A stretch of DNA of 64,000 bases from a virus (taxonomy: Duplodnaviria; Caudoviricetes): the IMG/VR virus record IMGVR_UViG_3300020388_000011, positions 32,001 to 96,000 of that record; one strand, written 5' to 3'. A program made the translations under genes and the position numbers. Of the stretch, positions 1 through 64,000 are shown in pieces (positions within the stretch are counted from its first letter, which is position 1; each line of letters begins with the position of its first letter). The notes beneath the pieces were generated by a model that did not search any database, had not been told where the DNA came from, and saw nothing but the letters and a program-made list of their open reading frames with translations.

Positions 1-1
1 T

Positions 2-3000
2 TTCAGCTATACCATTGATGTTGGTCCAAATTCTATCCCACATACATATATTTCTGGTGGTATTTCCACTCGTCAAAATATTATTGATGCAGTATATAAC
101 AGATCCAGTGGAGAACTATCCGTTACTCTTGATAGACAGCACGGTTTGGTTAAGGGAGATAACGCAAGTGTAGTTGATTTATTATTCTCCTGTGCTTCAG
201 GTGGTGCAGGTAATGCACCTGGACAACTATTATTCCCACGACCAACTGATGAGTTTGAAATCATAAGTTCAAATGCTTCACAATTCACAATCAACGTAGG
301 CTCATCAATTGGGCTACCACACACATATGTTAATGGTGGATCTGCTAGTATCGGGGGAGTGACTTCTTCAATTACCAATGCATTATATGATGACGAGACA
401 GGTTTACTTGTAGTAACAACCAGCGCCGCCTTAGCAACAACACCTGGAGCTATAATTAAAGTTCAAGGTCTAAACTTTGCGTGTAATTCTGGTGGTCCTG
501 GTAATGATCCAGGCACAGTCATCTTCCCACGTCTAGATGTTCCAGTATTTGAAGTTGTTAATGTAGTTAATGAAACAACATATGTAATTGATGTAGGTAC
601 TTCAACTTTAGCACATACATATATCTCTGGTGGTTTCTCTAGCCTCAAGAAAAAAATTAACGATCAAAATATCTTTGAAGTTATTGGTACACCAACACCT
701 AACACGATCATAACTAATGTTGGCGTGAGCTCTATCCCCCACACTTATGTGAGTGGTGGTAATGGTTTCGTTGGAATCACTACTAACATCTTCCCAGATG
801 GAACTCGTCCTACAGGAAGTCGTTTTGAAATTCTAGGTAAGCTCTCACCAAATAAAGTAATTATTGAGGTAGGAATCTCTAGCATCCCACATAATTATCA
901 AAGTGGTGGAAGAATGCAATATGGAGAAACCAATGAGCGTGCTATTTTAGATGTTGATTATAACAACCTAACGGGTGGAGCTACGGTTATTGTACGTGGT
1001 CCTCACGGTCTATCCACTGGTGATAATGTCAAGCTCACTGGTATGGAGTTTGAATGTACTAACAGCCCAGGTATTACCACCACTATCTTCCCTGATGGGA
1101 CAGCTGCCAGTCTCAATATCTTCCCAGTAACTGGTATTATAAACAACACAACATTCACAACTAATGTGGGTCGAGTTCCTTTTGCTCACACCTATGTTCA
1201 GGGTGGAGATGCTTTTGTTGGAATCACTACTAACATCTTCCCTGATGGTACGCAAGGATATACCTATATTGTAGATTCTATTCCTTCCCCCACTCAGGTT
1301 AATCTAAATGTTGGTGTCTCCAGTATCCAGCACAATTATATTAGAGGCGGCTTACTCTTCAGTGGACAAACTAATGAGCGTGATATCGCAAACTTTGACT
1401 ATGATTTTAAATCAGGTCTAGCAATTCTAACATTTAGAGAGCCAGAAGCAAATCTCTTTACGGGTGATCTAGTTAAGCTAAAAGATCTACGCTTTGAATG
1501 TCCTAATAGTACTTCCATAACCACTAACATCTTCCCAGATGGTTCACAAGGAAACCTCTTTAAAATTACGGAGAGATTAAACCCAACGCAGTTCCAATTA
1601 GATATTGGTACATCATCATTTGCTCACATCTATGTACAAGGAACAGGAGAAGCATTCGTTGGTATTACTACTAACATCTTCCCTGATGTGGGAGGTAATC
1701 CTGGTCAGCAACCAACAAAATTATTCAATGTAATTAATATTCCAACCCCAAATACTGTTGCTGTTCAGGTTGGTCCTTCTTCCATTCCACATATCTATGA
1801 GGGTGGTGGTACACTATCAGTTGGTATTAACACAGATATTTTCCCTGGCGATAGTCAAGTATCTCCACGAGGAGACGTATTTATTGTTGATGCAATCACA
1901 GAATCTGGGGAGTTAGTAATCAACGTTGGAACTTCCACAATCACTCACGATTATGAGAGAGGTGGTCAAGTTCTATATGGTCAGAGTGCTGGTGGAGAGC
2001 TACAGCATATCACTGGTCCTGGTGTTAAGCAAGCAACCATTGCTGCTATTGATTTTGAGCGAGATATTTCCAAGTATGCTTTAAATAATCGCCCATGGGG
2101 TTCATTTATTGCTGCTGAAACGGGTCTGGTTCAACAACTTGGTTATGATAACATCAGTGGCTTCGCCACAGTAACCGTACCTGGAATCAATGTTCAGCGT
2201 GGGGATATGATAAGGATGAGTGATATTCAGTTTGTCTGCTCCGATGAGTATGCTGGACTAACTACTACATTCTTCCCAGACAATACTCGCCCAGAAGGTC
2301 AGTACTTCACGGTTGATAATCGTATTGATGAGAATAATTTTGAAACTTTCATTGGCATCTCTACGATCAAACACAACTACTTTAAAGGTGGCAACGTATA
2401 TCGTTATCGCCAAGCTCTTGATGATATTTTATACGATAGATTTAGTGGTGTAGCCAGTGTAACTTCACTAGATCACGGGTATAAGGTAGATGACGTTATT
2501 GAGATGGGTGAGATTCGTTTCTCCTGTCCAGTATTTACACCCGACTATGATATTGAAGACTTTATTTACGACAATACAACTGGTTTATCTACAGTAACAA
2601 CTACCGTTGATAATGATGTGAAAGTTGGTGATCTAATTCGTTTGGATGACATTGAACTTGATTGCCCTCCATACGGTAATGATAAAAATATTATTGACTT
2701 TGATTACAATAATCTTACTGGCGTATCATCAATCACTGTACTTCAGCCACATGGTCTAACATTAAACGCAAGACCACCTGTAGCAATTTCAACAGCTGTT
2801 TATGATAATGTCTCTGGAATTATTACCGTAACTACTGTAGTACCTACTAATGTTGATCTATCAATTGAAAGTGGTGTTCAGCTATCAGGTCTTGGATTCT
2901 CTTGCCTTGGTACTTCTGGTATAACAACAACAATCTTCCCAGACGATTTAGGTTTAATCTATCCTATTAAGGAGATCAATAATAGCACTACCTTCTCAGT

Positions 3001-6000
3001 TAAGGTTGGCGTATCAACAATCCCCCACATCTATCAAGGTGGTGGTGATGTAACTAAAGTAAGTAGGTATAGCATTAAGCTAGCTGACATTAAATTTGAC
3101 TGTCCATCTTATGGCAATTCTATTGATGTTTCTAACTTCGTATATGATAATACAACTGGAAACTCACTAGTATCTGTGGTCTCCCCACACGGTCTTAATG
3201 TTGGGGACAATATTAAGTTGTCTGATATTAAGTTCCAGTGTCCTCCATATGGAAATCAGTATAATGTTGTGGCTGCTGACTATGACAACCTTAGTGGTAT
3301 CATAACCATTACTACTAACCGCGATCTAGGTGGAATTGATATTGGCGAGACCTTAAGAATTAGAGACTTGCAGTTTGATTGCAACTCTGGAACTCCTTTC
3401 GCAATTCAGCAGATCACTTTTGACCCATTCAATGGACGTATAGCTACACTCACACTCAATGCCGATCCAAGAATTAATCCAGGTGATAGGATTAAACTAG
3501 CAGGTCTTCTATACAGAAATGCGGCTGGTGATGAGATTCCTTATCCTGATGGAAGAGATCCTAGCTATAACCTATTTGATGCTAGAACAGTAACACAAGT
3601 AAGTCCTGGTGTTTGGGAAGTTCAAGTTCAGTTTGTTAACATCACTGATACATTTGTAATCTTCCTGGTTAATGGAAATGATTACGGTACATTATTCACT
3701 GGCGTAACAGGAAACATATTCCCAGAAGATGTAGGTCCTGAAGGTGGATTCTATGATGTTCTAGGTCTTCCAGCTTCCAATCAATTCACCGCGCAAGTTG
3801 GAGTCTCAACTATTGCTCACACATACATTAGATATGGTGAAGTATTCTCTGGAGTAACTACAAACTTCTTCCCAAGCCCAAGCACACAGAACTCACCCAA
3901 AGGAAATATCTATGAGGTTATTGGAGTTCCAACTCCTAATGAAGTTAGAATTAATGTTGGCATCTCAAGTATCACTCACGTATATGGTTCAGGTGGTTCC
4001 TTATCTGTAGGTATTACTACTAATATCTTCCCTGATGGGACAGATGGTAACATATTCCCAGTCATTAGCATTGGTAGTTCAACTGAAGTTCGTGTGAAAG
4101 TTGGAACTTCTACTATCCCACACAACTATATTAGTGGTGGATTGATGGCTGTAGGTATCACTACAAACATTTTCCCAAGCAACAATCCACAAAACTCACC
4201 TCTAGGAAATATCTTTACTGTTCTTAGTAAGGATGATATGTGTCCTGATAGATTCACTATTAATGTTGGTGTATCTAGCATCCCACACTCCTATGTTGAG
4301 GGTGGAACTGTAACCACAGGAGTAACAACTGATAAGTTCCCAGATGGAACTAATGGTTTTGAATTCCCAGTTACTGAAGTATTAGATGAAGATACCTTCC
4401 TGGTGAATGTGGGACCCTCTACCATCAGCCACACTTACCTTTCTGGTGGATTTACTAGACGCATTGAAAGTCCTATCAATGACTTTATATACAATAATGA
4501 GTCTGGAGCTGCGTTGGTTGGAGTAACTAGTCATAGACTTAATGTTGGTGACCTAGTGAGGTTACGTGACATCAAGTTTGATTGTGACCCATATGGTGAT
4601 GAGAAGATGATCAGTGGGGCAAATTACAATAACTTAACAGGAAGACTAATTGTAACCACTGATACAGCACACGGGCTATCAATTAATGAGACTATCAAAC
4701 TTGCTGGCATACAGATGGATTGCCCTGCCTATGGCAATGACATTGCCATTACTGGTGCCAACTATAATAATATAAGTGGTGACATTAATGTAACAGTTGC
4801 TGCCGCACATGGTCTATCAATTGGTAGCAATGTCAAATTAGCTGGATTAGATTTTGTATGCCCCGGTGGCTCTGGTATTACTACCACAATCTTCCCCGAT
4901 GATACGGCAGCTAGCCTCAATATCTATAGAGTAACAGCAGTTCCAGCATCCAACTCATTGACAGTTAATGTGGGCACTTCAACTATCACGCACACGTATG
5001 TTGGCGGTGGAGATATCTTTGTCGGTATTACTACAAACATCTTCCCAGGTAGTGCTCAAAACTCACCACTCGGCAGTTTCTATGAGGTATTAGATACTCC
5101 CTCCCTAACAGAATTTACTTTGAATGTTGGTGTCTCATCCATCTCACACGAATATATACGTGGTGGATTGGTACAGACTGGAGTCACTACTGATATGTTC
5201 CCTGATGGAACTCAAGGTGAGTACTTTGAAGTTAATGATGTTATTAGTACCGATACATTCTCAATCAACGCAGGTATTTCTTCCATCGTCCACCGATATA
5301 ATTCAGGTGGATTCAGTTCTAAGTATTCTACTTACCAATCAAGGACTCCACAAGTTGTTGATATGTCCGTAACACGTGTACCTAGGGGCTGTGAGGCTGT
5401 AGCTGCCCGTGTAGATCAGTTGTCTAACATTGTAACCTCCATTATTAACGAAGGTCCCTCAGCGGCTCCTGGTGAGGTTCCAGTGAATGTAACTTCAGCC
5501 TCTTATAATAAACTAACAGGAGATCTTTCAGTAACTACTAATAGAGAAACTGTACTAGCTCCTAAAGATATTGTGAGGATGGAAAATCTAATCTTCCAAT
5601 GCAGTAAGACTAGCACGGTTGTAGGTGCTACTTATAATAACTTAACAGGTAAGCTTGTAATAACGACCGAAGCTAAAAACGGTATTGTTATTGGTAGTAG
5701 CGTTACTATGGAAGGTCTTGTATTTGGATGTAGTGATGGTAGCTTGATCTACCCATCAAATGTTGATCAAGTATTCCCTGTAGCTGAAATCCTATCACCA
5801 ACTAAGTTTGTATTGAACCTAGAAAAATCTAGCAAAGTTCATACCTGGACTAGTGGTGGTACAGTAACAACTGTAGCAACCCAACGTGTATTCCCAGACA
5901 ATGGTGTTGTACTATACCCCGTTAAGGCTGTTCTATCCCCATCAACATTTACAATTAATGTTGGACCTTCTGATATTGATCATTCCTATATCAATGGAGG

Positions 6001-8968
6001 TACTATTTCTCCTGGATTAAGATACGAGGTAGAAGATGCAGACTATAATAAAATCTCTGGTCTCCTAACAGTAACAACAGAAAAAGATCATCTCCTAGTA
6101 GCTGATACAGGTGTGCGGTTGAATGGTTTGATTTTCTCTTGCCTATCTGGAGGTACAAATAATCAGGCAGGCTCACTACCTTTCCCCGATGGAAGACCTG
6201 CCAATGTTGTTAATGCTGTATTCAATCACATTACTGGATCACTTCGCATCACAACAGAGAAGCCACATCAAGCATATCGTGATGCCAAAGTTCGCCTAGA
6301 AAATCTTGAGTTCTCTTGTGTAGCTGGGGCAGAAGTATATCCACTCAATCCAGATAAACTTCTCCGCGTGGTTGAGGTAGAAGATTTCTATACATATAAA
6401 GTTCAACTAAAGCCAACTCCCAAAGTTCATACTTATGTACAGGGAGGGACTTCTACTGTAGGAACTAACGTATATAATGTTAATTCGGTAGTTAACGCAC
6501 GTACATTTACAGTACAGATGGCACCTAATAACTTATCTCATACGTATGAGGGTGGTGGTACTGTAGCTTCAGTATTCTGTGAGCAGATTCAAGATGGTAT
6601 TAACTTACGCACTAAACTATGTGCCAATGACGTTGGTAAGATTTATCTAGCAGTTGTTTATGACATCACACGTGGCGGTAATATGAAGTCTGTAGAGGCA
6701 GCACAACTTTATTATGATGCTGTCGGTCAGTATCAGCATCTTGCTGGTGGTGAAGTCAGTCAGACAGTAGAAGCACTAGACTACTCACTCAATATTGTAC
6801 GTTGTATCATCAACAATGTAACTTGGGGAGGCATTCCACGTGGATACTTTACCAAGCGTGAAAGAGCGTTTATTCCAACCAAAGCCAATTTGTCTGCACC
6901 CCTTCTAAATAGATCTCTATCTCGTGATCTACTACGCTTGGCTGATATGCCACCTTCTACAACTCAATCTGTTGTATGTATTGAAAAGGCGTATGAGAGA
7001 GGACAGTATACAACCAAGAAGAAGTTTATTGAGGCTCTCGATTACAATAATATTACTGGTATCGGATCATTTACAACCAGACAGGCTCATCGCTTAATCA
7101 AGCAGGATGCCATCCGCCTAGCAGATATCCAGATGCGTTGTGTGGGTAGCCCAAGAGTCACCACTAACATCTTCCCAGATGGTACACAAGGTGATATCTT
7201 TGAGGTCATGGAGACCTTCCAGGACAATCCAGCTAATGTTGTCGGTACTGCTGACTACAATAATGTAACTGGTAACTTGATTATTGGATGCCCAGGTGTT
7301 GATTTGGAATATGAGGTTGGCACACTTGTCAACTTAAGAAATCTACGTTGGGTATGTGGATCATTGGATATCAAAGTATATCCAACCAATCCCGATTATG
7401 TCTACGAAGTTAAGCAGTTACTATCTTCCGACTCATTCCTAGTTAATGTAGGGGTCTCAACAATACCCCACACGTTTGTGGCTGTAGGAAATGAGTCTAT
7501 AGTCCCCATTGTTCAGGAGCTTCCTAGGAAGTTCACTGCTCACGTAGGAACAGTCAACTTCCCCCACATTTATGAGAGTGGTGGAAGCGTATGGAAGCAA
7601 GAGCCTTTCAGTACACCATCTACTCAAACTCAGTTACGTGATGTTTCTATTCAAGATGATCCAAGACAATTCTCTAACGCCACACCAAATGCTTGTGCGA
7701 ATGTCTTCTCCGCAATTGAGAACGCAGTTGGTGTTGTAACAACCATCATTGACGTTGGCTTTGAAGATTCTGGCATCGTTATTAGCTATCCAGGAAACGA
7801 TGGTAAGGGAGTACCAACAATTGAACAAATGGCATCACAAGGTGTCGGTAATATTGTCAAAGGTCCATACATCAGAAACTGCACCAACTTCGTTCCTAAG
7901 TCAATTGGAATGAGAATGGATGGTTTTGATGCTGAACCAGGCGATGAGATTCCTAACGGTGTTCAAGGTTCATCTAACGTTGACTCCTTTACCCAGTTCA
8001 ACCCAGGTGGTATTGGTTGTTCCATCTCCAATGGTACATATCAACAGCTCGTTTCTATCTTCACCATCTGTTGTGATGAAGCTATCGTAGCTGACTCTGG
8101 AGCACAGCTTGACCTTACTAACTCCAACTCATCCTTCGGTACTCTGGGTCTAGTTGCTCGCGGTATCGGTGACGCAAACTCCAAGTGTATTGACCGATAT
8201 ACTGGTGTGGTAGCTGAGCAAGCAGAGCTTGATGACGATGTAGTCATCATCCGGGGTATCGGTAACAAACGTCCATATGATGGTCAAGGAATCTTCTTCG
8301 GTGAGTTGTACCGTGAGGTTACCGAAATTCAAGTTACGGATGGGGGATCTGGTTATAGTGATGAAAATCCACCGATAGCATCTGTTTCTATACCAGAAGG
8401 TCCTTCTGGAATTAAAGCTGAGGTGTCGCCTACAGTACTTGATGGAAAGGTTGTTTCTATTGAACTGATCTCCAATGGTAATCAGTACCTGGTGGTAAGT
8501 CCAACCGTTACGATTGCTCCACCAGTAAGACCTGACGGTAGGCAAGCTAAAGCTATCGCAATCACTGAACCAATTTACTATGACGTTGATAGTTCTACTG
8601 CCCCAGATGAGGGAACTGTACGAGTCATTTTCAAACAAAGGCTAAATAATACAGTATCTGTAGGTACCACCGTATTCTTCTCCCGCTTGAGTCTACAAAT
8701 CGCATCATCACACTCCTTTGAGTATATTGGTTCGGGTAATAGCATTGACGGCGCGAGACCTTCACAGGGCGGGGTTCCTATTAAAGCTAATGAAATCGTT
8801 AAGCAAAACGGCGGTCAAATCGTCTATACCTCAACGGATCAAGCAGGTAACTTTAACATCGGTGATGATTTCGTAATTAACCAGTTCACTGGCACAGTTA
8901 CGGGAAGGTCCTTTGATCAATCGGTGCTAAATAAAGTAACGCCACTCATCATCGCATTGGATAGCTAA
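2..8968 (+). CDS. Giant repeat-rich virion structural/fibre protein, 5'-truncated (>2980 aa)
   Basis: The frame is open from base 2 (ttc agc tat acc...), so the track start at 146 is not the true start. It has dozens of GITTNIFPDG...VNVG.S.I.H.Y..GG repeats. The C-terminal beta-helix-like segment (GPYIRNCTNF...VDSFTQFN...TNSNSSFG) and SHSFEYIGSG motif are typical of cyanomyophage structural proteins. Confidence 0.8.
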   Translation, partial: FSYTIDVGPNSIPHTYISGGISTRQNIIDAVYNRSSGELSVTLDRQHGLVKGDNASVVDLLFSCASGGAGNAPGQLLFPRPTDEFEIISSNASQFTINVGSSIGLPHTYVNGGSASIGGVTSSITNALYDDETGLLVVTTSAALATTPGAIIKVQGLNFACNSGGPGNDPGTVIFPRLDVPVFEVVNVVNETTYVIDVGTSTLAHTYISGGFSSLKKKINDQNIFEVIGTPTPNTIITNVGVSSIPHTYVSGGNGFVGITTNIFPDGTRPTGSRFEILGKLSPNKVIIEVGISSIPHNYQSGGRMQYGETNERAILDVDYNNLTGGATVIVRGPHGLSTGDNVKLTGMEFECTNSPGITTTIFPDGTAASLNIFPVTGIINNTTFTTNVGRVPFAHTYVQGGDAFVGITTNIFPDGTQGYTYIVDSIPSPTQVNLNVGVSSIQHNYIRGGLLFSGQTNERDIANFDYDFKSGLAILTFREPEANLFTGDLVKLKDLRFECPNSTSITTNIFPDGSQGNLFKITERLNPTQFQLDIGTSSFAHIYVQGTGEAFVGITTNIFPDVGGNPGQQPTKLFNVINIPTPNTVAVQVGPSSIPHIYEGGGTLSVGINTDIFPGDSQVSPRGDVFIVDAITESGELVINVGTSTITHDYERGGQVLYGQSAGGELQHITGPGVKQATIAAIDFERDISKYALNNRPWGSFIAAETGLVQQLGYDNISGFATVTVPGINVQRGDMIRMSDIQFVCSDEYAGLTTTFFPDNTRPEGQYFTVDNRIDENNFETFIGISTIKHNYFKGGNVYRYRQALDDILYDRFSGVASVTSLDHGYKVDDVIEMGEIRFSCPVFTPDYDIEDFIYDNTTGLSTVTTTVDNDVKVGDLIRLDDIELDCPPYGNDKNIIDFDYNNLTGVSSITVLQPHGLTLNARPPVAISTAVYDNVSGIITVTTVVPTNVDLSIESGVQLSGLGFSCLGTSGITTTIFPDDLGLIYPIKEINNSTTFSVKVGVSTIPHIYQGGGDVTKVSRYSIKLADIKFDCPSYGNSIDVSNFVYDNTTGNSLVSVVSPHGLNVGDNIKLSDIKFQCPPYGNQYNVVAADYDNLSGIITITTNRDLGGIDIGETLRIRDLQFDCNSGTPFAIQQITFDPFNGRIATLTLNADPRINPGDRIKLAGLLYRNAAGDEIPYPDGRDPSYNLFDARTVTQVSPGVWEVQVQFVNITDTFVIFLVNGNDYGTLFTGVTGNIFPEDVGPEGGFYDVLGLPASNQFTAQVGVSTIAHTYIRYGEVFSGVTTNFFPSPSTQNSPKGNIYEVIGVPTPNEVRINVGISSITHVYGSGGSLSVGITTNIFPDGTDGNIFPVISIGSSTEVRVKVGTSTIPHNYISGGLMAVGITTNIFPSNNPQNSPLGNIFTVLSKDDMCPDRFTINVGVSSIPHSYVEGGTVTTGVTTDKFPDGTNGFEFPVTEVLDEDTFLVNVGPSTISHTYLSGGFTRRIESPINDFIYNNESGAALVGVTSHRLNVGDLVRLRDIKFDCDPYGDEKMISGANYNNLTGRLIVTTDTAHGLSINETIKLAGIQMDCPAYGNDIAITGANYNNISGDINVTVAAAHGLSIGSNVKLAGLDFVCPGGSGITTTIFPDDTAASLNIYRVTAVPASNSLTVNVGTSTITHTYVGGGDIFVGITTNIFPGSAQNSPLGSFYEVLDTPSLTEFTLNVGVSSISHEYIRGGLVQTGVTTDMFPDGTQGEYFEVNDVISTDTFSINAGISSIVHRYNSGGFSSKYSTYQSRTPQVVDMSVTRVPRGCEAVAARVDQLSNIVTSIINEGPSAAPGEVPVNVTSASYNKLTGDLSVTTNRETVLAPKDIVRMENLIFQCSKTSTVVGATYNNLTGKLVITTEAKNGIVIGSSVTMEGLVFGCSDGSLIYPSNVDQVFPVAEILSPTKFVLNLEKSSKVHTWTSGGTVTTVATQRVFPDNGVVLYPVKAVLSPSTFTINVGPSDIDHSYINGGTISPGLRYEVEDADYNKISGLLTVTTEKDHLLVADTGVRLNGLIFSCLSGGTNNQAGSLPFPDGRPANVVNAVFNHITGSLRITTEKPHQAYRDAKVRLENLEFSCVAGAEVYPLNPDKLLRVVEVEDFYTYKVQLKPTPKVHTYVQGGTSTVGTNVYNVNSVVNARTFTVQMAPNNLSHTYEGGGTVASVFCEQIQDGINLRTKLCANDVGKIYLAVVYDITRGGNMKSVEAAQLYYDAVGQYQHLAGGEVSQTVEALDYSLNIVRCIINNVTWGGIPRGYFTKRERAFIPTKANLSAPLLNRSLSRDLLRLADMPPSTTQSVVCIEKAYERGQYTTKKKFIEALDYNNITGIGSFTTRQAHRLIKQDAIRLADIQMRCVGSPRVTTNIFPDGTQGDIFEVMETFQDNPANVVGTADYNNVTGNLIIGCPGVDLEYEVGTLVNLRNLRWVCGSLDIKVYPTNPDYVYEVKQLLSSDSFLVNVGVSTIPHTFVAVGNESIVPIVQELPRKFTAHVGTVNFPHIYESGGSVWKQEPFSTPSTQTQLRDVSIQDDPRQFSNATPNACANVFSAIENAVGVVTTIIDVGFEDSGIVISYPGNDGKGVPTIEQMASQGVGNIVKGPYIRNCTNFVPKSIGMRMDGFDAEPGDEIPNGVQGSSNVDSFTQFNPGGIGCSISNGTYQQLVSIFTICCDEAIVADSGAQLDLTNSNSSFGTLGLVARGIGDANSKCIDRYTGVVAEQAELDDDVVIIRGIGNKRPYDGQGIFFGELYREVTEIQVTDGGSGYSDENPPIASVSIPEGPSGIKAEVSPTVLDGKVVSIELISNGNQYLVVSPTVTIAPPVRPDGRQAKAIAITEPIYYDVDSSTAPDEGTVRVIFKQRLNNTVSVGTTVFFSRLSLQIASSHSFEYIGSGNSIDGARPSQGGVPIKANEIVKQNGGQIVYTSTDQAGNFNIGDDFVINQFTGTVTGRSFDQSVLNKVTPLIIALDS

Positions 8969-8973
8969 GTATC

Positions 8974-9330
8974 ATGGCAGCAGTAGCACTAAACAAATTT
9001 CTAACGGTAAGACATTTGGTTACCGACTCCAAGGTGGGGATTTATACTGCACCCATTGGAGTTGCTTCCATTGTTCTTTTTGCTCAAGCCACTAATGTTG
9101 GTTCGGGCGATCAAGCAGGAATTAAATTCGTCACCTTTTCTCACGCCAGACCTGGTGACATTCCTGAAGACTTTCAAATTATCAATGATGGTCCAGTCAT
9201 CCCCAATGATGCATTGAACTTAATTATTGGTAGGCTCGTTCTTGAAACGGGTGATGAGTTAGTCCTTCAAGGCGACTCGACCGGAGATGTGAAGGTTGTA
9301 GTCTCTATTCTAGAAACAGCTAAGAGCTAA
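8974..9330 (+). CDS. Small conserved virion-associated protein
   Basis: 118 aa beta-rich ORF starting 5 nt after the giant gene. The IYTAP...LVLETGD...SILET pattern recurs in cyanomyophage structural clusters. Confidence 0.65.
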   Translation: MAAVALNKFLTVRHLVTDSKVGIYTAPIGVASIVLFAQATNVGSGDQAGIKFVTFSHARPGDIPEDFQIINDGPVIPNDALNLIIGRLVLETGDELVLQGDSTGDVKVVVSILETAKS

Positions 9331-9358
9331 AAACCGTTCGCATTATTATCCTGGGTCA

Positions 9359-12300
9359 ATGGCATTATTTTATCAGTCTGGCAGAGTAAGTAGATTCGCA
9401 GTAGGTACACCTGGGTTTTCAACCAATAGGGACCTAACTCTTAGTGTGTCTGGGTCACTTGGTGTTGAAACATCTAACCCAAGAGCAAGTATTGATACTC
9501 CAGAGATCAGTATTAGAGGACCAATATATGATGCTGGTATTCAAACTGGTGGATTAGGATATTTTTTATCACAAGATATAGAAGGTGTTAAATGGGTAGC
9601 AGCATCACCACTTGACTTAACCTTTGTAAGAGTATATGAAGACGATGTACAAGTAGGTTTAAGTTCTTTCAGTGGATTGAACTTTAAGTCAAACGACCCC
9701 ACACTAATTACTATTAATGAGAGTCCAATTGGACCAAATATTGCAGATATTAATTTTAATACATACTGGATTAGAACCCAGTACGGTAATAATTCAGGTA
9801 TTTCAACTGGTTATGGACCAGACGGCACCTATGCTTCCCTCCCTGGTTATGGAACTAGCGAAGCAGTAGGTGTTACTTCTGTTGGTATTGGTACCGATAA
9901 ACCAGAGGATGACTTCCAAGTTGGTATTGGATCCACTGGTGTTACTATCAATGGACCCCTAGGTAAGTTAGAAGCCGAAATTATTAAGGCAAAAAATATT
10001 GAGATTGAAGGTAATATTACCGTAGAATCTTTAATTGTAGACCCAGGTATTGCTACATTCCGTGGTAACATCGATGCGCAAGGCATCTCTAGCTTTACCG
10101 GGGATATTATAGCTGGATTTGCTACGATACAAGAGCTGTATGTAAATGATTTAGAGGTAGAAGTTTTTAGGGCTGGCGTAGCAACCTTAGGTTTGGGTAG
10201 GTCTGCCGCATCATTCACGGTAGTTGAGAATGGTCTAGAAGTTCAGGGTGACATTGGCACCTTCTTTAATGATCTGTATGTTGGGAATGATCTATATGTA
10301 GCTGGTGATACGTTCTTCAATCAGATTAATGCTGAAAATATCAGAGTCAGTGGTGTTGCCACATTAAATGCTGTTGAAGGAAACACAGGAATCTTTACTA
10401 GCTTTAAAGTAACAGGGATCACCACACTAAATCAGCTTGAGTTTAATACGGGAGTAGGTACTAATTTACAGTTAGAGTCTTCAACTATTGGAGTTCTAAC
10501 AGCTACTGATATAACTGCTGGTATTGCTACGCTTGGCTTTGCTAGTATTAAAGATGCCAATATCACTGGTATCGTAACCGTAACCGAAGTTGATGTAGAA
10601 CAGATTGATATTGAACGTGCTCAGGTGGGCGTTCTAACTATCACCCAAGCCCTGTCAGTCAGTGGAACTAGTACATTTGTTGGTCTAGTAACTGTAACTG
10701 GAGAAGTATTTGTTGATGGTGACTTAACTGTAACCGATCAGTTCACCGTAAAAGATCTAGGAGCAGAGAACCTAGAGGTAACTGGTATTGGTACCATTGT
10801 AAATCTAGAATCTAATGTTGGTATTATCACCACATTGTTCACAGAAGGTTCTGTTAATACTGGTGTTGGTACATTTAATGTTGTTGATACCAATGATATT
10901 CAGGCAGGTACTGGTACTATTGGTGGTATTGGTTTTAATTCTGGAAGAATTGACGGAACAGAACTAGACTTTGACCGTGGACGCATTGGTATTCTAACGG
11001 GTGACCTACTCAGTTATGGCATTGGTACATTTAGAGATAGATTCGACAGTCCAGGCATCTCTAATATTGCTGTTGCTATTGGTAGCAATCTAAACTACAG
11101 TGGTTTCTCTCAAATTAATGGAGTAACTTTCGGTGATGAGTTAGTAGATGTTGTCAACAGAGACCTTAGAGTTAGTGGCATCACTACCTTTGCTGGTGTG
11201 GGCACATTCGGAGAAGATCTATATGTAAAGAATGACCTATTTGTTGGGGGTGAACTATCTTTTGAGCAGCTAACAGGTACCAACCTACTAGTTCTAGGCA
11301 TCGCAACAATCAATCAGCTAGATCTAAATACAGGTATTGGCACCTTCCTAGACCTAGAGTTCCTACAAGTTGGTGTTGCTACTATCACCAACCTAACGGG
11401 AACGATTTCAACAATCACCAGAATGGATTCTGGTACTGTTGCTGTTACTACAGATCCATCCAAGTATCCAACATCAAACGGTCAGTTCTATGCTGACAGA
11501 GCATTCACTGAATTCTTAAATTCAGTAGAGACATTCACTACAGATCTAACAGTATTTGATGAGACTGTTCTAGGGGGCAGACTAGAAGTTGCTGGTGTAT
11601 CAACATTTGGATCTGACATTGATCTTAATGGAGACATTGATGTATCTGGTCTAACTACAACCAACTTCCTATTCGCTGGTGTAGGCACAATCTTACTCTT
11701 AGATACAGACTTCATTGAGTCTGATGAGATCAACACAGGTATCATTACAGCTCAGGATTTAGTTGTTACTGAATCTGCTGACTTCCAAGGTGATGTTGTT
11801 GTAGACATTGGTGGTACAGCTAACATTGCTAATGCTAACATTGGTTTCGCTAGCATCTCTCAAGAGGTCGTAGGAACCTCTACAGTAGGCTTCTTAAGTG
11901 TAACTGATGCTAATGTTGGTGTAGTAACTGTAGGCGTTGTAAGTGCTACTGAGGTTGATATAGATGACCTAGAAGCTAATACTGCTAGCATTGGGGTTGC
12001 TACCGTAGGATTTGGTTCATTCGGCACTGATGAAAATGAAGGTGCCTTATTTGTAACAGGCATCAATACATTCATCGGTTTCACTACCTTTACTGGTGAA
12101 GTATATATTGATGGTGACCTTACTGTAAGTGGAGTCACTACATTCAGACAGCTTGACGCAGAGCAATCACAGATTGGTATCCTAACTACCAAGACTCTAT
12201 TAGATTCTAATGGTCTACTTACCGCAGAGAACGTTTCTATTAGCACAAGCCTAACGGTAAATGGTCTCACAACTCTAACTGGGTTCACTACAACTGCTGA

Positions 12301-14995
12301 TGTTATCGTTGGCGGTGCCCTAACTGTTGTTGGAGATACCACATTCCTAGGAATTGTATCTATTACTGATACATTATTCGTCAACCAGGAAATCACTGGT
12401 GTTTCCACAGTAAATAGACTGGAGTTTAATGTAGGTATTGGTTCTACGTTGACTGTGGGCTTCCTCAGCACCAAGGACTTATATGTTGCTGGTGTTTCCA
12501 CCTTCGTTGGTGTAGGCACGTTCCAGAACGATCTATACGTCTCTAAAGACCTCTTCGTAGAACGTAATGTTTTAATTGGTAGTGCTCTAACAGTACCTGA
12601 TTTAACAGCAACTGGTAATGCGAACATCACAGGTGTTGCTTCTATCACTAGTGGTACTATTGGAATTGTCACAATCGGCATTGCTTCTATTAGCAATGGC
12701 ACAATCGGGGTTGCCACTGTTGGTTTCTTAAGTGCTGCTAGTGGTGATGTTACTCTAGAGAATGCTGATATTGACAACGCGACTATTGGAGTTGCCACTG
12801 TCGGTTTCTTAAGTGTAACTGATGGTAGTATTTCAGGCATCGTCACGTTCACAGGTGAGATTGATATTAATGCGAACGTTGACATTGAAGGACTGCTTCG
12901 CGTTGATGACCTCATCGTAACAGGAGTAACCACACTCAACATCGCAGATATTAGTGATGCTGAAATTGATACCGCATTAATTACTGCCGCTACCATCAGC
13001 ACATCCCGTATTGGATTCTCTAGTGTTGGTATTTTAACTGTTGGATTTGGTGAAACTACAGCCGGTTCATTCTTCCGCACAGGTGTTGGTACTATTGTAG
13101 GATTTACTACAATCACTGGTGACGTATTCATTGATGGTAACCAGACAATTACTGGCATCTCTAGCTTCTCCCAGTTAGATGCGCAGCAGTCACAGATTGG
13201 TATCCTAACGGTATTTGATTTACTAGATTCCGACTTCATATTCTCCGCTGGTCCTCTAGGATTTGCTACACTCAATAACTTCTCAGCAAATATCGGTGTT
13301 GTTACTGGTCTCGCTATCAGTGGTGTACTGACTGCCCAGGATCTTGAGGTAGAAGACTTGCGAGTGACCAGAAACCTTGAGGTCAATGGAATCAGTTCAT
13401 TGGGTGCTCCTGGTCCTCTTGGATTCACTACAACTAGAGGTGACCTATATGTTGGAGGTGACCTATTCGTACTAGATGACATTTTCTATGATGAAATTTC
13501 TGGTCGTAACTTATTCATTAGTGGTATTGGTACAATCAATACACTATTTGCCAATACTGGTATTGTCACCACACTATTGGTAGAGAACCTTAATGCGAAC
13601 ATTGGGGTCGTAACAGATCTACGTGTTGAACAAGCTTCTGTCGGTGAGTATATTGGTACTTCAATCACAGCAGATTTCTTAGATATTACTGGACTCTCCA
13701 CATTCCGTGGCACTTCCGACTTCAGAAATGATGTTCTAGTTGACCGCAATGTAGATATTGCTGGTATTCTTACCGCATCTACTGTAGAAGCAACAGGAAT
13801 CTTCACAGGTCCTCAGGCATTTATTGATAATATTAGAGCATCTGTAATAGATGTAGACGATTTAACTTCTCTGCGTCAAACCACAGGAGTAGCTACAGTA
13901 ACTACATTCCTAAACCTACTAGGCAATTTCCAAGCAGTTGGGATGTCTACGATCAATATGATCGAGTCTGTAGAGATAATGAACTCAGGTTTAGTAACTA
14001 CTGGGTCACTATTCGTAGACACACTAGCGGAATTTGAAGATGTAATTATCAACGATACTCTTACCATTGATGGTATTGTTTCTATTAGCACTGATGTCTT
14101 CATTACTAATGGTAATCTTATTATTACTAATGGCAATCTTATCGCGGAAGATATCACCGCCACTAGAAACTTATTCGTAAGTGGGATTGGTACAATTCTT
14201 GCCATTGAATCCTCTAACGTTGAGGTTTCTGGATTCCTAAATGTTAATGGTATTACTACTAGCACCCAGATATATTCCTCGCTATTATATGCCAATACAG
14301 GTATTGTAACAACACTTATTGGTGATACCTTAACTTACAATACGGGCATTATAACCTCTCTAACGGTGCTGGATAGTGCGGTTATAGCTAACGATCTTCA
14401 AGTTATTGGTATAACTACTACTAATAATTTAAATGTCACCAACGACGCAGAGATAACAAACTTAAATGTGGTCGGCGTTTCTACATTAGCTAGCGCAGAT
14501 ATCAACCTCGCTAATATAGTAAATCTAACTTACAATTCTGGATTTGGAACTAGCCTCACACTTGAGTTTGGAGATATTACCGATGCAAGTATCGGTATTG
14601 CCACCATCACCTATGCTGATGTAACCAATTCACAAGTCGGAATTGAAACAGTTACTGTTAATCTAGATATCAAAGATATAACTAGACATTCGGCATTCAG
14701 ATTGAGTACCGCATCACAGTTCCCAACTCCTATGGTCATAGCAGATGATCTAACATATGATACATATGACATTACATTACAGGGAGTTGAAGCTGGAAAC
14801 GTACATACAACTAAAATCTTGGCAATTCAAGATGGCACAAGTCCATTCTTCAATGAATACTCCACGGTATTTAATAATGTTGAAGTTGGTACTTATGAAG
14901 TTATCATCAGCGCAGGAACTGTAGCAATTCAAATTACCCCAACATCTTCCAATCCATCTACGTTTACAGCAACAGTTGTCGCCACAAAGACATAA
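9359..14995 (+). CDS. Long tail-fibre-like protein (1878 aa)
   Basis: Repeated (V/I)(S/T)G(I/V)(S/T)T(F/L) and DL(Y/F)V motifs suggest a trimeric beta-helical shaft. Very acidic. Ends in a C-terminal beta domain. Confidence 0.7.
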   Translation: MALFYQSGRVSRFAVGTPGFSTNRDLTLSVSGSLGVETSNPRASIDTPEISIRGPIYDAGIQTGGLGYFLSQDIEGVKWVAASPLDLTFVRVYEDDVQVGLSSFSGLNFKSNDPTLITINESPIGPNIADINFNTYWIRTQYGNNSGISTGYGPDGTYASLPGYGTSEAVGVTSVGIGTDKPEDDFQVGIGSTGVTINGPLGKLEAEIIKAKNIEIEGNITVESLIVDPGIATFRGNIDAQGISSFTGDIIAGFATIQELYVNDLEVEVFRAGVATLGLGRSAASFTVVENGLEVQGDIGTFFNDLYVGNDLYVAGDTFFNQINAENIRVSGVATLNAVEGNTGIFTSFKVTGITTLNQLEFNTGVGTNLQLESSTIGVLTATDITAGIATLGFASIKDANITGIVTVTEVDVEQIDIERAQVGVLTITQALSVSGTSTFVGLVTVTGEVFVDGDLTVTDQFTVKDLGAENLEVTGIGTIVNLESNVGIITTLFTEGSVNTGVGTFNVVDTNDIQAGTGTIGGIGFNSGRIDGTELDFDRGRIGILTGDLLSYGIGTFRDRFDSPGISNIAVAIGSNLNYSGFSQINGVTFGDELVDVVNRDLRVSGITTFAGVGTFGEDLYVKNDLFVGGELSFEQLTGTNLLVLGIATINQLDLNTGIGTFLDLEFLQVGVATITNLTGTISTITRMDSGTVAVTTDPSKYPTSNGQFYADRAFTEFLNSVETFTTDLTVFDETVLGGRLEVAGVSTFGSDIDLNGDIDVSGLTTTNFLFAGVGTILLLDTDFIESDEINTGIITAQDLVVTESADFQGDVVVDIGGTANIANANIGFASISQEVVGTSTVGFLSVTDANVGVVTVGVVSATEVDIDDLEANTASIGVATVGFGSFGTDENEGALFVTGINTFIGFTTFTGEVYIDGDLTVSGVTTFRQLDAEQSQIGILTTKTLLDSNGLLTAENVSISTSLTVNGLTTLTGFTTTADVIVGGALTVVGDTTFLGIVSITDTLFVNQEITGVSTVNRLEFNVGIGSTLTVGFLSTKDLYVAGVSTFVGVGTFQNDLYVSKDLFVERNVLIGSALTVPDLTATGNANITGVASITSGTIGIVTIGIASISNGTIGVATVGFLSAASGDVTLENADIDNATIGVATVGFLSVTDGSISGIVTFTGEIDINANVDIEGLLRVDDLIVTGVTTLNIADISDAEIDTALITAATISTSRIGFSSVGILTVGFGETTAGSFFRTGVGTIVGFTTITGDVFIDGNQTITGISSFSQLDAQQSQIGILTVFDLLDSDFIFSAGPLGFATLNNFSANIGVVTGLAISGVLTAQDLEVEDLRVTRNLEVNGISSLGAPGPLGFTTTRGDLYVGGDLFVLDDIFYDEISGRNLFISGIGTINTLFANTGIVTTLLVENLNANIGVVTDLRVEQASVGEYIGTSITADFLDITGLSTFRGTSDFRNDVLVDRNVDIAGILTASTVEATGIFTGPQAFIDNIRASVIDVDDLTSLRQTTGVATVTTFLNLLGNFQAVGMSTINMIESVEIMNSGLVTTGSLFVDTLAEFEDVIINDTLTIDGIVSISTDVFITNGNLIITNGNLIAEDITATRNLFVSGIGTILAIESSNVEVSGFLNVNGITTSTQIYSSLLYANTGIVTTLIGDTLTYNTGIITSLTVLDSAVIANDLQVIGITTTNNLNVTNDAEITNLNVVGVSTLASADINLANIVNLTYNSGFGTSLTLEFGDITDASIGIATITYADVTNSQVGIETVTVNLDIKDITRHSAFRLSTASQFPTPMVIADDLTYDTYDITLQGVEAGNVHTTKILAIQDGTSPFFNEYSTVFNNVEVGTYEVIISAGTVAIQITPTSSNPSTFTATVVATKT

Positions 14996-15004
14996 TTTAT
15001 ACAG

Positions 15005-15012
15005 TATAAATA
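15005..15012 (+). promoter_or_regulatory. T4-type late promoter TATAAATA
   Basis: Exact TATAAATA in the intergenic region upstream of a fibre gene. Confidence 0.75.
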
Positions 15013-15056
15013 CATTCATACAATATAATTTTTAATTATAGGGGGAATGTGAACCC

Positions 15057-18000
15057 GTGGCGAATCAGAATTTCCGCGTCAAGAAAGGTTTAGAAGTAGG
15101 AGTAGGTGGAACGTCTCTATTCGCAGACGACACCGGAGTTGGTATTAATAGTACAACACCTAGAGGTGCCCTTGATGTAAGGGGAGATGCTTACATTGAA
15201 GATCTTAGGGTAGGACCTTCAACGGCAGGGATAGGGTCAACTTCCCTCTTTGTAGATGGTGGTACATATATTGATGGGGATGTATTTATTACTGGTGATC
15301 TCATCTTTGATGATGCGATCCTAGATGATCTAGTCGTCACTGGAATCTCATCACTTAATGAGCTAACATTTAATGTTGGCATTGGATCTACTCTCACTCT
15401 GCAATACCTCAATGTTACAGAGAGCGCAAAAATTAATGGCGCAGGTATTGCTACTATAGGTGGCGATCCAATATTCGAGACTATTGAAGTAACTGACTAC
15501 TCCATATTCGGTGGGCTGAATACAACTGGTTTCTCAACATTCTACCAGAACCTAGACATAAAAGAAGACCTATCAGTTGGTGGCAACATCGTACTGGAGG
15601 ATCTAGATGCTGGTAATATTACTGTTGGTGGTACAGTATTCACTAATGGCTTAGATTTTAATGTAGGTATTGGAACCACACTCACTCTTCAGTTTCTTAA
15701 AGTTACAGACAGTGCGGAAATTAATGGCGCAGGTATTGCTACCCTTGGTGGTGATCCAGTATTTAATTCATTATCAGTCACAGGATTCTCAACTTTCGGT
15801 GGACTGAATACAACTGGTTTCTCTACATTCTATCAGAACTTAAGAGTAGATAAAAATTTACAAGTTGGTGGAGATATTTCACTTGACGACCTAACCTCAG
15901 GTAATATTACTGTTGGTGGAACTGTAACTACCAACGGATTAGTATTTAATGTAGGTATCGGCACTACAGCTCAGTTTGAAGACTTAATTGTAACTGGAAT
16001 CTCTAGTCTTCAAACTATCACTGGTTTTGGCTCGGACCTCCAGTACTTGCCAGCAGGATCCATAAGTACAGCTATAGGTATTGGGTCAACGATTCCCCCC
16101 ACTCTGCGACCGACAGGGGAACCAATCCAAGCTGGCGATCTATGGTTTGACGCCCAAGGTTTAAGACAATACACATACTATATTGATCCTAATGGTGACG
16201 CACAGTGGGTAGATTCTAATCCACCCCCAACTGAACCAGCATTACGATTTAGTGGTGATGATGGTGAAATTGGTGAAGTTGATCTTCAACTAGCAGTATT
16301 TAATATTGTAGGTAAAAAGAACCAAGTACTTACTGATGCTGTAGGAGCAGGAACATCTCTTATTGTTGGTCTATCCACAAACGTTTCCATCGATGGAAGC
16401 CTTTCTGTAGGAACAACTGCTAGTTTTGGTGGTTCTGTTTCTATTGGAGATACATTATTTGTTACGGATAATGTTGTTATTGGTGGTGGTATTACCTTCC
16501 AGGGTGATGTTACTATTGAGATTGATGTAGAAGTAGAAGGTAATATTAATCAGAGTCCATCTGGTATTGCAACCTTTGGTGAATTAAACTTCAATGTCGG
16601 CTTTGGAAACTCACTTACTGTAGATGATCTATTTGTAACTGGTACTATTGAAGCAGATGGTGCGGGTATCGCTACTATTGGTGGCTCACCTGTCTTTGAG
16701 AACCTAACTGTCACTGGGATTACTACACTAGGTTTCACTACAGTTCAAGGTAACTTGAATGTTACTGGTGACTTAATTGTCGGTGACGATATTGTATTTG
16801 ATGAAGCCACTCTAAGGAATATTAATGTTTCTGGTCTAGCATCACTCAACCAACTAACTTACAATGTTGGTACAGCACAGACTCTAACTATACAGCAGAG
16901 ACTATTTGTAGACAACGCTCCCACAGATCTAAATGGAGATTTGCGTGTTGGTGGAGCATCTACATTTATTGGTATCGCCACCTTTAATGATAGAGCATTT
17001 TTTGGCGGTACTGTTGACATAAACGGAGATCTTATAGCTGATGATGCTAGTTTTGTAGATCTCACAGTAAGTCAATCACTGATTTCTTCTGAGATATTTA
17101 CATATAATGTGGGAACTGGTGATACATTCACTGCCACTACAGATCTTAGAGCTCCTGGAAACTTAACTGCCACCGTAGCAGGCATCTCAACTGTAAATGT
17201 TGCTACTGAGCTTGAAGTCTCTGGGGTTAGTTCCTTTATTGGTGACATTGACTTCACTAAGGCAACTGGGTTTGACCTAACAATAAAGAACCTCACAGTA
17301 CCTGCTGGTGGTAGCGCTAATATTCCTGGCATCGCACTCACCACTAGTGATGCTGTATTCCCTAACCTATTAGTAACTGGAGTATCTACATTCCAGGGTG
17401 AGGTAGAAGCAGATGCCAATGTATCTATAGCAGGTACGATATTTGTAGGAGCAGATGGAAGTCCTGTTATTACTTTAGATCCAAGCCAAAAGCTTGTTCA
17501 GGTAGGTGATTCTTTCATTCAAGGATCTAACTTCGCCACATTAACCCCTGCCAAAATTAAATCGGGTGAAGCAGAGTTTACTCAACTCAATGTAACAGGT
17601 TCTACAAATTCCGTATTTGCTGGTGATGTTGAAGTACAGGGTAATCTCATAGTAAGTGGAGACATTGACTATGATGAAGTAACCGGTCGTAATCTAAACA
17701 TTACTGGCATCGGCACAATTGAAGATCTATTTAGCACCAACTTGACTGTAGCAGAACTTACAGAACTAAAGGATCTAAATGTTAGTGGTACTGCTAATAT
17801 TTCTGGTGTTGGTATTGTTACTCTAGGTGGTGACGTAACATTCAATTCAGTAGTAGTAACTGGTTTCTCCACTTTCAGTGGAATAGGTACATTCCAAAAT
17901 GACCTATTCGTTTCCGATAATCTATTCGTTTCTGAGCTAACATCAACTACAAACTTAATTGCTAGTGGAGTTTCTACCTTAAGTATAGTTGGAGCCGACA

Positions 18001-19049
18001 CTATTGGGTTTGGAACTGCTACGGGTAATGAGATAACAATAAACAGTCTTACTGTACCACCTGGTGGCTTTGTAAGTCTTCCAAACATTCCAGTCAGCGG
18101 AGGAAGTGCGACATTCGCTGAACTAGAAGTTACTGGCGTATCTACATTCGCTGGTATCGCAACATTCTCTGCTGATATATATGTAAATGGTGACCTAGTA
18201 GTTGAAGGTAATCAAGTATTTTCTGGCATTAGTGGTATAAACATTGATGTCACGGGAATCCTCACAACTAATCAGTTTAGGGCTACTGGACTATCAACAT
18301 TCACTAGTGATCTATTTGTAGAAGATGATCTATTCGTAAAGCGTAATCTTCTAGTTGGTGGCATAGCAACTGTAGGCACTCTAACCGCAACAGATGCTCG
18401 TGTCCTAAATCTAATTATTGATGGCAACCTTACAGGTGGTTCCGATGGACAAGCAATTATTATTGATGGTGACTCTATCATCAGTGGTATTGTAACTATT
18501 GGTCCAGCTTCAATTACATTGAACGGTCTTCCCGGTCAAGAGAAGATTGAAATTGGAACTGGTAGTGGAAATGTTATTGCTGGTCTCAATACCTTTACAA
18601 ATGACCCATCCCACGTCCAGGTTGATGAAGGAAGATTCAACACATTCATTAGCGTAGCTGGTGTGGGTTCAACCTCAACCTTCAGTGGTGATGTAGTTGT
18701 TGGAGGTCAGATACGAGCAGACAGTGCAAGTATAACGGGCACTATTAGTGCTGGGGACTTTAATTCCCTCTCGGATATTAGAGTCAAGGATAATGTGAAG
18801 CCCATTGAGGGAGCCCTTGATAAAATTTGTAAATTAAATGGTATTACCTTTGAATTTATAAATAGCGGGAAACAATCTGCTGGTGTCATAGCACAAGAAG
18901 TTCGGGAAGTTTTCCCAACAATGGTTGTTGGAGATTTCCCCAAGTCTGTTAATTACAACGGATTGATTGGTGCTTTGATTGAATCCGTGAAGGAACTCAA
19001 AGAAGAAAATAATGAGTTAAGATCTAGGATAGAGAGGCTAGAAAGTTAA
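15057..19049 (+). CDS. Tail fibre protein with C-terminal S74 intramolecular chaperone
   Basis: N-terminal NFRVKKGLEVG motif and fibre repeats. The C-terminus SDIRVKDNVKPI...GVIAQEV...VNYNGLIGALIESVKEL followed by a coiled coil is the peptidase S74/ICA signature. Confidence 0.85.
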   Translation: MANQNFRVKKGLEVGVGGTSLFADDTGVGINSTTPRGALDVRGDAYIEDLRVGPSTAGIGSTSLFVDGGTYIDGDVFITGDLIFDDAILDDLVVTGISSLNELTFNVGIGSTLTLQYLNVTESAKINGAGIATIGGDPIFETIEVTDYSIFGGLNTTGFSTFYQNLDIKEDLSVGGNIVLEDLDAGNITVGGTVFTNGLDFNVGIGTTLTLQFLKVTDSAEINGAGIATLGGDPVFNSLSVTGFSTFGGLNTTGFSTFYQNLRVDKNLQVGGDISLDDLTSGNITVGGTVTTNGLVFNVGIGTTAQFEDLIVTGISSLQTITGFGSDLQYLPAGSISTAIGIGSTIPPTLRPTGEPIQAGDLWFDAQGLRQYTYYIDPNGDAQWVDSNPPPTEPALRFSGDDGEIGEVDLQLAVFNIVGKKNQVLTDAVGAGTSLIVGLSTNVSIDGSLSVGTTASFGGSVSIGDTLFVTDNVVIGGGITFQGDVTIEIDVEVEGNINQSPSGIATFGELNFNVGFGNSLTVDDLFVTGTIEADGAGIATIGGSPVFENLTVTGITTLGFTTVQGNLNVTGDLIVGDDIVFDEATLRNINVSGLASLNQLTYNVGTAQTLTIQQRLFVDNAPTDLNGDLRVGGASTFIGIATFNDRAFFGGTVDINGDLIADDASFVDLTVSQSLISSEIFTYNVGTGDTFTATTDLRAPGNLTATVAGISTVNVATELEVSGVSSFIGDIDFTKATGFDLTIKNLTVPAGGSANIPGIALTTSDAVFPNLLVTGVSTFQGEVEADANVSIAGTIFVGADGSPVITLDPSQKLVQVGDSFIQGSNFATLTPAKIKSGEAEFTQLNVTGSTNSVFAGDVEVQGNLIVSGDIDYDEVTGRNLNITGIGTIEDLFSTNLTVAELTELKDLNVSGTANISGVGIVTLGGDVTFNSVVVTGFSTFSGIGTFQNDLFVSDNLFVSELTSTTNLIASGVSTLSIVGADTIGFGTATGNEITINSLTVPPGGFVSLPNIPVSGGSATFAELEVTGVSTFAGIATFSADIYVNGDLVVEGNQVFSGISGINIDVTGILTTNQFRATGLSTFTSDLFVEDDLFVKRNLLVGGIATVGTLTATDARVLNLIIDGNLTGGSDGQAIIIDGDSIISGIVTIGPASITLNGLPGQEKIEIGTGSGNVIAGLNTFTNDPSHVQVDEGRFNTFISVAGVGSTSTFSGDVVVGGQIRADSASITGTISAGDFNSLSDIRVKDNVKPIEGALDKICKLNGITFEFINSGKQSAGVIAQEVREVFPTMVVGDFPKSVNYNGLIGALIESVKELKEENNELRSRIERLES
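15350..15965 (+). repeat. Internal tandem duplication, 288 nt (96 aa) period
   Basis: TTAATGGCGCAGGTATTGCTAC occurs at 15433 and 15721. GGLNTTGFSTFYQNL is repeated. Boundaries are approximate. Confidence 0.8.
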
Positions 19050-19121
19050 AGTTACATAAATATAAAGAGGCTTATTTAGCCTTTTTGTACGTACACAAAG
19101 ACTTTAAGGAGAAAAATTTTA

Positions 19122-20801
19122 ATGGCATACCAAATACAAGGTGATGTTATTATTAATGATACAAGAGATCTTATTGGGATTAATACCGCTGGTATTGATG
19201 CCGCTCTCTTTGTAGGTGATCAGATTCAGCTAGATGCTGGTTCTGGAATCGTAACTGCGGTTGAGTACCGTGGTGATGGTTCACAACTAACTGGTATCAT
19301 CACCGCTGGTGGTGGTGGCGGAACAGTTATTGATTTAAATGTCACTGGCATCGCTACAATTGGCGAACTAAACGTCACTGGTGTAGCTACATTTAATGGA
19401 GATATTGATCTCAATAATAATGATATTCTAAATGGTGGTGTAGGCAACTTCACCTCATTGGAGGTTGCTGGTCATATTGAAGGTGACACACTACAAATCA
19501 GTGGTCTATCCACATTTGCAGGTGCTGCCGAGTTCACCCAGATTAGTTTCACTGGCGGAGACGCTGCTGAATTCGCATCTGGAATCACAACAGACCTAAA
19601 TGAGTCTGCTGGCGCTAACGAGCTAGCAACTGCCGAAGGTACAAAGGATTATGTTGACTCCAAGATTGGTGGTGGTTCACTACTAGAGATTGTTGGTGAT
19701 AATGGTGTTCAAGGTGAGATTGACCTAGCAAATGACGAAGTATTTGAACTCTCAGGTACTTCTAATCAGATTGATACTGATATTGCTGGTGTTGGTTTCA
19801 ACACCGTCACATTCTCACTCTCATCCACACTAGAGCTTCCTGGCTCTATGGCGTTTGCTGGTGGTGATGCTGACGAGAACTTCACTGGAATCACAACAGA
19901 CCTAAATGAGTCTTCTGGCGATACTGAAGCAGTTACTGCTGCAGGAGTTGTCAACTATGTTGCTGGTCAAGTTGGTGGAAACTCCAATCTAACTATTGTT
20001 GACGATGCTGCTGGCATTGGAACAATTGCTCTAGGTACAGAGAGTTTTGTAATCAATGGGACTCCTAATGAAGTCACAGCTGTTGTCTCTGGCGTTCCTG
20101 GAGTTCTTACTCTTGGCTTGGCTGAAGATGTAACAATTACTGGTAGCCTAACCGTTACTAACGACTTCAGTTTTGCTGGTGGTCAAATAGTTAACGTTAT
20201 TGGTATTGAGACCTCATTGGTCGATACTGTAACCGGAATTGCTACTAACAGCAGCATTCCTACTCAACTAGCTGTTAAGACTTACGTCGATGCTGCTATT
20301 ACCGAGACTGGTGGCACTCTAAACTTTGGAGGTGGTACTGGAACTGGTTCTGTTGACTTAAGCAGCCAGACCTTCAGCATCGTAGGTACTAATCTAGAAG
20401 TAGAAACAGTTGGTGCTGGTCAATCTATCACGATTGGTCTACCTGACAGTGTATCTATTACTAGCTTGCTAACCACAGGTGCTGGCGCTGTTATTACTGG
20501 TGTCTGTACCGCTACTGACTTCAACTCAACTTCTGATATCCGTAAAAAGGATAACATCGTTGAGATTGACGAAGCTGTAGCTAAAGTTCAAGCACTACGC
20601 GGTGTAACTTTCGATTGGAAAGATGGTTCAGGTTCTTCAGCTGGTGTTATCGCACAGGAAGTTGAAGCTGTTCTTCCTACTCTAGTCAAGGAAGGTGCTG
20701 ATCACAAGACTGTTGTTTATAACGGTCTAATTGGTCTACTCGTTCAGGCTGTTAAAGAACAGGCTGATCAAATTGCTGCTCTTCAAGAGAAGCTTGGTTG
20801 A
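19122..20801 (+). CDS. Fibre protein with C-terminal S74 chaperone
   Basis: C-terminal SDIRKKDNI...GVTFDWK...GVIAQEVE...YNGLIGLLVQAVKE. Upstream are ATAAATA (19056-19062) and an AAGGAG RBS. A 29-nt internal repeat has a 306-nt spacing. Confidence 0.85.
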   Translation: MAYQIQGDVIINDTRDLIGINTAGIDAALFVGDQIQLDAGSGIVTAVEYRGDGSQLTGIITAGGGGGTVIDLNVTGIATIGELNVTGVATFNGDIDLNNNDILNGGVGNFTSLEVAGHIEGDTLQISGLSTFAGAAEFTQISFTGGDAAEFASGITTDLNESAGANELATAEGTKDYVDSKIGGGSLLEIVGDNGVQGEIDLANDEVFELSGTSNQIDTDIAGVGFNTVTFSLSSTLELPGSMAFAGGDADENFTGITTDLNESSGDTEAVTAAGVVNYVAGQVGGNSNLTIVDDAAGIGTIALGTESFVINGTPNEVTAVVSGVPGVLTLGLAEDVTITGSLTVTNDFSFAGGQIVNVIGIETSLVDTVTGIATNSSIPTQLAVKTYVDAAITETGGTLNFGGGTGTGSVDLSSQTFSIVGTNLEVETVGAGQSITIGLPDSVSITSLLTTGAGAVITGVCTATDFNSTSDIRKKDNIVEIDEAVAKVQALRGVTFDWKDGSGSSAGVIAQEVEAVLPTLVKEGADHKTVVYNGLIGLLVQAVKEQADQIAALQEKLG

Positions 20802-20829
20802 TCTATCTATTATAACATAGATATGGGGC

Positions 20830-20858
20830 TTGACAAAGCCTCTTAAATCAACTACAAT
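20830..20858 (+). promoter_or_regulatory. sigma70-type promoter TTGACA-N17-TACAAT
   Basis: Consensus -35, 17-nt spacer, near-consensus -10. Confidence 0.7.
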
Positions 20859-20905
20859 CAGCCTTGTCGGGGTTGATAAGTCACTCTAAGTACTTAGAGA
20901 ATCAT

Positions 20906-20932
20906 AGAAGGACTTTAAAGTCCTTCTTTTTT
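20906..20932 (+). terminator. Intrinsic terminator
   Basis: AGAAGGACTTTAAAGTCCTTCT palindrome followed by a T-run. Confidence 0.8.
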
Positions 20933-20966
20933 ATGTCTATAAATAATTATAGTCATTAATATGTAA

Positions 20967-21098
20967 ATGGGATTTTCTATTAGAGGAAAAGAAATTATTT
21001 CAAGTGGTGATGAAGAGCTAAAGTCAAGTAGCACTGAAGAGTCTACTGAAGAAGTGGTATTACCTATCCCCACCCCTACTGAGGAAGAAGCACAATAA
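20967..21098 (+). CDS. Small acidic protein (43 aa, MGFSIRGKEII...EEEAQ), not in the ORF track
   Basis: Intact ORF read from the sequence, preceded by late promoter TATAAATA (20938-20945). Confidence 0.55.
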   Translation: MGFSIRGKEIISSGDEELKSSSTEESTEEVVLPIPTPTEEEAQ

Positions 21099-21140
21099 GC
21101 TTATTGTATGTTATAATAGTACCTTGGTGAATCATATCAA

Positions 21141-21377
21141 ATGTTAACAGTATATTCTAAAACTAAATGCCAATACTGTGAAGCTATAACTAAGCTTCTT
21201 AAGTTAAAAAATATTGAGTATAAAAAATTACTATTAGCTGTTGATTTTACTAGAGAAGAATTTATTGAGAAATTTGGATCTAACACCACGTTTCCAAAAG
21301 TTTTAAAAGAAGATGGTACCATCATCGGAGGTGCTACTGACACAGTTAATTATTTAAAGCTTGAGGGACTATTATAA
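21141..21377 (+). CDS. nrdC: Glutaredoxin
   Basis: VYSK..CQYC active site, TFP.V cis-Pro motif and IGG motif in a 78 aa protein. Confidence 0.9.
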   Translation: MLTVYSKTKCQYCEAITKLLKLKNIEYKKLLLAVDFTREEFIEKFGSNTTFPKVLKEDGTIIGGATDTVNYLKLEGLL

Positions 21378-21405
21378 ATAACTAAAAGACCTTGGGGGAG
21401 AGCAA

Positions 21406-21636
21406 ATGCTTACTCTATCGATTGTATTTGGCGTCATAATGCTCCAAATGTTTCTTCTGTTAGGGGGTGTCATAGGCTATCTAACTTATGGTTACATTTC
21501 AGCTCAAGCTTCAGCATTACCAAACCACCCAGAGTTTTACGATGAAGAAGGTAACGTATTACCAGATGAGATTCTTGCTATTCGTTTTGAGAATAGCTAC
21601 GATAACCTGGGTGATTGGGAAGAAGAAGACCTTTAA
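21406..21636 (+). CDS. Conserved cyanophage membrane-anchored protein
   Basis: N-terminal hydrophobic helix and HPEFYDEEGN..PDEILAIRFEN motif. Late promoter TATAAATA at 21373-21380. Confidence 0.7.
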   Translation: MLTLSIVFGVIMLQMFLLLGGVIGYLTYGYISAQASALPNHPEFYDEEGNVLPDEILAIRFENSYDNLGDWEEEDL

Positions 21637-21656
21637 AACATTATTTTTTAATTATC

Positions 21657-22268
21657 ATGGCAGAAGCGACAACGAAAACAAGGAAGCCTTCCGCTTCCAA
21701 AGCAACTACTTCACCTAAAAAGAAGCCACTTTCGATGGACCTACCAAATAGTCCATTGATGTTTGAAATTTTAGATCTAGCCTCTCGTCAAAGGAGTAAG
21801 GCTAAAAAAGTGGAAGTTCTTAAAAAATATGAATGTATGACTCTTAAGTCTTTATTCATTTGGAACTTTGATGACACTGTAATCAGTGTATTGCCTGAAG
21901 GTGAAGTACCTTACGGTGATCCTGAAGATCAGCTAAAATATAACGGTACATTGTCTGAAAATCTAGCGGATAAGTCTCGTAAAATGTATACTGACGGAAA
22001 CTTTTCACTAGGTAGTTCTGACACTAACGGTAGAACTACTCTTCGTGCCCAGACTCGCAACTTCTATCATTTCGTTAAGGGTGGTAATGATGACCTATCT
22101 GGTATGCGTCGTGAGTCTATGTTTATTAACCTTCTACAGTCAGTTCATCCTCTTGAAGCAGAGATTATGGTCCTTGTAAAGGATGGTCTTTTAGAAAATA
22201 CTTATAAAATTTCTAGAGAAATAGTTGAGCAGGCTTATCCCGACATCAGTTGGGGTGGAAGGGGTTGA
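21657..22268 (+). CDS. Conserved T4-like cyanophage hypothetical protein
   Basis: LPEGEVPY and RRESMFINLL..HPLEAEI motifs. ATG 21657 is preferred over the track start at 21615. Confidence 0.7.
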   Translation: MAEATTKTRKPSASKATTSPKKKPLSMDLPNSPLMFEILDLASRQRSKAKKVEVLKKYECMTLKSLFIWNFDDTVISVLPEGEVPYGDPEDQLKYNGTLSENLADKSRKMYTDGNFSLGSSDTNGRTTLRAQTRNFYHFVKGGNDDLSGMRRESMFINLLQSVHPLEAEIMVLVKDGLLENTYKISREIVEQAYPDISWGGRG

Positions 22269-22350
22269 TTTTCTCCACCCAAAATCTTCCATAAACCTTA
22301 AGAAATTATAAAGCTTCCTAAATATGTGGAGAGTATGCTATACTCTTTAT

Positions 22351-22456
22351 ACGTTCATCACACAGAAGGCTGTGTGACGCAAGTAGGATGACGCGGAACG
22401 GATTATCGTTCATCTTCTGCGAGAGTGGGAGACGCAAACGCCACCCGAAGGAACGG
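22351..22456 (+). ncRNA. Double glnA/glutamine-riboswitch-like RNA leader
   Basis: Two CGTTCA-hairpin-CGCAA units and two GGAACG strands, with AGTA/GAAG E-loop halves. It follows the extended -10 TGCTATACT (22336-22344) and precedes a YRG-motif peptide. Confidence 0.7.
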
Positions 22457-22491
22457 GGTTTTTATTAACCTTATTTCTTAGGAGCAAACAA

Positions 22492-22626
22492 ATGCTAGCA
22501 GTATACCGTGGTGTCGCTTATGACACCGACCGTAACTTAACGAAAGAATCAGATTACAAAAAAGTAACTGAAACTTATCGTGGTATTGAGCACACCGAAA
22601 CCGTTAAGGTAGAGGTAGCAAAATGA
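22492..22626 (+). CDS. DUF4278-like peptide (44 aa; two YRG motifs), not in the ORF track
   Basis: MLAVYRGVAYDTD...TYRGIEH..., with an AGGAG RBS at 22480-22484. Confidence 0.75.
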   Translation: MLAVYRGVAYDTDRNLTKESDYKKVTETYRGIEHTETVKVEVAK

Positions 22627-22727
22627 ATACCCTAGACATCATCCGTCAAAAAGAGCTAAAAGCAAGAAAGCTTCACGAAGCTCGGTTGCTTATGGCAAGA
22701 CTAAACAACAAAGCGAATATCGCTTGA
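22623..22727 (+). CDS. Small basic helical peptide (34 aa, MNTLDIIRQKELKARKLHEARLLMARL...), not in the ORF track
   Basis: ATGA overlap with the previous ORF implies translational coupling. Followed directly by a terminator. Confidence 0.6.
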   Translation: MNTLDIIRQKELKARKLHEARLLMARLNNKANIA

Positions 22728-22731
22728 TTTT

Positions 22732-22755
22732 GGGAGCCGCAAGGCTCCTTTTTTT
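22732..22755 (+). terminator. Intrinsic terminator
   Basis: GGAGCC-GCAA-GGCTCC hairpin (GNRA loop) followed by T7. Confidence 0.85.
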
Positions 22756-22756
22756 A

Positions 22757-22765
22757 TGCTATAAT
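22757..22765 (+). promoter_or_regulatory. Extended -10 promoter TGnTATAAT (representative of a recurrent family)
   Basis: The same element occurs at 21109, 24843, 46581, 58126, 58984 and 62675. TTTTATGCTATAATATCCTT is identical at 22752 and 58121. Confidence 0.7.
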
Positions 22766-22785
22766 ATCCTTGAATACATAATACT

Positions 22786-22977
22786 ATGGACCGAGAAAAG
22801 GTAAAGTTTCTGATACAATCTATTGAAGTTCTCATTGACGAACTTAAAGCAGAGGTTTACACCGACTCTGAGACCCATAAGGTTTCTGAGACTGCTTATA
22901 GCGACGAGGAGGAAGCAATTTCCACCGATAATCTAATCCAAACAATGTTCACCCAAGTGATTGACGATACACTATGA
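22786..22977 (+). CDS. Conserved cyanophage hypothetical protein
   Basis: MDREKVK.LI...E.L..ELKAEVY.D pattern. Overlaps the thyX start (ATGA). Confidence 0.65.
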   Translation: MDREKVKFLIQSIEVLIDELKAEVYTDSETHKVSETAYSDEEEAISTDNLIQTMFTQVIDDTL

Positions 22978-23726
22978 AACCAGTAAAAGCCGCAGACCTA
23001 CTTCGCCTTGATCCATATCAGAAGGTAGAGATGATCAGGTGTACGCCTAATCCACAACAACTTGTGTATATGGGTGGTAAAAATGATTACAGTGAACTTC
23101 CCATTGAAGACACCAATATCCCTCATGAGAAGGATGCTGGTGAGTGGGTAATCAATCAGCTTTTAGCAAACGAACGCGGTCATTGGGGACCACTAGAGCA
23201 CCCAGCAATCTCATTCAGTTGTTCTGGTTTCGTTCACAACGTAATCGTACAGGCACGTACTCACCGTGTCGGAGTGAGCTTTGACGTTCAGTCACAACGC
23301 TACACCTGCAAGCGCGTCCTTAAAGTAGCAGATGGTGAACTATTACCACAGAAGGTCTTCTATGTGCGTCCTCCTGGCTTCTACACCAACCGTAAAGGTA
23401 AGAAGTATGAATGGACCCCTGATGACTATGAGACCCAGCTAGGGCTCTGTCAGGCTGCCTCACAGCGCTTTGCTATACAGTTTGAGAATGGTGTATCAGA
23501 AGAGCATTCTAGGGACTACCTTCCCCAGAACATTCGTCAGAACTTCGTGGTTACATTCAGTCTCCGCGCATTACTTCACTTCCTTGATCTACGAGCCAAG
23601 CTTGACGCACAGCTAGAAATCCAGGCACTATGTGAAGCAATGGTTAAGCCAACAAAGGTATGGGTTCCCCAGATCTTTGAGTATTATGAAGAGAAGCGTC
23701 TCCACAGAGCGCGTCTTGCCCCCTAA
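22974..23726 (+). CDS. thyX: Flavin-dependent thymidylate synthase
   Basis: GHWGPLEH, Q.RTHR..SFDVQSQRY (RHRx7S-type motif), E..R..LP and R....AQ.EI. Confidence 0.92.
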   Translation: MKPVKAADLLRLDPYQKVEMIRCTPNPQQLVYMGGKNDYSELPIEDTNIPHEKDAGEWVINQLLANERGHWGPLEHPAISFSCSGFVHNVIVQARTHRVGVSFDVQSQRYTCKRVLKVADGELLPQKVFYVRPPGFYTNRKGKKYEWTPDDYETQLGLCQAASQRFAIQFENGVSEEHSRDYLPQNIRQNFVVTFSLRALLHFLDLRAKLDAQLEIQALCEAMVKPTKVWVPQIFEYYEEKRLHRARLAP

Positions 23727-23755
23727 ATAACATTAAGACATGGAGTTTAAAATCT

Positions 23756-24001
23756 ATGGCGACATATCATGTAGTCCAAAAAGAGACTAAAGAAACCCAA
23801 GTAATTGAGTGTAGCGTACACGAAATTATGGATTGGTACGCGGAAAACCCCTTATGGGAACGCGATTGGTCTTATGGATGCGCAACTACCACATCGGAAG
23901 TTGGTGAATGGAAAGAGAAACTAGTTAACAGGAATCCAGGATGGAACGATGTTCTTGATCTGGCTTCTCGTGCTCCGGGGTCAAGGGTCAAAAAGATCTA
24001 G
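23756..24001 (+). CDS. Conserved cyanophage hypothetical protein
   Basis: MATY.V...ET.E and PGWNDVL...PGS motifs; lies between thyX and phoH. Confidence 0.65.
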   Translation: MATYHVVQKETKETQVIECSVHEIMDWYAENPLWERDWSYGCATTTSEVGEWKEKLVNRNPGWNDVLDLASRAPGSRVKKI

Positions 24002-24049
24002 GTGCCCCTTTTTTGTGCCTTTTTCAATGTTGTTACCTTTATTAAAAAA

Positions 24050-24838
24050 ATGCCTACAAGAAAGAATCGTAAGTCTGCTAACCCCATTGGGGTCGGTCTC
24101 ACCGCAAAGCAGATGAAGAGAAGAAAGCCTATTGATCAGAGCCTTTTAGCTAAAATTGATGCCATCACAGAAAATCAACAAATACTGTTTGATGAGTATG
24201 ATAAAGGACAGAACATTGTAGCTTATGGGTGCGCTGGAACAGGAAAAACTTTCGTTACTCTTTATAAAGCACTACAGGAAGTTCTAGATGAAAAAACTCC
24301 ATATGAAAAAGTTTATCTTGTCAGATCTTTGGTAGCAACTAGGGAAATTGGTTTCCTACCAGGAGACCACGATGATAAATCAGCACTATATCAAATTCCA
24401 TATAAGAATATGGTCAAATATATGTTTGATTTAGATCTACAGACTATTAATTCTACAGGTCAAACATCTCCATTCGAGATGCTTTATGGAAATTTGATGG
24501 CTCAAGAGACATTAAAGTTCTGGTCTACTTCATTCTTACGTGGAACTACACTTGATGGAGCAATAATCATTGTAGATGAGTTCCAAAACTTAAACGCACA
24601 CGAATTAGATTCTATTATGACTCGTGTTGGTGAAGATTCTAAAATTCATTTCTGTGGAGATGCTACGCAATCTGACCTAACAAAAGCTTCAGAACGCAGT
24701 GGTATTATGGACTTTATGTCTATCCTAGAGCGTATGCCTTCTGTTAGTAAGATTGAGTTTGGTTTAGATGATATTGTTCGTTCTGGTCTATGTAAGGAAT
24801 ATTTGGTAGCCAAACACGAATCTGGCATAGAAATATAA
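24050..24838 (+). CDS. phoH: PhoH-family ATPase
   Basis: G.AGTGKT Walker A, IGFLPG, FLRGTTL, IVDEFQN, GDATQSDL and DIVRSGL. Start ATG 24050. Confidence 0.95.
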   Translation: MPTRKNRKSANPIGVGLTAKQMKRRKPIDQSLLAKIDAITENQQILFDEYDKGQNIVAYGCAGTGKTFVTLYKALQEVLDEKTPYEKVYLVRSLVATREIGFLPGDHDDKSALYQIPYKNMVKYMFDLDLQTINSTGQTSPFEMLYGNLMAQETLKFWSTSFLRGTTLDGAIIIVDEFQNLNAHELDSIMTRVGEDSKIHFCGDATQSDLTKASERSGIMDFMSILERMPSVSKIEFGLDDIVRSGLCKEYLVAKHESGIEI

Positions 24839-24873
24839 TTTATGCTATAATAAGAGTATCTTATTATTGTTAG

Positions 24874-25554
24874 ATGCCTTTTACTCATAATCCAGTTGAG
24901 ATACCAAGCTTAACTAGAGAAACCATTGATGGAGTCAGATATTATACTGCTCCTAATTATGATGGTGAACTAGTTAAGCTTATTTCTATTACCTCTATTA
25001 CTTCTCATTGGAGTAGAGAAGGTATCATGAAGTGGAGAGCCCGTGTTGGTGATGAAGAAGCCAATCGTGTATCTAAACGAGCGACCACTAGGGGTACGGA
25101 TATGCACCTCTTAGCGGAACATTACTTACAGAATGAACCGTTGCCCAAAGCGAAGGTTCCTATATCACAGATCTTATTTAATACTGCAAAGCCAGCCCTT
25201 AATAAGATCGATAATATTATTGTCCAAGAACGAGCAATGTATAGCTTGCGTCTTGGCATTGCAGGAACACCTGATTGTGTCGGTGATTATGATGGAGAAC
25301 TTTCCATTATTGACTTTAAGACTTCTAAGTCTCCCAAGCCATTAAAGTGGGTTGAAGGATACTTTGTTCAAGCATCTGCGTATGCGTGTATGCTATATGA
25401 ACTAACAGGAGTCAAAGCTAAAAAACTTGTTATTATTATGGCTTGTGAAGATGGTGAGCTTAAAGTATATGAGGAAAAGGATGTATACAAGTGGGTTAAG
25501 AAACTTGATACATACATTCGCAAATTTGTAAACGACAAACTGGAAGTCTTATGA
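24874..25554 (+). CDS. PD-(D/E)XK exonuclease (Cas4/exonuclease-A-like)
   Basis: SITSI, RGT.MH, AGTPDC..IIDFKTS and Y.VQ..AYA motifs. Confidence 0.85.
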   Translation: MPFTHNPVEIPSLTRETIDGVRYYTAPNYDGELVKLISITSITSHWSREGIMKWRARVGDEEANRVSKRATTRGTDMHLLAEHYLQNEPLPKAKVPISQILFNTAKPALNKIDNIIVQERAMYSLRLGIAGTPDCVGDYDGELSIIDFKTSKSPKPLKWVEGYFVQASAYACMLYELTGVKAKKLVIIMACEDGELKVYEEKDVYKWVKKLDTYIRKFVNDKLEVL

Positions 25555-25817
25555 GTATCAAAAATGAATTAGAAGAAGCCTTACAGCAAAAATTTCTAAC
25601 ACCGATTAAATTTTCTTATATTATTGAAAAAATTGTTCTGAATGAAAAAATAAATTACATAGAGGCAATTATTCACTATTGCGAAAAGGAGAATCTTGAG
25701 GTAGAATCAGTATCCAAGCTTATGACAAAGCCACTAAAAGAGAAACTTAAAGTTGATGCAACCAATTTAAACTTTATGAAAAATGTTGGTGCTAGCAAAG
25801 CTAAACTACCCATATAA
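25551..25817 (+). CDS. gp33: Late-transcription coactivator
   Basis: F...IE.IV....INYIEAI..YCE...LE.E.V.KL..KPLKEKLK.DA..LN motif, and synteny with gp59/gp32. Confidence 0.85.
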   Translation: MSIKNELEEALQQKFLTPIKFSYIIEKIVLNEKINYIEAIIHYCEKENLEVESVSKLMTKPLKEKLKVDATNLNFMKNVGASKAKLPI

Positions 25818-25852
25818 CCTACAGAATGAATAGCAGACTACGCCGAGGAATT

Positions 25853-26443
25853 ATGTCACCGTATGACGTCTACACAACATACCTTGCAATGAAAAAGCAT
25901 TTTACAGATGCTAAATTTGATTTCTTTAGATACAACGGCAAGACAAGAGCCTCGGTAACTGCTTTCAATAAAAGAAGAGACAAATACTTCTTTGAACGTA
26001 TGAGTCGCAAACTATCAGACGATGAAGTCAAAATGTACTTCATCGCAAACTTTGTAGCCACCGAGAATCCTTCTGCGGTCTGGGTTGGTGAAATTATGCA
26101 GAGTGGTGAACGAAACTACACCGCACTAAGTAAGAAGTATCAAAGTCTTACATATACATTCAGTCAAGAGTGCTCTACATTATTTGACGAATACACATTA
26201 CCTCAACTATTTGATATAAGCAAGGGGCACCCACCAATACTAAAAAGATATTTGGGCGGAGACATATCAATCGAAACTTTAACAATACTGGATATAATTT
26301 TTGGTTTTTGTGCTAAAATAGACACAAAGTTAACTGATCCTGTTTGGGAAACTGTGAGCTTTAAAGTGAAAAAGTATCGTCCGTTTATTAACATTGACAT
26401 TACTAAATGCAAAATTATTTTGAGAAACCTTATCAATGCCTGA
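25853..26443 (+). CDS. gp59: Helicase loader
   Basis: Y..YLAMK.HF...DFF.Y.GK...F.KR.DKYFF and ISIETL motifs. ATG 25853 preferred. Confidence 0.88.
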   Translation: MSPYDVYTTYLAMKKHFTDAKFDFFRYNGKTRASVTAFNKRRDKYFFERMSRKLSDDEVKMYFIANFVATENPSAVWVGEIMQSGERNYTALSKKYQSLTYTFSQECSTLFDEYTLPQLFDISKGHPPILKRYLGGDISIETLTILDIIFGFCAKIDTKLTDPVWETVSFKVKKYRPFINIDITKCKIILRNLINA

Positions 26444-26843
26444 AGACAATTTTTTTGAATCGGAAATAGTAGCGGATTCTATTAGGGAGATACTTAAGTT
26501 GCAAGACTCCGTATTGGTTTTTGCTCAGTATAGTAATGGTGCTACTATCCAAGAGCAGCAAAATAATCTTGACATTCTCCGTAAGCTAATGTCTAAACAG
26601 AGAAATATGTGCTTTCGTTGTCAATTAACAGATTCTCCAGACGCTAAAGCTTTATTGAATGAAATATTAAAACATTTTGAGGAGTATGGTCATACTGTTG
26701 ATAAAGAGAACCCAATGGGAGTGTTTGATGAAATTGCCTCTAATCTAGATGAAATTGAATTTGAACTAGATTATTTTAGTAAGTATGGGCGATATCCAGA
26801 TGATGAAGAGCCTGGTGGAGAAACACCGCCCACTATGTTCTAA
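26436..26843 (+). CDS. Cyanobacterial DUF1825-like protein
   Basis: FFESEIV...I..LQ...L..KQ.....R..L.D.P.AK pattern, in its usual position before gp32. Confidence 0.55.
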   Translation: MPEDNFFESEIVADSIREILKLQDSVLVFAQYSNGATIQEQQNNLDILRKLMSKQRNMCFRCQLTDSPDAKALLNEILKHFEEYGHTVDKENPMGVFDEIASNLDEIEFELDYFSKYGRYPDDEEPGGETPPTMF

Positions 26844-26865
26844 TCAACAAAGTGTCTAAATGGGC

Positions 26866-26894
26866 TTGGCATCCCACCTATTATGCTCTATAAT
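26866..26894 (+). promoter_or_regulatory. sigma70-type promoter for gp32, with an upstream AAAGTGTC box
   Basis: TTGGCA-N17-TATAAT, with AAAGTGTC at 26849-26856. Confidence 0.65.
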
Positions 26895-26935
26895 AAACAA
26901 GTTCAGCCAGTTATCCAATCAATCCGAACAAATCT

Positions 26936-27877
26936 ATGTCATTCAAAGATCTCAAGAAGCAATCATCTCTCGGCGCACTTACTCAGAAGCTCGTCAAGGA
27001 AGTAGAGAAGATGAATACAGCTGGCTCAAGCGGTGATGACCGCTACTGGAAGCTAGAATGTGATAAAGCCCAAAACGGTTATGCTGTGATCCGTTTCCTT
27101 CCACAGCCCGAAGGTGAAGATATGCCTTTCGTCAAGATGTACTCCCACGCCTTCCAAGGTAAAGGTGGCTGGTACATTGAGAACAGCTTGACTACACTAG
27201 GTCAGAAAGACCCATTGTCTGAGTTCAACTCTGAGCTTTGGAACAACGGTACTGATGCTGGTAAAGAGCAAGCACGTAAGCAAAAGCGTAAGCTCACATA
27301 TATTGCTAACATTATGGTCGTCAAAGACCCAGCAAACCCCCAGAACGAAGGTGGAGTATTCCTCTACAAGTTTGGTAAGAAAATCTTTGATAAGCTTATG
27401 TCTGCTATGCAGCCTGAGTTTGAAGATGAAGAAGCAATCAACCCATTTGACTTCTGGGAAGGCGCTAACTTCAAGCTCAAGGCTAAGAACGTTGCTGGTT
27501 ACCGCAACTATGACTCCTCTGAGTTTGCTAAGGTAGAGCCCCTCCTAGGAGGCGATGATGAAGCACTTGAAGGACTATACAATAAGTTGAACTCACTATC
27601 TGAGCTTGTTGCTCCAGATCAGTTCAAAGAGTATGAAGTTCTTAAGAAGCGTCTTAATCAAGTCCTAGGCTTAGGTGCTCCTAGCAGCCGTCCAGCTCCA
27701 CAAGAGGATTCTGGTGACGAAGACATTGAAGAGCAGTTAAGGTCCGCTAGACCTGCCTTTAAGAAGGAAGTAGCTGCTTATTCCGAACCCGAGCTACCAT
27801 CAACAGCAACGCCAGAGCCTGCCTCTAGCGAAGACGATGATGCCCTTAGCTGGTTCCAAAGCCTAGGGGAAGAGTGA
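26936..27877 (+). CDS. gp32: Single-stranded DNA-binding protein
   Basis: DDRYWK, NGYAVIRFLP, WYIENSLTTLGQKDP, KFGKKIFDK and NYD.SEF motifs, plus an acidic tail. Confidence 0.96.
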   Translation: MSFKDLKKQSSLGALTQKLVKEVEKMNTAGSSGDDRYWKLECDKAQNGYAVIRFLPQPEGEDMPFVKMYSHAFQGKGGWYIENSLTTLGQKDPLSEFNSELWNNGTDAGKEQARKQKRKLTYIANIMVVKDPANPQNEGGVFLYKFGKKIFDKLMSAMQPEFEDEEAINPFDFWEGANFKLKAKNVAGYRNYDSSEFAKVEPLLGGDDEALEGLYNKLNSLSELVAPDQFKEYEVLKKRLNQVLGLGAPSSRPAPQEDSGDEDIEEQLRSARPAFKKEVAAYSEPELPSTATPEPASSEDDDALSWFQSLGEE

Positions 27878-28309
27878 TTACACTCCGAGTTCTTTCTCGG
27901 TCATAATTTTAAATTCCCAACCTTGATCTAAACAGAATTCTCTAGCAGCATTCCATTTAGCCTGGTTCTGAGAATACATAGCCTCTGCAATAAGAACGTT
28001 CTTTGTACGACGTTTGTATTGTGGGGGCTTTGTTTCTCTTAGGGGTTTTACTTCAATCAGTATCTTTTTTAAGTTGCCTTGTTTGTCTATGGATTCAATG
28101 TAGAAGTCTGGATAATACCTGGCACGTCTTTTCTTTACTGGATTATAATATGGTATATTAATTTCCTCTGATGCCCAACGCTTTATAGCCTCTTTGGTGT
28201 CACAATATACGCAAAACTTTCTTTCCCATAGGGATCTATATATAATTTGATTTGGATTGCCAATATACTTTTTTGGGTTTTGTGGTTTATAGATTCCTTT
28301 ATAGGACAT
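27878..28309 (-). CDS. gp4: Head completion nuclease
   Basis: YKG.YKP.NP.KY.G....IYRSLWE, W.SEE..IPY, RYYPDF, IEVKP and NQAKW.AA motifs. Start ATG at 28309. TAAATA on the minus strand near 28333. Confidence 0.9.
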   Translation of the reverse strand: MSYKGIYKPQNPKKYIGNPNQIIYRSLWERKFCVYCDTKEAIKRWASEEINIPYYNPVKKRRARYYPDFYIESIDKQGNLKKILIEVKPLRETKPPQYKRRTKNVLIAEAMYSQNQAKWNAAREFCLDQGWEFKIMTEKELGV

Positions 28310-28340
28310 AAATAGAGTAGGTAGTTTATCAGTATTTAGC

Positions 28341-29102
28341 GTGCCTAGACAGCTAAACATAGAAGATGTCAAACCCCTGATAGGTAATTTGTCAAGATCA
28401 AATTACTATCAAGTACAGTTTGGTGGGTTATCCCCAAGACTCAGGGGATATCTTGGGTCTCGTGGAGTAGATAGTGCATTTATATCCGAAGATTCTGGTT
28501 TGTTGTGCTACAGCGCTCAACTTCCTGGTTCATCTTTGGCAGGAACTGAGTCTACTAATTTTACGGGAATTACAGAGACAATGGCGCATAGAAGGGTATT
28601 TACATCCCTTTCATTGGAATTTTATTGTGACAGTAACTACAGGTCTTTAAAATTTTTAGAGCACTGGATGGAATATGTTGCTAGTGGAAACGGATTCCTA
28701 GACTATGCTGATAGAAACTATACATATAGGATGAATTATCCAAATGATCCTGTCAGTGGATACAAATGTGATTCCACAAAAATCTATAAGTTTGAATCTG
28801 ATGTTCAAAGAGTGATGGAATATTCATTCCTTGGGCTATTTCCAATCAATCTATCATCAACTCCAGTTAGGTATGGTCCTACCAGTGAGCTAACCAGAGT
28901 TACTTGTGAGTTTAGATATGATAGATATATTGCAGGCTCTATCCTATCATATGATACGGTTAGAGGATTTGGAAATAATTTAGAATCAGGTCTGACTAAT
29001 GCATTCTCTGATTTAAATTTCAATGGATTTGGCAACACACTTAACACAATTAACCGAATAGCTGGACCTGTTTCAGATATTTTAAACTTATTCACCAACT
29101 AA
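28341..29102 (+). CDS. Tail tube initiator/tube-like protein (T4 gp54/gp19 family)
   Basis: LSRSNYY.V, LC.SA.LPG and Y.F.GLFP..LSS.PV.Y tube-fold motifs. ATAAATA at 28308-28314. Confidence 0.7.
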   Translation: MPRQLNIEDVKPLIGNLSRSNYYQVQFGGLSPRLRGYLGSRGVDSAFISEDSGLLCYSAQLPGSSLAGTESTNFTGITETMAHRRVFTSLSLEFYCDSNYRSLKFLEHWMEYVASGNGFLDYADRNYTYRMNYPNDPVSGYKCDSTKIYKFESDVQRVMEYSFLGLFPINLSSTPVRYGPTSELTRVTCEFRYDRYIAGSILSYDTVRGFGNNLESGLTNAFSDLNFNGFGNTLNTINRIAGPVSDILNLFTN

Positions 29103-29123
29103 ATATAAAAAAGCTGAAGAACT

Positions 29124-30047
29124 ATGGCATTAAGTAAAACACTTCAGTATCCCACCAATATTGCTTCGGGCAATAATGATTATTTTATGGTGGGTGTTTT
29201 TAATTATGAACCACCTAATAGTGGGGAGCAGAATAATGGGAGAAGGACTCTTTCCCAAATTTTTGCTGGTGGAGGAAGTAAAGGTACTAGAAATTTAAAA
29301 AAATCATTATCAAATATTATTTTGCCAATGCCTGATAATATTTCAGACTCAAATGCTGTTACTTGGGATACTGATACTTTAAATTCCCTTCAACTTGCAG
29401 GTGTAAAAGCTTTAGATGATATTTTAACTAGCGTAAAAAAGAATAACGCAGATAAGAAGCGGCAACTAACAGGTGCGGTTGATACGTTCATTAATGGTGC
29501 TGGGGCAGCAGCTCTAGATCCTGCAGTACGTGAAGCTGTTAAAAAGGCATTAATTGGTGAGGCAGTTAATATTTTTGGTGGTAATATTGATTCACAGTCT
29601 TTGGTTAGTAGGACTACTGGGCAGGTATTAAATCCAAACCTAGAGCTCTTATTTAAAGGTGTTATCTTGAGAGAATTTAATTATTCATTTACTCTGACAC
29701 CAAGAGACGCTAGCGAATCGAATGAGATTCGGCAAATTATTTCTACCTTAAAACAGTCTATGGCTGCCAAAAGTACTGCTTCTAGTGGGGGTGGTAGAGG
29801 TATATTTATCAAAGCACCAGATGTTTTTCAGCCTGTTTTTATGCAAGGTCCTAGAGCACATCCGTTTTTATATTCTATAAAACAGTCTGCTCTAGTTGGG
29901 ATGAATGTTAATTATGTTGGAACGGGATCATATGCTACTTATAGTGATGGCACACCAGTAAAAATGCAAATGCAACTAAGATTTAGAGAGTTGAGTCCTG
30001 TATATAATGAAGATTATAGATCTATTGATAGTGGAGTTGGATTCTAA
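29124..30047 (+). CDS. gp48: Baseplate tail-tube cap
   Basis: ILPMP..ISDSN.V.W, NPNLELLFKG..LR.F.YSF.L.PR...E and DGTPV...L.F.EL motifs. Confidence 0.85.
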   Translation: MALSKTLQYPTNIASGNNDYFMVGVFNYEPPNSGEQNNGRRTLSQIFAGGGSKGTRNLKKSLSNIILPMPDNISDSNAVTWDTDTLNSLQLAGVKALDDILTSVKKNNADKKRQLTGAVDTFINGAGAAALDPAVREAVKKALIGEAVNIFGGNIDSQSLVSRTTGQVLNPNLELLFKGVILREFNYSFTLTPRDASESNEIRQIISTLKQSMAAKSTASSGGGRGIFIKAPDVFQPVFMQGPRAHPFLYSIKQSALVGMNVNYVGTGSYATYSDGTPVKMQMQLRFRELSPVYNEDYRSIDSGVGF

Positions 30048-30694
30048 TGTCATATTTTAGACAGTTACCAAATATTGAGTATCAAAACTTTTTAACTTCT
30101 AGTACTGGATCGCAGGATTACTTATTACTGAAAAATATTTTTCTCAGGGGTAAGTTAAGAGACGACCTGCAGAGTAATTTTACTGTTTTTCAGAAATATA
30201 ATATTCGTGGAGATGAGAGACCAGATCAAATAGCATATAATGTATATGGGGCTTCTGAATATGACTGGGTTGTTTTAGTGACAGCCAATATCATAAATTA
30301 TCAAAACGATTATCCTATTACCGTTCAGCAACTCTATGATTATGTTATTGATAAGTACGGTACTGCCGCAAATAATATTAATCACTATGTGAGTACAGAG
30401 GTTAGGGATAGTAGTGGGAGATTGATTTACCCTGCGGGAGTTGTTGTTGCTCCTAATTTTACAATACAAAATCCAGACAATCCCTTTCAAACAATTTCAC
30501 CTATAGTGGGTATTACAAATTTTGAGTATGAAACTAATAAAAACGATAAGAAGCGAGAAATTTTTATATTAAGACCATCTTACTTAAATCAATTCCTCAA
30601 CGATATGCGAGACATTTCCAAGTATGGATTTAACTCCGAATATGTAAATGCAGATACCATTAGGGCAGCCAATACTAAAAATACGAGTCCCTGA
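30047..30694 (+). CDS. gp53: Baseplate wedge subunit (LysM-like)
   Basis: SYFRQLP, ERPDQIA..VYG....DWVVL..ANI and NFEYE...ND.KR.I.IL.P motifs. Confidence 0.88.
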   Translation: MSYFRQLPNIEYQNFLTSSTGSQDYLLLKNIFLRGKLRDDLQSNFTVFQKYNIRGDERPDQIAYNVYGASEYDWVVLVTANIINYQNDYPITVQQLYDYVIDKYGTAANNINHYVSTEVRDSSGRLIYPAGVVVAPNFTIQNPDNPFQTISPIVGITNFEYETNKNDKKREIFILRPSYLNQFLNDMRDISKYGFNSEYVNADTIRAANTKNTSP

Positions 30695-31065
30695 TGGCTA
30701 AAAAGAAGAAAAAATCTCCTGATAGGATTCGCCCATTATTGGATGAAATAGATGGTACGGAATATGCTGAAGATATAATGGATGATTTAATTCCATTATT
30801 GAGTGATACTCAAACAAATATGCCTATACCAGGAAAAGTATATGTATATGTTTATTTTGCCTTTACTCCGAACATATTAAGTGATAGGTACCCAATCGTT
30901 CAAATTACGGGGGTTTATGATTGGGGTTGGTCAGGTGTAAATCTTCATATAGGAAAACCGAGGAATTATAATTTTAACGGTAATACAACTCCATTCTATA
31001 TGCTTAAGCCAATGGAAGTTCAATCTGCTTTAGCTCTACCTTTGATGAGATTATATCAAAATTAA
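30694..31065 (+). CDS. Short T4 gp2 (DNA end protector)-like protein
   Basis: PGKVY.YVY...TP....D.YPIV.....WG..GVNLH resembles the gp2 core. Confidence 0.5.
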   Translation: MAKKKKKSPDRIRPLLDEIDGTEYAEDIMDDLIPLLSDTQTNMPIPGKVYVYVYFAFTPNILSDRYPIVQITGVYDWGWSGVNLHIGKPRNYNFNGNTTPFYMLKPMEVQSALALPLMRLYQN

Positions 31066-31101
31066 CCTCCTAAATAACTATAGCATTCCTTTTACTATAT
31101 T

Positions 31102-31812
31102 ATGGCTCTTCCAAAGATCGCCAAGGTGACCCATGAAGCCATTGTGCCTTCTACGGGTAATAAAATTAAGTTCCGTCCTTTCCTTGTTAAGGAAGAAAAA
31201 GTTCTTATTTTAGCTCGTGAGTCTAATGATCAAGCTGAAATGGTTAGGGGAATTAAAGATGTTATTGAGGCTTGTGTACTTACTAAAGGATTTTCTACAG
31301 AAAATCTAGCAACTTTTGACATTGAATACTTATTCCTATCTATCCGTGGCAAGTCTATTGGAGAAGATGTTGAAGTTATTATTACTTGTCCAGATGATGG
31401 TGTTACTCAAGTAACCCAGACAATTTACTTGGATGAGGTCAAAGTTGTTTTTGATGATGAGCATTCAGACAAAGTTAAAATTGATGATACGTACTCTATC
31501 CAGATGAAGTATCCTAATATTGAAACTGTTATGGGTGCAGATCAAGAAGACATCAGTATTACGGATAGCCTGGAACTAATCGCATCCTGCATTAGTATGA
31601 TTTTCTCTGAAGAAGAGTCCTGGGCAGCAACCGAATCATCAAAGGAAGAGTTGATTGAGTGGATAGAAGATTTAGAGCCAAAGCAGTTTGAAGGAATTGA
31701 AAAGTTCTTTACAACAATGCCCAAACTAAGTCATACCATTCAGGTTACTAATCCAGAAACTAAGGTGACTAGTGATGTTGTACTTGAGGGGCTAGGATCT
31801 TTTTTCGCATAA
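31102..31812 (+). CDS. gp26: Baseplate hub assembly protein
   Basis: MALPK, KFRPFLVKEEK.L, FDIEYLFL.IRGKS.GE, CPDD, FF.TMPKL and LEGL.SFF motifs. Confidence 0.9.
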   Translation: MALPKIAKVTHEAIVPSTGNKIKFRPFLVKEEKVLILARESNDQAEMVRGIKDVIEACVLTKGFSTENLATFDIEYLFLSIRGKSIGEDVEVIITCPDDGVTQVTQTIYLDEVKVVFDDEHSDKVKIDDTYSIQMKYPNIETVMGADQEDISITDSLELIASCISMIFSEEESWAATESSKEELIEWIEDLEPKQFEGIEKFFTTMPKLSHTIQVTNPETKVTSDVVLEGLGSFFA

Positions 31813-31814
31813 GT

Positions 31815-31985
31815 ATGGCTCATGAAGATCTTGAGTCATACTATAAAACAAACTTTGCACTTATTCAACACCATAAATACAGTCTTAGAGATATTGAAAA
31901 TCTAATCCCATGGGAAAGAGATATTTATGTCACTCTACTAAAGAACTGGATTGAGGAAGAAGAACAGCGCATAGCACAACAGTAA
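31815..31985 (+). CDS. gp51: Baseplate hub assembly catalyst (56 aa), not in the ORF track
   Basis: Translated by hand as MAHEDLESYYKTNFALIQHHKYSLRDIENLIPWERDIYVTLL..., the cyanophage gp51 signature. Confidence 0.85.
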   Translation: MAHEDLESYYKTNFALIQHHKYSLRDIENLIPWERDIYVTLLKNWIEEEEQRIAQQ

Positions 31986-31993
31986 TACTACAA

Positions 31994-33910
31994 ATGAGTT
32001 TATTTGGAGCTGCTAATTCAGGTGTTGATCCTCAATCGGGGGCATACCTGACAAAACAACAAAGAATCGCTATGTTCCGCGCTTCACGTGGGATGGGTGG
32101 TGGAAATAGTGGTGGATCCAATAAAGACGGTGGCGTACAGCCAAAATCGGCTATTGTTGTTGCTAATAAATTTGCAACTATAACGCAGACATTAAATAAT
32201 AATTTTCAACAATCAGCAACTAATATTTCTGATCAGGCTCAGAGTAATAAAAAGTCTATTGAAAATCTTTATAGAATTATCTCTGACAAGAGAGATCAAG
32301 AATTAAAAACTGAAAAGCAAGAGACTAGACAAGCTTCATTACAACTTGAAAAGAATAAAAGAACAGCAAGAGAGAATTTTGTTGAGGGATTGTCCAAGGC
32401 TGCTGCCGCAGCACTAGTACCACTACAGAAAACTGCCAATGCCGTAACCGGAAAGGTTATGAGTTTTTGGGATAAACTGAAAAGATTATTATTACTATTA
32501 GGTGGTGCTTGGCTGGTTGATAATCTACCAGAAATACTCGATAGTATTAAGTCATTTGATTTAAGTATTGATAGTTTTAGTACCGCTGTTGCTGGCATAT
32601 TGCCAAATGTTCGTGGTATTTTTAATATATTTGATGGGATTGTAAGGGGAATATTAAGAGGTGTTAGGAGGGTTGGATCTACTGCTTTTAGAATTGCTGC
32701 TAAAATCGGTGGTACAGCATTTAGAATTGCTAGAAAAGTATTTGACTCAATAATTGATGTAACATCTAGAGTCACTGGTGCAATATTTAATGGGATAAAA
32801 AAATTAGGAAGTAAGTTATTTGATTTATACAAGAGTGCCAAAAATACTCTTAGTGGTGGTCTTAAATCTGCCCAAGCTGCTAAAAATGCCAAGGTAACTA
32901 AACCAAAGGGATTATTTGGGAATATTGTTGATAAGTTGAGGCAGGGTGGGAGTAAAGTTAAATCTTTTGCTAGTAATGTTGGTGGTAAACTTGGCTTTGA
33001 TAAGATGCGCGAGGGTGCTGGTAACTTTATGCGTGGATTTACAGATTTCACAGACAAGGCAATGGAGAAATTAAATCCATTAAAAAGTTATGCGGTAAAG
33101 GAAGGTATTGCGGAAGGTAATCCCACAGGTAGACTAAAAGGAATAAAGAATCTCCTAACGAAGGTCTTTAATGCAGCTGGTATCGCTAGTACGGCAGGTA
33201 ACAAGTTACTAACAGGTATTGCAAAAATAGCAAGACCTCTTTTGAGACTTCCTGGAGTTGGTATTGCGGTTGATATAGCACTCAATAAAGCAGGTGGTCA
33301 AGGTAATCAAGAGGCTCTTATTAGAGGACTTGCTTCTGGTATTTCCGGTATGGTGGGAATGAAAGCTGGTGCTGCTATTGGTGCTGGTATTGGAACCGTA
33401 GCAATCCCAATTCCCGGTCTTGGAACTGGTATTGGTGGCATTTTAGGTGGTCTTATTGGTAGTATTCTTGCCGCAAATACAGCTGATGCTTTGGCTAAAG
33501 CTGGGATGACGATGGCTGGAATGGAAACCACGTCTGATGAGACGATGGCTGCTAATTATGGTAATATTATTGAAAATATTACTAACAATAATAATACAGC
33601 TACGGTTACTCCTGCCTCAGATAATAAAACAACTCACCCCGACAAGTCTATTAAAATTACTCCAGGAGATCGTATCGATGCTGGTAGCTTTAGTACACCA
33701 GATGGAATGCAATTGTCTGGTGGTCTTCCAGCTAGTACGTTTAACTTGCAGGAGCTTCCTCCAATTATGACCCGTATGCAAAAAGAGCAGCCAGAAGAAA
33801 TTCTTCCACAGCAGGAAGTTAAACCAATTAATACTAGAGATCCCCAGACTGATATTTACAGACACCTTGCTGGTAAGATATATCAGTTAACTGAGGTAGG
33901 TGCTAACTAA
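31994..33910 (+). CDS. Tape-measure-like / baseplate-associated helical protein
   Basis: Long amphipathic helices, a coiled coil and a glycine-zipper hydrophobic segment (GAAIGAGIGT..IPIPGLGTGIGGILGG). Positioned after gp26/gp51. Confidence 0.55.
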   Translation: MSLFGAANSGVDPQSGAYLTKQQRIAMFRASRGMGGGNSGGSNKDGGVQPKSAIVVANKFATITQTLNNNFQQSATNISDQAQSNKKSIENLYRIISDKRDQELKTEKQETRQASLQLEKNKRTARENFVEGLSKAAAAALVPLQKTANAVTGKVMSFWDKLKRLLLLLGGAWLVDNLPEILDSIKSFDLSIDSFSTAVAGILPNVRGIFNIFDGIVRGILRGVRRVGSTAFRIAAKIGGTAFRIARKVFDSIIDVTSRVTGAIFNGIKKLGSKLFDLYKSAKNTLSGGLKSAQAAKNAKVTKPKGLFGNIVDKLRQGGSKVKSFASNVGGKLGFDKMREGAGNFMRGFTDFTDKAMEKLNPLKSYAVKEGIAEGNPTGRLKGIKNLLTKVFNAAGIASTAGNKLLTGIAKIARPLLRLPGVGIAVDIALNKAGGQGNQEALIRGLASGISGMVGMKAGAAIGAGIGTVAIPIPGLGTGIGGILGGLIGSILAANTADALAKAGMTMAGMETTSDETMAANYGNIIENITNNNNTATVTPASDNKTTHPDKSIKITPGDRIDAGSFSTPDGMQLSGGLPASTFNLQELPPIMTRMQKEQPEEILPQQEVKPINTRDPQTDIYRHLAGKIYQLTEVGAN

Positions 33911-35862
33911 TGGCTAATCCCGCTGTCGCAACAAAAGCAATAGGAATTGCTAAAACTTTAGTAAGAGGTTCAAAATCTTTTCTTAAAGGAGTAGCTTCTA
34001 CTTCCAATTCTGTCATATCATCTACTGGAGATAAAATTAAAGCTACAAGTTTAAAAATTAAAAATGAAAATCTAAGTCAGAGGAGAAAGGAGAGAGATAC
34101 TGAGGAGCTTGAAAGAAGAGAAAGTAGGGAAAAGAAGAGAGAGAAAGGAATTGCACCTGCAGCAACTAAACTTGTAGATGTAGTTGTTAAAAAACCATTA
34201 GCTTCTTTATGGAAGCTTATAGCTGCTTGGGTTGTTGATAACTTACCTAAGATAATTAAGGAGGTTGAAATTTTTATTAAGAAGGTAAAAGTATTTACTG
34301 GATTTGTGAAAAGAGCTATTACTTCAGTAGGATCCACATTTAAGTCTCTTGGTAAAATTTTGAGTGCCTTTGTAAAAAATATAAAGGAGTTTGATTTTAC
34401 GGATAAATCAGGCAGGATTGAAACTGCTAAAAAAGAATTGGATGAAAATCTTGAGGATATATCTACATCCGTCAGTGAAATGGGAGCAGTCTGGGGAAGA
34501 GAGGAGGAGGAGCTAGATTATATTCTAGAGAAATTTAAAAGTGAGGATAATGTAAAAAAAATACGTGCTGAACTTGATAAAGAATTTAAAGATGAGGAGC
34601 CAGCTGCCGAACCACAAACACCTGCTGTTGGCAAAGACTCTAAATCTGGCAAAACATCAAATCGTCAGGCACTTTTAGATACAATTTCTTGGGCTGAGGG
34701 AACTTCAGGTCCTAAAGGATATAATACTTGGTTTGGTGGTAGAACTGACTTGGATTTAGCTAAGCTGACCATTAATCAGGTTGTTGCAGAGCAGAAAAAA
34801 AGGCAAAGGAATAAAGATCCCCGAGCAAGGTTCTGGGATGGTACAAAGTATGACTACAGCTTTGCTGTGGGTAAGTATCAAATGTTGGAACCAGGACCTG
34901 CCGCAGTAAAAGCTGGATTGGACCCATCAAAGGCTAAGTTTACTCCTGAAAACCAGGATAAAATGGCTATTGCTCAGTATATAAAAGGACAAGCTGGAAT
35001 GAAGGATTCCGAAATTGATTCCCCTCTTACTAGAGAAGGTATTGATAAATTAGCTCCTGTTTTTGCTTCTTTCCCGAATCTTATGGGTCCCGATAAATTC
35101 GGTAAAGTTGGAACAAATAGTAGTTTCTATGGGCAAGGTGGAAAGAAGGAAAGTGAAATTATGGATTTTTATTCAAAAGCTCAAGGGGCATCATCAAATA
35201 GACCTGAAACTAAACCTAAACCAGCAGTTCAGGCACCACAGCCAGCATCAGCTCCCACTGGAACATCTAAAGTTCAAGATGAGTTTATGGGTGGAACTTC
35301 TGGTAAAATTATAACTACTAGTAAATTCGGTATGAGAGAGCATCCTATACTTGGTGGTTACAAAATGCATAATGGTATTGATCTAGCTCCTCCTGGAGCT
35401 GGTTATAGGGTAGCATTGAAAGCTTCTGGTGAAGTTACTAGAGTAGATTTTGATGGGAGTGGATATGGTTACTTTGTAATTATCACTTCAAAGGAAACTG
35501 GGAAGAGTTATATGTTTGCCCACCTCAAATCCATTTATGTAAAGAAAGGTGATTCCTATACTGGGCAAGCTATTGGTGAGATTGGCAGTACAGGTACAAG
35601 TACTGGTATTCACCTCCATTATGAGGTTTATATTGGTGGTAAGGATGGTCGTGCCATTAATCCAGAACCATATCTTAATATGATAAGCATTGGCAAGAAA
35701 CTTTCAAAGAAAGAAACGGCTGCTCCAAGTAATGTAAATAGTAACTTATCGGGAGCAAAAAACGTTTTGTTGGATGGATTAGCTTCTATCAAGACTGGAG
35801 GAGCAAAGATTATTAATAATACAATATTAATGACCCAGAAAGAATATATTTCTAGCGAATAA
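33910..35862 (+). CDS. Virion protein with lysozyme-like and M23 peptidase domains
   Basis: ALLDTISWAEGT...YN..FGG...A.GKYQ (lambda-type muramidase) and HNGIDL...YMFAHL...STGIHLHYEV (M23). Confidence 0.85.
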   Translation: MANPAVATKAIGIAKTLVRGSKSFLKGVASTSNSVISSTGDKIKATSLKIKNENLSQRRKERDTEELERRESREKKREKGIAPAATKLVDVVVKKPLASLWKLIAAWVVDNLPKIIKEVEIFIKKVKVFTGFVKRAITSVGSTFKSLGKILSAFVKNIKEFDFTDKSGRIETAKKELDENLEDISTSVSEMGAVWGREEEELDYILEKFKSEDNVKKIRAELDKEFKDEEPAAEPQTPAVGKDSKSGKTSNRQALLDTISWAEGTSGPKGYNTWFGGRTDLDLAKLTINQVVAEQKKRQRNKDPRARFWDGTKYDYSFAVGKYQMLEPGPAAVKAGLDPSKAKFTPENQDKMAIAQYIKGQAGMKDSEIDSPLTREGIDKLAPVFASFPNLMGPDKFGKVGTNSSFYGQGGKKESEIMDFYSKAQGASSNRPETKPKPAVQAPQPASAPTGTSKVQDEFMGGTSGKIITTSKFGMREHPILGGYKMHNGIDLAPPGAGYRVALKASGEVTRVDFDGSGYGYFVIITSKETGKSYMFAHLKSIYVKKGDSYTGQAIGEIGSTGTSTGIHLHYEVYIGGKDGRAINPEPYLNMISIGKKLSKKETAAPSNVNSNLSGAKNVLLDGLASIKTGGAKIINNTILMTQKEYISSE

Positions 35863-35887
35863 ATAATGTAGGCGAATCTGTGTTGTA

Positions 35888-37219
35888 ATGTCAATTAGAC
35901 CATCTCTCTATAGAGTACTTACAATTAGAAAGGAAGATAGGACTGCAGATTTTAGACTAGCTGCGACGACTATTGATTTCTTTGAGGATGTCTTGTGCCC
36001 TACTGTTTCTTGTACTATTCAGATTGCTAATTCTGGTGGAGTAATTAAGAGTGATTCAACTGGTAAATATGTTTCTTTATACGAGGGAATGAAGATTCGT
36101 AAAGGTGAGGAAGTAGAACTTTTTATTCAGAGTAACTCAGCAACAAATCAAGATTTGGATTATGCGACCAGAAGATCACTATATGTTAATGATATTACTG
36201 AGTTAATTAGAGACGATAGGGCTGAATTCTTCAAGCTTCATTTATTTTCTAAAGAAGCTTACATGAATGAGATGGTATTTCTTGAGAAAAAATATGGTGA
36301 GTCAACTAGAATTAGTGATCACGTAGAGAATATAATTTCTGAAAGTTTTCAGTCTTCAATTGAGAGTGATATTGATCCAACCTCAGTAAATTATGGTTTC
36401 TGGGGAAGTCAGATGAAGCCATTTGAGGCGATAATGAAATTAGCAAGTAAAGCTAATTCGGAGGGTAGTATAACTTCAGAAACAGGAAATTCATCAGCAG
36501 GATTCTTTTTTTACCAGACCAGGAGAGGATTTGCTTTTAAGTCTATAGATAATCTGGTAGCCCAGTCAGTTGATGTACCCAAATATGTTTATACTGAATA
36601 TAATGGATCCCCTGTTGATTTCAAGCCAAGAGGAGATCTAACTTCACTGGACTATAAAATAAATCATTTTGTCATAAATCAAGCTGGAAGTTTAGCTGAA
36701 GATCTGCGCAAAGGAGTTATCTCTTCCTCTAGAAGGTTTTTTGATCCAGTTTCATTTAATGTTACTGTTGATAATATCTTTAGTCAAGATAATTATGGAA
36801 TTATTCCAACTCTAGGTGAGCCACTTAATGAGGAAACACCAAAATTAGGTAATATTGACTTATCCAAATTCCCAACTAAAATTATCACAGAAACTTTTGA
36901 TAAGGGTACTGCTAATCCAAAAGTAAGTACTAAAAATAATCTTGATCCAACATTATATTCATCTCAAAGAAAAATGAGATATAATTCTCTGTTTGCTCAA
37001 TCGGTTAGTATTCAGGTTCCCCTAAATACAAATTTACACGCAGGGGATTTAATAGAGTGTGTATTCGCTAGTATTGGTGATAGTGAACTAACGGAGCCAG
37101 ATAGAACCCAAATTAGCGGTATATATATGATAAAGGAATTGTGTCATCATTATGATCCAAGAACTTCTTATACATCTATGATGTTGACCAGAGACACTTA
37201 CGGCGAAAGACAGAAGTAA
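35888..37219 (+). CDS. Baseplate hub protein (gp27-like)
   Basis: FFFYQT..GF.FKSID.L, VPLN..LHAGD.I and SG.Y.IKELCH motifs; directly before gp5. Confidence 0.65.
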   Translation: MSIRPSLYRVLTIRKEDRTADFRLAATTIDFFEDVLCPTVSCTIQIANSGGVIKSDSTGKYVSLYEGMKIRKGEEVELFIQSNSATNQDLDYATRRSLYVNDITELIRDDRAEFFKLHLFSKEAYMNEMVFLEKKYGESTRISDHVENIISESFQSSIESDIDPTSVNYGFWGSQMKPFEAIMKLASKANSEGSITSETGNSSAGFFFYQTRRGFAFKSIDNLVAQSVDVPKYVYTEYNGSPVDFKPRGDLTSLDYKINHFVINQAGSLAEDLRKGVISSSRRFFDPVSFNVTVDNIFSQDNYGIIPTLGEPLNEETPKLGNIDLSKFPTKIITETFDKGTANPKVSTKNNLDPTLYSSQRKMRYNSLFAQSVSIQVPLNTNLHAGDLIECVFASIGDSELTEPDRTQISGIYMIKELCHHYDPRTSYTSMMLTRDTYGERQK

Positions 37220-37221
37220 TC

Positions 37222-39330
37222 ATGAGACTTTATTTCGGCAGAATTGCTCCAACAGAACCCCAGCAATCACAATTAGCTGGTGGTGGATGGTCTTGGAGAT
37301 ATAAAGTTCGTATTTTTGATAAACATCCTCCAGATAAGAATGTATTATCCGATGATGACTTACCGTGGGCTCAAGTATTGCTGCCTGTTACCGCAGGCTC
37401 TGGTGCCGCCAATTATGCGCAGACCCCATCATTAAATCAGGGGGATACTGTTAGTATTGCCTACTATGATGAAGATGAACAGCAACCAGTCATTACTGGA
37501 ATTCTTCCAAGAACTGATATAGTATCTAATGGTGATCCATCAGAAAACGGAAAAACGGGATATCTACCACATAGTGGATTTACAGAAAATAAAAATAAAA
37601 ATAGTAAAGTTCCTGATGATGAATCCAATCAAAATAATTTAAATAGCCAACCATCAAAGAGAACTGACAAATTAGCATCGGCTGTTGGTAGTAAAATTGC
37701 GTTGGCAGATACTTGTGATCCCAATGGATATAAAGCTTCTGCTGTAACCAATGAGATTAATAACTTACTGGCAGAAATTCAAAAATTTACTGACAATGTG
37801 GCTCGTGTTGAGTCTATGATTGCCGGTACAATTGATAGAGTACATGCTCTAGTGAATCCATATGTTGGAGAAATGATATTCAACTTATTTGATGGGTTAG
37901 TTCCTTTATTGAATGCTGGATTGAGTGCGTTATACAAAAAAACATTTGCCGCAGTTCTAGCAGCAACTCAAAATCCTGCTAAAGCTAAATTAGCAGCGGA
38001 AGCTGTTCTAATTGCTTTACAGCCACCAATTTTAATACTACAAGAAGCTATTCAATTGATAGCAAATGAAGTAGTCTCTGGTATGCTAACAAAAATTGAA
38101 GACCTAGTTAGAGATACTATCGAAAACAATGATAATTTCAGTAGCTGTGCTGGTGCTCAATTTAATTCTGCTCTAGTTAATTCAATTATTAATGATATTG
38201 ATGATGGTATTTCTCCATTACTAAGAGCTGTGGCGACTATTTTGAGTGGTGGATTTAGTACTGAAGATGCCCTACGATCCACTATAGATATTGTTAGAGA
38301 TTTTGCTGGGGGACTTTTGGCATTGAATCAGAGTGGTAATAAATGTAGTGGACTTGTGAAAGAATATATTGTTGGTCTTGGTGCTGCTGACAGTATTGGT
38401 GATATTTTGGACGATATACTTAAAGCAGCTAACGTTGCTAATGGGGCTATAGAAGAAATTACTGGTTCTGCTGATAGTTTGACCAGGCAATTTGGTGATT
38501 TCCCATTCTTGAGTGAATATTCTGGCAATACTAGTGCGATCTCTAATTGTACAACAGATCTCCCTACAACTTGTTTTGGACCACAAGTTCAAATTTTTGG
38601 GGGAAGGGGTGAAGGTGCTACAGCAGAGGCACTTGTTGGTAGGTATGTTGATACTGTAGATGAAAGAACTATCACCGATAAGCAAGGTGGTGTTGTTTCT
38701 ATCGAAGTGACTAATGGTGGGGAAGGTTATATATATCCACCATTTGTGGAAATTACAGACAACTGTGGGCTTGGGATTGGTGCTGTAGCAAGATCGGTTA
38801 TCAATAGGGAGGGTAAAGTAATTAGAATTTATATTGTAACTCCTGGAGAGGGCTATCCATCATCTGGTGAGGAGTTATTTGTTGTGAATGATGTACAGAT
38901 AATCACTGGCGGCTTTGGTTATTCTCCTGGTATCGTACAGGATCAGTATGGTGGAAGATATGAAGTACTTCCTAATGAAAGAGGAACGGTAATTAATATA
39001 TTACCAATTAATATCGTTCAAATCCCTAATGATGTTGATAGTAATGAACTTATCATCAATATACCTTCCGTAGATCCCCCAATTCCTCCTGGGGGAACTC
39101 TTGTTAACGACAGTCCAATTGCTTCTGAACCAATAAATACAGGTAAAATATATGATGCTAATGGTAAATTTGTAGCTAATGCCATTATTGGTAGTGGACT
39201 GACCTATACACCAGTCCTAGTGAGACTACCTACGGCAGAGCAAATTGCTGCTGGTGAGATTTCTGATAGTCTCACTCCAAGACTTCTACAGACAGAAGTT
39301 GTTCAAGTTATTGATTGTGTTGAGAGCTAA
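37222..39330 (+). CDS. gp5: Baseplate hub/central spike protein (N-terminal OB fold; no lysozyme domain seen)
   Basis: RYKVRI...H.......D.DLPWAQV..P.TAGSG and QQPVI.G form the gp5 OB-fold signature. Confidence 0.75.
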   Translation: MRLYFGRIAPTEPQQSQLAGGGWSWRYKVRIFDKHPPDKNVLSDDDLPWAQVLLPVTAGSGAANYAQTPSLNQGDTVSIAYYDEDEQQPVITGILPRTDIVSNGDPSENGKTGYLPHSGFTENKNKNSKVPDDESNQNNLNSQPSKRTDKLASAVGSKIALADTCDPNGYKASAVTNEINNLLAEIQKFTDNVARVESMIAGTIDRVHALVNPYVGEMIFNLFDGLVPLLNAGLSALYKKTFAAVLAATQNPAKAKLAAEAVLIALQPPILILQEAIQLIANEVVSGMLTKIEDLVRDTIENNDNFSSCAGAQFNSALVNSIINDIDDGISPLLRAVATILSGGFSTEDALRSTIDIVRDFAGGLLALNQSGNKCSGLVKEYIVGLGAADSIGDILDDILKAANVANGAIEEITGSADSLTRQFGDFPFLSEYSGNTSAISNCTTDLPTTCFGPQVQIFGGRGEGATAEALVGRYVDTVDERTITDKQGGVVSIEVTNGGEGYIYPPFVEITDNCGLGIGAVARSVINREGKVIRIYIVTPGEGYPSSGEELFVVNDVQIITGGFGYSPGIVQDQYGGRYEVLPNERGTVINILPINIVQIPNDVDSNELIINIPSVDPPIPPGGTLVNDSPIASEPINTGKIYDANGKFVANAIIGSGLTYTPVLVRLPTAEQIAAGEISDSLTPRLLQTEVVQVIDCVES

Positions 39331-39332
39331 CT

Positions 39333-40397
39333 ATGACTGCTAATTGGGAAAAAAGATCATTACATAGTTTTGGTTCTAATTTTAGAATAGATGTATGTAA
39401 TCCACAAACTACTACTGCTGGTAGTCAAATATATGAAATATATGGGGTAACCGATAAGGAAGAAGATGTAAACCTTGTGGGTTTGGGTGAGAATGGAAAC
39501 TTTCACATCTACAATGACAGAACTATTGAAATTGTTGGTGGACAAAAAGCAACATCTTCTGGGGTTGATATTTTAATCCAAGGCAAGAATGGAGATGTAT
39601 GTATTAATGCCGATAGAAATGGTAGAGTTCGTATTCGCGCCAAAGATATTACCCTACAAGCTGATGAGGATATTGATATAGTTGCTGGTAGAAATGTCAG
39701 TATTAAATCTGGATCTGGTCGTACTCTTATAGCAGGTAATGTTTTAGAGAAGAGTGGTCTTAAGGGAAACTTATTAGACGACGCTGCGCAGTGGGCTACT
39801 AGAGTATTTGAGGATACTGGTCTTCCTGCTGGTGCTTTTGGGGCATTACTCTCACCATTTTCAGGTCTTACTGATCTAGCTGGTGGTTTAATATCATCTC
39901 CTAGTTTGTTTTCTGGATTAGTTGATGGGGCTATTGGTGGAGCACTAACTGGAATTACTGGAGGTATTGGTGGTATTGCTAGTGGTGCTTTGGGAAGTCT
40001 TACTGGCGGTCTTGGTGATCTTGCTGGTGGTGCTTTAGGAAGTCTTACTGGCGGTCTTGGTGATCTTGCTGGCGGTCTTGTAGGTGACACTCTCGGTGGT
40101 GTGGTTGATGGTGCCCTTGGTGGAATTACTGGAGGTCTTGGTGGAATTGCTGATGGAGCCATTGGTGGGCTTACAGGTGGTCTTAATGATGTTGTAGGTG
40201 GTCTTACAGATGGTCTTACTTCTACTGTTAGTAGTTTAAGTGGTGGTCTCACTGAAACTGTGGGTGATTTTATGGGATTTGATCTCAATCAGACTGTTGG
40301 TGGGCTTGCCAATACTGCTACGAATACTCTTTTAAATGATCTCACATCAGGTCTAACTGACAATATTGGTAATTCTATTAATTTTGAAGAAGAATAG
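39333..40397 (+). CDS. gp5-C/spike-like beta-helix protein with a Gly/Leu repeat tail
   Basis: Alternating beta repeats (ITLQADEDIDIVAGRNVSIKSG), then about 170 aa of GGL(T/G) repeats. A 45-nt tandem repeat starts at 39984 and 40029. Confidence 0.55.
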   Translation: MTANWEKRSLHSFGSNFRIDVCNPQTTTAGSQIYEIYGVTDKEEDVNLVGLGENGNFHIYNDRTIEIVGGQKATSSGVDILIQGKNGDVCINADRNGRVRIRAKDITLQADEDIDIVAGRNVSIKSGSGRTLIAGNVLEKSGLKGNLLDDAAQWATRVFEDTGLPAGAFGALLSPFSGLTDLAGGLISSPSLFSGLVDGAIGGALTGITGGIGGIASGALGSLTGGLGDLAGGALGSLTGGLGDLAGGLVGDTLGGVVDGALGGITGGLGGIADGAIGGLTGGLNDVVGGLTDGLTSTVSSLSGGLTETVGDFMGFDLNQTVGGLANTATNTLLNDLTSGLTDNIGNSINFEEE

Positions 40398-40452
40398 CCC
40401 TCTGCTTCAACCCACCTAAATACACCAGCACCCGTTTTATTATTGACTAGTA

Positions 40453-43428
40453 ATGGCTATTCAATTTCCAGCAAATCCAAACATTGGCGATCTGTTTACA
40501 GACGTTTCTACAAATATCACTTACTTTTGGAGTGGTAAATATTGGTCTGCCCAAGGTCCAGGAACTGGCATAGGAGCCACAGGCGCTACTGGTTCCGTTG
40601 GATCTACTGGATTTGGTGCAACAGGCGCTACTGGTTTTAAGGGACAAAAAGGAAAAACTGGTTCTACTGGGGTCACAGGACCGACAGGACCTAAAGGTTT
40701 TATTGGCTTAACAGGAGCTACTGGTCCTGATGGATCACCTGGTGGTGCCACTGGACCCCAAGGTCCTCTAGGTGCTACTGGAAGTACAGGTCCTTTAGGA
40801 AGTACAGGTCCTTTAGGTTCTACTGGTGCCACAGGTCCTCAAGGTTCTCCTGGTGGAGCTACTGGTGCTACTGGTATTGCTGGTCTTACGGGAAATCCTG
40901 GTGCTACTGGCAGTGAAGGTCCTTCTGGATCCCCTGGTGGTGCTACTGGTGCTACTGGTTTACAAGGTCCTCGTGGTGCGACTGGTTCTGGTGCCACGGG
41001 TATTACTGGTGCTACAGGCTCACTTGGTCCTGTTGGTCCTCAAGGTTCACCCGGTGGTGCTACTGGTAGTACTGGTCCTTTAGGTTCTACTGGTGTTGGT
41101 TCTACAGGGGCTACTGGAATTAAGGGCGACATTGGATCCACTGGAATAAATGGTCCACAAGGTGCTACTGGTATAAGTATTACTGGTGCTACTGGTCCTT
41201 TCGGTCCTGGTGGTCTTCCTGGTTCTACTGGTTTGACTGGAACTACAGGAGCCACTGGTGAACTTGGTCCTGTTGGAACAACTGGATCTACGGGTCCTCA
41301 AGGTGATCCTGGTGGTGCTACAGGAGCTACTGGTATTATTGGTACTACTGGAGCCACGGGTATAACTGGTTCTACTGGTGCTAATGGTGCTACTGGTCCT
41401 CAAGGTCAAGCGTCTCTAGTCCCAGGTCCTGATGGTTCAACTGGTTCTACTGGACCATTGGGTTCTACTGGTGCCACAGGAATTACTGGTGCCACTGGTA
41501 ATGATGGTCCTACAGGTCCTTTAGGTCCTAGAGGTTTCGTTGGTTCTACTGGTGCGACGGGTATAGTAGGTCCTTCTGGTGGTATTACGAACCAGTGGGA
41601 AACTAGCGTATCAGTTCTAACTGCTAACAACGCAGCTTTAATCGCAGATTCCACGGGCTCTAATCTAAAAATATTTAAAGTATCAAAATTTGATCAAAGC
41701 TTTAATGATCAAACGGCATTCTTAAGTGGATTGGTACGGGGTAATACGATCACACTAGCTTCTGGTACTGGATCTTATATCTTTGAAGTTAAGGTTAACG
41801 GTGGTCTCGTCAATTCTGCTGGTGTTGAATGTTTCACTATCCTAGTTGAGTCAACAGGGGGTAGTGGAGTTCTTGATGCGGGTACAATTACATTAACCAA
41901 GGCAGCAACTAACGCAACATTTGTATTCTCTACAGTAAATATTTCGTATCCTAGTGCTGATGGAGACCTAACTATTGACTATAACTTTGAGTTCAATGGA
42001 TATCCAAAGTATTTGGCATTCTCTCCAACTGATGTTTTGGGTGAAGATGTAACACAGTTCTTCTTTGATCCTTTGGCTAATAGTGGAGCCTTTACTGAAT
42101 TCTATTTCCAAGCACAAATTACGGGCTCAATAAACGATTTTAGGTTTAATGTAGCAGGTGGTCATTATTACGCAGACATTAACTCTTGGCTATATGTTGG
42201 TCAAGTAGATACTTTATACGAAGTCCCTGTAGGTAGTGCTGATAATATCGCACAAGTTTGGAATGTTCAGGTTGCTGGTATATCCAAAGGTGCTACTGGT
42301 GTTGCTGGTTCTCCTGGTGGTGCTACTGGTGCCACTGGTATTGCAGGTCCTGCAGGATCTCCTGGTGGTGCTACGGGTGCTACGGGTATTCCTGGTACTC
42401 CTGGTCTAGCAGGTCTGGCTGGAGCAACTGGACCTAGTGGTGCTGCTGGTCTTCCTGGTATTCAAGGTGATCCAGGCGGTGCCACAGGTGCTACTGGATT
42501 TACTGGTGCTGTTGGTGCTACTGGTATTGATGGAATAATTGGAACAACAGGTGCCACAGGTCCTCAAGGTTCCCCTGGTGGAGCTACTGGTGCTACTGGT
42601 CTCCAAGGTTCTACTGGTTTAGGTTCTACTGGTGCCACAGGTCCTCAAGGTTCCCCTGGTGGAGCTACAGGTCCCGCAGGTTTACAGGGAAATCCTGGTA
42701 CAAATGGTATTCCTGGTAATCCTGGTACAAATGGTACTGGTGGTTCTACAGGTGCTACTGGTCCTCAAGGTACATTTGGATCAACTGGTGCCACTGGATT
42801 GACTGGTCCTACAGGTCTTGGTGAGCTTGGTGGTACAGGTGCTACGGGGGCTACGGGTCTTCCTGGTGCTGGTGGAACACCTGGTTCTGCTGGAATTGAA
42901 GGTGCCACAGGTCTTCAGGGTAATCAAGGCATATCAGGATTACAAGGTGTTGAAGGATTGGTCGGCGCTACAGGTCCTGTGGGTCCACAGGGTCCCACAA
43001 GCGGTGGTACAGGTGCTACTGGCTCTATTGGTCCACGGGGTTCTACTGGCGATAAGGGCGAGCCTGGTCCTCCTGGTCCTTTCGGCGGTCCTGCTGGTCC
43101 TCCTGGTCCTCCTGGTCCTGGTGGCGGTCCTACAGGGGCTACTGGTGCTACAGGTGTTCCTGGTGCTACTGGTGTGCAGGGCGAGAAAGGGGATGGTGGT
43201 TCACTCGGCGCTCCTGGTCCTACTGGTGTTGAAGGTCCCAAGGGTGATGGTGGAGCTACTGGTCCACAAGGTATTCAGGGAGTCCAAGGAAATAATGGTG
43301 GATTGGGTGCTACTGGTGCCACTGGACCTGATGTAAGGGCAGTTGGTGTTAACGCAATCTTTACCACAGCAGATGGTAAAACTATAACTGTTACTGATGG
43401 AATTGTTACCAATGTAGTTGACGCTTAA
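40453..43428 (+). CDS. Collagen-like fibre protein A (991 aa)
   Basis: N-terminal FP.NP..GD.F....Y.W.G..W cap and two long G-X-Y tracts ([12 protein letters not shown]) around a globular insert. Late-type TAAATA at 40417-40422. Confidence 0.85.
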
Positions 43429-43443
43429 CTTACACCTCTTATC

Positions 43444-46400
43444 ATGACTTATATTAATAAAAAAGTACCAGCAAATGGATCTCTACGTGTTGTCCGAAAC
43501 GGTCAGTTAGAGTATGCGGGACTTCCATTAAAGAGTGACAAAAACCAAATAGTCACATTCGATGTAAAGAATGATGAATTTGAGTCTACTAACTTAAAAG
43601 ACTTATTGGCTTTAGGTGGGGGTGGTACTGGTACTGCTTTGACTGTGCGAGAATCGCAGGGCTTTGGTGGTACTATTGGTGAAAGTCTATCTAATATTAA
43701 TACAATAACGTTTGATGAAAATACTGGCTTTAATGTAGAAGATGCTGGTAATGGTGAAGCATTTATTAGATTGGGCTCAGCATTTGCTCCTTGGTTTGTT
43801 GCGGATCAAGGAACATTAATACCAGATGGTGAAGAAGCTATCACCTTTGTTGCTGGTGTTGGTATTGCTATATCAACAAAAACTACAAGAACTGGTATTG
43901 GTACTACATTATCTAAAGCAATTATCTTTACGAGTACTGGTGTTCCTGGTCCTCCTGGTCCTGGTGGTGGTGCCACTGGTCCGCAAGGTGCAACTGGTCT
44001 TCAAGGATCCACTGGAGCTAGTGGATTTACAGGTGCCACGGGTTCTACTGGTCCTACTGGTGCCACTGGATTACCCTCTATTATTCCTGGTCCTCCTGGT
44101 CCTGGTGGTCAACAGGGCGCTACTGGTCCCACCGGTCCCCAAGGTTCTACTGGCGTACCAGGCGCTACAGGACCTAGAGGATTTATTGGTGCTAGTGGTG
44201 CCACAGGTCCTCAAGGTAGTACTGGTGTTCAAGGTGCTACTGGTACTACTGGTCCCCAAGGAACTACTGGAGCCACTGGATTTTTTGGTTCAACAGGTGC
44301 TACTGGTCTTAGTGTAATTGGATCTACTGGTGCCACGGGTCCCCAAGGTTCTACAGGCTCAACTGGTGCTACTGGAGTTTTTGGTTCTACAGGGGCTACT
44401 GGTACTGCTGGTCCCACTGGTGCTACAGGGGTAGGTCTTACTGGTGCTACAGGACCTACTGGGTCTACTGGAATTCAAGGCGCAACTGGTCCCCAAGGAA
44501 CTACTGGAGCAACTGGAATTGGCGCTACAGGTGCTACAGGTCCTACCGGTTCTACTGGTGCAACTGGTCCCCAAGGTACAACTGGAGCCACTGGATTTGG
44601 AGCAACAGGACCTACTGGGTCTACTGGGATTCAAGGCGCTACTGGTCCCAGAGGCACTACTGGTGCTACTGGGTCAGGTGGAACAGGTGCTACAGGATCT
44701 ACTGGAATTGACGGCGCTACTGGTCCCCAAGGAACTACTGGAGCTACGGGATTTGGTGCCACAGGACCTACAGGATCTACTGGAATTGAAGGTGCCACGG
44801 GTCCCCAAGGAACTACTGGAGCCACTGGGTTTGGAGCAACAGGACCTACTGGGTCTACGGGAATTCAAGGCGCAACTGGTCCCCGAGGAACTACAGGAGC
44901 AACTGGAATTGGTGCTACTGGGTCTACGGGAATTCGTGGCGCCACAGGATCCACTGGTCTTCAAGGTACCACTGGAGCCACTGGAATTGGTGCTACTGGG
45001 GCTACTGGAATTAGGGGTGCTACGGGAGAGGGTGGATCTTCAGGTGCAACTGGCGTCACAGGAGCAACTGGTGTAGGTGCTACGGGTGCTACTGGTCTTG
45101 CAGGTGCTACAGGTCTCGCAGGTTCTACTGGTCCATTGGGCTCTACTGGAGCTACTGGTGCCCCTGGAACTGGGGGATCTACTGGAATTGGAGGGGCTAC
45201 GGGTGCTACCGGATTTGGTGCTACTGGCGCTACAGGTATATCTGGATCTACGGGAGCGACTGGTTCTCTAGGTTCTACTGGAGCTACTGGTTCTTTGGGT
45301 GCTACTGGTACTCAAGGTGCTACTGGATTGTTGGGTTCTACTGGAGCTACTGGTCCATTGGGTGCTACAGGTGCTACAGGATTAGGTGCTACAGGTCTAA
45401 TAGGAGCTACTGGTCCGTTGGGTGCTACAGGTGCTACAGGATTAGGTGCTACAGGTCTCAGAGGATCTACTGGTCCTACTGGAGCTACTGGTTCTTTTGG
45501 TGCTACAGGTCTTGAGGGTCCTCTGGGATCTACTGGAGCAACAGGATTAGGTGCAACTGGTATTCGGGGTGCTACGGGTCCACTAGGCTCTACAGGTGCT
45601 ACGGGCGCTCCAGGAACAAGTATCAATGTAAAGGGAACAGTACCAACCTTTGCTGATCTACCAACAGTTGGTAATCAGGTAAATGATTTATATTTGGTTG
45701 CTGATGAGGGGGGTGAAGGTTATGTTTGGGATGGTACAGCATGGAATGCTGTTGGTAAAATTCAAGGTCCCACTGGTCCTCAAGGGGCTACTGGCGCAGG
45801 TGCTACAGGTGCTACAGGTCCATTAGGTGCTACAGGTGCTACTGGTCCACTGGGTTCTACAGGTGCAACTGGTGTATTTGATAATACTAGTGATATCACT
45901 ACTACTGGTAATATTGAAGCCTCAATTATTACAGCAACTGTAAAATTTATAGGTGATTTTGATGGTAATGCGTCAAGCGCAGATCAAGCAGACTTATCCC
46001 TTGAATCACAAGTATCAACAGCAGGTGGAACTGATGATGACCATAGAGTTATAATTGTTGATGGTGTTAATGGACCACTCCCACTAGAAAGTGATAATGG
46101 ATTATTTTACAGACCATTGTCAAATACCTTATTTGCTGGTAGATTTATTGGTGAAGGTGTTATTTCCTCTTTTGCTGACGATACTAGTGGCACCCAAGCT
46201 ATATCTAATAGCACAACTTGGATCAATTCAACGTTGTCAGTTTCTATCACAAAGCAATTATCAACTAGTTCTATCCTTGTTCTTGTAAGTCAATCATATT
46301 TGGCTAGTTCTGCGGTTGGGGGGATCAGAATACAGAGGGGAGCCACTACAATTTTGAGTGCTGATGCTGATATTGGAGTATTAAGTGTCACTACTGGTAC

Positions 46401-46575
46401 ACCATTGACTACCACATCTCTATTGAATAGGTGGTCTGCTTCCTACTTGGATTCAACTACATCTACTGGAAATATTACATATTCTACGCAGTTTAGGAGA
46501 AGCTCTGGTAGTGGTTTCTTTGCGACTCAACCATCGGGTAATGTTAGTACTATCCAAGTATTTGAGATTGGCTGA
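43444..46575 (+). CDS. Collagen-like fibre protein B (1043 aa)
   Basis: About 560 aa G-X-Y tract dominated by GAT/GST/GTT/GPT, a YVWDGTAW module and a C-terminal beta-sandwich. Confidence 0.85.
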
Positions 46576-46580
46576 TCCTA

Positions 46581-46589
46581 TGGTATAAT
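46581..46589 (+). promoter_or_regulatory. Extended -10 promoter for the modification-enzyme operon, inside an inverted repeat
   Basis: TGGTATAAT flanked by ATCCTATG (46575-46582) and CATAGGAT (46591-46598). Confidence 0.6.
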
Positions 46590-46614
46590 ACATAGGATAC
46601 ACTCAATATACATT

Positions 46615-47688
46615 ATGAGATTTCATATTCTAGGTTTGCCTCATACGGTGTCTAGTAAGGAATATGTTGCTTGTGCTTATACCCAAAAGGTAGTGAAGTT
46701 CGGCAAGATGATGAAAGAACGTGGTCACGAGATCATTCACTACGGTCACGAAGATAGTGATCTAGTATGTGATGAGCACGTTACCGTGACTACCAATGCC
46801 GACCTAGAGAAAGCATATGGATCCTATGACTGGAGAAAGAACTTCTTTAAGTTCAATACGGGTGATTACGCATACCAAACATTCTATAAGAATGCCATTG
46901 AAGAAGTTGGAAAGAGGAAACAACAACATGATTTCATTTTACCTTTTTGGGGATCAGGTACTCGCCCTATTTGTGATGCTCATCCTGACCTTATCACTGT
47001 AGAACCTGGTATTGGCTACGCAGGAGGTCATTGGGCTAACTGGAAGATCTTTGAGAGCTATGCTATTATGCATGCCTATCAAGGCTTGGCGGCTGTTGGC
47101 ACTTGTCAGCAAAGCTGGTATGATGTAGTCATTCCAAACTATTTCGATTTAGAGGACTTTGAGTATGCGCCAGAGAATAAAGAGGATTATTTTCTATTTT
47201 TGGGTCGTGTATATTCGGGTAAGGGTATTGACATTGCCGTCCAAGTAACTGAGAAGATTGGAGCCAAGCTAGTAGTAGCTGGTCAGAACCCAGAGAACAG
47301 AACATTCCCAGACCACGTTGAGTTTGTTGGCTATGCTGACGTAGAGACTCGTAAGCGCCTTATGAGCCGCGCTAAGGCGTCTTTTGTAGCTTCCACATAC
47401 TTGGAGCCATTTGGTGGCGTACAGGTGGAGAACTTGCTCTCAGGCACCCCTACGATCACTACTGACTGGGGTGCATTCGTTGAGAACAACCCACATGGAG
47501 TAACGGGATTCCGTTGCCGCACATTCGCTGATTTTGTAGATGCCGCTAAAAACATTGATAGCATTGATCCTAGCGTATGCCGTTCTTTTGGTGAACAGTT
47601 CTCATTAGAAAATGTAGCACCACGATATGAGAAGTTCTTCCAGGATGTTCTCAATGTATATACTGGGGAAGGTTGGTATAAACTATGA
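46615..47688 (+). CDS. GT-B (GT4-like) glycosyltransferase
   Basis: FLFLGRV..GKG, VEFVG and [20 protein letters not shown] (EX7E) motifs. Confidence 0.9.
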
Positions 47689-48587
47689 AGAGAATAGCAT
47701 TCTTTACATATAGTGAATGGGCTTTCGGGTCTATTCATAAGGCTTTAATAAAAGAACTTTATAAAAAAGGTATTGATGCAAATATTATTGATTGGAATAT
47801 TACATACAGCAGAGAAGAGTTTGATGCTTTTATGGATATCTATGATGTATTTGTTACAGTACCAGGAAACGCAGTAACTGCTCTACGATCCTATGGAGTT
47901 CCTTATAGTAGTATCATTGCTATTGCCCACGGTAGATATGATATACAATTTGGTTTAGCGGAAGGTAATGAGTTTGATGCCTTCCGTGCTTATGGTGGAG
48001 TTAGTTTAGATTTAGGAGAATATTCATATAACCTTGGTATTACTAAGGACTTCTATGTGGTTCGTAATGGTATTAACTTTGATGAGTTCTACCGCCCAGT
48101 AGCAGAACAGCTAAATGTTATTGGGTATTCGGGTGCTATTGAAAAAGATAATCCCCACTCTGATATTAAGGACTGGAAGCGTGGTTATCTAGTCAAAGAA
48201 ATCGCATCTAGAACCAATACAAAGATACTTCTACCGTCACAAAGAAGTCATCTAGCAATGTCTGCTTACTATAAAGATGTAGATTGCCTTATGGTATCTT
48301 CCACAGAACAAGAATCTTGTGGTCTTCCTTTGTTAGAAGCAGCCGCAGCAGGTAGGTTACCTATATCAACTCTCACTGGTATCAATAGAGATTTTGAAGT
48401 TCCTACTGGCGTTATATTGCCTATGGAAGAAGATCGCTATATATTTTCTGGCATGAATGCCATCAATACACTTAAAGAAAATCCCAGCTTTTTTAAACAG
48501 CTATGTACAAATGCCCAAGATTTTGCTAGAATACATTACGATTGGTCAGTTGTTATAGACGGCTGGATTACCTTACTTACTTTATAA
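47685..48587 (+). CDS. GT-B glycosyltransferase
   Basis: V.NGI, KRG and [12 protein letters not shown]...[14 protein letters not shown] (EX7E) motifs. ATGA overlap with the previous gene. Confidence 0.85.
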
Positions 48588-48591
48588 TATT

Positions 48592-49188
48592 ATGCTTACC
48601 GACTTAATACAAATTGTAGACTGCCTTACTCCCGAAGAGACTAAAAGGTGTCTTGAACTATTAGAAAATGAAGAATGGTCACCTACTACCGTATTTGGTA
48701 TGAGTGGTAGCGAGGTAAATCCTGGTATTCGCCTTAATGATAGAGTGTGCTTAAATGATGCATCAGAATGTGCTAATATTATGCATGAGGGTATGAATGC
48801 CGCTCTATTAAAATATAAAGATACTGTGGCTGGAATTAACCAAGAGTTTCAAAAGTTTCCTATCCCAGGTACATTTAGAACAAATTGTTTCCGAGAATCT
48901 ATTCAGGTTCTCCGATATACTGAAGGTCAGTATTACAAGTGGCATACTGATGAGGCTACTGATAAGACCCTTAATGAAGTCAATAGAACCATCTCTATGG
49001 TTTTATATCTAACAGACGATTTTGAGGGTGGAAGAACTCACTTTATCCACCGTTACTATAAGCCAAAAGCTGGTCAGGTATTAGTATTCCCATCTAACTG
49101 GTGTTTCCCACATGAATGCGAAGTAATCACCAAAGGAACTAAAATCGCAGCAGTTACTTGGTATCACTCACATTATAATTTTGACTAA
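48592..49188 (+). CDS. 2OG-Fe(II) oxygenase, prolyl-4-hydroxylase-like
   Basis: QVLRY..GQ.YKWHTD (HxD), LYL.DDFEGG.T.F, P.AG..LVFP, distal His (FPHE) and GTK with the 2OG-binding Lys as in P4H. Confidence 0.88.
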   Translation: MLTDLIQIVDCLTPEETKRCLELLENEEWSPTTVFGMSGSEVNPGIRLNDRVCLNDASECANIMHEGMNAALLKYKDTVAGINQEFQKFPIPGTFRTNCFRESIQVLRYTEGQYYKWHTDEATDKTLNEVNRTISMVLYLTDDFEGGRTHFIHRYYKPKAGQVLVFPSNWCFPHECEVITKGTKIAAVTWYHSHYNFD

Positions 49189-49379
49189 TGAGTAAAACTA
49201 CACCACAGACAGTCCATGAAGCACATCTAGCATCATTTAGTGGAAAATTAAATATGGTAGCTGCCGCAGCACATTGTGGTCTAACATTGAGGGAGTTTAA
49301 GATGACCTTTAGAGAGTTTCTTAAATATAATCCAGTCTCATATACAACAGAAACAGCTACTCAGCTTAAATTATTTTAA
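49188..49379 (+). CDS. Small hypothetical protein (possible HTH)
   Basis: 63 aa with LNMVAAAAHCGLTLREFK; TAATG-coupled to the oxygenase. Confidence 0.55.
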   Translation: MSKTTPQTVHEAHLASFSGKLNMVAAAAHCGLTLREFKMTFREFLKYNPVSYTTETATQLKLF

Positions 49380-49426
49380 GTGGCTAAATAAGGTACGAAT
49401 ACATTATTTGTTATTGGTTGATTATT

Positions 49427-52400
49427 ATGCCCTTAAACAAGTTAGAAAACTTTATTAAGAATACTGATGGTCGCACCATATATGTCAACCCGAATGACAT
49501 CAATGCGACTGACGCTATTTCAAATCAAGGAACATCCTTAACAGAACCTTTTCGTACTGTACAACGAGCTTTAATTGAATCCGCTAGATTTTCGTATGTT
49601 CGTGGAAATGACAACGATCTTATTGAGAAGACTACCATTGTTCTTTATCCTGGAAATCATACTATTGATAATAGACCAGGATACGGAATCAAGACTAATA
49701 ATATTGGGGCTGCTGTAGCTGTTTCTCCAACTGGTGAGGAAGTCGCTCCTGCCACAGTATTTAACTTAAAAAGCGATACTAACTTTGACATTGAGTCAAC
49801 TAATAATATTCTATGGCATTTTAATTCAATCTATGGTGGTGTTGTAGTACCTCGTGGCACATCTATCGTAGGTATGGATCTACGTAAGACAAAGATTCGC
49901 CCCAAGTATGTACCAAATCCAACCGACCCATCAGTGGATGGATCAGCCATTTTCCGCATAACTGGATCATGTTACTTCTGGCAGTTTACTATTTTTGATG
50001 GACCCGAGAATGGTCTTGTATATACTGACCCCAAAGACTTTTCGTTAAATAATCAGTCACGCCCATCATTCTCTCACCACAAACTAACAGGCTTTGAATA
50101 TGCTGATGGTGTCAACCCAATTGAACGTTTTGGTGAATTAACTGATCTACAGATGTATTATGATAAGCTATCAAATGCTTATAATGAAGCATCTGGTCGT
50201 AATATTGATGAGAAATTCCCACAAGATCCAGAGGGATTCGCGCCAATGCTTCCCGAGTATCAGATTGTGGGTGCATTTGCTACTGATCCTATTCGTATTG
50301 CTTCACTAATTTCCGGTGATGGATTTACTCCCGATTCTGTTATTACAGTAGAGACTGTGATTCCTCATGGATTGTCAACTGGAACTCCAATTAAAATTCG
50401 TGGGGTTGCTGTATCTGATTATAATATCTCAACTAAAGTTGCGGTTATTATTAGCCCCACTAGTTTTACATATCCTCTTGCATTCGTAAGACCTGAACTC
50501 CCAGCACGTCCATCAGTATCCTCTGCAACTGTAACCGTTGAGACTGATACTGTTACTGGTGCATCTCCCTACATTTTTAACGTATCGATGAGATCCGTTT
50601 GGGGGATTAATGGGATGCTGGCTGATGGTGCCAAAGCGACCGGATTCCGTAGCATGGTCGTTGCGCAGTTCACCGCGATCAGCCTTCAAAAAGATGACCG
50701 TGCGTTTGTTAAGTATAACGATCAGTCACGTAGATATAATGGTATTAATGTTAGTACAACTGTTCGTGGCGCTGAACTGTCAGCGGAATCTTCATCAACA
50801 AATAGTGCTACTGTTTATCACTTGGATCCTAGGGCAGTTTATCGCCCAGAATGGGAGACTACTCACATTAAAATGAGCAACGACGCTGTTATTCAGATCG
50901 TTTCTGTGTTTGCTATTGGCTTTAATCAACATTTTGCTGCTGTTAATGGTGCGGACGCATCCATTACCAACTCAAACTCCAACTTTGGACAATTTGCTCT
51001 TCTATCCATTGGATTTAAGAATGATGCATTTGCAAAAGATGATACTGGATTTGTTACACAAGTCATTACACCCAAAACCGCATATAATCCATCAGAAGAT
51101 GAAATTTCTCGTATTGGTTGGGTTAATATTGACTTTGATATAACACGTACTCAAGCTATTCCCGCTCAACTATATCTACTCGGATATACTAATAAAGAGG
51201 ATAGACCTCCTTTCATTAATCAGGGCTTCCGTTTAGGTGCAAATAACGAAGAAGTTTTATATCAGGAGACCGCAGCCTCTGGAGACAAGCAAGCAAGCAT
51301 CTTCATGGTAGATAATCTTATTAGTGGTGCTAATAGGGCAGCTTTTGGAACTAATATTGCTGTTAAATCTTATCCGGTATTGGCTGGTCCAGGTCAAGGA
51401 CCCACATCAGGTTCAACATTGACCCTACCACCACATGGATTATTGAATGGGGAGACTATTAGAGTATTTTCAGCTAATGCTGATCTACCAGAAAATATGG
51501 AAGAAGGTCAGCTATATTATGCTAACGTTGTTGACACTGAAAATATTAGAATCTCAACATCAGAGTCAAACGCACTAAATGATATCTTCCTAGAAATATT
51601 TGGTGGTACAGAACTACGTGTTGAGTCTCGTGTAAATGATAAGTCTGCGGGTGAGCCAGGTCACCCAATGCAGTTTGATGACATTGTAGGTAATTGGTTT
51701 GTTCATACTAATAGCAACAGTGAGTTGTATCAATACATTATCTTAAATCCAACTTCACAAGAAGGATTTGACTTTGTTTCATACTATCTTAGAGCAAGTG
51801 ACAATAGAAGTCTAGATGATAAATTGTATCGTTTGCGTTATGTTATTCCCAAAGAAACTTCTAATGCCAAGCCACCAACTCCTGGATATGTTATTCAGTC
51901 ATCATCAACTACTGGAGCTAGAAATAATGATGATTTTGATTTAACAACTCTAACGTTTAGGGATTATGAGTATGATAGAAATCCAAGATATATTGTAGAT
52001 TGTAATTATATTCCCATTACAGCAGAAATTGAGGTTAGGAGTCAAATTCCACACCAACTATCTGTTGGGGATAAAATTAATACGCTAAATATTACATCTA
52101 CAAAAAATCCAGACGCAGTAGATGGTAGAGGTTATGACGGAGAGTTCCTCGTAACTCGTGTTGATAATGCGAGGGTATTTAGATATTCTTCTACGGACAT
52201 TAAGGGATTCACTAGGGATTTGATTGGTGACTTATTTACCAATGATACAAACGATAGAAATATTCTATTGCCCCGTTTCCAACGTAAAGATAATCAGACT
52301 GATGTATTCGTATATCGTATTGAGGAGATTGTTGCATTCACTGAAGGTGTTCGTGATGGCATCTATCACTTGTTCTGCGTTAATGGTTCTAACGCTGTAA

Positions 52401-55400
52401 CAGAGACATTTACTAAAAGAAATTATAATCAACCAATTGAGGATTTGTACCCCCAGTTAGATACTGATAATATTAATAATAATCCAGCTTCTTCTGTTAC
52501 CTTTGCTGCTAGAGCACCTCTTGGTAAAGTTTCAATTGATAATAAGCAGACATCTATTACTAGAGAAACTATTGACAAATTGACCAAGAGTCAAAATGAA
52601 AATGTCATTGAACTAGTTACTGAAGGGGCATCAGAAACTGTAATTGAATTTCAGCGTGAGCACCAATATAATGGAGTATATAACTACACAACTTTAAATG
52701 GTGGTAGTGGATATACTGATGGCACTTACTATAATGTAAAGCTTCTAACGGATGGTATTTTTTGGGATGGTGCTAGTGCTGAAGTTACTGTTATCGCAGG
52801 CTCAGTAACTGAGTTGGTAATTATGGATCCAGGTTCTGGATATAAGGCTGGGGACACACTATTTCTTGACCCCTCAGGTTTAGGTCCTGGGGGTGGTGCA
52901 ACTGTTTCTATTAGTGCTAGTGACATTGAAAGTTCTATTGGATTCATCGCCCAATTTACTGGTGGTGGAGTACTAAATCCAGATTCTTTTGCTCCTATTA
53001 TTGATGTACCTTCGGCATCATCCATTACGGTTCATAATGAGTCTATCGCTGGTGTTACTACATCAATGTATGTTCTAACAACCGACAGTGGTACAGATAT
53101 TACATCTACACAATTTGATGCCGCAAGTGGAATAACTACATTTACGACCAATTCAACAACTGGATTTGGTTTACAAAGGGGTAATAGTTTTGTTGTTTTT
53201 GACGTAGATGGTAAAAACCTAGGTAAGTATTATGTCTCTGCCGTACCTGTACCATCTACAGTTACCGCTGTAACAAATGCCGATGTCAGTAGTGCTGTTA
53301 CATTGGGTAAATGTGGTTATGATGATAACGATGCAAATACTGGACCAGGGGGAGAAAATATTGGAGTACGTGGTGTCGCAGCATTTGATCTTGGTATCTT
53401 CTACTTAGTAGATGGTTCAGGAACAGACAATCAACTAACATTATCTGCCAATGATGGTGGAGTCACTGGTAGTGTTGCCCAAAAACTTCCTCTAGGAAGA
53501 TATTTACAACTTGGTTCAGAAATTGTGCGTATTGCTAGCACAAGCTTTGATGGACTAAATCTCAATATAGTTACTGTTATTCGTGGTGCTCTTGGAACTA
53601 GCGTTATTAATCATCCAGTAGGTACAAAGGTACGTGCCATCAAACCTCTAGCTATTGAGCTTCGCCGCCCATCTATCCTACGTGCTTCAGGTCATACTTT
53701 TGAGTATCTAGGATATGGTCCTGGTAACTACTCTACAGCACTACCACAGCTACAGGTTCGTCAGTTACCTGATGACGAAGTATATCTAGTGCAGGCGCAG
53801 GAGTTATCTTGTGGTCAGGTTGTATATACTGGTATGTCTGATAATGGAGATTTCTATATCGGTAATACCAAGTATTCTGCAACTTCTGGGACACAGATTA
53901 CATTTGACGTTCCTATTCCCACTATTGCTGGGCAAAACGCATCCAACAACAACGTTGTGTTTGATGAAGTTATCATCAACCGCCGCTTATTCGTTGCTGG
54001 TGGAGATGCTAATGAGGTTCTATCACAATTTGATGGTCCTGTTAAATTTACAGAAACAGTCAATCTAGAGTCATCATTAGGAGTTACTGGCAATAGTTCA
54101 TTAAATACTCTAAGTATTCTTTCAACATTAAACTCAGTATCACTTGATAATGGTGGAGCTCTAACTGTTCGCGGTGGTGCTGCTATTGCTAAAGACTTAT
54201 ATGTTGGTGGGGATGTTGAACTAACTGATCTCACAGTAAATGGCAACCTAGATGTGTTAGGGGACGCAGAATTTGGTCAGGATGTTGATATTGTCGGAGC
54301 TGTTGATATTGGTGAAACATTAACAGTGGGTGGTAATTTTACTGGCAATGGCGCCACCAATCAATTCAATGGTACTCTAGGTGTAACGGGTGATGCTGAT
54401 TTTGACAGTGATGTCAATATTGATGGGTCTGTTGACATTGGTAATGATCTAGATGTAGATGGAAACTTGGTTGTTAATGGATCTACTAACGCTATTAATG
54501 GTAATTTAACCGTAACAGGTAATATTACAATGACCAGGACAGACAGAGATCTCTACACTAATGGGATTATTGCTGTTAGTGGTAGTTCTCAAATGGACCT
54601 TTGGAGAAACCAGGTTAATAATTCTGCTGATATCAGTATTGGTGGTTCTGGTAATCAAGCTAAAGTAATTTTTAATACTACTAAGCTTGGTACAGGTGAG
54701 GGTGGTAGTGATGGTATCGCTTCATCCGATGGTGGTGTTGACATCAAAGGCTCTTTAGTTGTCCGCGATAAGGTTATTGCTAAAGAGTTTGTTGGTGATG
54801 GATTAGGTAAGCCTGGTTCAATTATTATGTGGGGTGGAAACGCAACTGAAAATAATGAGCAAACTCCTGGTAGTATTCCAAAAGGATATCTACTATGTAA
54901 TGGTAGATCATTGTCCAAAAATGCGTATCCTAAATTATATAGAGCTATCAGAGGTACTCATGGAGAAACTTCTACCACGTTCAGAATCCCTGATTTGCGT
55001 GAAAGATTTATTGTTGGTGCTGGGGGAAATAATCCCAATGTAACTCAGGTAAATGGATATAACATTGCTGGTACTGGTGGTGGAAATTTTGTCCAATTAA
55101 CAACAGCTCAAATTCCTGCTCATAACCATAGTATCAATCAACGATCTGTTGCCCACACCCACGATGTTAGTGGCACCACTAGTCAATATAATTGGAGACA
55201 CTCTCATTCAGGAACTGCTAATACACAAGGTGCCCATGGTCACACTCTCCAGAGTCAGGGAGATCATACTCACCCGCAGGATTTCCAACCCGCTGGTGGT
55301 CACTCTCACGGTTATACCCGAACTAGCGGTTCAAGCGGCGGGAGAGAAAATGGAGACAATAATGTTGTTGCAGAGCTAAACAACTTTAACTCTGGAACCA

Positions 55401-55660
55401 ATAACAATGGTACTCACGCTCACCCCCTTACGCTTTTTCCAAACGGCAGACATAGGCATAGTGTGGAGGGTGGCTCTGGAAACCACCAACACCCAGTTAG
55501 CACGGATTCGAGAGGAGAACAGCACAGTCATCAATGGAGTGGTACAAGTACTTCTAACCCGATTACACATAATCATACTGCTAATGATACTGGGGGCGGT
55601 CAGACACACGAGAATCGCCCCCCTTATATGGCTCTCTGCTATATTATCCAATACAAGTGA
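49427..55660 (+). CDS. Large tail fibre protein with tail-collar domain and His-rich needle
   Basis: Start MPLNKLENF after TAAATA (49385-49390). Collar PGSIIMW...P.GYLLCNG......YPKLY.AI...FRIPDLR.RF.VG, 11 HxH motifs, ending HENRPPY.AL.YII. Confidence 0.85.
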   Translation: MPLNKLENFIKNTDGRTIYVNPNDINATDAISNQGTSLTEPFRTVQRALIESARFSYVRGNDNDLIEKTTIVLYPGNHTIDNRPGYGIKTNNIGAAVAVSPTGEEVAPATVFNLKSDTNFDIESTNNILWHFNSIYGGVVVPRGTSIVGMDLRKTKIRPKYVPNPTDPSVDGSAIFRITGSCYFWQFTIFDGPENGLVYTDPKDFSLNNQSRPSFSHHKLTGFEYADGVNPIERFGELTDLQMYYDKLSNAYNEASGRNIDEKFPQDPEGFAPMLPEYQIVGAFATDPIRIASLISGDGFTPDSVITVETVIPHGLSTGTPIKIRGVAVSDYNISTKVAVIISPTSFTYPLAFVRPELPARPSVSSATVTVETDTVTGASPYIFNVSMRSVWGINGMLADGAKATGFRSMVVAQFTAISLQKDDRAFVKYNDQSRRYNGINVSTTVRGAELSAESSSTNSATVYHLDPRAVYRPEWETTHIKMSNDAVIQIVSVFAIGFNQHFAAVNGADASITNSNSNFGQFALLSIGFKNDAFAKDDTGFVTQVITPKTAYNPSEDEISRIGWVNIDFDITRTQAIPAQLYLLGYTNKEDRPPFINQGFRLGANNEEVLYQETAASGDKQASIFMVDNLISGANRAAFGTNIAVKSYPVLAGPGQGPTSGSTLTLPPHGLLNGETIRVFSANADLPENMEEGQLYYANVVDTENIRISTSESNALNDIFLEIFGGTELRVESRVNDKSAGEPGHPMQFDDIVGNWFVHTNSNSELYQYIILNPTSQEGFDFVSYYLRASDNRSLDDKLYRLRYVIPKETSNAKPPTPGYVIQSSSTTGARNNDDFDLTTLTFRDYEYDRNPRYIVDCNYIPITAEIEVRSQIPHQLSVGDKINTLNITSTKNPDAVDGRGYDGEFLVTRVDNARVFRYSSTDIKGFTRDLIGDLFTNDTNDRNILLPRFQRKDNQTDVFVYRIEEIVAFTEGVRDGIYHLFCVNGSNAVTETFTKRNYNQPIEDLYPQLDTDNINNNPASSVTFAARAPLGKVSIDNKQTSITRETIDKLTKSQNENVIELVTEGASETVIEFQREHQYNGVYNYTTLNGGSGYTDGTYYNVKLLTDGIFWDGASAEVTVIAGSVTELVIMDPGSGYKAGDTLFLDPSGLGPGGGATVSISASDIESSIGFIAQFTGGGVLNPDSFAPIIDVPSASSITVHNESIAGVTTSMYVLTTDSGTDITSTQFDAASGITTFTTNSTTGFGLQRGNSFVVFDVDGKNLGKYYVSAVPVPSTVTAVTNADVSSAVTLGKCGYDDNDANTGPGGENIGVRGVAAFDLGIFYLVDGSGTDNQLTLSANDGGVTGSVAQKLPLGRYLQLGSEIVRIASTSFDGLNLNIVTVIRGALGTSVINHPVGTKVRAIKPLAIELRRPSILRASGHTFEYLGYGPGNYSTALPQLQVRQLPDDEVYLVQAQELSCGQVVYTGMSDNGDFYIGNTKYSATSGTQITFDVPIPTIAGQNASNNNVVFDEVIINRRLFVAGGDANEVLSQFDGPVKFTETVNLESSLGVTGNSSLNTLSILSTLNSVSLDNGGALTVRGGAAIAKDLYVGGDVELTDLTVNGNLDVLGDAEFGQDVDIVGAVDIGETLTVGGNFTGNGATNQFNGTLGVTGDADFDSDVNIDGSVDIGNDLDVDGNLVVNGSTNAINGNLTVTGNITMTRTDRDLYTNGIIAVSGSSQMDLWRNQVNNSADISIGGSGNQAKVIFNTTKLGTGEGGSDGIASSDGGVDIKGSLVVRDKVIAKEFVGDGLGKPGSIIMWGGNATENNEQTPGSIPKGYLLCNGRSLSKNAYPKLYRAIRGTHGETSTTFRIPDLRERFIVGAGGNNPNVTQVNGYNIAGTGGGNFVQLTTAQIPAHNHSINQRSVAHTHDVSGTTSQYNWRHSHSGTANTQGAHGHTLQSQGDHTHPQDFQPAGGHSHGYTRTSGSSGGRENGDNNVVAELNNFNSGTNNNGTHAHPLTLFPNGRHRHSVEGGSGNHQHPVSTDSRGEQHSHQWSGTSTSNPITHNHTANDTGGGQTHENRPPYMALCYIIQYK

Positions 55661-55666
55661 TACTTT

Positions 55667-55695
55667 AGTCCCCTTAAAAAAGGGGGCTTTTTTTT
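55667..55695 (+). terminator. Intrinsic terminator
   Basis: AGTCCCC...GGGGGCT hairpin followed by a T-run. Late promoter TATAAATA follows at 55699-55706. Confidence 0.75.
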
Positions 55696-55737
55696 GTATA
55701 TAAATAATACCAAGGCATTCTAACCATCTTATAAGTA

Positions 55738-58113
55738 ATGGCGAATTTTAATAAGGCATTTAACTTCCGTGGGGGGTTTCAGGTTGATACTGACGTTTTT
55801 ATTGTAAGAGGTCAGAACGTTGGTATTGGGTCAACTATTCCAAATGATCGCCTGGTTGTTGATGGTACTATTAAAGCCAAATCAGTTGGTGTAGATAGTA
55901 TTTCTGTAGAGAGATCTAATGTTGGCATCCTTACCGTAACGGATACTTTAGATATTGGTGTTGAGACTGGTAGTAATGAGCCGTTTCCATTAGGTTCTCC
56001 GCAAGTAAGAATAACTACGGGTATTATTACCGCAGCAAATCCTGCTATTGGATTTGTTACTTATTACGGTGATGGTGGTAATCTATTGAACCTACCTACA
56101 TCACAGTGGGTTGATACTGATGTTGGTCTTGGTTTTACTAGCATTTACGCTGCAGGAAATGTTGGGGTGGGCACCACAGACCCAAGATTTACCTTCCAGG
56201 TCGGTTCTACACCGATAACTGGATTGTCTGGATTTAATAGTGCTCCTGGGGTTGGCATTGATAGTGGGAGTATTTGGGCAACAAATGATATAAGAATTGG
56301 TGGTGATGTTGAGATTGGTGGGGATGTTGAGATTGATGGTAATATTGAGATTGATGGTGGAATTACTATTGGTGGAACCTTCCCATCATCAATTGATGGA
56401 AATTTAAATATTGGTGGTTTTGTTTCTGTTGGCAGTACTCTTTTTGTCTCTGGTATTGTCACAGCACAGGAATTGGCTGGTATTGGTAGCCTAATTACAT
56501 TGATCAATGCGGATAATATTGCTATTGGATCTATTGGTTCAATGCGATATGGTGATATAATTACTACAAAGGAAGTATATGCTGATAGGTTTATTGGAAC
56601 AGCAACATCAGCAGAAAGCTTAGTTCCAGGGGCACAGATTACAATTGATACTCTAGTAGCTAATACTGTTACTGCTAATAGGTTTATTGGAACAGCAACA
56701 TCAGCAGAAGACTTAACTCCAGACGCACAAATCTCTATTGATAGTATAGAAGCTAATACTATTGATGCTGTAGACCGATTCACTACTATTGATGGTAATA
56801 TTGCTGTTGGACACACCGATACTGGAACAATTGGTGATATTGATGTTCGTAAAACGTCTAGTGACTCCACAATATACTCACTAACTTCAACCGATTCCAC
56901 TGGTAGAATGTTTGTAGGTCATGAAAGGGAAGTAGCATCTAATAATGGCTTTGGTGGTCTTAGATTCGGTGGCAATATTTCTGGATCACCACTTAGTGGT
57001 TTGAATGATTTAGATCTTGTCAACTATGATGTGGGCAATTTAAATTATTATCTACATGATGGCAGTTCAGCTGGAGGAACTTTAGGTAACTTTAGATGGA
57101 TTAATGGGCAATTAGATATTGTCTTAATGGAATTAACTAGTAATGGGGGGCTTGTATTACCTGGAAATGGAGATGTAACTCAACCATCACTAGAAGTAAC
57201 AACTGGCTTCTCAACATTCAAAGGTGCTGCCACTTTTGATAGTACAGTGGATATTCTCGGCAATACCTCAGTTAGTAGTGATCTTTCTGTAGCAGGTGAA
57301 ATAAGTTTTGGAAGTATTTTAATTACTGGTCCTATTGAAGTACCATCTTTACTAGCTTCTACTGAAGTTCTTGTTGGTTCTGACCCCTCACTTGGTGGAA
57401 CGGGTGTTAAGCTTGAATCTGGTGGAGGTATTACTGCATCTAACTCTCTCAATATTGGCTCTAGTGTAATTACTAGTTCTGGAGTGAACGCAACAACTTT
57501 AAATGCAACTACATCAACCATTACTGGAGCTCTATCTGCTAATGCTATAAGTGCAGATAGCCTCAGCACTCCTGGCTGTAGTATTAATTCTGCTGGCGAT
57601 GCTGGGTTTAATGTCTTAACTGCAAATTCTCTTACCGTAGGTAGTTTTAATATTACGACTGGATCTATTGATAACTTAACCACACAATCTATCAGTGCAA
57701 CCAATGGTAATATTACTAATTTAGTCAGCACTACCATAGGCGTTAGCACTTTAACCAGTGATACTATGATCACAACCAACGGGGAAATTACGCAACTAGA
57801 AGTTGGCGGTATTTCTCCTCTTGCTCCTGGATCACCAATCACAATAAACAATCTTAGTTCTACTACTGCCAGTCTTGATACTATCACTTCAAATAACATC
57901 AATGTCTCTAGTACTGTTGCTACTAATATTTTAACTGCTTCTACTTCTGTTACTGCTGGTACAATTATTTCTAGTCTTTTGAGCGGTGATGATGGTCAGA
58001 GTTTCATAGACTTTGTTGTTGATGGGGTGAATGAGGAACTAGTTATTACTGTGTACACTTCTGGTCCATCTCTTCGTGGTTCTATAACATTACCATATGT
58101 GCCTGTCCCATAG
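55738..58113 (+). CDS. Virion structural/fibre protein
   Basis: KAFNFRGG.QVD N-terminus, VGIGST/VGVGTT repeats and a Ser/Thr-rich beta shaft. Confidence 0.7.
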   Translation: MANFNKAFNFRGGFQVDTDVFIVRGQNVGIGSTIPNDRLVVDGTIKAKSVGVDSISVERSNVGILTVTDTLDIGVETGSNEPFPLGSPQVRITTGIITAANPAIGFVTYYGDGGNLLNLPTSQWVDTDVGLGFTSIYAAGNVGVGTTDPRFTFQVGSTPITGLSGFNSAPGVGIDSGSIWATNDIRIGGDVEIGGDVEIDGNIEIDGGITIGGTFPSSIDGNLNIGGFVSVGSTLFVSGIVTAQELAGIGSLITLINADNIAIGSIGSMRYGDIITTKEVYADRFIGTATSAESLVPGAQITIDTLVANTVTANRFIGTATSAEDLTPDAQISIDSIEANTIDAVDRFTTIDGNIAVGHTDTGTIGDIDVRKTSSDSTIYSLTSTDSTGRMFVGHEREVASNNGFGGLRFGGNISGSPLSGLNDLDLVNYDVGNLNYYLHDGSSAGGTLGNFRWINGQLDIVLMELTSNGGLVLPGNGDVTQPSLEVTTGFSTFKGAATFDSTVDILGNTSVSSDLSVAGEISFGSILITGPIEVPSLLASTEVLVGSDPSLGGTGVKLESGGGITASNSLNIGSSVITSSGVNATTLNATTSTITGALSANAISADSLSTPGCSINSAGDAGFNVLTANSLTVGSFNITTGSIDNLTTQSISATNGNITNLVSTTIGVSTLTSDTMITTNGEITQLEVGGISPLAPGSPITINNLSSTTASLDTITSNNINVSSTVATNILTASTSVTAGTIISSLLSGDDGQSFIDFVVDGVNEELVITVYTSGPSLRGSITLPYVPVP

Positions 58114-58156
58114 CTAGAACTTTTATGCTATAATATCCTTATATAATGCCAGATCA

Positions 58157-58552
58157 ATGCTAAAACCTATTCTCGCAGCAATTATATTCTCTCTTACACC
58201 AGTTGCCACACTGGCACAGGAGCAAGAGCCATATGACTATACTGGTTCTACACTTAGACAGCAGCAGTATCAGATCTATGAGCTAAACCGTCGCCTTCAG
58301 GTTCAAGGGAACCAGAGGGAGATTCAAATGCTCCAAGATCGTGTAGCGAATGGAGGTCAGCCACCCAAACAAGTTATAGTTGAACAAAGAACTAACCCAC
58401 TAGTGCCTATCCTAGGTGCTGCTATATTGGGTGGTGCTATTATCTACGGTGCTAATCAGAACAACCGTAGCTATCATCATCACCACGAATATTACCGAGA
58501 TGGTAGAAGATACCGTATCTGTAGAGACCGCCACCGTCGTTATTATTGTTAA
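58157..58552 (+). CDS. Exported/membrane hypothetical protein
   Basis: Signal-peptide-like N-terminus (...VATLA/QE), GAAILGGAII glycine zipper and a His/Arg/Tyr-rich tail. Confidence 0.6.
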   Translation: MLKPILAAIIFSLTPVATLAQEQEPYDYTGSTLRQQQYQIYELNRRLQVQGNQREIQMLQDRVANGGQPPKQVIVEQRTNPLVPILGAAILGGAIIYGANQNNRSYHHHHEYYRDGRRYRICRDRHRRYYC

Positions 58553-58554
58553 TT

Positions 58555-58764
58555 ATGGATTCTGTAGCACTATTTCTTTCTAGGGACTACACATTAAGTA
58601 TTATTCAAGCATTACGTGAAGCAAAGGAGAGGTGTGAAGGAGATGGGCGTAGGATTATGGCTAAACAATATGAAGAAGTTGAGACCATTATGCGTTCTCA
58701 ACACGATATTGCCCAAAGTATTAGGGAGAATATGGATCGGAACGGCGGCGACTATTCACTATGA
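58555..58764 (+). CDS. Hypothetical protein
   Basis: Tightly packed ORF. ATG 58555 preferred. Confidence 0.5.
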   Translation: MDSVALFLSRDYTLSIIQALREAKERCEGDGRRIMAKQYEEVETIMRSQHDIAQSIRENMDRNGGDYSL

Positions 58765-58979
58765 AAAGTTATGTCATCTTTTCGGCAGCCAGACACTTTA
58801 GTAACGTTGAGTATGAAAAATATCTTAGGATTGCTACTCCAGATGAGATGGAGAAAGATCAGGTGAATATCAATACTTTCCAGCAGATTGCTGGTGTTCC
58901 AACACACCTTGATCATAGGGATATTATTATCAATGCTATAAAATCTGACAATCTTGTTTATATTAAAGTTATTGACTAA
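58761..58979 (+). CDS. Hypothetical protein
   Basis: ATGA overlap with the previous ORF. Confidence 0.5.
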   Translation: MKSYVIFSAARHFSNVEYEKYLRIATPDEMEKDQVNINTFQQIAGVPTHLDHRDIIINAIKSDNLVYIKVID

Positions 58980-59013
58980 TATGTGTTATAATGGAATCAA
59001 CTAAATCTTTGCT

Positions 59014-59739
59014 ATGAATCATAATCTTATCTTAGGTGAGTGCTTAGAGGAGATGTCTAAGCTAGATGATGATTGTGTTGACATGATCCTAACGGATTTA
59101 CCATATGGAACAACTGCATGTAAGTGGGACAGTATCATTCCCCTAGAAGAGATGTGGGAACAATTCAATAGAATCTGCAAGCAAGATGGGGCTATGGTAT
59201 TTACAGCACAGCAGCCATTCACCACCACATTAGCAGCATCAAACCTGAAGAACTTTAGGTATGAGTGGATATGGGAGAAGCCGCAAGGTACTAACCCAAT
59301 GAATGCTAAGGTAATGCCTTTGAAGTCACATGAGAATATTCTAGTCTTCTATCGTAAGAAGCCAGTATATAATCCACAGATGGAGAAGGGTACACCTTAT
59401 GGTGGGTTTAGCTCTGATACTGCTAAGATTGGTGAGGTCTATGGTAGCGCCAAGAGTAAGCATAGAGACAACCCAGAAGGCACAAGATACCCAAAGACAG
59501 TGCTCAGGCATAAGCAAGAGAAGGGCTTACATCCAACACAGAAGCCAACTACATTGATGGAGTATCTAATAAGAACATACACCAACGAAGGTGATACTGT
59601 ATTAGATGCAACTATGGGTTCTGGTACTACCGGTGTTGCTTGTAATAACACAGATAGAAACTTTATTGGTATTGAACAGGATGAGGAGTATTATAAGATC
59701 TGTCAGGAACGCATTCAGGTGGCTAGGCTCCCCTTCTGA
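59014..59739 (+). CDS. DNA amino-methyltransferase (N6-A/N4-C, beta class)
   Basis: Motif IV TDLPYG lies N-terminal to HPTQKP and motif I VLDATMGSGTTG...FIGIE. Confidence 0.92.
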   Translation: MNHNLILGECLEEMSKLDDDCVDMILTDLPYGTTACKWDSIIPLEEMWEQFNRICKQDGAMVFTAQQPFTTTLAASNLKNFRYEWIWEKPQGTNPMNAKVMPLKSHENILVFYRKKPVYNPQMEKGTPYGGFSSDTAKIGEVYGSAKSKHRDNPEGTRYPKTVLRHKQEKGLHPTQKPTTLMEYLIRTYTNEGDTVLDATMGSGTTGVACNNTDRNFIGIEQDEEYYKICQERIQVARLPF

Positions 59740-59821
59740 CCAATCTACAAAGTGTCACACCAAGCCTCTCACGGATCCCGTGGGGGGCTATACTAGTTGT
59801 ATCAACAGAGCAGAGAACCAC

Positions 59822-61075
59822 GTGATTCAGCTTCGTCCCCACCAACAGCAAGGCACCGATGCTATGGACGTAGCTTCCCGTGGAATCATCTTGGTTCCTA
59901 CTGGTGGTGGTAAGACCTTGATGGGCATTATGGACGCCTGTAAGCGCTTTGAGAGCGCTTCTGAGCCCATCTCCATCATTGTTGTGGCTCCACGTCTCCT
60001 GCTCGCCAACCAGCTCTGTGAAGAGTATATGGAGGTCATCAAAGATCAAGTCTCTACTCAAGTTGTTCCCGCTCATATTCATTCTGGGGACACCTCACAT
60101 TTCTCTACCACCAAAGCCAGTGAGATCCGTAACTTCATCTCTATGACCCAGGCAGCGGGTCTTCACAGCATCTTCTTTACCACCTATCACAGCCTTCATA
60201 GACTCGCTGAGAGTAGTGTTCATGCTGACACCATTTACTTTGACGAGGCACACAACAGCGTCCAAAGGGGCTTCTATCCAGCTGTAAAGTTCTTCTCAGA
60301 GACCACGCAACGCGCATTCTTCTTCACCGCCACACCTAAGCACAGTGTGACCCCAAAGAAGCCTGGTATGAACGACAGCAGTGTCTATGGAAACGTCATC
60401 GTCAACGTAGAGGCTTCTAAGCTTGTCCAAGGGGGCTTCATTGTTCGTCCACAGGTCGTAGCACGTGAGCTACGTATGCTTCAGCGGGACGAATTGACTT
60501 CTGAGCGTGACTCTGAGCACATCATCCAGAGCATTGACGAGAGTCGCGTTAGTAAGGTTCTGGTCTGCGCCAAGAGTGTAAAACAGATCACTCGTATGGT
60601 TGCTGAGTCTACCTTTGTGAATGACTTGAAGGCACGTGGCTTCTCCTATATGTACATCTCTGCAAAGACTGGTGCAGTCATCGATGGACGCAAAGTAACA
60701 CGCGAAACATTCTTTAAGACACTCAATGCTTGGGGCGCTGACAACACGAAGCAGTTTGTAGTTCTTCACCACTCTATCCTCTCTGAAGGTATCAATGTTT
60801 CTGGTCTTGAAGCTGTTATTATGCTGAGAGCTATGGATGCTATCGGTATTTCTCAGACCATCGGTCGTGTGATCCGTTTACACAAAGATGATGCTGCTGG
60901 TCTCCGTGCGGGAACCATCACTCCTGGTGATACTGACGCTTACACTAAGTCTTTTGGTTTGGTGATTGTACCTGTATTCAACAGGGCTCAACAGGGCGTA
61001 GCACGTTCTATTGATAAGATTGTGGACCTTGTATTTGAGCAAGGTGGTGCTGCTACTTCTGTCATTCGGAGATAA
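59822..61075 (+). CDS. SF2 (DEAD/ResIII-like) helicase
   Basis: LRPHQ, PTGGGKT, FDEAH, TATP, LSEGI and QTIGRVIR motifs. GTG 59822 preferred, since the upstream part of the track ORF overlaps the MTase. Confidence 0.88.
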   Translation: MIQLRPHQQQGTDAMDVASRGIILVPTGGGKTLMGIMDACKRFESASEPISIIVVAPRLLLANQLCEEYMEVIKDQVSTQVVPAHIHSGDTSHFSTTKASEIRNFISMTQAAGLHSIFFTTYHSLHRLAESSVHADTIYFDEAHNSVQRGFYPAVKFFSETTQRAFFFTATPKHSVTPKKPGMNDSSVYGNVIVNVEASKLVQGGFIVRPQVVARELRMLQRDELTSERDSEHIIQSIDESRVSKVLVCAKSVKQITRMVAESTFVNDLKARGFSYMYISAKTGAVIDGRKVTRETFFKTLNAWGADNTKQFVVLHHSILSEGINVSGLEAVIMLRAMDAIGISQTIGRVIRLHKDDAAGLRAGTITPGDTDAYTKSFGLVIVPVFNRAQQGVARSIDKIVDLVFEQGGAATSVIRR

Positions 61076-61240
61076 ATAAACATATAAGGTTAAAATAAAA
61101 TAATGTCAGCTATCATTTTTCCAGAAAATCCCACACTAAATGAACAGTTTCTAGCGGGTGATTATGCGTTTCAATGGAATGGAACTGCTTGGATTGGAAT
61201 ATCAGTATCACCAGAGGGATTAGAAGGTGCTACTGGACCC
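61061..61240 (+). repeat. Direct repeat copy 1 (about 180 nt; copy 2 at about 61932-62110)
   Basis: GTCATTCGGAGATAAATA plus the leader and the first ~45 codons are duplicated. Confidence 0.85.
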
Positions 61241-61924
61241 CAAGGACCTAATGGTCCCACTGGTCCTGATGGTCCTTCTGGTCCTGACGGTCCTGATGGT
61301 CCCACTGGTCCTGATGGTCCTTCTGGTCCTCCTGGTCCAAGCGTCACTGGTCCTCCTGGTCCCGATGGTCCTGACGGTCCCGATGGTCCTCCTGGTCCAA
61401 GCGTCACTGGTCCTCCTGGTCCCGATGGTCCTCCTGGTCCTTCAGTAACTGGTCCTCCTGGTCCTCCTGGTCCTGTTGGTCCTGTTCCTAGTTTTGCTTT
61501 TGTGTCTCATCAACAACCAAGTGGAACAAATGGTGGGGCGTTAATTGCTGGATATCAAACGCAACCATTGAATACTGAATTTGATCCCGATGGTATAGTT
61601 ACTCTGAGTAATAACCAATTCACTCTTGGTGTTGGTACTTACGTAATTGAGTGGGCAGCTCCTGCGCGGGATAATAGTGGGCAAAGATCAAAACTGACAA
61701 ATGTTACATCTAATTCGGTTCAAGCATTAGGTAGCTCCGTTATCAGTTCGAGTAGTGGTAAGTTTTCAAATGGTACAACGAAAGTAGTGATTTCATCTAA
61801 TACAACATTTAAAATTGAAACTTATTCTGTACAAGGATCTTTTGGTAATACTGAAGGTCTAGGGGGTGCTGTCAGTTCTGGTGACAACGAAGTTTATGCT
61901 TCAGTCTCTATTTTTAAATATTGA
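61103..61924 (+). CDS. Mini collagen-like fibre/decoration protein (GPD/GPP/GPS repeats)
   Basis: FPENP..N.QF....Y..QWNG.AW cap, G-P-X tract and a C1q/BclA-C-like beta domain. Late-type ATAAATA upstream. Confidence 0.8.
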
Positions 61925-61973
61925 CACTGTAGTCATTCGGAGATAAATACACCTATAATGTTAAAATAACATA

Positions 61974-62669
61974 ATGGCAGCCATCACTTTCCCAGAAAAT
62001 CCAGTACTAAACCAGCAGTTTCTAGCGGGTGATTATGCTTTCCAGTGGAACGGGGCAGCTTGGATTGGAATATCAGTATCACCAGAAGGGCTTGAAGGTG
62101 CTACTGGTCCAGAAGGACCTAGTGGTGCCGATGGTTCTACTGGAGCCACTGGCGATGATGGTCCTAGTGGTCCCCAAGGTACGACTGGCGCTACTGGCGC
62201 TAATGCTATTGGTCAGGTAGTATCAACAACTAAGACTGATACTTATTATGCCGCAACTAGTAACTGGATTGATATTCCTAGTTTTAGTATTACTCTAACT
62301 CCATCATCAGCTTCTAGTAAGTTTATGGTGTTTGTTAATATCAAAGCATCAGTGACCCCCAACCAAGTTGGGGCATTCAGACTTGTTAGGAATGGTACTC
62401 TAGTCGGTAACGGTGTTGCAGCTGGTCAACGTCCAGCAGCATTTTCTAGGATTGTAAATGTTGATAATGCTTTCGCTCAGATGTTTGACGTAGCACATTC
62501 ATACTTGGATTCGCCAGCAACAACATCAGCCGTTACTTATACAGTACAGATGAAAAATCTCACTGGCTTTGGCGATGAAATTTTAACAATTAACCGTGTC
62601 GTTTCTGATAATGATATTGGATTAAATGCAAGGTTGGCATCAACTATCTCAGCCATTGAAGTTGTATAG
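61974..62669 (+). CDS. Paralogous mini collagen-like protein with a different C-terminal domain
   Basis: Near-identical N-terminal 45 aa, a short GAT/GPS tract and a C-terminal beta-sandwich (LDSPATTSAVTY). Confidence 0.8.
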   Translation: MAAITFPENPVLNQQFLAGDYAFQWNGAAWIGISVSPEGLEGATGPEGPSGADGSTGATGDDGPSGPQGTTGATGANAIGQVVSTTKTDTYYAATSNWIDIPSFSITLTPSSASSKFMVFVNIKASVTPNQVGAFRLVRNGTLVGNGVAAGQRPAAFSRIVNVDNAFAQMFDVAHSYLDSPATTSAVTYTVQMKNLTGFGDEILTINRVVSDNDIGLNARLASTISAIEVV

Positions 62670-62703
62670 GTATATGCTATAATATCAGGAGTAAATATCA
62701 TAG

Positions 62704-62829
62704 ATGACTATGAAGACATTTTTAAACTATGCTATAGTGGCTTGTCTTGCTGTTATTACTTGGGAGTATGGACATCCATACATTCCCGGTCTAGTCGTTG
62801 ATCATCCAGTTCACGAACATACACACTAA
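62704..62829 (+). CDS. Small membrane peptide with a His-rich tail (41 aa), not in the ORF track
   Basis: MTMKTFLNYAIVACLAVITWEYGHPYIPGLVVDHPVHEHTH. Extended -10 at 62675, AGGAG upstream. Confidence 0.55.
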   Translation: MTMKTFLNYAIVACLAVITWEYGHPYIPGLVVDHPVHEHTH

Positions 62830-62830
62830 A

Positions 62831-62992
62831 ATGGAACCAGTAACCTTAACTCTTACTATGCTAGTAGGATTAGTTCAAATATCACCTAATACTTGTGAAT
62901 TTGAACTACTTCATCCTAATGGTCAGATTGACACGCATCAGGTAGAATGTAGATTAATATACAGAGAAGATTTACTACAGATCAAATCGTAA
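62831..62992 (+). CDS. Small hypothetical protein
   Basis: ATG 1 nt after the previous stop; 53 aa with two Cys. Confidence 0.5.
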   Translation: MEPVTLTLTMLVGLVQISPNTCEFELLHPNGQIDTHQVECRLIYREDLLQIKS

Positions 62993-63007
62993 ACTGTCCA
63001 CTACAAT

Positions 63008-63036
63008 TTGCCATATTATACACAGTGATGTATAAT
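63008..63036 (+). promoter_or_regulatory. sigma70-type promoter TTGCCA-N17-TATAAT
   Basis: Near-consensus with 17-nt spacing. AAACTGTC box at 62991. Confidence 0.7.
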
Positions 63037-63043
63037 ATGTTCA

Positions 63044-63126
63044 TCACTCAATGATAGTCCTGAATAAGACTTTAAAAGATTTCAAGCTCCCACAAAGGAT
63101 CCTGAAAGATCATTTGACTTGAGTGA
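63044..63126 (+). ncRNA. Candidate structured RNA / 5' leader
   Basis: An 8-bp closing stem TCACTCAA/TTGAGTGA encloses two hairpins with CTGAA loops. It starts at the predicted TSS. Confidence 0.45.
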
Positions 63127-63142
63127 GTGCTTGTGCTACAAT
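63114..63142 (+). promoter_or_regulatory. Second sigma70-type promoter TTGACT-N17-TACAAT (extended -10)
   Basis: Seen directly in the sequence. Confidence 0.6.
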
Positions 63143-63197
63143 TCATCGGTAATCAATTGCGATTACTTAGTTCTTTATTATTTTACAAATATAAAAA

Positions 63198-63767
63198 ATG
63201 TTCAACAAATCAATTCTAGCCGCTGCTCTTCTTACAGTCGGCGCAATCGCTGGCGGATCTGCTGTATCTGCCGCTGAAATTGGTGTCCGCAACACCACTG
63301 GCTTCTCTACTCGTAACGTTACTGGTGGTCAGAGTTCCTACGTTCGTAGCGTAACTGGTCAGTTTACTGAGAATTCTTCTGGTAGCGTACTTGAAGTCAA
63401 CGCCAACAACTATTCAGTTCTTGACGTATCAGAATCTACTGGTGCTGTCTCCACAGGTACCTTTGAAGGTGGTTTTGGTGGAAGGGCAGCAGGTCTTGTT
63501 TCGGGTAACCGATCTATCGTTGGCTTTAGCAATGGTCGCGCACGTGCCGACCTAGGTCTACAAGGCGGTCTCTCGGGCGATATCATTCTAAATGAGGGTG
63601 ATAGTTCTTCATCTACTGGAACTGTTAGAGATGGTGACTTCCGTCGCGCTTCCAGCGAGTATACTCGTAATGAAAGTGGTGATATCCGTGAAGTAACTCG
63701 TGAGAGCTTCAACTTTAGTGGTCGCTCACGTTCAGACTTCTCTGAGCTAAGCACCTTCTCACGCTGA
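63198..63767 (+). CDS. Exported beta-rich hypothetical protein
   Basis: Sec-type signal peptide (MFNKSILAAALL...AVSA/AE) and a Ser/Thr/Gly-rich alternating pattern. Confidence 0.65.
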   Translation: MFNKSILAAALLTVGAIAGGSAVSAAEIGVRNTTGFSTRNVTGGQSSYVRSVTGQFTENSSGSVLEVNANNYSVLDVSESTGAVSTGTFEGGFGGRAAGLVSGNRSIVGFSNGRARADLGLQGGLSGDIILNEGDSSSSTGTVRDGDFRRASSEYTRNESGDIREVTRESFNFSGRSRSDFSELSTFSR

Positions 63768-63827
63768 TAGAATATAAGGGGGAGTGGTTCCCCCATCACC
63801 CCTTTTTATTATTCCTCTTTGATAACA

Positions 63828-64000
63828 ATGTTTAAGAATATTTCAAAATTTGCTGCTTTTGCTGCTGTTGTTCTATCTTCTGCCCCTGTTATGGCACAAG
63901 ATGCTAGATTCAACGCAAATGCAAATAACAGCGCACAAAACACCCAGACTAACTCTGGTGCAGTCAACCTAGCCCCTATGGGTGGTTCAAACGCCAACTA
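63828..64000 (+). CDS. Exported Asn/Gln-rich protein, 3'-truncated, not in the ORF track
   Basis: MFKNISKFAAFAAVVLSSAPVMA/QDARFNANANNSAQNTQTNSG...; open to the window end. Confidence 0.65.
   Translation, partial: MFKNISKFAAFAAVVLSSAPVMAQDARFNANANNSAQNTQTNSGAVNLAPMGGSNAN

Follow-up and report, generated by a model that had tools for sequence, protein, structure and literature searches.

The window analysed here, a stretch of 64,000 nucleotides, comes from an S-CAM7-like cyanomyovirus. On its + strand, a promoter-like region (22330-22346) is followed by a leader RNA, two small genes and a terminator-like hairpin. The promoter-like region holds an extended -10 sequence, TGCTATACT (22336-22344), within a perfect 7-nt inverted repeat that was found by sequence search (arms at 22330-22336 and 22340-22346). 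A consensus promoter scan of the window did not flag TGCTATACT, because it has no good -35, and no NtcA box (GTA-N8-TAC) was found near it. In relatives, TATAAT-like hexamers occur in hairpins at the equivalent site, immediately 5' of CGTTCA. Transcription presumably starts just 5' of the aptamer in the leader.

The Shine-Dalgarno sequence AGGAG (22480-22484) is followed, 7 nt further on, by the ATG (22492) of ORF1 (22492-22626), which encodes a DUF4278-like peptide of 44 aa with two YRG motifs. ORF2 (22623-22727) encodes a basic helical peptide of 34 aa; it overlaps the stop of ORF1 in an ATGA and has a GAGG 7 nt upstream. The unit ends with an intrinsic-terminator-like hairpin (22732-22749) and its T run (22732-22756 in all). 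The first-pass annotation, made from the sequence alone, had described this locus as a self-contained unit. The description holds for the ribosome-binding site, the two ORFs and the terminator, whereas the promoter, with no good -35, is putative. The same annotation called the peptides hidden, which they are not: both are annotated as hypothetical proteins in the S-CAM7 isolate MT586120, and ORF1 also in NC_031927.

The leader contains most of its motifs twice. CGTTC is found at 22352-22356 and 22407-22411, GAACG at 22396-22400 and 22451-22455, and CGCAA directly 3' of each of two P2 hairpins (22378-22382 and 22433-22437). AGTA (22382-22385) occurs only in the first unit and GAAG (22447-22450) only in the second, so neither unit is complete. 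GGATGACG (22386-22393) pairs with CGCCACCC (22439-22446) at six of eight positions, with two A.C mismatches. All the sequence features listed in the first-pass annotation, including the duplicated strands, the split halves of the E-loop and the 6/8 pairing between the units, could be read in the sequence at their places.

Relation to glutamine aptamers

Rfam gave nothing in the window at the gathering score. Its relaxed mode gave two matches to RF01739 (glnA, Glutamine-I), at 22350-22404 and 22405-22459 (E 0.00015 and 0.0017). Scored alone, the units reach 30.2 and 26.3 bits, below the gathering score of 35 bits; standard scans overlook the layout because each half scores sub-threshold. A model built from phage homologues scored 82.2 bits on the window (E 2e-19). 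The resemblance of the leader to the glutamine aptamer exceeds chance. RF01704 (Downstream-peptide, glutamine-II) scored 19.8 bits for a cut-off of 33. The search with both families that had been proposed from the sequence was thus positive for RF01739, twice and below threshold, and negative for RF01704.

The elements that define RF01739 are distributed over both units. A CGUUC/GAACG P1, a P2 hairpin and the CGNAAGUA junction occur in canonical order in an outer core. A P3 flanked by AGUA and GAA(G) is found only across the two units (22382-85, 22386-93/22439-46, 22447-50). The long-range linchpin, which joins the junction strand to the base directly 3' of GAACG, is formed by C22380 with G22456 and by C22435 with G22401. 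With model R1, two cellular single glutamine-I aptamers align collinearly to the outer core, a loop of 3-6 nt taking the place of the inner 45-47 nt. The glutamine-I riboswitch of the Synechocystis gifB (IF17) leader (RF01739, PMC6212724) shares with the window P1, P2, the CGNAAGUA junction, the AGUA/GAAG E-loop, P3 and the linchpin. It precedes a DUF4278 gene, as the leader of the window, probably also a translational ON switch, precedes a DUF4278-like one. The P3 of glutamine-I is a hairpin, whereas in the window its tip carries a complete second core of ~46 nt. The linchpin also differs, being C:G in the window, as in glutamine-II, and G:C in the cellular glutamine-I singlets.

Glutamine-II aptamers (RF01704; 6QN3, PMC6698751) have the same linchpin (CGC and the following G) and the same pocket as the window. 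They lack an E-loop, as does the inner core of the window, and are tied to YRG/DUF4278 peptides of marine picocyanobacteria. Their crystal form is a strand-swapped dimer. However, the P2 stem of glutamine-II that encloses GGAACG is unsupported in the window, where both cores have the topology of a three-way junction; for this stem, by which CGUUC/GAACG would form a pseudoknot, there was no signal above shuffles. A stem of this type between the 3' strand of P3 and the bases after the second GAACG was rejected, since its covariation score was reached by 30 of 500 shuffles and its paired share by 72 of 500.

The pocket nucleotides of glutamine riboswitches lie in the CGUUC/GAACG helix, the CGC strand and the linchpin pair (PMC6698751), and each core retains these three elements of the solved glutamine-I and glutamine-II structures. 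These conserved nucleotides suggest selective binding of L-glutamine. A structured RNA that senses another ligand, or binds a protein, would agree with the two Rfam scores below gathering and with a CGCAA junction instead of CGGAA. We nonetheless regard it as very unlikely: every pocket nucleotide described in PMC6698751 is present in both cores, glutamine-II aptamers make the same linchpin pair with CGC and the G that follows, and the downstream DUF4278 family is one usually controlled by glutamine riboswitches (PMC6212724).

Covariation and topology of the leader

The outer core comprises the canonical parts in their canonical order: P1 (22352-22356 with 22451-22455), P2a, the junction CGCAAGUA, P3 (22386-22393 with 22439-22446) and GAAG. 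The partner of the 5' strand of P1 (CGUUC, model R1) is set by linchpin covariation. P2a (22358-22377) is a predicted hairpin of 8 bp with the loop AAGG. The outer J2/3, CGCAAGUA (22378-22385), includes C22380, the linchpin partner of G22456, and AGUA, the 5' half of the E-loop. It is followed by the 5' strand of the shared P3, GGAUGACG, whose partner is CGCCACCC. GAAG (the 3' half of the E-loop), the 3' strand of P1 and the linchpin G22456 complete the outer core (22447-22456).

An inner core stands where P3 usually ends in a small loop. It is circularly permuted, with its P1 (22396-22400 with 22407-22411) closed by a 6-nt loop and P3 as its open stem, and it retains a P2b and a CGC strand of its own. 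The minimum-energy and centroid folds both contain the hairpin P1' (22395-22411), in which G-GAACG (22395-22400) pairs with CGUUC around the loop GAUUAU. P2b (22413-22432), a predicted hairpin of 8 bp with the loop GAGA, includes G.U pairs and can therefore form only in the + strand RNA. As the inner J2/3 is CGCAAA (22433-22438), without GUA, there is no E-loop at the inner end of P3.

We studied covariation in 61 distinct phage homologues, with 500 shuffles as the null. Changes in the strand that follows CGCAAGUA are matched by changes in the one 3' of the second CGCAA, which shows that these two strands form an inter-unit P3. Five of its eight pairs show double changes, and none of the 500 shuffles matched the observed covariation score. 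For example, a U-A pair of the window is C-G in L015, L075 and S-B68. The inter-unit helix suggested in the first-pass annotation is thereby confirmed. Double changes also affect four of the five aligned pairs of P2a, in which all cells are paired, and three of the four of P2b; those of the inner linchpin (G22401 with C22435) are found in relatives as well. Taken together, P2a, P2b and P3 are paired in 95% of the cells, with a covariation score of 0.276, compared with 0.086 in the shuffles (0/500 reach it). P1 and P1' have no direct covariation support because their strands never vary (all 88 sequences examined have GAACGG). The linker between the first GAACG and the second CGUUC measures 3-6 nt in all homologues, a length that suits a hairpin loop. 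We rejected a P3 hairpin confined to the first unit: it showed no covariation, and its loop would have 0 nt in 30 of the 61 sequences.

The linchpin pairs discriminate between the possible topologies. Across 155 distinct doublets, the CGN that follows the first hairpin has its partner directly 3' of the second GAACG, and the CGN that follows the second hairpin has its partner directly 3' of the first GAACG. Nested pairing forms 304 of the 310 linchpin cells and tandem pairing 222 of 310; 40 sequences pair only under the nested scheme, and none only under the side-by-side scheme. In alignment A2 the nested scheme is paired at 93.7% (0/500 shuffles reach its covariation score) and the tandem scheme at 35.9%, under the shuffled mean. 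The outer linchpin (column 3 with 87) is GC in 43 sequences and CG in 28, and is never unpaired; the inner one is GC in 59 and CG in three. By this covariation, the RNA is a canonical outer aptamer whose P3 ends in an inner core that is circularly permuted. The linchpin bases of the window itself (C, G, C, G) are compatible with both topologies, and its nested fold therefore rests on homology with the informative relatives.

The first-pass annotation had offered two folds, a permuted second aptamer within P3 and a pair of interlocked units. The first stands and the second fails on the linchpin covariation. Interlocked units would close P1 within each unit, the junction strands kissing as P3. 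A kissing helix would also suit P3 and the E-loop halves, and the first unit can close before the second is transcribed. Yet the covariation links the CGN of each unit to the end of the GAACG of the other, and neither unit would have the canonical strand order, which the nested outer core reproduces exactly. We give this arrangement little credence.

Two independent, side-by-side aptamers, as in the published pseudo-cooperative view of tandems, are just as improbable. Rfam does align the units separately, 157 glutamine doublets have been described as independent riboswitches (PMC9481103), and true side-by-side tandems with a P3 hairpin in each unit occur in viral contigs (L436, L486). Constrained folding energies are also close, -24.1 for the nested fold and -23.1 for the tandem. 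However, neither unit has both E-loop halves or a local P3, whose loop would so often be null, and the two cannot be read as complete, independently folding riboswitches. The 3-6-nt linker leaves no space for a separate expression platform, the inter-unit helix covaries, and tandem linchpins fail in both units in the 40 sequences mentioned above.

An element acting at the DNA level, such as a promoter-linked recombination or regulatory cassette without RNA structure, is barely credible. The leader adjoins the promoter hairpin and borders variable small-gene cassettes in relatives, but four helices and two long-range pairs show compensatory changes, the G.U pairs are functional on one strand only, and the order of the parts agrees with that of a solved RNA aptamer.

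The nested fold is the minimum-energy fold in 11 of the 61 homologues, and the tandem fold in none. During transcription, the first unit could close alone before the rest of the leader is made, by pairing its CGUUC with its own GAACG, so other conformers may matter.

Distribution of the layout

We found the nested layout in at least 200 viral contigs, and well beyond that number, including the isolates P-TIM68, S-B68, MA10 and S-CAM7. In a previous survey, phage genomes yielded no more than two glutamine aptamers, and riboswitch use by phages was regarded as rare (PMC5473149). Sequences of the phage nested type were already included in the glnA alignment of 2010. Model R1 was run against 151 cyanobacterial genomes with 27 candidates scored each, and among those it found two single aptamers and no nested doublet. 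A pattern scan of genome contigs gave almost only chance matches, and the sole cyanobacterial one (L218) lies within coding sequence.

Two apparent exceptions turned out to be doublets. What looked like single units directly before an ORF have an ORF-bearing insert of 138-192 nt in P2b, and the complementarity of P3 persists with these 138-192 nt separating its strands. What looked like half units without the first CGUUC and P2a have an ORF of 65-97 codons within P2a, and the closing pairs of this P2a covary (UCUU/AAGA, UCCAA/UUGGA, UCCCA/UGGGA). These relatives have the same two-core layout and the same downstream peptide family as the window. The window is the compact form: unlike theirs, its hairpins are both short (8 bp with 4-nt loops) and have no ORF inside.

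Some of these data would fit a nested fold with a single working sensor, in which glutamine binds to the outer core, while the inner one has lost binding and serves as structural insert, folding timer or decoy. The inner core lacks the E-loop (CGCAAA, no GUA), six of the 155 doublets have a mismatched inner linchpin, and P2b or P2a of relatives can contain a whole ORF, which implies that the hairpins tolerate very large inserts. On the other hand, a scan that used only outer features found GGAACGG kept in 79 of 84 distinct inner regions and CGTTCA in all 84. The inner linchpin is preserved through double changes in several P3 backgrounds (from C:G to G:C or G.U in L055, L357, L360, L405, L422 and L434), and glutamine-II aptamers bind without an E-loop (PMC6698751). 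We regard a single sensor as unlikely.

The accounts of tandem glutamine riboswitches that we consulted (PMC2864571, PMC9481103) do not describe a nested two-core layout. In the literature examined, tandem riboswitch aptamers in general are placed next to each other. The published tandems (Weinberg 2010, PMC2864571; Sherlock 2022, PMC9481103, with 157 doublets and four triplets) likewise have two glutamine-type units per leader, treated as independent and side-by-side. In contrast, the units of the window exchange strands (P1, P3 and linchpins), are incomplete alone, and have one shared platform. The layout would be a natural circular permutation of an aptamer. It places a predicted ligand-binding core inside the helix of another, the exchange of strands between repeats providing a built-in route for coupling, and might guide the design of two-input or sharp-threshold switches.

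Tandem glycine riboswitches combine two aptamers with one expression platform and are cooperative. Like them, the window would have two physically coupled aptamers for the same amino acid on a single platform. The glycine aptamers are arranged side-by-side and coupled by tertiary contacts, whereas in the window one core is permuted inside a helix of the other and cooperativity is hypothetical.

Proposed expression platform and downstream peptides

The minimum-energy folds contain an alternative hairpin (22445-22482; CC.AAGGAA.GGGGUU with AACCUU.UUUCUU.GG). In predicted folds the GG of the Shine-Dalgarno sequence is buried in this OFF hairpin, which also consumes the 3' strands of P3, the E-loop and P1. 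In the unconstrained ensemble, G22481-G22484 are paired with probabilities of 0.90-0.98 and A22480 is unpaired. When the nested aptamer is enforced, G22481 and G22482 become unpaired, while A22483 and G22484 remain paired with the start-codon region. The competing helix is conserved: family-wide, [G/A]AAG matches CUU[C/U] 5' of the Shine-Dalgarno sequence, and no sequence combines A with C (37:0 vs 52:36, Fisher 2e-7). By nearest-neighbour energies, the aptamer state lies ~8 kcal/mol above the minimum-energy fold of the window, a gap that tertiary contacts and ligand would have to offset.

These folds suggest a glutamine-ON translational switch for the 44-aa peptide and the coupled 34-aa peptide. 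Without ligand, CC-GAAGGAAC (22445-54) would pair with UUUCUU-A-GG (22474-82) and hide the ribosome-binding site. Glutamine would stabilise the nested fold, withdrawing these strands and freeing G22481-G22482. The DUF4278-like peptide could then be translated, and the 34-aa peptide too through the ATGA overlap, with transcription expected to stop at the terminator (22732-49). Glutamine riboswitches are known as ON switches ahead of DUF4278 genes (PMC6212724). We infer that both cores bind the ligand, act cooperatively and switch ON with glutamine.

In our view the leader (22350-22459) is probably a phage glutamine-I riboswitch in which two cores share one helix, with a Shine-Dalgarno switch below. 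A broader reading is attractive and more tentative, with the odds somewhat against it: a widespread two-site glutamine sensor of cyanophages, its permuted aptamer lying in P3 and its pockets responding in a coupled, cooperative manner to host nitrogen, would set the translation of small DUF4278-type peptides in infection, with an architecture absent from the published accounts examined. The layout suggests that cyanophages may read the glutamine pool of the host directly to time a small-peptide cassette. The idea put forward in the first-pass annotation, of a phage nitrogen sensor with peptides that may modulate glutamine synthetase, is no more than plausible.

The cyanobacterial DUF4278 is the N-terminal part of IF17, whereas contact with glutamine synthetase has been shown for another part (PMC6212724). 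ORF1 scored 23.4 bits with the Pfam profile of DUF4278 (PF14105; E 8e-5, cut-off 25.3), and its homologue in L024 scored 51 bits. A search for longer, IF17-like homologues of this related L024 peptide found none. ORF2 had no matches in Pfam and NCBIfam, and a search of the ESM Atlas gave nothing useful. Its module was compared by hhalign with the IF7-like C-terminal modules of eight cyanobacterial DUF4278 proteins (probability 0.2%) and with a second type of C-terminal module of such proteins, and resembled neither significantly.

Homologues of ORF1 lie downstream of nearly all doublets. The ORF2 family is also conserved (L-x-L-I-K-x-Q-x-x-K...H-x-A). It forms a separate ORF of 31-36 aa in doublets of the GGACG(ACG)/C(GC)CGCCC P3 subfamily. 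Elsewhere its module is fused ahead of the YRG repeats, in proteins of 54-55 aa, and in L115 it stands behind a YRG motif.

Glutamine-type aptamer doublets in phage genomes

The motifs described in the first-pass annotation were all found at their places in the window sequence. The leader RNA (22350-22459, plus strand) consists of two units, unit 1 (22350-22404) and unit 2 (22405-22459). No Rfam model matched the window at gathering scores. With relaxed scores, the search with the glnA and Downstream-peptide models suggested in that annotation gave sub-threshold matches: Glutamine-I (RF01739, cut-off 35 bits) matched twice, at 22405-22459 (30.2 bits) and 22350-22404 (26.3 bits), and Glutamine-II once, in unit 2, more weakly than Glutamine-I. 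Both units score below the RF01739 cut-off because unit 1, where CGCAAGUA is present, has no GAAG ahead of its GAACG, and unit 2, where GAAG is present, lacks GUA and the P3 hairpin. The window belongs to a viral fragment of 110 kb, whose record holds a single copy of the element. Its neighbours are a glutaredoxin-like ORF, a DUF6433 protein upstream, and thyX and phoH downstream. Synechococcus phage S-CAM7 (Kyanoviridae) is 91% identical to the region over its whole length.

We collected homologues with four pattern scans of viral contigs (at least about 120 records each). We first parsed at least 80 distinct compact doublets, and later, leaving free the positions of the long-range linchpin pair, at least 155. 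A model (R1) built on 61 of the distinct compact doublets scored 82.2 bits in the window, 92.8 in Prochlorococcus phage P-TIM68, and 88, 85 and 75–77 in Synechococcus phages MA10, S-B68 and S-CAM7, respectively. The deposited records of these four phages have no riboswitch feature overlapping the element. The S-B68 record (L334, MK016664) has a hypothetical CDS across the riboswitch (657-866, minus strand), which is probably a spurious annotation. The S-CAM7 copies (L001:2553-2662, L332:453-562) read GAAAGGAACG, with one more A than the window in the 3' half of the E-loop.

glnA RNAs in tandem have been on record since 2010 (PMC2864571), and among the sequences aligned that year are phage-type doublets, of which unit 1 falls in the part of the unit-2 flank that was left unaligned. 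A 2017 survey reported just two glutamine aptamers in phage genomes (PMC5473149). A 2022 review counted 157 doublets and 4 triplets, classed them as independent, pseudo-cooperative riboswitches, and does not mention a nested arrangement (PMC9481103). Our full-text literature search found no nested or permuted glutamine riboswitch; Ames & Breaker 2011 or Ren 2015 may mention one.

Pairing between the units and topology of the doublet

The inter-unit helix P3 (22386-22393 with 22439-22446) is real. Such pairing had been proposed from the window alone, and covariation across the phage homologues supports it. Complementarity between the unit-1 strand that follows CGCAAGUA and the unit-2 strand that follows CGCAA(A) holds over at least 28 distinct combinations, e.g., AGUCG/CGACU, AGUCA/UGACU, GGUCG/CGACU, AGCCGACU/AGCCGACU versus AGCCGACA/UGCCGACU, AGCCAACU/AGCUGACU, GGACGG/CCGCCC, and GGAUGACG/CGCCACCC (window) versus GGACGACG/CGCCGCCC. 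In alignment A1 (61 distinct sequences), both sides changed in five of the eight P3 pairs, 82% of the cells were paired (5–39% with the partner slid), and none of 500 shuffles matched the covariation score. Every position is paired in the 5-bp forms; the 8-bp forms, in the window and its homologues, have non-Watson-Crick A.C / C.A at the third and sixth pairs, symmetric in the shared helix. Two alternative partners were rejected: a local unit-1 hairpin showed no covariation and would have a loop of 0 nt in 30 sequences, and no signal supported a stem of glutamine-II type to the bases that follow GAACG(2). The whole nested structure had 95.3% of its A1 cells paired, with covariation in P2a and P2b too.

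The leader had been proposed to fold either as one aptamer carrying a circularly permuted second aptamer in P3 or as two interlocked units. The four P1 strands are invariant among homologues and therefore do not decide the topology. Solved structures show a pair between the base following GAACG and the last base of the CGN strand 3' of P2 (C19:G41 in glutamine-II, with an equivalent in glutamine-I; PMC6698751). We termed these linchpin positions n1 (CGN after P2a), x1 (after GAACG(1)), n2 (CGN after P2b) and x2 (after GAACG(2)). A nested fold pairs n1:x2 and n2:x1, a tandem or interlocked one n1:x1 and n2:x2. Among the 155 distinct doublets listed, n1 x1 n2 x2 were C G C G (107), G G C C (36), C C G G (3), G U C C (3), G C G C (2), G A C C (2), C U G G (1) and C G A G (1). 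The nested linchpins formed in 304 of the 310 cells, the tandem or interlocked ones in 222; both linchpins form when nested and mismatch in tandem in 40 of the 155 listed doublets, and the reverse was never found (0/155). The double changes occur in several P3 backgrounds, and thus arose by more than one event. In alignment A2, a sample enriched for rows informative on the linchpin, 93.7% of the nested linchpins were paired, with a covariation of 0.556 versus 0.125 in shuffles (0/500), and 35.9% of the tandem ones, less than the shuffled mean. The linchpins thus favour the permuted aptamer in P3 and speak against both interlocked and side-by-side units. The window's own bases (C G C G) are compatible with both nested and tandem pairing, and we therefore infer its topology from the family.

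When the given pairs were evaluated in 61 homologues, the nested fold was better than the tandem by 5.5 kcal/mol on average; the minimum-energy fold was nested in 11 of the 61 and tandem in none, and the constrained optima were similar (-24.1 nested vs -23.1 tandem). The window's inner hairpin was found in both minimum-energy and centroid folds. In every doublet a linker of 3–6 nt, beginning with the linchpin base, separates GAACG(1) from CGUUC(2). Along its whole length R1 also aligns with two single aptamers of cyanobacterial cells, which have a P3 loop of 3–6 nt where the phage RNAs carry 45–47 nt; the phage element is thus an aptamer of canonical build into which a module has been inserted at the P3 tip. 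Read from the inner junction, the strands run P1 3' strand, loop, P1 5' strand, A, P2b, CGCAAA, P3 out, P3 back, C, G-GAACG. This is the normal aptamer order, so the inner core is a circularly permuted aptamer whose P1 is capped and whose P3 is open. The E-loop lies at the outer end of P3 only. The two repeats behave like strand-swapping half-molecules, one P3 serving both. Comparative evidence thus gives good support to the nested-aptamer reading, and we place the element as a new variant within a known riboswitch class rather than in a class of its own. Two viral contigs (L436, L486) carry true side-by-side tandems, each unit with its own CGGAAGUA, P3 hairpin and GAAGGAACGC.

Expression platform and ORFs inside the hairpins

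In the minimum-energy fold of the window, CC.AAGGAA.GGGGUU (22445-22460) pairs with AACCUU.UUUCUU.GG (22467-22482), and bases G22481-G22484 of the SD (AGGAG, 22480-22484) are paired with probability 0.90–0.98 when the fold is unconstrained. Enforcing the nested aptamer frees G22481 and G22482; A22483 and G22484 still pair with the start-codon region. In an energy model that takes no account of ligand, Mg2+, tertiary contacts or the E-loop, the aptamer state comes out about 8 kcal/mol less stable. In the 148 distinct leaders listed, the opening base of [G/A]AAGG matches the closing base of the CUU[C/U] immediately ahead of the SD, and A never stands opposite C (37:0 vs 52:36, Fisher 2e-7), which is supportive but not decisive because the leaders are related by descent. 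The predicted SD-hiding logic would fit the published behaviour of glutamine riboswitches as ON switches (PMC6212724, PMC6698751). We infer a putative function in which the RNA would sense glutamine at two sites and act as an ON switch for peptides of putative role.

The window element is a compact form with no nested ORFs. At least 80 distinct relatives (L004-L064 and others, e.g., L004:3715 onward) have an insert of 138–192 nt in the P2b loop, across which the P3 complementarity is kept in nearly all. In the relatives inspected the insert is an ORF whose AUG follows the P2b 5' strand directly; most of these frames are still open at the insert end and run into the aptamer's 3' half. Leaders taken as lacking CGUUC(1) mostly hold an ORF of 65–97 codons in P2a, about 200 nt upstream of CGCAAGTA (L002, L005, L022, L045, L154, L170 and others). 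The P2a closing pairs covary (UCUU/AAGA, UCCAA/UUGGA, UCCCA/UGGGA), and in many relatives the ORF ends at the UAA inside CGCAAGUAA. Both hairpins appear to hold an ORF in L013, L025 and L033.

Peptides and surrounding features

ORF1 (44 aa, 22492-22626, plus strand) is DUF4278-like, with 23.4 bits in the window (cut-off 25.3) and 51 bits in one relative; homologues (MAQVTYRGV.YDT...YRG) lie behind nearly every doublet. ORF2 (34 aa, 22623-22727, plus strand) belongs to a conserved helical module. The subfamily whose P3 strands are GGACG(ACG)/C(GC)CGCCC carries this module as a separate ORF of 31–36 aa behind the DUF4278 ORF. The module is fused ahead of two YRG repeats in proteins of 54–55 aa, and behind a YRG motif in L115; these fusions suggest that the two peptides are functionally tied. 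Cyanobacterial DUF4278 proteins (L336-L355) have two types of C-terminal module, an IF7-like one (..RQQA[ML]L.R...E[VI]GL..) and a second one (..H.AN[LI]...L..R...A...GD..L...LE.E..). The phage module matches neither, and control of glutamine synthetase by the peptides therefore remains a guess.

A further hydrophobic ORF of 25–33 aa (e.g., MI..IA..STAF..LIY.EV.LL.K), absent from the window, follows the peptide ORF(s) in GGACG(ACG)/C(GC)CGCCC relatives (e.g., L024:1842-1922, L162:3192-3275) and is also found in L002, L042, L152, L170, L197 and L201. The promoter hairpin of the window (22330-22346) is GTA-N5-TAC, with no GTA-N8-TAC nearby; in some relatives (e.g., L003, L017, L078) the hairpin upstream of CGTTCA is GTA-N8-TAC, which resembles an NtcA box (GGGTATGCTAACATACC). 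Immediately after the terminator, a second extended -10 (TGCTATAAT, 22757-22765) precedes a 63-aa acidic ORF (MDREKVKFLIQSIEVLIDELKAEVY..., within 22757-22977), homologues of which lie behind the riboswitch cassette in many relatives.

Follow-up and report, generated by a model that had tools for sequence, protein, structure and literature searches.

The gene 26 homolog in the phage DNA examined here very probably encodes a tail (tape-measure) assembly chaperone with a programmed -1 ribosomal frameshift site near its 3' end, from which a short and a long form of the protein would be made. The window, by which we mean the whole stretch of 64,000 nucleotides that was analysed (positions 32,001 to 96,000 of IMG/VR record IMGVR_UViG_3300020388_000011), belongs to a T4-like cyanomyophage and shows about 80% nucleotide identity with Synechococcus phage S-CAM7 across the locus. 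The finding of a frameshift signal is real and well supported, and it is already known in principle. The identification of gp26 and gp51 as tail assembly chaperones of T4-like phages is credited to Vladimirov, Gautam and Davidson (Virology 2022;566:9-15, as cited in PMC10885494 and PMC12846349). Where the paper on phage Adele cites this study, it does so for TAC-N and TAC-NC and for poly-T -1 signals at the end of the TAC-N genes of T4-like phages, a likeness that our locus shares, while a passage of the PRFect paper with the same citation states that in some T4-like phages frameshifting is replaced by a pair of genes, one short and the other longer and fused. The proposal in the first-pass annotation of this DNA that gp26 and gp51 are the equivalents of the lambda G and T proteins is hence supported, but it is not a new idea, and the value of the present work lies in confirming it and in describing the putative stimulatory elements more closely. 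Details that may be new are the SD-like element, the covarying hairpin and the lineages in which gp51 has no start codon. The features of the locus, with the evidence for each, are as follows.

31102..31812, + strand: gp26, the short chaperone form (TAC-N), 236 aa; matches to PF12322 and phrog_150
31786..31790, + strand: SD-like GAGGG, candidate upstream stimulator, 9 nt 5' of the heptamer; conservation
31800..31806, + strand: slippery heptamer T_TTT_TTC in X_XXY_YYZ phase; free third positions invariant in 65/65 distinct sequences
31806..31985, + strand: -1 frame extension, R-I-S and then the gp51 ORF of 56 codons (ATG at 31815), predicted C-terminus of the long form (TAC-NC); match to phrog_634
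31812..31842, + strand: predicted hairpin of 11 bp enclosing the gp51 ATG, 5 nt 3' of the heptamer; fold energy and covariation
31994..33910, + strand: tape-measure-like gene, 638 aa; position, size and glycine-zipper segments

The gp26 ORF ends with TCT TTT TTC GCA TAA, and a reading shifted by -1 on the heptamer continues as TTT TTT CGC ATA AGT ATG GCT up to a first stop codon at 31983-31985. The heptamer, its phase and the open -1 frame that leads into gp51, all of which had been pointed out in the first-pass annotation, were thus confirmed in the sequence. The gp51 ORF (31815-31985, 56 codons) is in the -1 frame relative to gp26, and this frame opens just 4 codons ahead of the heptamer. 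The earlier remark that gp51 has no obvious RBS also holds, as no GGAG-type RBS is found within the 15 nt preceding its ATG. The fusion, which had been estimated at about 290 aa, is predicted to consist of 235 + 59 = 294 aa with the junction ...GLGSFF/RISMAHEDL, where the junction peptide ISMAHEDLESYYK is preceded by ...GSFFR. In profile searches, residues 11-236 of the window gp26 matched positions 6-219 of the 219 positions of PF12322 (T4_baseplate) with an E value of 8e-66, and the protein matched phrog_150 with an E value of 1.3e-71. The window gp51 matched phrog_634 ('baseplate hub assembly catalyst', E 6.2e-29) and, in addition, the C-terminal end (positions 239-277 of 282) of phrog_150, which is the gp26 profile; some members of this family therefore carry the gp51 segment as their C-terminus.

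Taken by itself the heptamer is no more than what chance would provide, but its conservation exceeds chance. The window has 9 copies of TTTTTTC where 13 are expected, and its long plus-strand frames contain 46 in-phase X_XXY_YYZ heptamers. The conservation was assessed in 80 IMG/VR loci whose gp26 proteins are 52-98% identical in amino acids and which comprise 65 distinct gp26 nucleotide sequences. All 80 have TTTTTTC at an identical place in the reading frame, two codons ahead of the stop, and gp51 is in the -1 frame throughout, so that the alignment across Kyanoviridae proposed in the first-pass annotation bears out both the heptamer and its phase, which also extend well beyond this group. 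Three positions of the heptamer are free to change, namely its first base, which closes the codon before the two Phe codons, and the third bases of these two codons, and all three are invariant in the 65 distinct sequences, whereas the third positions adjoining the heptamer vary freely (0.1-0.9 bits). The codon that supplies the first T of the heptamer may be TCT, AGT or GCT, with a change of amino acid as well as of codon family, but it always ends in T. The base that follows the T run is C in 65/65 sequences, despite TTT being the preferred Phe codon in the rest of the same gp26 genes (TTT 458, TTC 213); the other 66 FF dipeptides in these genes are encoded as TTC TTT (40), TTT TTT (16), TTT TTC (5) and TTC TTC (5). 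The signal is likewise found in all five cultured cyanophages P-SSM2, S-CAM7, S-B68, MC09 and P-TIM68. The view that the heptamer is a chance occurrence of no function, with which the 46 in-phase heptamers in the window and the lack of over-representation of TTTTTTC would agree, is effectively refuted by these comparative data, in that the heptamer is conserved across T4-like phage families at saturated synonymous distance, and we attach practically no probability to it.

The nine copies of TTTTTTC are unevenly divided between the strands of the window. The plus strand, which carries almost all of the coding sequence (about 62 kb of long open frames), has a single copy at the frameshift site, and the minus strand has 8, a distribution which suggests that TTTTTTC is avoided in the coding sequence of the window. 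A second in-phase heptamer, TTTTTTG at 44281, is located near the end of an ORF, but it was dropped because that frame is a spurious one nested in a gene for a 1043-aa protein (43444-46575). The latter ORF contains repetitive Gly-X-X (collagen-like) coding sequence, and its GGTGCTACTGG repeats give rise to long spurious ORFs in other frames.

Outside the cyanophages, the signal is present as TTTTTTY/G in T4-like phages of rhizobia, Stenotrophomonas, Pseudomonas and Aeromonas, where the 3' ends of gp26 read as follows.

Sinorhizobium phiM7: AAT TTT TTT (7-T run)
Stenotrophomonas DLP6: AAT TTT TTC
Stenotrophomonas Mendera: GAT TTT TTC
Pseudomonas Milchi: GAT TTT TTC TAA
Agrobacterium OLIVR6: GAT TTT TTC
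Rhizobium RHph_Y68: GAT TTT TTG
Sinorhizobium phiM9: TCT TTT TTG (the residue becomes Leu, the T run is kept)
Aeromonas phages 65 and AS-zj: AGT TTT TTC

Vibrio phage D528 is an exception, which has CTT TTC in place of the heptamer and an overlapping TAATG start. In several lineages, viz. loci L074, L077 and L078 and phages Aeromonas 65, AS-zj, OLIVR6 and Milchi, there is no usable start codon for gp51; CTA stands in place of the gp51 ATG in L074, L077 and L078, and the first start codon of the -1 ORF in the start-less lineages is found 14-33 codons inside the conserved gp51 region. The conserved gp51 frame is nevertheless held open from the heptamer in all of these lineages, and in the absence of a gp51 start, the segment would be made whole there only as an extension of gp26. 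Two such segments have also escaped correct annotation: the start-less gp51-like segment of phage AS-zj (3220-3410 of locus L083) is unannotated, and that of phage 65 (3193-3372 of locus L087) is annotated as a 26-aa hypothetical protein that begins in the middle of the domain.

The heptamer is flanked by two further elements. The upstream one, GAGGG, is invariant or nearly so in the 65 sequences, and 25 of the 27 representatives (<88% identity) use GAG for its Glu, as against 226 of 691 Glu codons (33%) elsewhere in the same genes. By analogy with dnaX of Escherichia coli, GAGGG may function as a stimulator, although it also encodes the conserved Glu-Gly of an LEGL motif, which argues against such a role. 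The downstream hairpin has a predicted energy of -15.6 kcal/mol (z -4.65), and none of 200 shuffled sequences was as stable. In 47 distinct sequences its pairing is retained in 90.7% of the cells, versus 26-45% when the 3' partners are slid, and compensatory changes are seen at three pairs (e.g., U:A to G:C in 14 sequences), with a covariation score that was matched by 0/500 shuffles. When RNAalifold was applied to all sequences, it kept 4 bp of the hairpin, and the support for this structure comes from the per-sequence folds and the pair counting. The L074 group, which has lost the ATG, and the diverged L062 have different hairpins at the same place, and in DLP6, OLIVR6 and Milchi hairpins are predicted 7 nt downstream of the heptamer; in the Aeromonas phages the downstream hairpins were weak or absent. 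A search of the hairpin against Rfam gave sub-threshold chance hits alone (mir-1302, 27.7 bits compared to a gathering score of 62). Against a stimulatory function of the hairpin, it should be noted that it lies within the coding sequence for conserved residues, and it could instead regulate the initiation of gp51.

The -1 signal of E. coli dnaX has three parts, namely an X_XXY_YYZ heptamer (A_AAA_AAG), an SD-like element located about 10 nt before it and a hairpin that follows after 5-6 nt. The arrangement at the end of gp26 resembles it in its parts and their spacing, except that the heptamer is different and that the shift in dnaX shortens the protein whereas the shift in gp26 would lengthen it. 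Together, the SD-like element, heptamer and hairpin probably constitute a dnaX-like ribosomal -1 frameshift signal, in which the two putative stimulators are recognised by their conservation. In the mechanism that we propose, most ribosomes would read TCT TTT TTC GCA and then the stop codon to give the 236-aa short form, and a minority, with two tRNA-Phe on UUU UUC (31801-31806), would slip back by one base. The slipped ribosomes would re-pair on UUU UUU and read CGC AUA AGU AUG..., giving a long form of 294 aa, of which the final 59 residues correspond to the so-called gp51. A pause of the ribosome at the heptamer is probably brought about by the GAGGG and the hairpin, similar to the situation in dnaX, and the hairpin would also bury the gp51 AUG. 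If lambda G/GT is taken as a guide, the product of the neighbouring tape measure gene would be coated by the N-terminal chaperone domain that both forms share, and docking of the complex to the growing tail or hub would fall to the rare C-terminal extension. The more specific proposal that the gp26/gp51 shift of cyanomyophages relies on a full three-part ribosomal signal, in which GAGGG is maintained at a synonymous position, U_UUU_UUC is the slippery heptamer and the gp51 AUG is hidden by a covarying hairpin, is put forward tentatively, as a possibility that is on balance somewhat doubtful. If it is true, the mechanism would be settled as translational frameshifting, and the gp51 'genes' annotated in hundreds of T4-like genomes would represent the tail of a frameshift product and no genes in their own right. 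Such a reading could count as new only if it is absent from the 2022 paper.

The same two proteins could also result from transcriptional slippage, in which one U of the T6 run is dropped during transcription, so that a part of the mRNAs has gp26 and gp51 in a single frame. The conserved element is indeed a homopolymer (6 T, or 7 T in phiM7), and its proneness to error at some level is indicated by three singleton metagenome proteins of 290-300 aa (P0001, P0004 and P0006), in which gp26 and gp51 (PF12322 + PF28602) are present in one frame. However, efficient transcriptional slippage usually needs about 8-9 U, for which six U is short, and the strictly conserved C, retained although TTT is the preferred codon, indicates that the run is kept from lengthening. 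Further, an SD-like element and a covarying hairpin at the spacing of frameshift stimulators have no role in slippage by a polymerase. Due to this dnaX-like layout and the strict C after the T run, a ribosomal slip is favoured, and slippage of the polymerase is considered unlikely. As to their origin, the three singletons probably reflect errors in homopolymer length or rare variants of the T run; the junction in P0001 (300 aa), ...GLGSFFRISMAHE..., is exactly as the frameshift predicts.

A slightly lower probability still is given to the explanation that no fusion is made, with gp51 being produced as a separate 56-aa protein by termination-reinitiation at TAA GT ATG and the T run reflecting the conserved Phe-Phe alone. 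The arrangement of stop, 2 nt and ATG is kept in 77 of the 80 cyanophage loci and would permit the synthesis of gp51 by itself, two genes are annotated in all database records, and FF is conserved at the protein level even in T4 gp26, which has no slippery site, so that a part of the T run is explained in this manner. Conservation of Phe-Phe does not, however, account for the invariance of the synonymous sites of the heptamer, nor does reinitiation account for those lineages where the gp51 frame is kept open from the heptamer without any start codon. In addition, the gp51 AUG would be buried in a stable hairpin, and T4 gp51 is comprised of a full gp26-like domain plus this segment, which points to a C-terminal extension as the natural context of the segment. 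Of these possibilities, a programmed ribosomal frameshift in gene 26 is thus the one that we prefer.

The relationship to T4 itself requires some comment. In T4, genes 26 and 51 are divergently transcribed, and gp26 ends with ...GLKEFFELL, coded by GAG TTC TTT GAG, so that the FF is conserved without a slippery site. Both T4 proteins belong to the same family, with PF12322 matching T4 gp26 (8.8e-64) and, over the whole profile, residues 1-201 of T4 gp51 (E 3.9e-52); residues 147-246 of this 249-aa protein in turn match phrog_634 (1.2e-23). As T4 gp51 consists of a complete PF12322 domain followed by the phrog_634 extension, it is colinear with the predicted fusion and, judging from these profile matches, is a hard-wired version of it. 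In T4 and its close relatives the corresponding two proteins come from a pair of paralogous genes (26 and 51), in contrast to the one gene and predicted frameshift of the present phage. The first-pass annotation had set T4 aside as a phage that is not known to use this frameshift; T4 has no slippery site (TTC TTT), but it does make the long form, from its separate gene 51. Full-length gp51 of the T4 type was found in about 1,375 records, mostly from phages of Escherichia, Klebsiella, Shigella and Acinetobacter. The T4 gp51 has been reported to be required yet absent from particles (PMC3004832).

The structural evidence for a chaperone was obtained with the fused homologue P0001 (79% identical to the window in the gp51 part), which served as a stand-in and was modelled by AlphaFold2 with an alignment of 47 gp26 and gp51 sequences. 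The model has a mean pLDDT of 82.5, with low confidence in the junction region (233-258), and its gp51 part is helical. In an exhaustive VIA-align search of 48,161 PDB chains, the top three matches to residues 1-95 of this model were 3fgx (Z 7.9), 2ob9 (the HK97 TAC, Z 7.4) and 3klu (YqbN, Z 7.1), followed by the next match at Z 5.1 and lactococcal p2 ORF12 at Z 3.3. The first three are exactly the solved phage tail assembly chaperones (PMC9603447), so that the comparison with such structures suggested in the first-pass annotation had a positive outcome. The Z scores are moderate but their pattern is specific, and a TAC fold in the first ~90 residues of gp26 is thereby supported on the basis of the model. 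A Foldseek search of the P0001 model against the PDB gave nothing at E <= 0.001, the family profile gave nothing meaningful against the sequences of solved structures (best E 1.1), and none of gp26, gp51 and the 638-aa protein is represented by an NCBIfam model.

The tail-gene frameshift of lambda, which yields gpG and gpGT, is reportedly conserved among long-tailed phages, and its description is said to go back to Levin in 1993 and to Xu, Hendrix and Duda in 2004. Work on the lambda G/GT frameshift is also referred to in PMC9024508, in a passage that cites it. The likeness of gp26 to lambda G/GT includes the TAC fold predicted for its N-terminal domain, whereas there is no detectable sequence similarity between them, the heptamer is U_UUU_UUC rather than G_GGA_AAG, gp26 has an extra beta-rich domain of ~140 residues, and the extension is only 59 aa. 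With such a frameshift, the T4-like phages, which have long been quoted as lacking a tail-chaperone frameshift of the G/GT type, would join the rule of other long-tailed phages, and the nature of the very small cyanophage ORF called 'baseplate hub assembly catalyst' would be explained. Every record that we inspected either has two genes or misses the second, where the annotation ought to be a single gene with a product of ribosomal slippage. As for the start of gp26, the CDS in the S-CAM7 RefSeq record (539-1111 of locus L093) encodes 190 aa from an internal ATG, and homology to the 236-aa window protein starts 138 nt further upstream; this gene start is probably mis-called.

The tape-measure-like gene that was expected directly downstream is present, by position and size, as the 638-aa ORF, which begins 9 nt past gp51. 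Its product matches phrog_3405 (function unknown) with an E value of 7e-165 and has an Atlas lead (0.89) to the PF25671 T4_Tape_measure cluster in addition to Gly-zipper clusters. It has no Pfam or NCBIfam match, and BLASTP against T4 gp29 was not significant (E 0.43). By its position, size and glycine-zipper segments, the 638-aa protein is tape-measure-like and may be the tape measure. It is followed by a 650-aa gene (33910-35862), the product of which has an N-terminus weakly resembling phrog_3405 (residues 46-159), a lysozyme/endolysin-like middle part and a C-terminal M23 peptidase (PF01551, E 9e-17). The chaperone pair is in this manner succeeded by two consecutive tape-measure-like or cell-wall-hydrolase genes.

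Follow-up and report, generated by a model that had tools for sequence, protein, structure and literature searches.

Collagen-like fibre genes beside a mobile glycosyltransferase cassette and a prolyl-4-hydroxylase-like gene in a cyanomyovirus tail-fibre module

Results

Gene content of the locus

We analyzed a 64,000-nucleotide stretch of DNA (hereafter, the window) from an S-CAM7-like T4-type marine cyanomyovirus, together with a comparison set of hundreds of related phage contigs (IMG/VR loci, dereplicated groups and named cyanophage genomes). Positions 40453-49379 fall within the baseplate/tail-fibre module and hold, all on the + strand, two collagen genes (col1 and col2), two GT4-type GT-B glycosyltransferase genes (GT1 and GT2), a 2OG-Fe(II) oxygenase gene of the prolyl-4-hydroxylase (P4H) clade and a 63-aa ORF. 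A gp5-like baseplate hub lies on one side and a giant tail fibre on the other, all on a single strand. The ORFs, coordinates and gene identities given in a preliminary description of this DNA agree with the ORF positions and with our Pfam, PHROG and PDB profile matches.

The first collagen-like fibre protein, col1 (40453-43428, +; 991 aa; Pfam Collagen at E 1e-60; phrog_3420), consists of an N-terminal FPxNP..YxWxGxxW cap, a collagen region, a 230-aa globular insert (residues ~380-612), a second collagen region and a short C-terminal domain. The second, col2 (43444-46575, +; 1043 aa; Pfam Collagen at E 6e-59; phrog_36982), has a 165-aa N-terminal domain, a long Gly-X-Thr collagen region and a 230-aa C-terminal domain. 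In keeping with membership of PF01391, uninterrupted Gly-X-Y runs of up to 25 triplets are present. When runs of four or more triplets are counted, col1 has 219 triplets in 22 runs, with Thr at 38%, Pro at 13% and Gln at 10% of Y positions, and col2 has 188, with Thr at 57% of Y; GAT and GST are the commonest triplets. The preliminary description had Thr at most Y positions, which is right for col2, while in col1 Thr is only the most frequent residue. Its mention of GPP runs was overstated: there are five GPP triplets in all, three in col1 (residues 872-887) and two in col2. Prolines at Y number 28 in col1, for example in a recurring GSPGGATG motif. At Y, Lys accounts for 3% of residues in col1 and does not rank among the top eight in col2. 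The phage record holds at least eight collagen genes, and the most Pro-rich of these (23 GPP among 72 triplets) lies ~50 kb from the enzymes, so the adjacency of collagens and enzymes is not specific.

GT1 (46615-47688, +; 357 aa; PF00534, PF13692) matches Glycos_transf_1 at E 2e-15 and, over its full length, a PHROG glycosyltransferase family (phrog_3408). Its best PDB match is the GT4 glucosyltransferase 7fg9 (TeGSS; E 4e-21, residues 163-349), and tetrahydrobiopterin glucosyltransferases are matched as well. An EX7E motif, E-PFGGVQV-E, lies at about residues 263-271, and the protein is 96% identical to its S-CAM7 counterpart and 84% to that of ACG-2014f. GT2 (47685-48587, +; 300 aa), a compact GT-B glycosyltransferase recognized from its family profile and AlphaFold model, matches Pfam weakly by itself; with the family profile, GT-B C-terminal domains are found (5i45 at 3e-8, GlgA). 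The AF2 model (pLDDT 87.6) has BshA, MshA, TeGSS and PimA as top Foldseek matches (TM ~0.7), with PglA also found, and the EX7E residues E210 and E218 are invariant in 18 homologues. Both proteins are thus predicted to adopt the GT-B fold, GT2 by predicted structure and GT1 by sequence match. The solved GT4 relatives nearest to them use small-molecule or lipid acceptors, not proteins.

The oxygenase (48592-49188, +; 198 aa; PF13640, 2OG-FeII_Oxy_3) resembles collagen-type prolyl 4-hydroxylases. The P4H-type HxD..H..K signature reported earlier stands: H118-x-D120, H174 and K184 (Lys at His+10) are invariant in 28 orthologues. Lys versus Arg at the 2OG-binding position separates P4H from PHD/PPHD types. 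Against the PDB, the oxygenase profile matches P4Hs of B. anthracis (1e-15), Chlamydomonas (5e-10) and PBCV-1 (3e-9) and human C-P4H alpha2 (1.5e-5); at E <=0.001 the matches are confined to collagen-type, algal and viral P4Hs plus P3H1, with the PHD/PPHD type unmatched. For the AF2 model (pLDDT 90.3), the top structural matches are all prolyl hydroxylases, the first being PPHD bound to EF-Tu; this search mixes collagen-type P4Hs with the EF-Tu/HIF type (PHD/PPHD) and cannot separate the two.

The enzyme genes are closely packed. GT1 and GT2 share an ATGA overlap, the gap from GT2 to the oxygenase is 4 nt, and the oxygenase overlaps the 63-aa ORF (49188-49379, +; phrog_1920) by 1 nt. This small ORF is kept between the oxygenase and the giant fibre, a slot filled by an ORF of 61-93 aa in most oxygenase loci. 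The giant tail fibre itself (49418-55660, +; ~2077 aa; likely start at the ATG at 49427) matches phrog_529 at E 0. It is a core cyanomyovirus gene with homologues in 461 phage records, carries a tail-collar domain and a His-rich C-terminus, and has no collagen repeats in its sequence.

Promoter motifs and expression timing

A late-promoter-like box, CTAAATA (40416-40422, +), stands 31 nt 5' of the col1 ATG and, as a motif match only, agrees with the cyanomyovirus late consensus NATAAATA at 7 of 8 positions (PMC2984593). The same motif precedes the giant fibre (49384-49390, +), again as a motif match; across the window, bare CTAAATA is not enriched (16 found vs 14.9 expected). No promoter of its own was found for col2, which begins 15 nt past col1. 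Ahead of the enzymes lies a TG-extended sigma70-type promoter candidate (46562-46589, +; TTGAGA-16 nt-TGgTATAAT), the top-scoring site of its type in 39-56 kb (11/12, with TG). Its TATGnTATAAT is invariant in five relatives despite divergent flanks; a dyad that overlaps the candidate, ATCCTATG/CATAGGAT, is not conserved in S-CAM7 or L007. As motif matches, then, the layout described earlier is confirmed, with a sigma70-like extended -10 before the enzymes and a late-type CTAAATA before the fibres. Judged from promoter types by themselves, it is possible that the enzymes are made before their fibre substrates. The first strong intrinsic-terminator-like hairpin with a T run past the 40416 late promoter is at 55667-55688 (+), and none was found before 55667 across the stretch from the collagens through the enzymes to the giant fibre; read-through from the late promoter would give late expression of the enzymes too.

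GT1 and Gly-X-Thr collagens across phages

The GT1 family is very large and mobile, and GT2 accompanies GT1 in 31 of 80 loci. Across 53 dereplicated IMG/VR groups, a collagen occupies gene position -1 of GT1 in 10/50 cases (20%), versus 26/538 (~5%) at other positions within eight genes (Fisher p = 4e-4, for loci that, as in all our co-occurrence statistics, are not phylogenetically independent). The GT1-adjacent collagens fall into at least six architectures whose N- and C-terminal domains are unrelated, and Gly-X-Thr repeats are their sole common feature. An independent lineage shows the same pairing: in S-CBWM1 (Aokuangvirus), a 328-aa collagen with 43% Thr at Y, annotated as a tail fiber, is followed immediately by a GT that is only 32% identical.

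Collagen composition also tracks the enzymes. Median Thr at Y is 0.52 in loci with the GT only and 0.13 in loci with the oxygenase only (p = 3e-14), and 97% of collagens in GT-only loci have Thr at Y of at least 0.3; Pro at Y is 0.01 in GT-only versus 0.08 in oxygenase-only loci (p = 4e-6). Collagens are present in all eight long records (>=139 kb) bearing GT1, including those in which the nearest one is more than 10 kb away. By position -1, by composition and by the unrelated fibres involved, the link between the GT1 family and Gly-X-Thr collagens is non-random.

The GT cassette is a mobile insertion that also occurs in many other settings. At about half of the GT1 loci, collagens are missing out to 10 kb; some loci have metabolic genes as neighbours (e.g., L030, with fatty-acid desaturases, an ATP-grasp protein, a different 2OG oxygenase and a methyltransferase), and a 3.3-Mb bacterial contig carries one copy beside other GTs. 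Sugar-type methyltransferases (FkbM, Methyltransf_23) and further GTs are often found fused to GT1 or on its flanks, which reads as a glycan-building signature.

The oxygenase and its conserved neighbours

The oxygenase, the small ORF and the giant tail fibre form a conserved block distinct from the GT cassette. In 49 of 58 loci, the oxygenase orthologue is directly followed by the giant fibre, usually with the same small ORF in between; the fibre is the oxygenase's most conserved neighbour, a tie tighter than that to the collagens, so collagen is at most one of the enzyme's targets. True collagens occur upstream of the orthologue in 19/28 dereplicated groups, compared with 0/80 loci of a control lineage in which the same fibre occurs without the oxygenase orthologue, and collagens near the oxygenase have more Pro at both X and Y. 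The remaining 9 of the 28 groups lack a true collagen within 10 kb, and among the 19 there are 5 whose collagens have at most five Y-prolines. P-SSM2 carries the orthologue after five collagen-like ORFs with Pro at 20-30% of Y, and the GT is absent there. S-RIM2 has P4H-like paralogues near its fibres in a genome without collagen, and in a 210-kb, 100%-complete genome the oxygenase orthologue immediately precedes the giant fibre and collagen is found nowhere.

These patterns do not support the earlier proposal of a single collagen-modification module made up of the three enzymes, given a mobile GT cassette and an oxygenase tied to the giant fibre. Occurrence of the orthologues independently of collagen genes, which had been named as evidence against that proposal, is seen in part: in the collagen-free complete genome for the oxygenase, and for GT1 in the roughly half of its loci without a collagen within 10 kb. 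Of the broader idea that the phage modifies its own collagen fibres, the part concerning glycosylation gains from the GT-Gly-X-Thr link, while the single enzyme unit is not supported and the oxygenase is kept even without collagen.

Discussion

A proposed role in fibre maturation

The locus would be part of a late tail-fibre module in which col1 and col2 form trimeric fibre proteins with collagen stalks, mostly of Gly-(Ala/Ser/Pro)-Thr. Between the collagens and the oxygenase/small ORF/giant fibre block, two genes for presumably cytoplasmic GT4 enzymes (retaining-type, EX7E) appear to have been inserted, bringing their own host-type promoter. The most likely role of GT1 and GT2 would be to assemble, on Thr at Y in the phage's own collagens, a short O-linked glycan with two or more sugars, before or during fibre assembly; relatives with a GT-methyltransferase fusion would also methylate it. 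Its presence would make the triple helix more stable and give the fibre a coat. As a single-domain enzyme of the collagen-type prolyl 4-hydroxylase class, the oxygenase would probably target proline of virion fibre proteins, with the X-Pro-Gly sites of col1 as candidate substrates here.

What the genomic data show is gene identity, predicted fold, active-site residues, gene order and co-occurrence; from these we infer all of the substrate assignments and the expression timing. Fibre glycosylation is plausible and is the best-supported step, because GT1 is associated with collagens while the oxygenase orthologue is kept in a collagen-free genome; hydroxylation of collagen proline is only one of several options for the oxygenase. 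The explanation as a whole, in which the GT cassette glycosylates Thr of the phage's own collagens and the oxygenase probably hydroxylates fibre proline, is one that we put forward tentatively, as falling a little short of an even call.

For the glycosyltransferases, the main competing view is that they are moron or auxiliary genes that remodel a host glycan (LPS, cell wall, S-layer) or a small molecule, for instance for superinfection exclusion or protection from grazing, and sit beside the fibres because the tail-fibre region is a hypervariable insertion hotspot. Cyanophage GTs are usually interpreted in this way (PMC12801897). The view would account for the conserved host-type promoter carried by the cassette, a kind typical for early genes, for a content (GT4, GT2/HtrL, FkbM methyltransferases) resembling O-antigen clusters, for the many GT1 loci away from collagens or in metabolic contexts, for the bacterial chromosomal copy amid other GTs, and for the small-molecule or lipid acceptors of the nearest solved relatives. 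It does not predict that collagens are enriched exactly at position -1, beside otherwise unrelated fibres, that GT1 is strongly linked to Thr-at-Y composition, or that 8/8 long GT1 records carry collagens; moreover, a flippase, polymerase or initiating phosphoglycosyl transferase is absent among the annotated recurrent neighbour clusters. We regard host-glycan remodelling as rather unlikely. We see hardly any room for DNA hypermodification, in which bases would be hydroxylated and then glycosylated as in T-even, RB69-type or base-J systems. Phage DNA glycosyltransferases do share the GT4-like fold and the same PDB matches, 7fg9 and 5zfk (PMC13326640), but the oxygenase is P4H-type, and neither TET/JBP nor a thymidylate-synthase-like 5-hydroxy- or hydroxymethyl-pyrimidine synthase. 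No pyrimidine hydroxylase or hydroxymethylase (TS-like or TET/JBP) was found next to the GTs, whose neighbours are structural; the genes lie within the structural rather than the nucleotide-metabolism module, and modified or glycosylated DNA is not known in cyanomyoviruses (PMC2984593).

The oxygenase may instead mature the giant fibre or another virion protein, or hydroxylate a host protein as Pseudomonas PPHD does EF-Tu, its closeness to collagens being a by-product of shared synteny. We take this possibility seriously while thinking it somewhat improbable. The giant fibre immediately downstream, the orthologue kept in a collagen-free complete genome, the groups with no nearby collagen or almost no Y-proline, the S-RIM2 paralogues and PPHD-EF-Tu as top structural match are all consistent with it. 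Set against these are a profile that fits collagen-type, algal and viral P4Hs and P3H1 but not PHD/PPHD, Lys rather than Arg at the 2OG-binding position, the excess of true collagens over the control loci, the Pro-richer collagens near the oxygenase, and a giant fibre without an obvious Pro-rich repeat. A further, general proposal for the 2OG-Fe(II) oxygenases of cyanophages is that they act as metabolic auxiliaries, consuming or sensing 2-oxoglutarate to alter host nitrogen-stress signalling (PMC3037559). That proposal names no prime substrate, and we find it very unlikely for an enzyme whose orthologues are fixed in position within the late fibre module and whose full P4H-type active site belongs to a protein-substrate class.

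More widely, a mobile GT4 cassette of many aquatic myoviruses, in some cases extended by another GT and a methyltransferase, may O-glycosylate Thr at Y in the Gly-X-Thr stalks of otherwise unrelated tail fibres, with a neighbouring P4H hydroxylating X-Pro-Gly sites on these same fibres in the S-CAM7/ACG-2014f lineage; we think this generalization possible, if on balance doubtful. If it were true, a viral "glyco-threonine collagen" would replace hydroxyproline as helix stabilizer and sugar-coat the virion, and cyanophage GTs and 2OG oxygenases regarded as "auxiliary metabolic" would be virion maturation enzymes.

Comparison with known systems

The same gene order (collagen, GT1, GT2 where present, oxygenase, small ORF, giant fibre) is found in S-CAM7 (Mazuvirus, CC030809_00013-18) and ACG-2014f (Atlauavirus, gp015-021), with the oxygenase 88% and 57% identical, respectively. 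S-CAM7, whose record already labels the oxygenase "putative prolyl 4-hydroxylase", has a single 1545-aa collagen that combines col1-like N-terminal and central domains (79-86% identical to col1) with a col2-like C-terminal domain (50% identical to that of col2); ACG-2014f is without GT2 and has two extra small ORFs. Our literature search found no published function for the collagen-GT-oxygenase set of these two phages. Mycobacteriophage GTs encoded beside structural genes reportedly O-glycosylate virion proteins in the host cytoplasm (Freeman et al. 2023, as cited in PMC12801897). The targets reported for that system are capsid and tail-tube termini rather than collagen repeats.

Giant viruses likewise combine collagen-like or Pro-rich repeats with a hydroxylase and a glycosyltransferase (Mimivirus L230 lysyl hydroxylase/glucosyltransferase and R699; PBCV-1 vCPH, PDB 5c5t), and PBCV-1 vCPH is a sequence relative of the phage oxygenase (E 3e-9). 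Mimivirus-type Lys modification finds no counterpart here: PLOD and GT25 domains are absent from the six ORFs, and Lys is rare at Y. The Mimivirus GTs are GT-A types, unlike the GT4 GT-B enzymes of the phage, and their acceptor is hydroxylysine, compared with the Thr proposed here, where the virus infects a bacterium. Among proteins of solved structure, the Bacillus anthracis P4H (PDB 3itq/5hv0) is the oxygenase's best relative; it is of similar single-domain size, and its own physiological substrate is unsettled.

For the threonine side, glycosylated collagens offer parallels. BclA-type (GPT)n repeats of the Bacillus exosporium bear O-linked oligosaccharides on Thr; BclA, like the phage proteins, is a Gly-X-Thr collagen-like protein, placed in the exosporium where the phage collagens are predicted virion parts. 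The vent worm Riftia has a cuticle collagen in which the triple helix is stabilized by galactosyl-Thr at Y. There, as in the phage Gly-X-Thr repeats, Thr occupies Y in hydroxyproline's place, and although the enzymes are unrelated and the likeness is one of analogy only, it offers a physical rationale for glycosylating such repeats.

Gene organization and enzyme assignments

The collagen-like and enzyme genes lie in the late structural module of a 110-kb parent viral record, whose closest cultured relatives are S-CAM7 (Mazuvirus; 85% identical in nucleotide sequence across the enzyme genes) and ACG-2014f (Atlauavirus; ~75%). A gp5-like baseplate hub gene (37222-39330, + strand) and a 354-aa ORF without assigned identity precede two collagen-like fibre genes, col1 (40453-43428) and col2 (43444-46575). 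These are followed by genes for a GT4-family glycosyltransferase (GT1, 46615-47688), a second GT-B glycosyltransferase (GT2, 47685-48587) and a P4H-type 2OG-Fe(II) oxygenase (48592-49188), then by a 63-aa ORF (49188-49379) and a giant tail fibre of ~2077 aa that ends at 55660, with a tail protein gene next; all genes from col1 to the giant fibre are on the + strand. The enzyme genes had been described as a coupled operon, and their junctions show translational coupling: an ATGA overlap joins GT1 to GT2, a 4-nt gap leads to the oxygenase, and the oxygenase overlaps the 63-aa ORF by 1 nt.

Both collagen genes are genuine (Pfam E 1e-60 for col1 and 6e-59 for col2). The 219 Gly-X-Y triplets of col1 have Thr at 38% of Y positions, Pro at 13% and Gln at 10%, and the 188 triplets of col2 have Thr at 57%; GAT and GST dominate. 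The “GPP runs” of the preliminary description were overstated, with GPP occurring three times in col1 and twice in col2. Col1 also contains 28 X-Pro-Gly sites. The 110-kb record holds at least eight collagen-like genes. Two small collagen-like ORFs follow the helicase gene in the window (61103-61924, 28 triplets of GPD/GPP type; 61974-62669, 13 triplets), and four lie upstream of the window at genome positions 9132-21462. One of these four, the most proline-rich collagen of the record (1131 aa, with 23 GPP and 26 GPD in 72 triplets), is ~50 kb from the locus; no other candidate P4H substrate in the genome is richer.

S-CAM7 carries a single 1545-aa collagen (9327-13964 of its locus, L001), whose N-terminus and central domain resemble col1 (79-86%) and whose C-terminal domain resembles col2 (50%), so that the one-gene and two-gene states differ by an event within the collagen repeats, whether a split, a fusion or recombination. 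RNA-library contigs from three runs contain a joint (42606->43968) that would fuse col1 to col2; its short side is 22 letters, and it may be a repeat artefact. An ESM Atlas search with the col2 C-terminal domain returned unnamed viral clusters only.

GT1 clearly belongs to the GT4 family: it has the EX7E motif, and its best PDB matches are TeGSS (7fg9, a cyanobacterial alpha-1,2-glucosyltransferase; E 4e-21), then tetrahydrobiopterin glucosyltransferases. GT2 is weak in Pfam. A profile built from 18 homologues matches GT-B C-terminal domains, and its AlphaFold model (pLDDT 87.6) matches BshA, MshA, TeGSS, PimA and PglA, so the earlier assignment of two GT-B glycosyltransferases was right, by sequence for GT1 and by profile and model for GT2. 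The P4H-type signature noticed in the oxygenase (H118-x-D120, H174, and K184 at His+10) is likewise real, being invariant in 28 orthologues. Against the PDB, the oxygenase family profile finds prolyl hydroxylases only, namely those of B. anthracis (P4H, 1e-15), Chlamydomonas (P4H, 5e-10) and PBCV-1 (vCPH, 3e-9), as well as human C-P4H alpha2 (1.5e-5) and P3H1 (4e-4). The structural matches of its model (pLDDT 90.3) are also exclusively prolyl hydroxylases, the EF-Tu/HIF type (PPHD, PHD2) being mixed with the collagen/algal type, and one S-CAM7 record labels the protein a “putative prolyl 4-hydroxylase”.

GT1 is associated with Gly-X-Thr collagens

Among isolates, GT1 orthologues are limited to S-CAM7, ACG-2014f and the more distant S-CBWM1 (32% identity). 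There are 179 relatives in IMG/VR, and the metagenomic family comprises 5385 proteins at E <=1e-10, many with fused methyltransferase domains. In 53 dereplicated groups, a collagen stood at gene position -1 of GT1 in 10/50 cases, against 26/538 for the remaining positions up to 8 genes away (odds ratio 4.9, p = 4e-4). The collagens of loci with the GT only had a median Thr fraction at Y of 0.52 (97% at >=0.3) versus 0.13 at loci with the oxygenase only (Mann-Whitney p = 3e-14); the sequences are related, so both p-values overstate independence. The adjoining collagens fall into at least six architectures with unrelated N- and C-terminal domains, which leaves the repeat itself as the common denominator. 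S-CBWM1, an independent lineage outside Kyanoviridae, pairs GT1 with a 328-aa Gly-X-Thr “tail fiber”. Every long record with GT1 encodes collagens at some position, even the three contigs (164-199 kb) that lack any within 10 kb of GT1.

GT2 lies near GT1 in 31 of 80 GT1 loci. Other neighbours include FkbM and other methyltransferases, a GT2/HtrL protein, a papain-like peptidase, and neck, gp9/10-like and terminase genes; one locus group has fatty-acid desaturases, an ATP-grasp protein and a different 2OG oxygenase alongside. On a 193-kb IMG/VR contig of this kind (L030, 6118-13617; L035, L048 and L062 are similar), GT1 (77% identical) and GT2 are remote from collagens and follow a methyltransferase and a different oxygenase (2OG-FeII_Oxy_3), with two fatty-acid desaturases and an ATP-grasp enzyme adjoining. 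Such loci are a second, non-structural context of the GT1/GT2 cassette.

Many GT1 homologues (76-94% identity; P0008, P0016, P0018, P0031 and others) carry a fused N-terminal Methyltransf_23-type or C-terminal FkbM domain, an arrangement reminiscent of the multidomain glycan-building enzymes of chloroviruses, and GT1 ORFs reach 540-600 aa in some loci. A 3.3-Mb bacterial contig (L176, 10001-13225) carries a copy of GT1 that shares 81% identity with the phage gene; beside it are a GT25 gene and a gene for a multi-domain GT-like/TPR protein of 696 aa that contains a Thr/Ala-rich linker, and this region may be a transferred island.

The oxygenase belongs to a different conserved block

The two GTs and the oxygenase had been taken as one collagen-modification module. 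This does not hold, since the oxygenase orthologue belongs to a different conserved block and, among the 80 GT1 loci, is confined to those resembling S-CAM7 or ACG-2014f; the oxygenase search added two more loci that have both genes (L099, L101). Judging from gene order, the GT cassette appears to have been inserted between the collagens and the oxygenase block in the S-CAM7/ACG-2014f lineage.

Relatives of the orthologue number 137 in IMG/VR (38-61% identity), and P-SSM2 has another (42%). Its block reads [collagens], ~110-aa ORF, ~169-aa ORF, oxygenase, ~68-aa ORF, giant fibre, ~670-aa ORF. True collagens lie upstream in 19/28 dereplicated groups, compared with 0/80 loci (1.3 Mb) in an S-RIM2-like control lineage that has the same fibre without the orthologue. 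Collagens near the oxygenase also have more Pro at Y than those of GT-only loci (0.08 vs 0.01; 49% vs 3% of collagens at >=0.1), and P-SSM2 has proline-rich collagens and the oxygenase with no GT there. Covariation of oxygenase and Y-proline fails as a strict rule: the medians differ, but 5 of the 19 groups with upstream collagens have <=5 Y-prolines and 9 of the 28 have no collagen within 10 kb.

The most constant neighbour of the oxygenase is the giant non-collagen fibre (49/58 loci). In the 210-kb, CheckV-complete L146 genome, the orthologue stands directly before the fibre, Pfam finds no collagen, and a Gly-N-N codon scan gives a single run of 10, a Gly-rich stretch. S-RIM2 has no collagen at all, yet encodes P4H-like paralogues with Lys at His+10. 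From this constancy of the fibre, the collagen-poor groups and these two genomes, gene content suggests that collagen cannot be the sole or ancestral substrate of the orthologue group.

Two features of these loci bear separate mention. The C-terminus of the giant fibre (54800-55660) is very rich in His-x-His after the tail-collar domain, and the fibre has an iron-dependent oxygenase gene as a conserved close upstream neighbour. A conserved ~385-aa ORF two genes after the fibre (L178-L257 and the oxygenase loci) has 15-35 Gly-X-Y-like triplets with Gly at many Y positions; simple collagen counters wrongly score this glycine-rich protein.

Promoter motifs and RNA contigs

The host-type promoter ascribed to the enzymes stands up as a motif match: no other site in 17 kb fits the sigma70 type as well as TTGAGA-16 nt-TGgTATAAT (46562-46589), and TATGnTATAAT is invariant in five relatives despite diverged flanks. 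So does the late-type box of the fibres, CTAAATA, found before col1 and before the giant fibre and agreeing at 7 of 8 positions with the late box published for cyanomyoviruses, NATAAATA (PMC2984593). CTAAATA is not enriched in the window (16 found vs 14.9 expected); its placement before late genes is suggestive. No barrier to late-transcript read-through into the enzyme genes was found, the first strong terminator after col1 being at 55667-55688. An 8-bp dyad, ATCCTATG...CATAGGAT, surrounds the -10 box of the GT promoter (46576-46599); present in the two closest contigs and not conserved in S-CAM7 or the L007 locus, it may act as an operator or form a 3' hairpin in the col2 message.

In two studies, metatranscriptome contigs (runs X5, X8 and X9; run X19) span the whole locus, one X8 contig running from col2 onward (45429-56500). 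We set these aside as evidence of expression or timing: depth is flat, viral DNA carry-over is possible, and the contigs show no starts and hence no promoter use.

Discussion

We tentatively read the region as a virion-fibre maturation locus, an interpretation that we would put a little short of probable. The GT4 pair would O-glycosylate Thr in the phage's own collagen stalks, and the P4H-like enzyme would hydroxylate proline in fibre proteins, for which the X-Pro-Gly sites of col1 are candidates, neither proven nor exclusive.

The papers found assign the many 2OG-Fe(II) oxygenases of cyanophages to nitrogen stress and their glycosyltransferases to modification of the host surface or of DNA (PMC3037559, PMC12801897). 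That the GTs glycosylate a host glycan or a small molecule would sit with the non-protein acceptors of solved GT4 relatives, with the bacterial GT1 copy that lies among other GTs and with the roughly half of GT1 loci that have no collagen nearby; given the preference of GT1 for threonine-rich collagens across unrelated architectures, we consider it rather unlikely. For the oxygenase taken alone, a non-collagen substrate is a more serious contender, if still a minority view: action on collagen cannot be taken for granted, because an orthologue of the enzyme survives in a collagen-free genome, and on the other side stand the upstream collagens and their higher Y-proline content. DNA hypermodification by the GTs or the oxygenase is unlikely, because the oxygenase is of the wrong class, the genes lie within a structural module and cyanomyoviruses are not known to have modified DNA (PMC2984593); the 7fg9 match that might suggest DNA glycosylation (PMC13326640) reflects a general similarity among GT4 folds.

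A large share of marine Synechococcus and Prochlorococcus is killed by cyanomyoviruses, whose fibres determine host range. In the literature searched we found no proposal of collagen modification in cyanophages, and papers that mention S-CAM7 (on coevolution and pili) contain nothing on its collagen, GT or oxygenase genes. Glycosylation of collagen-like fibres by the GT cassette, if true, would provide a protein family of >5000 metagenomic members with a concrete function, and fibre glycans would become a new variable in how marine viruses adsorb, how stable they are and how they resist grazing or proteases. S-CAM7 is cultured on WH7803 and has nearly identical genes, so the hypothesis is directly testable. 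If the GT cassette does glycosylate such fibres, no bacteriophage system for post-translational modification of collagen would precede it. Viral collagen modification and phage virion glycosylation are both known kinds of system, and the locus would be a variant of these.
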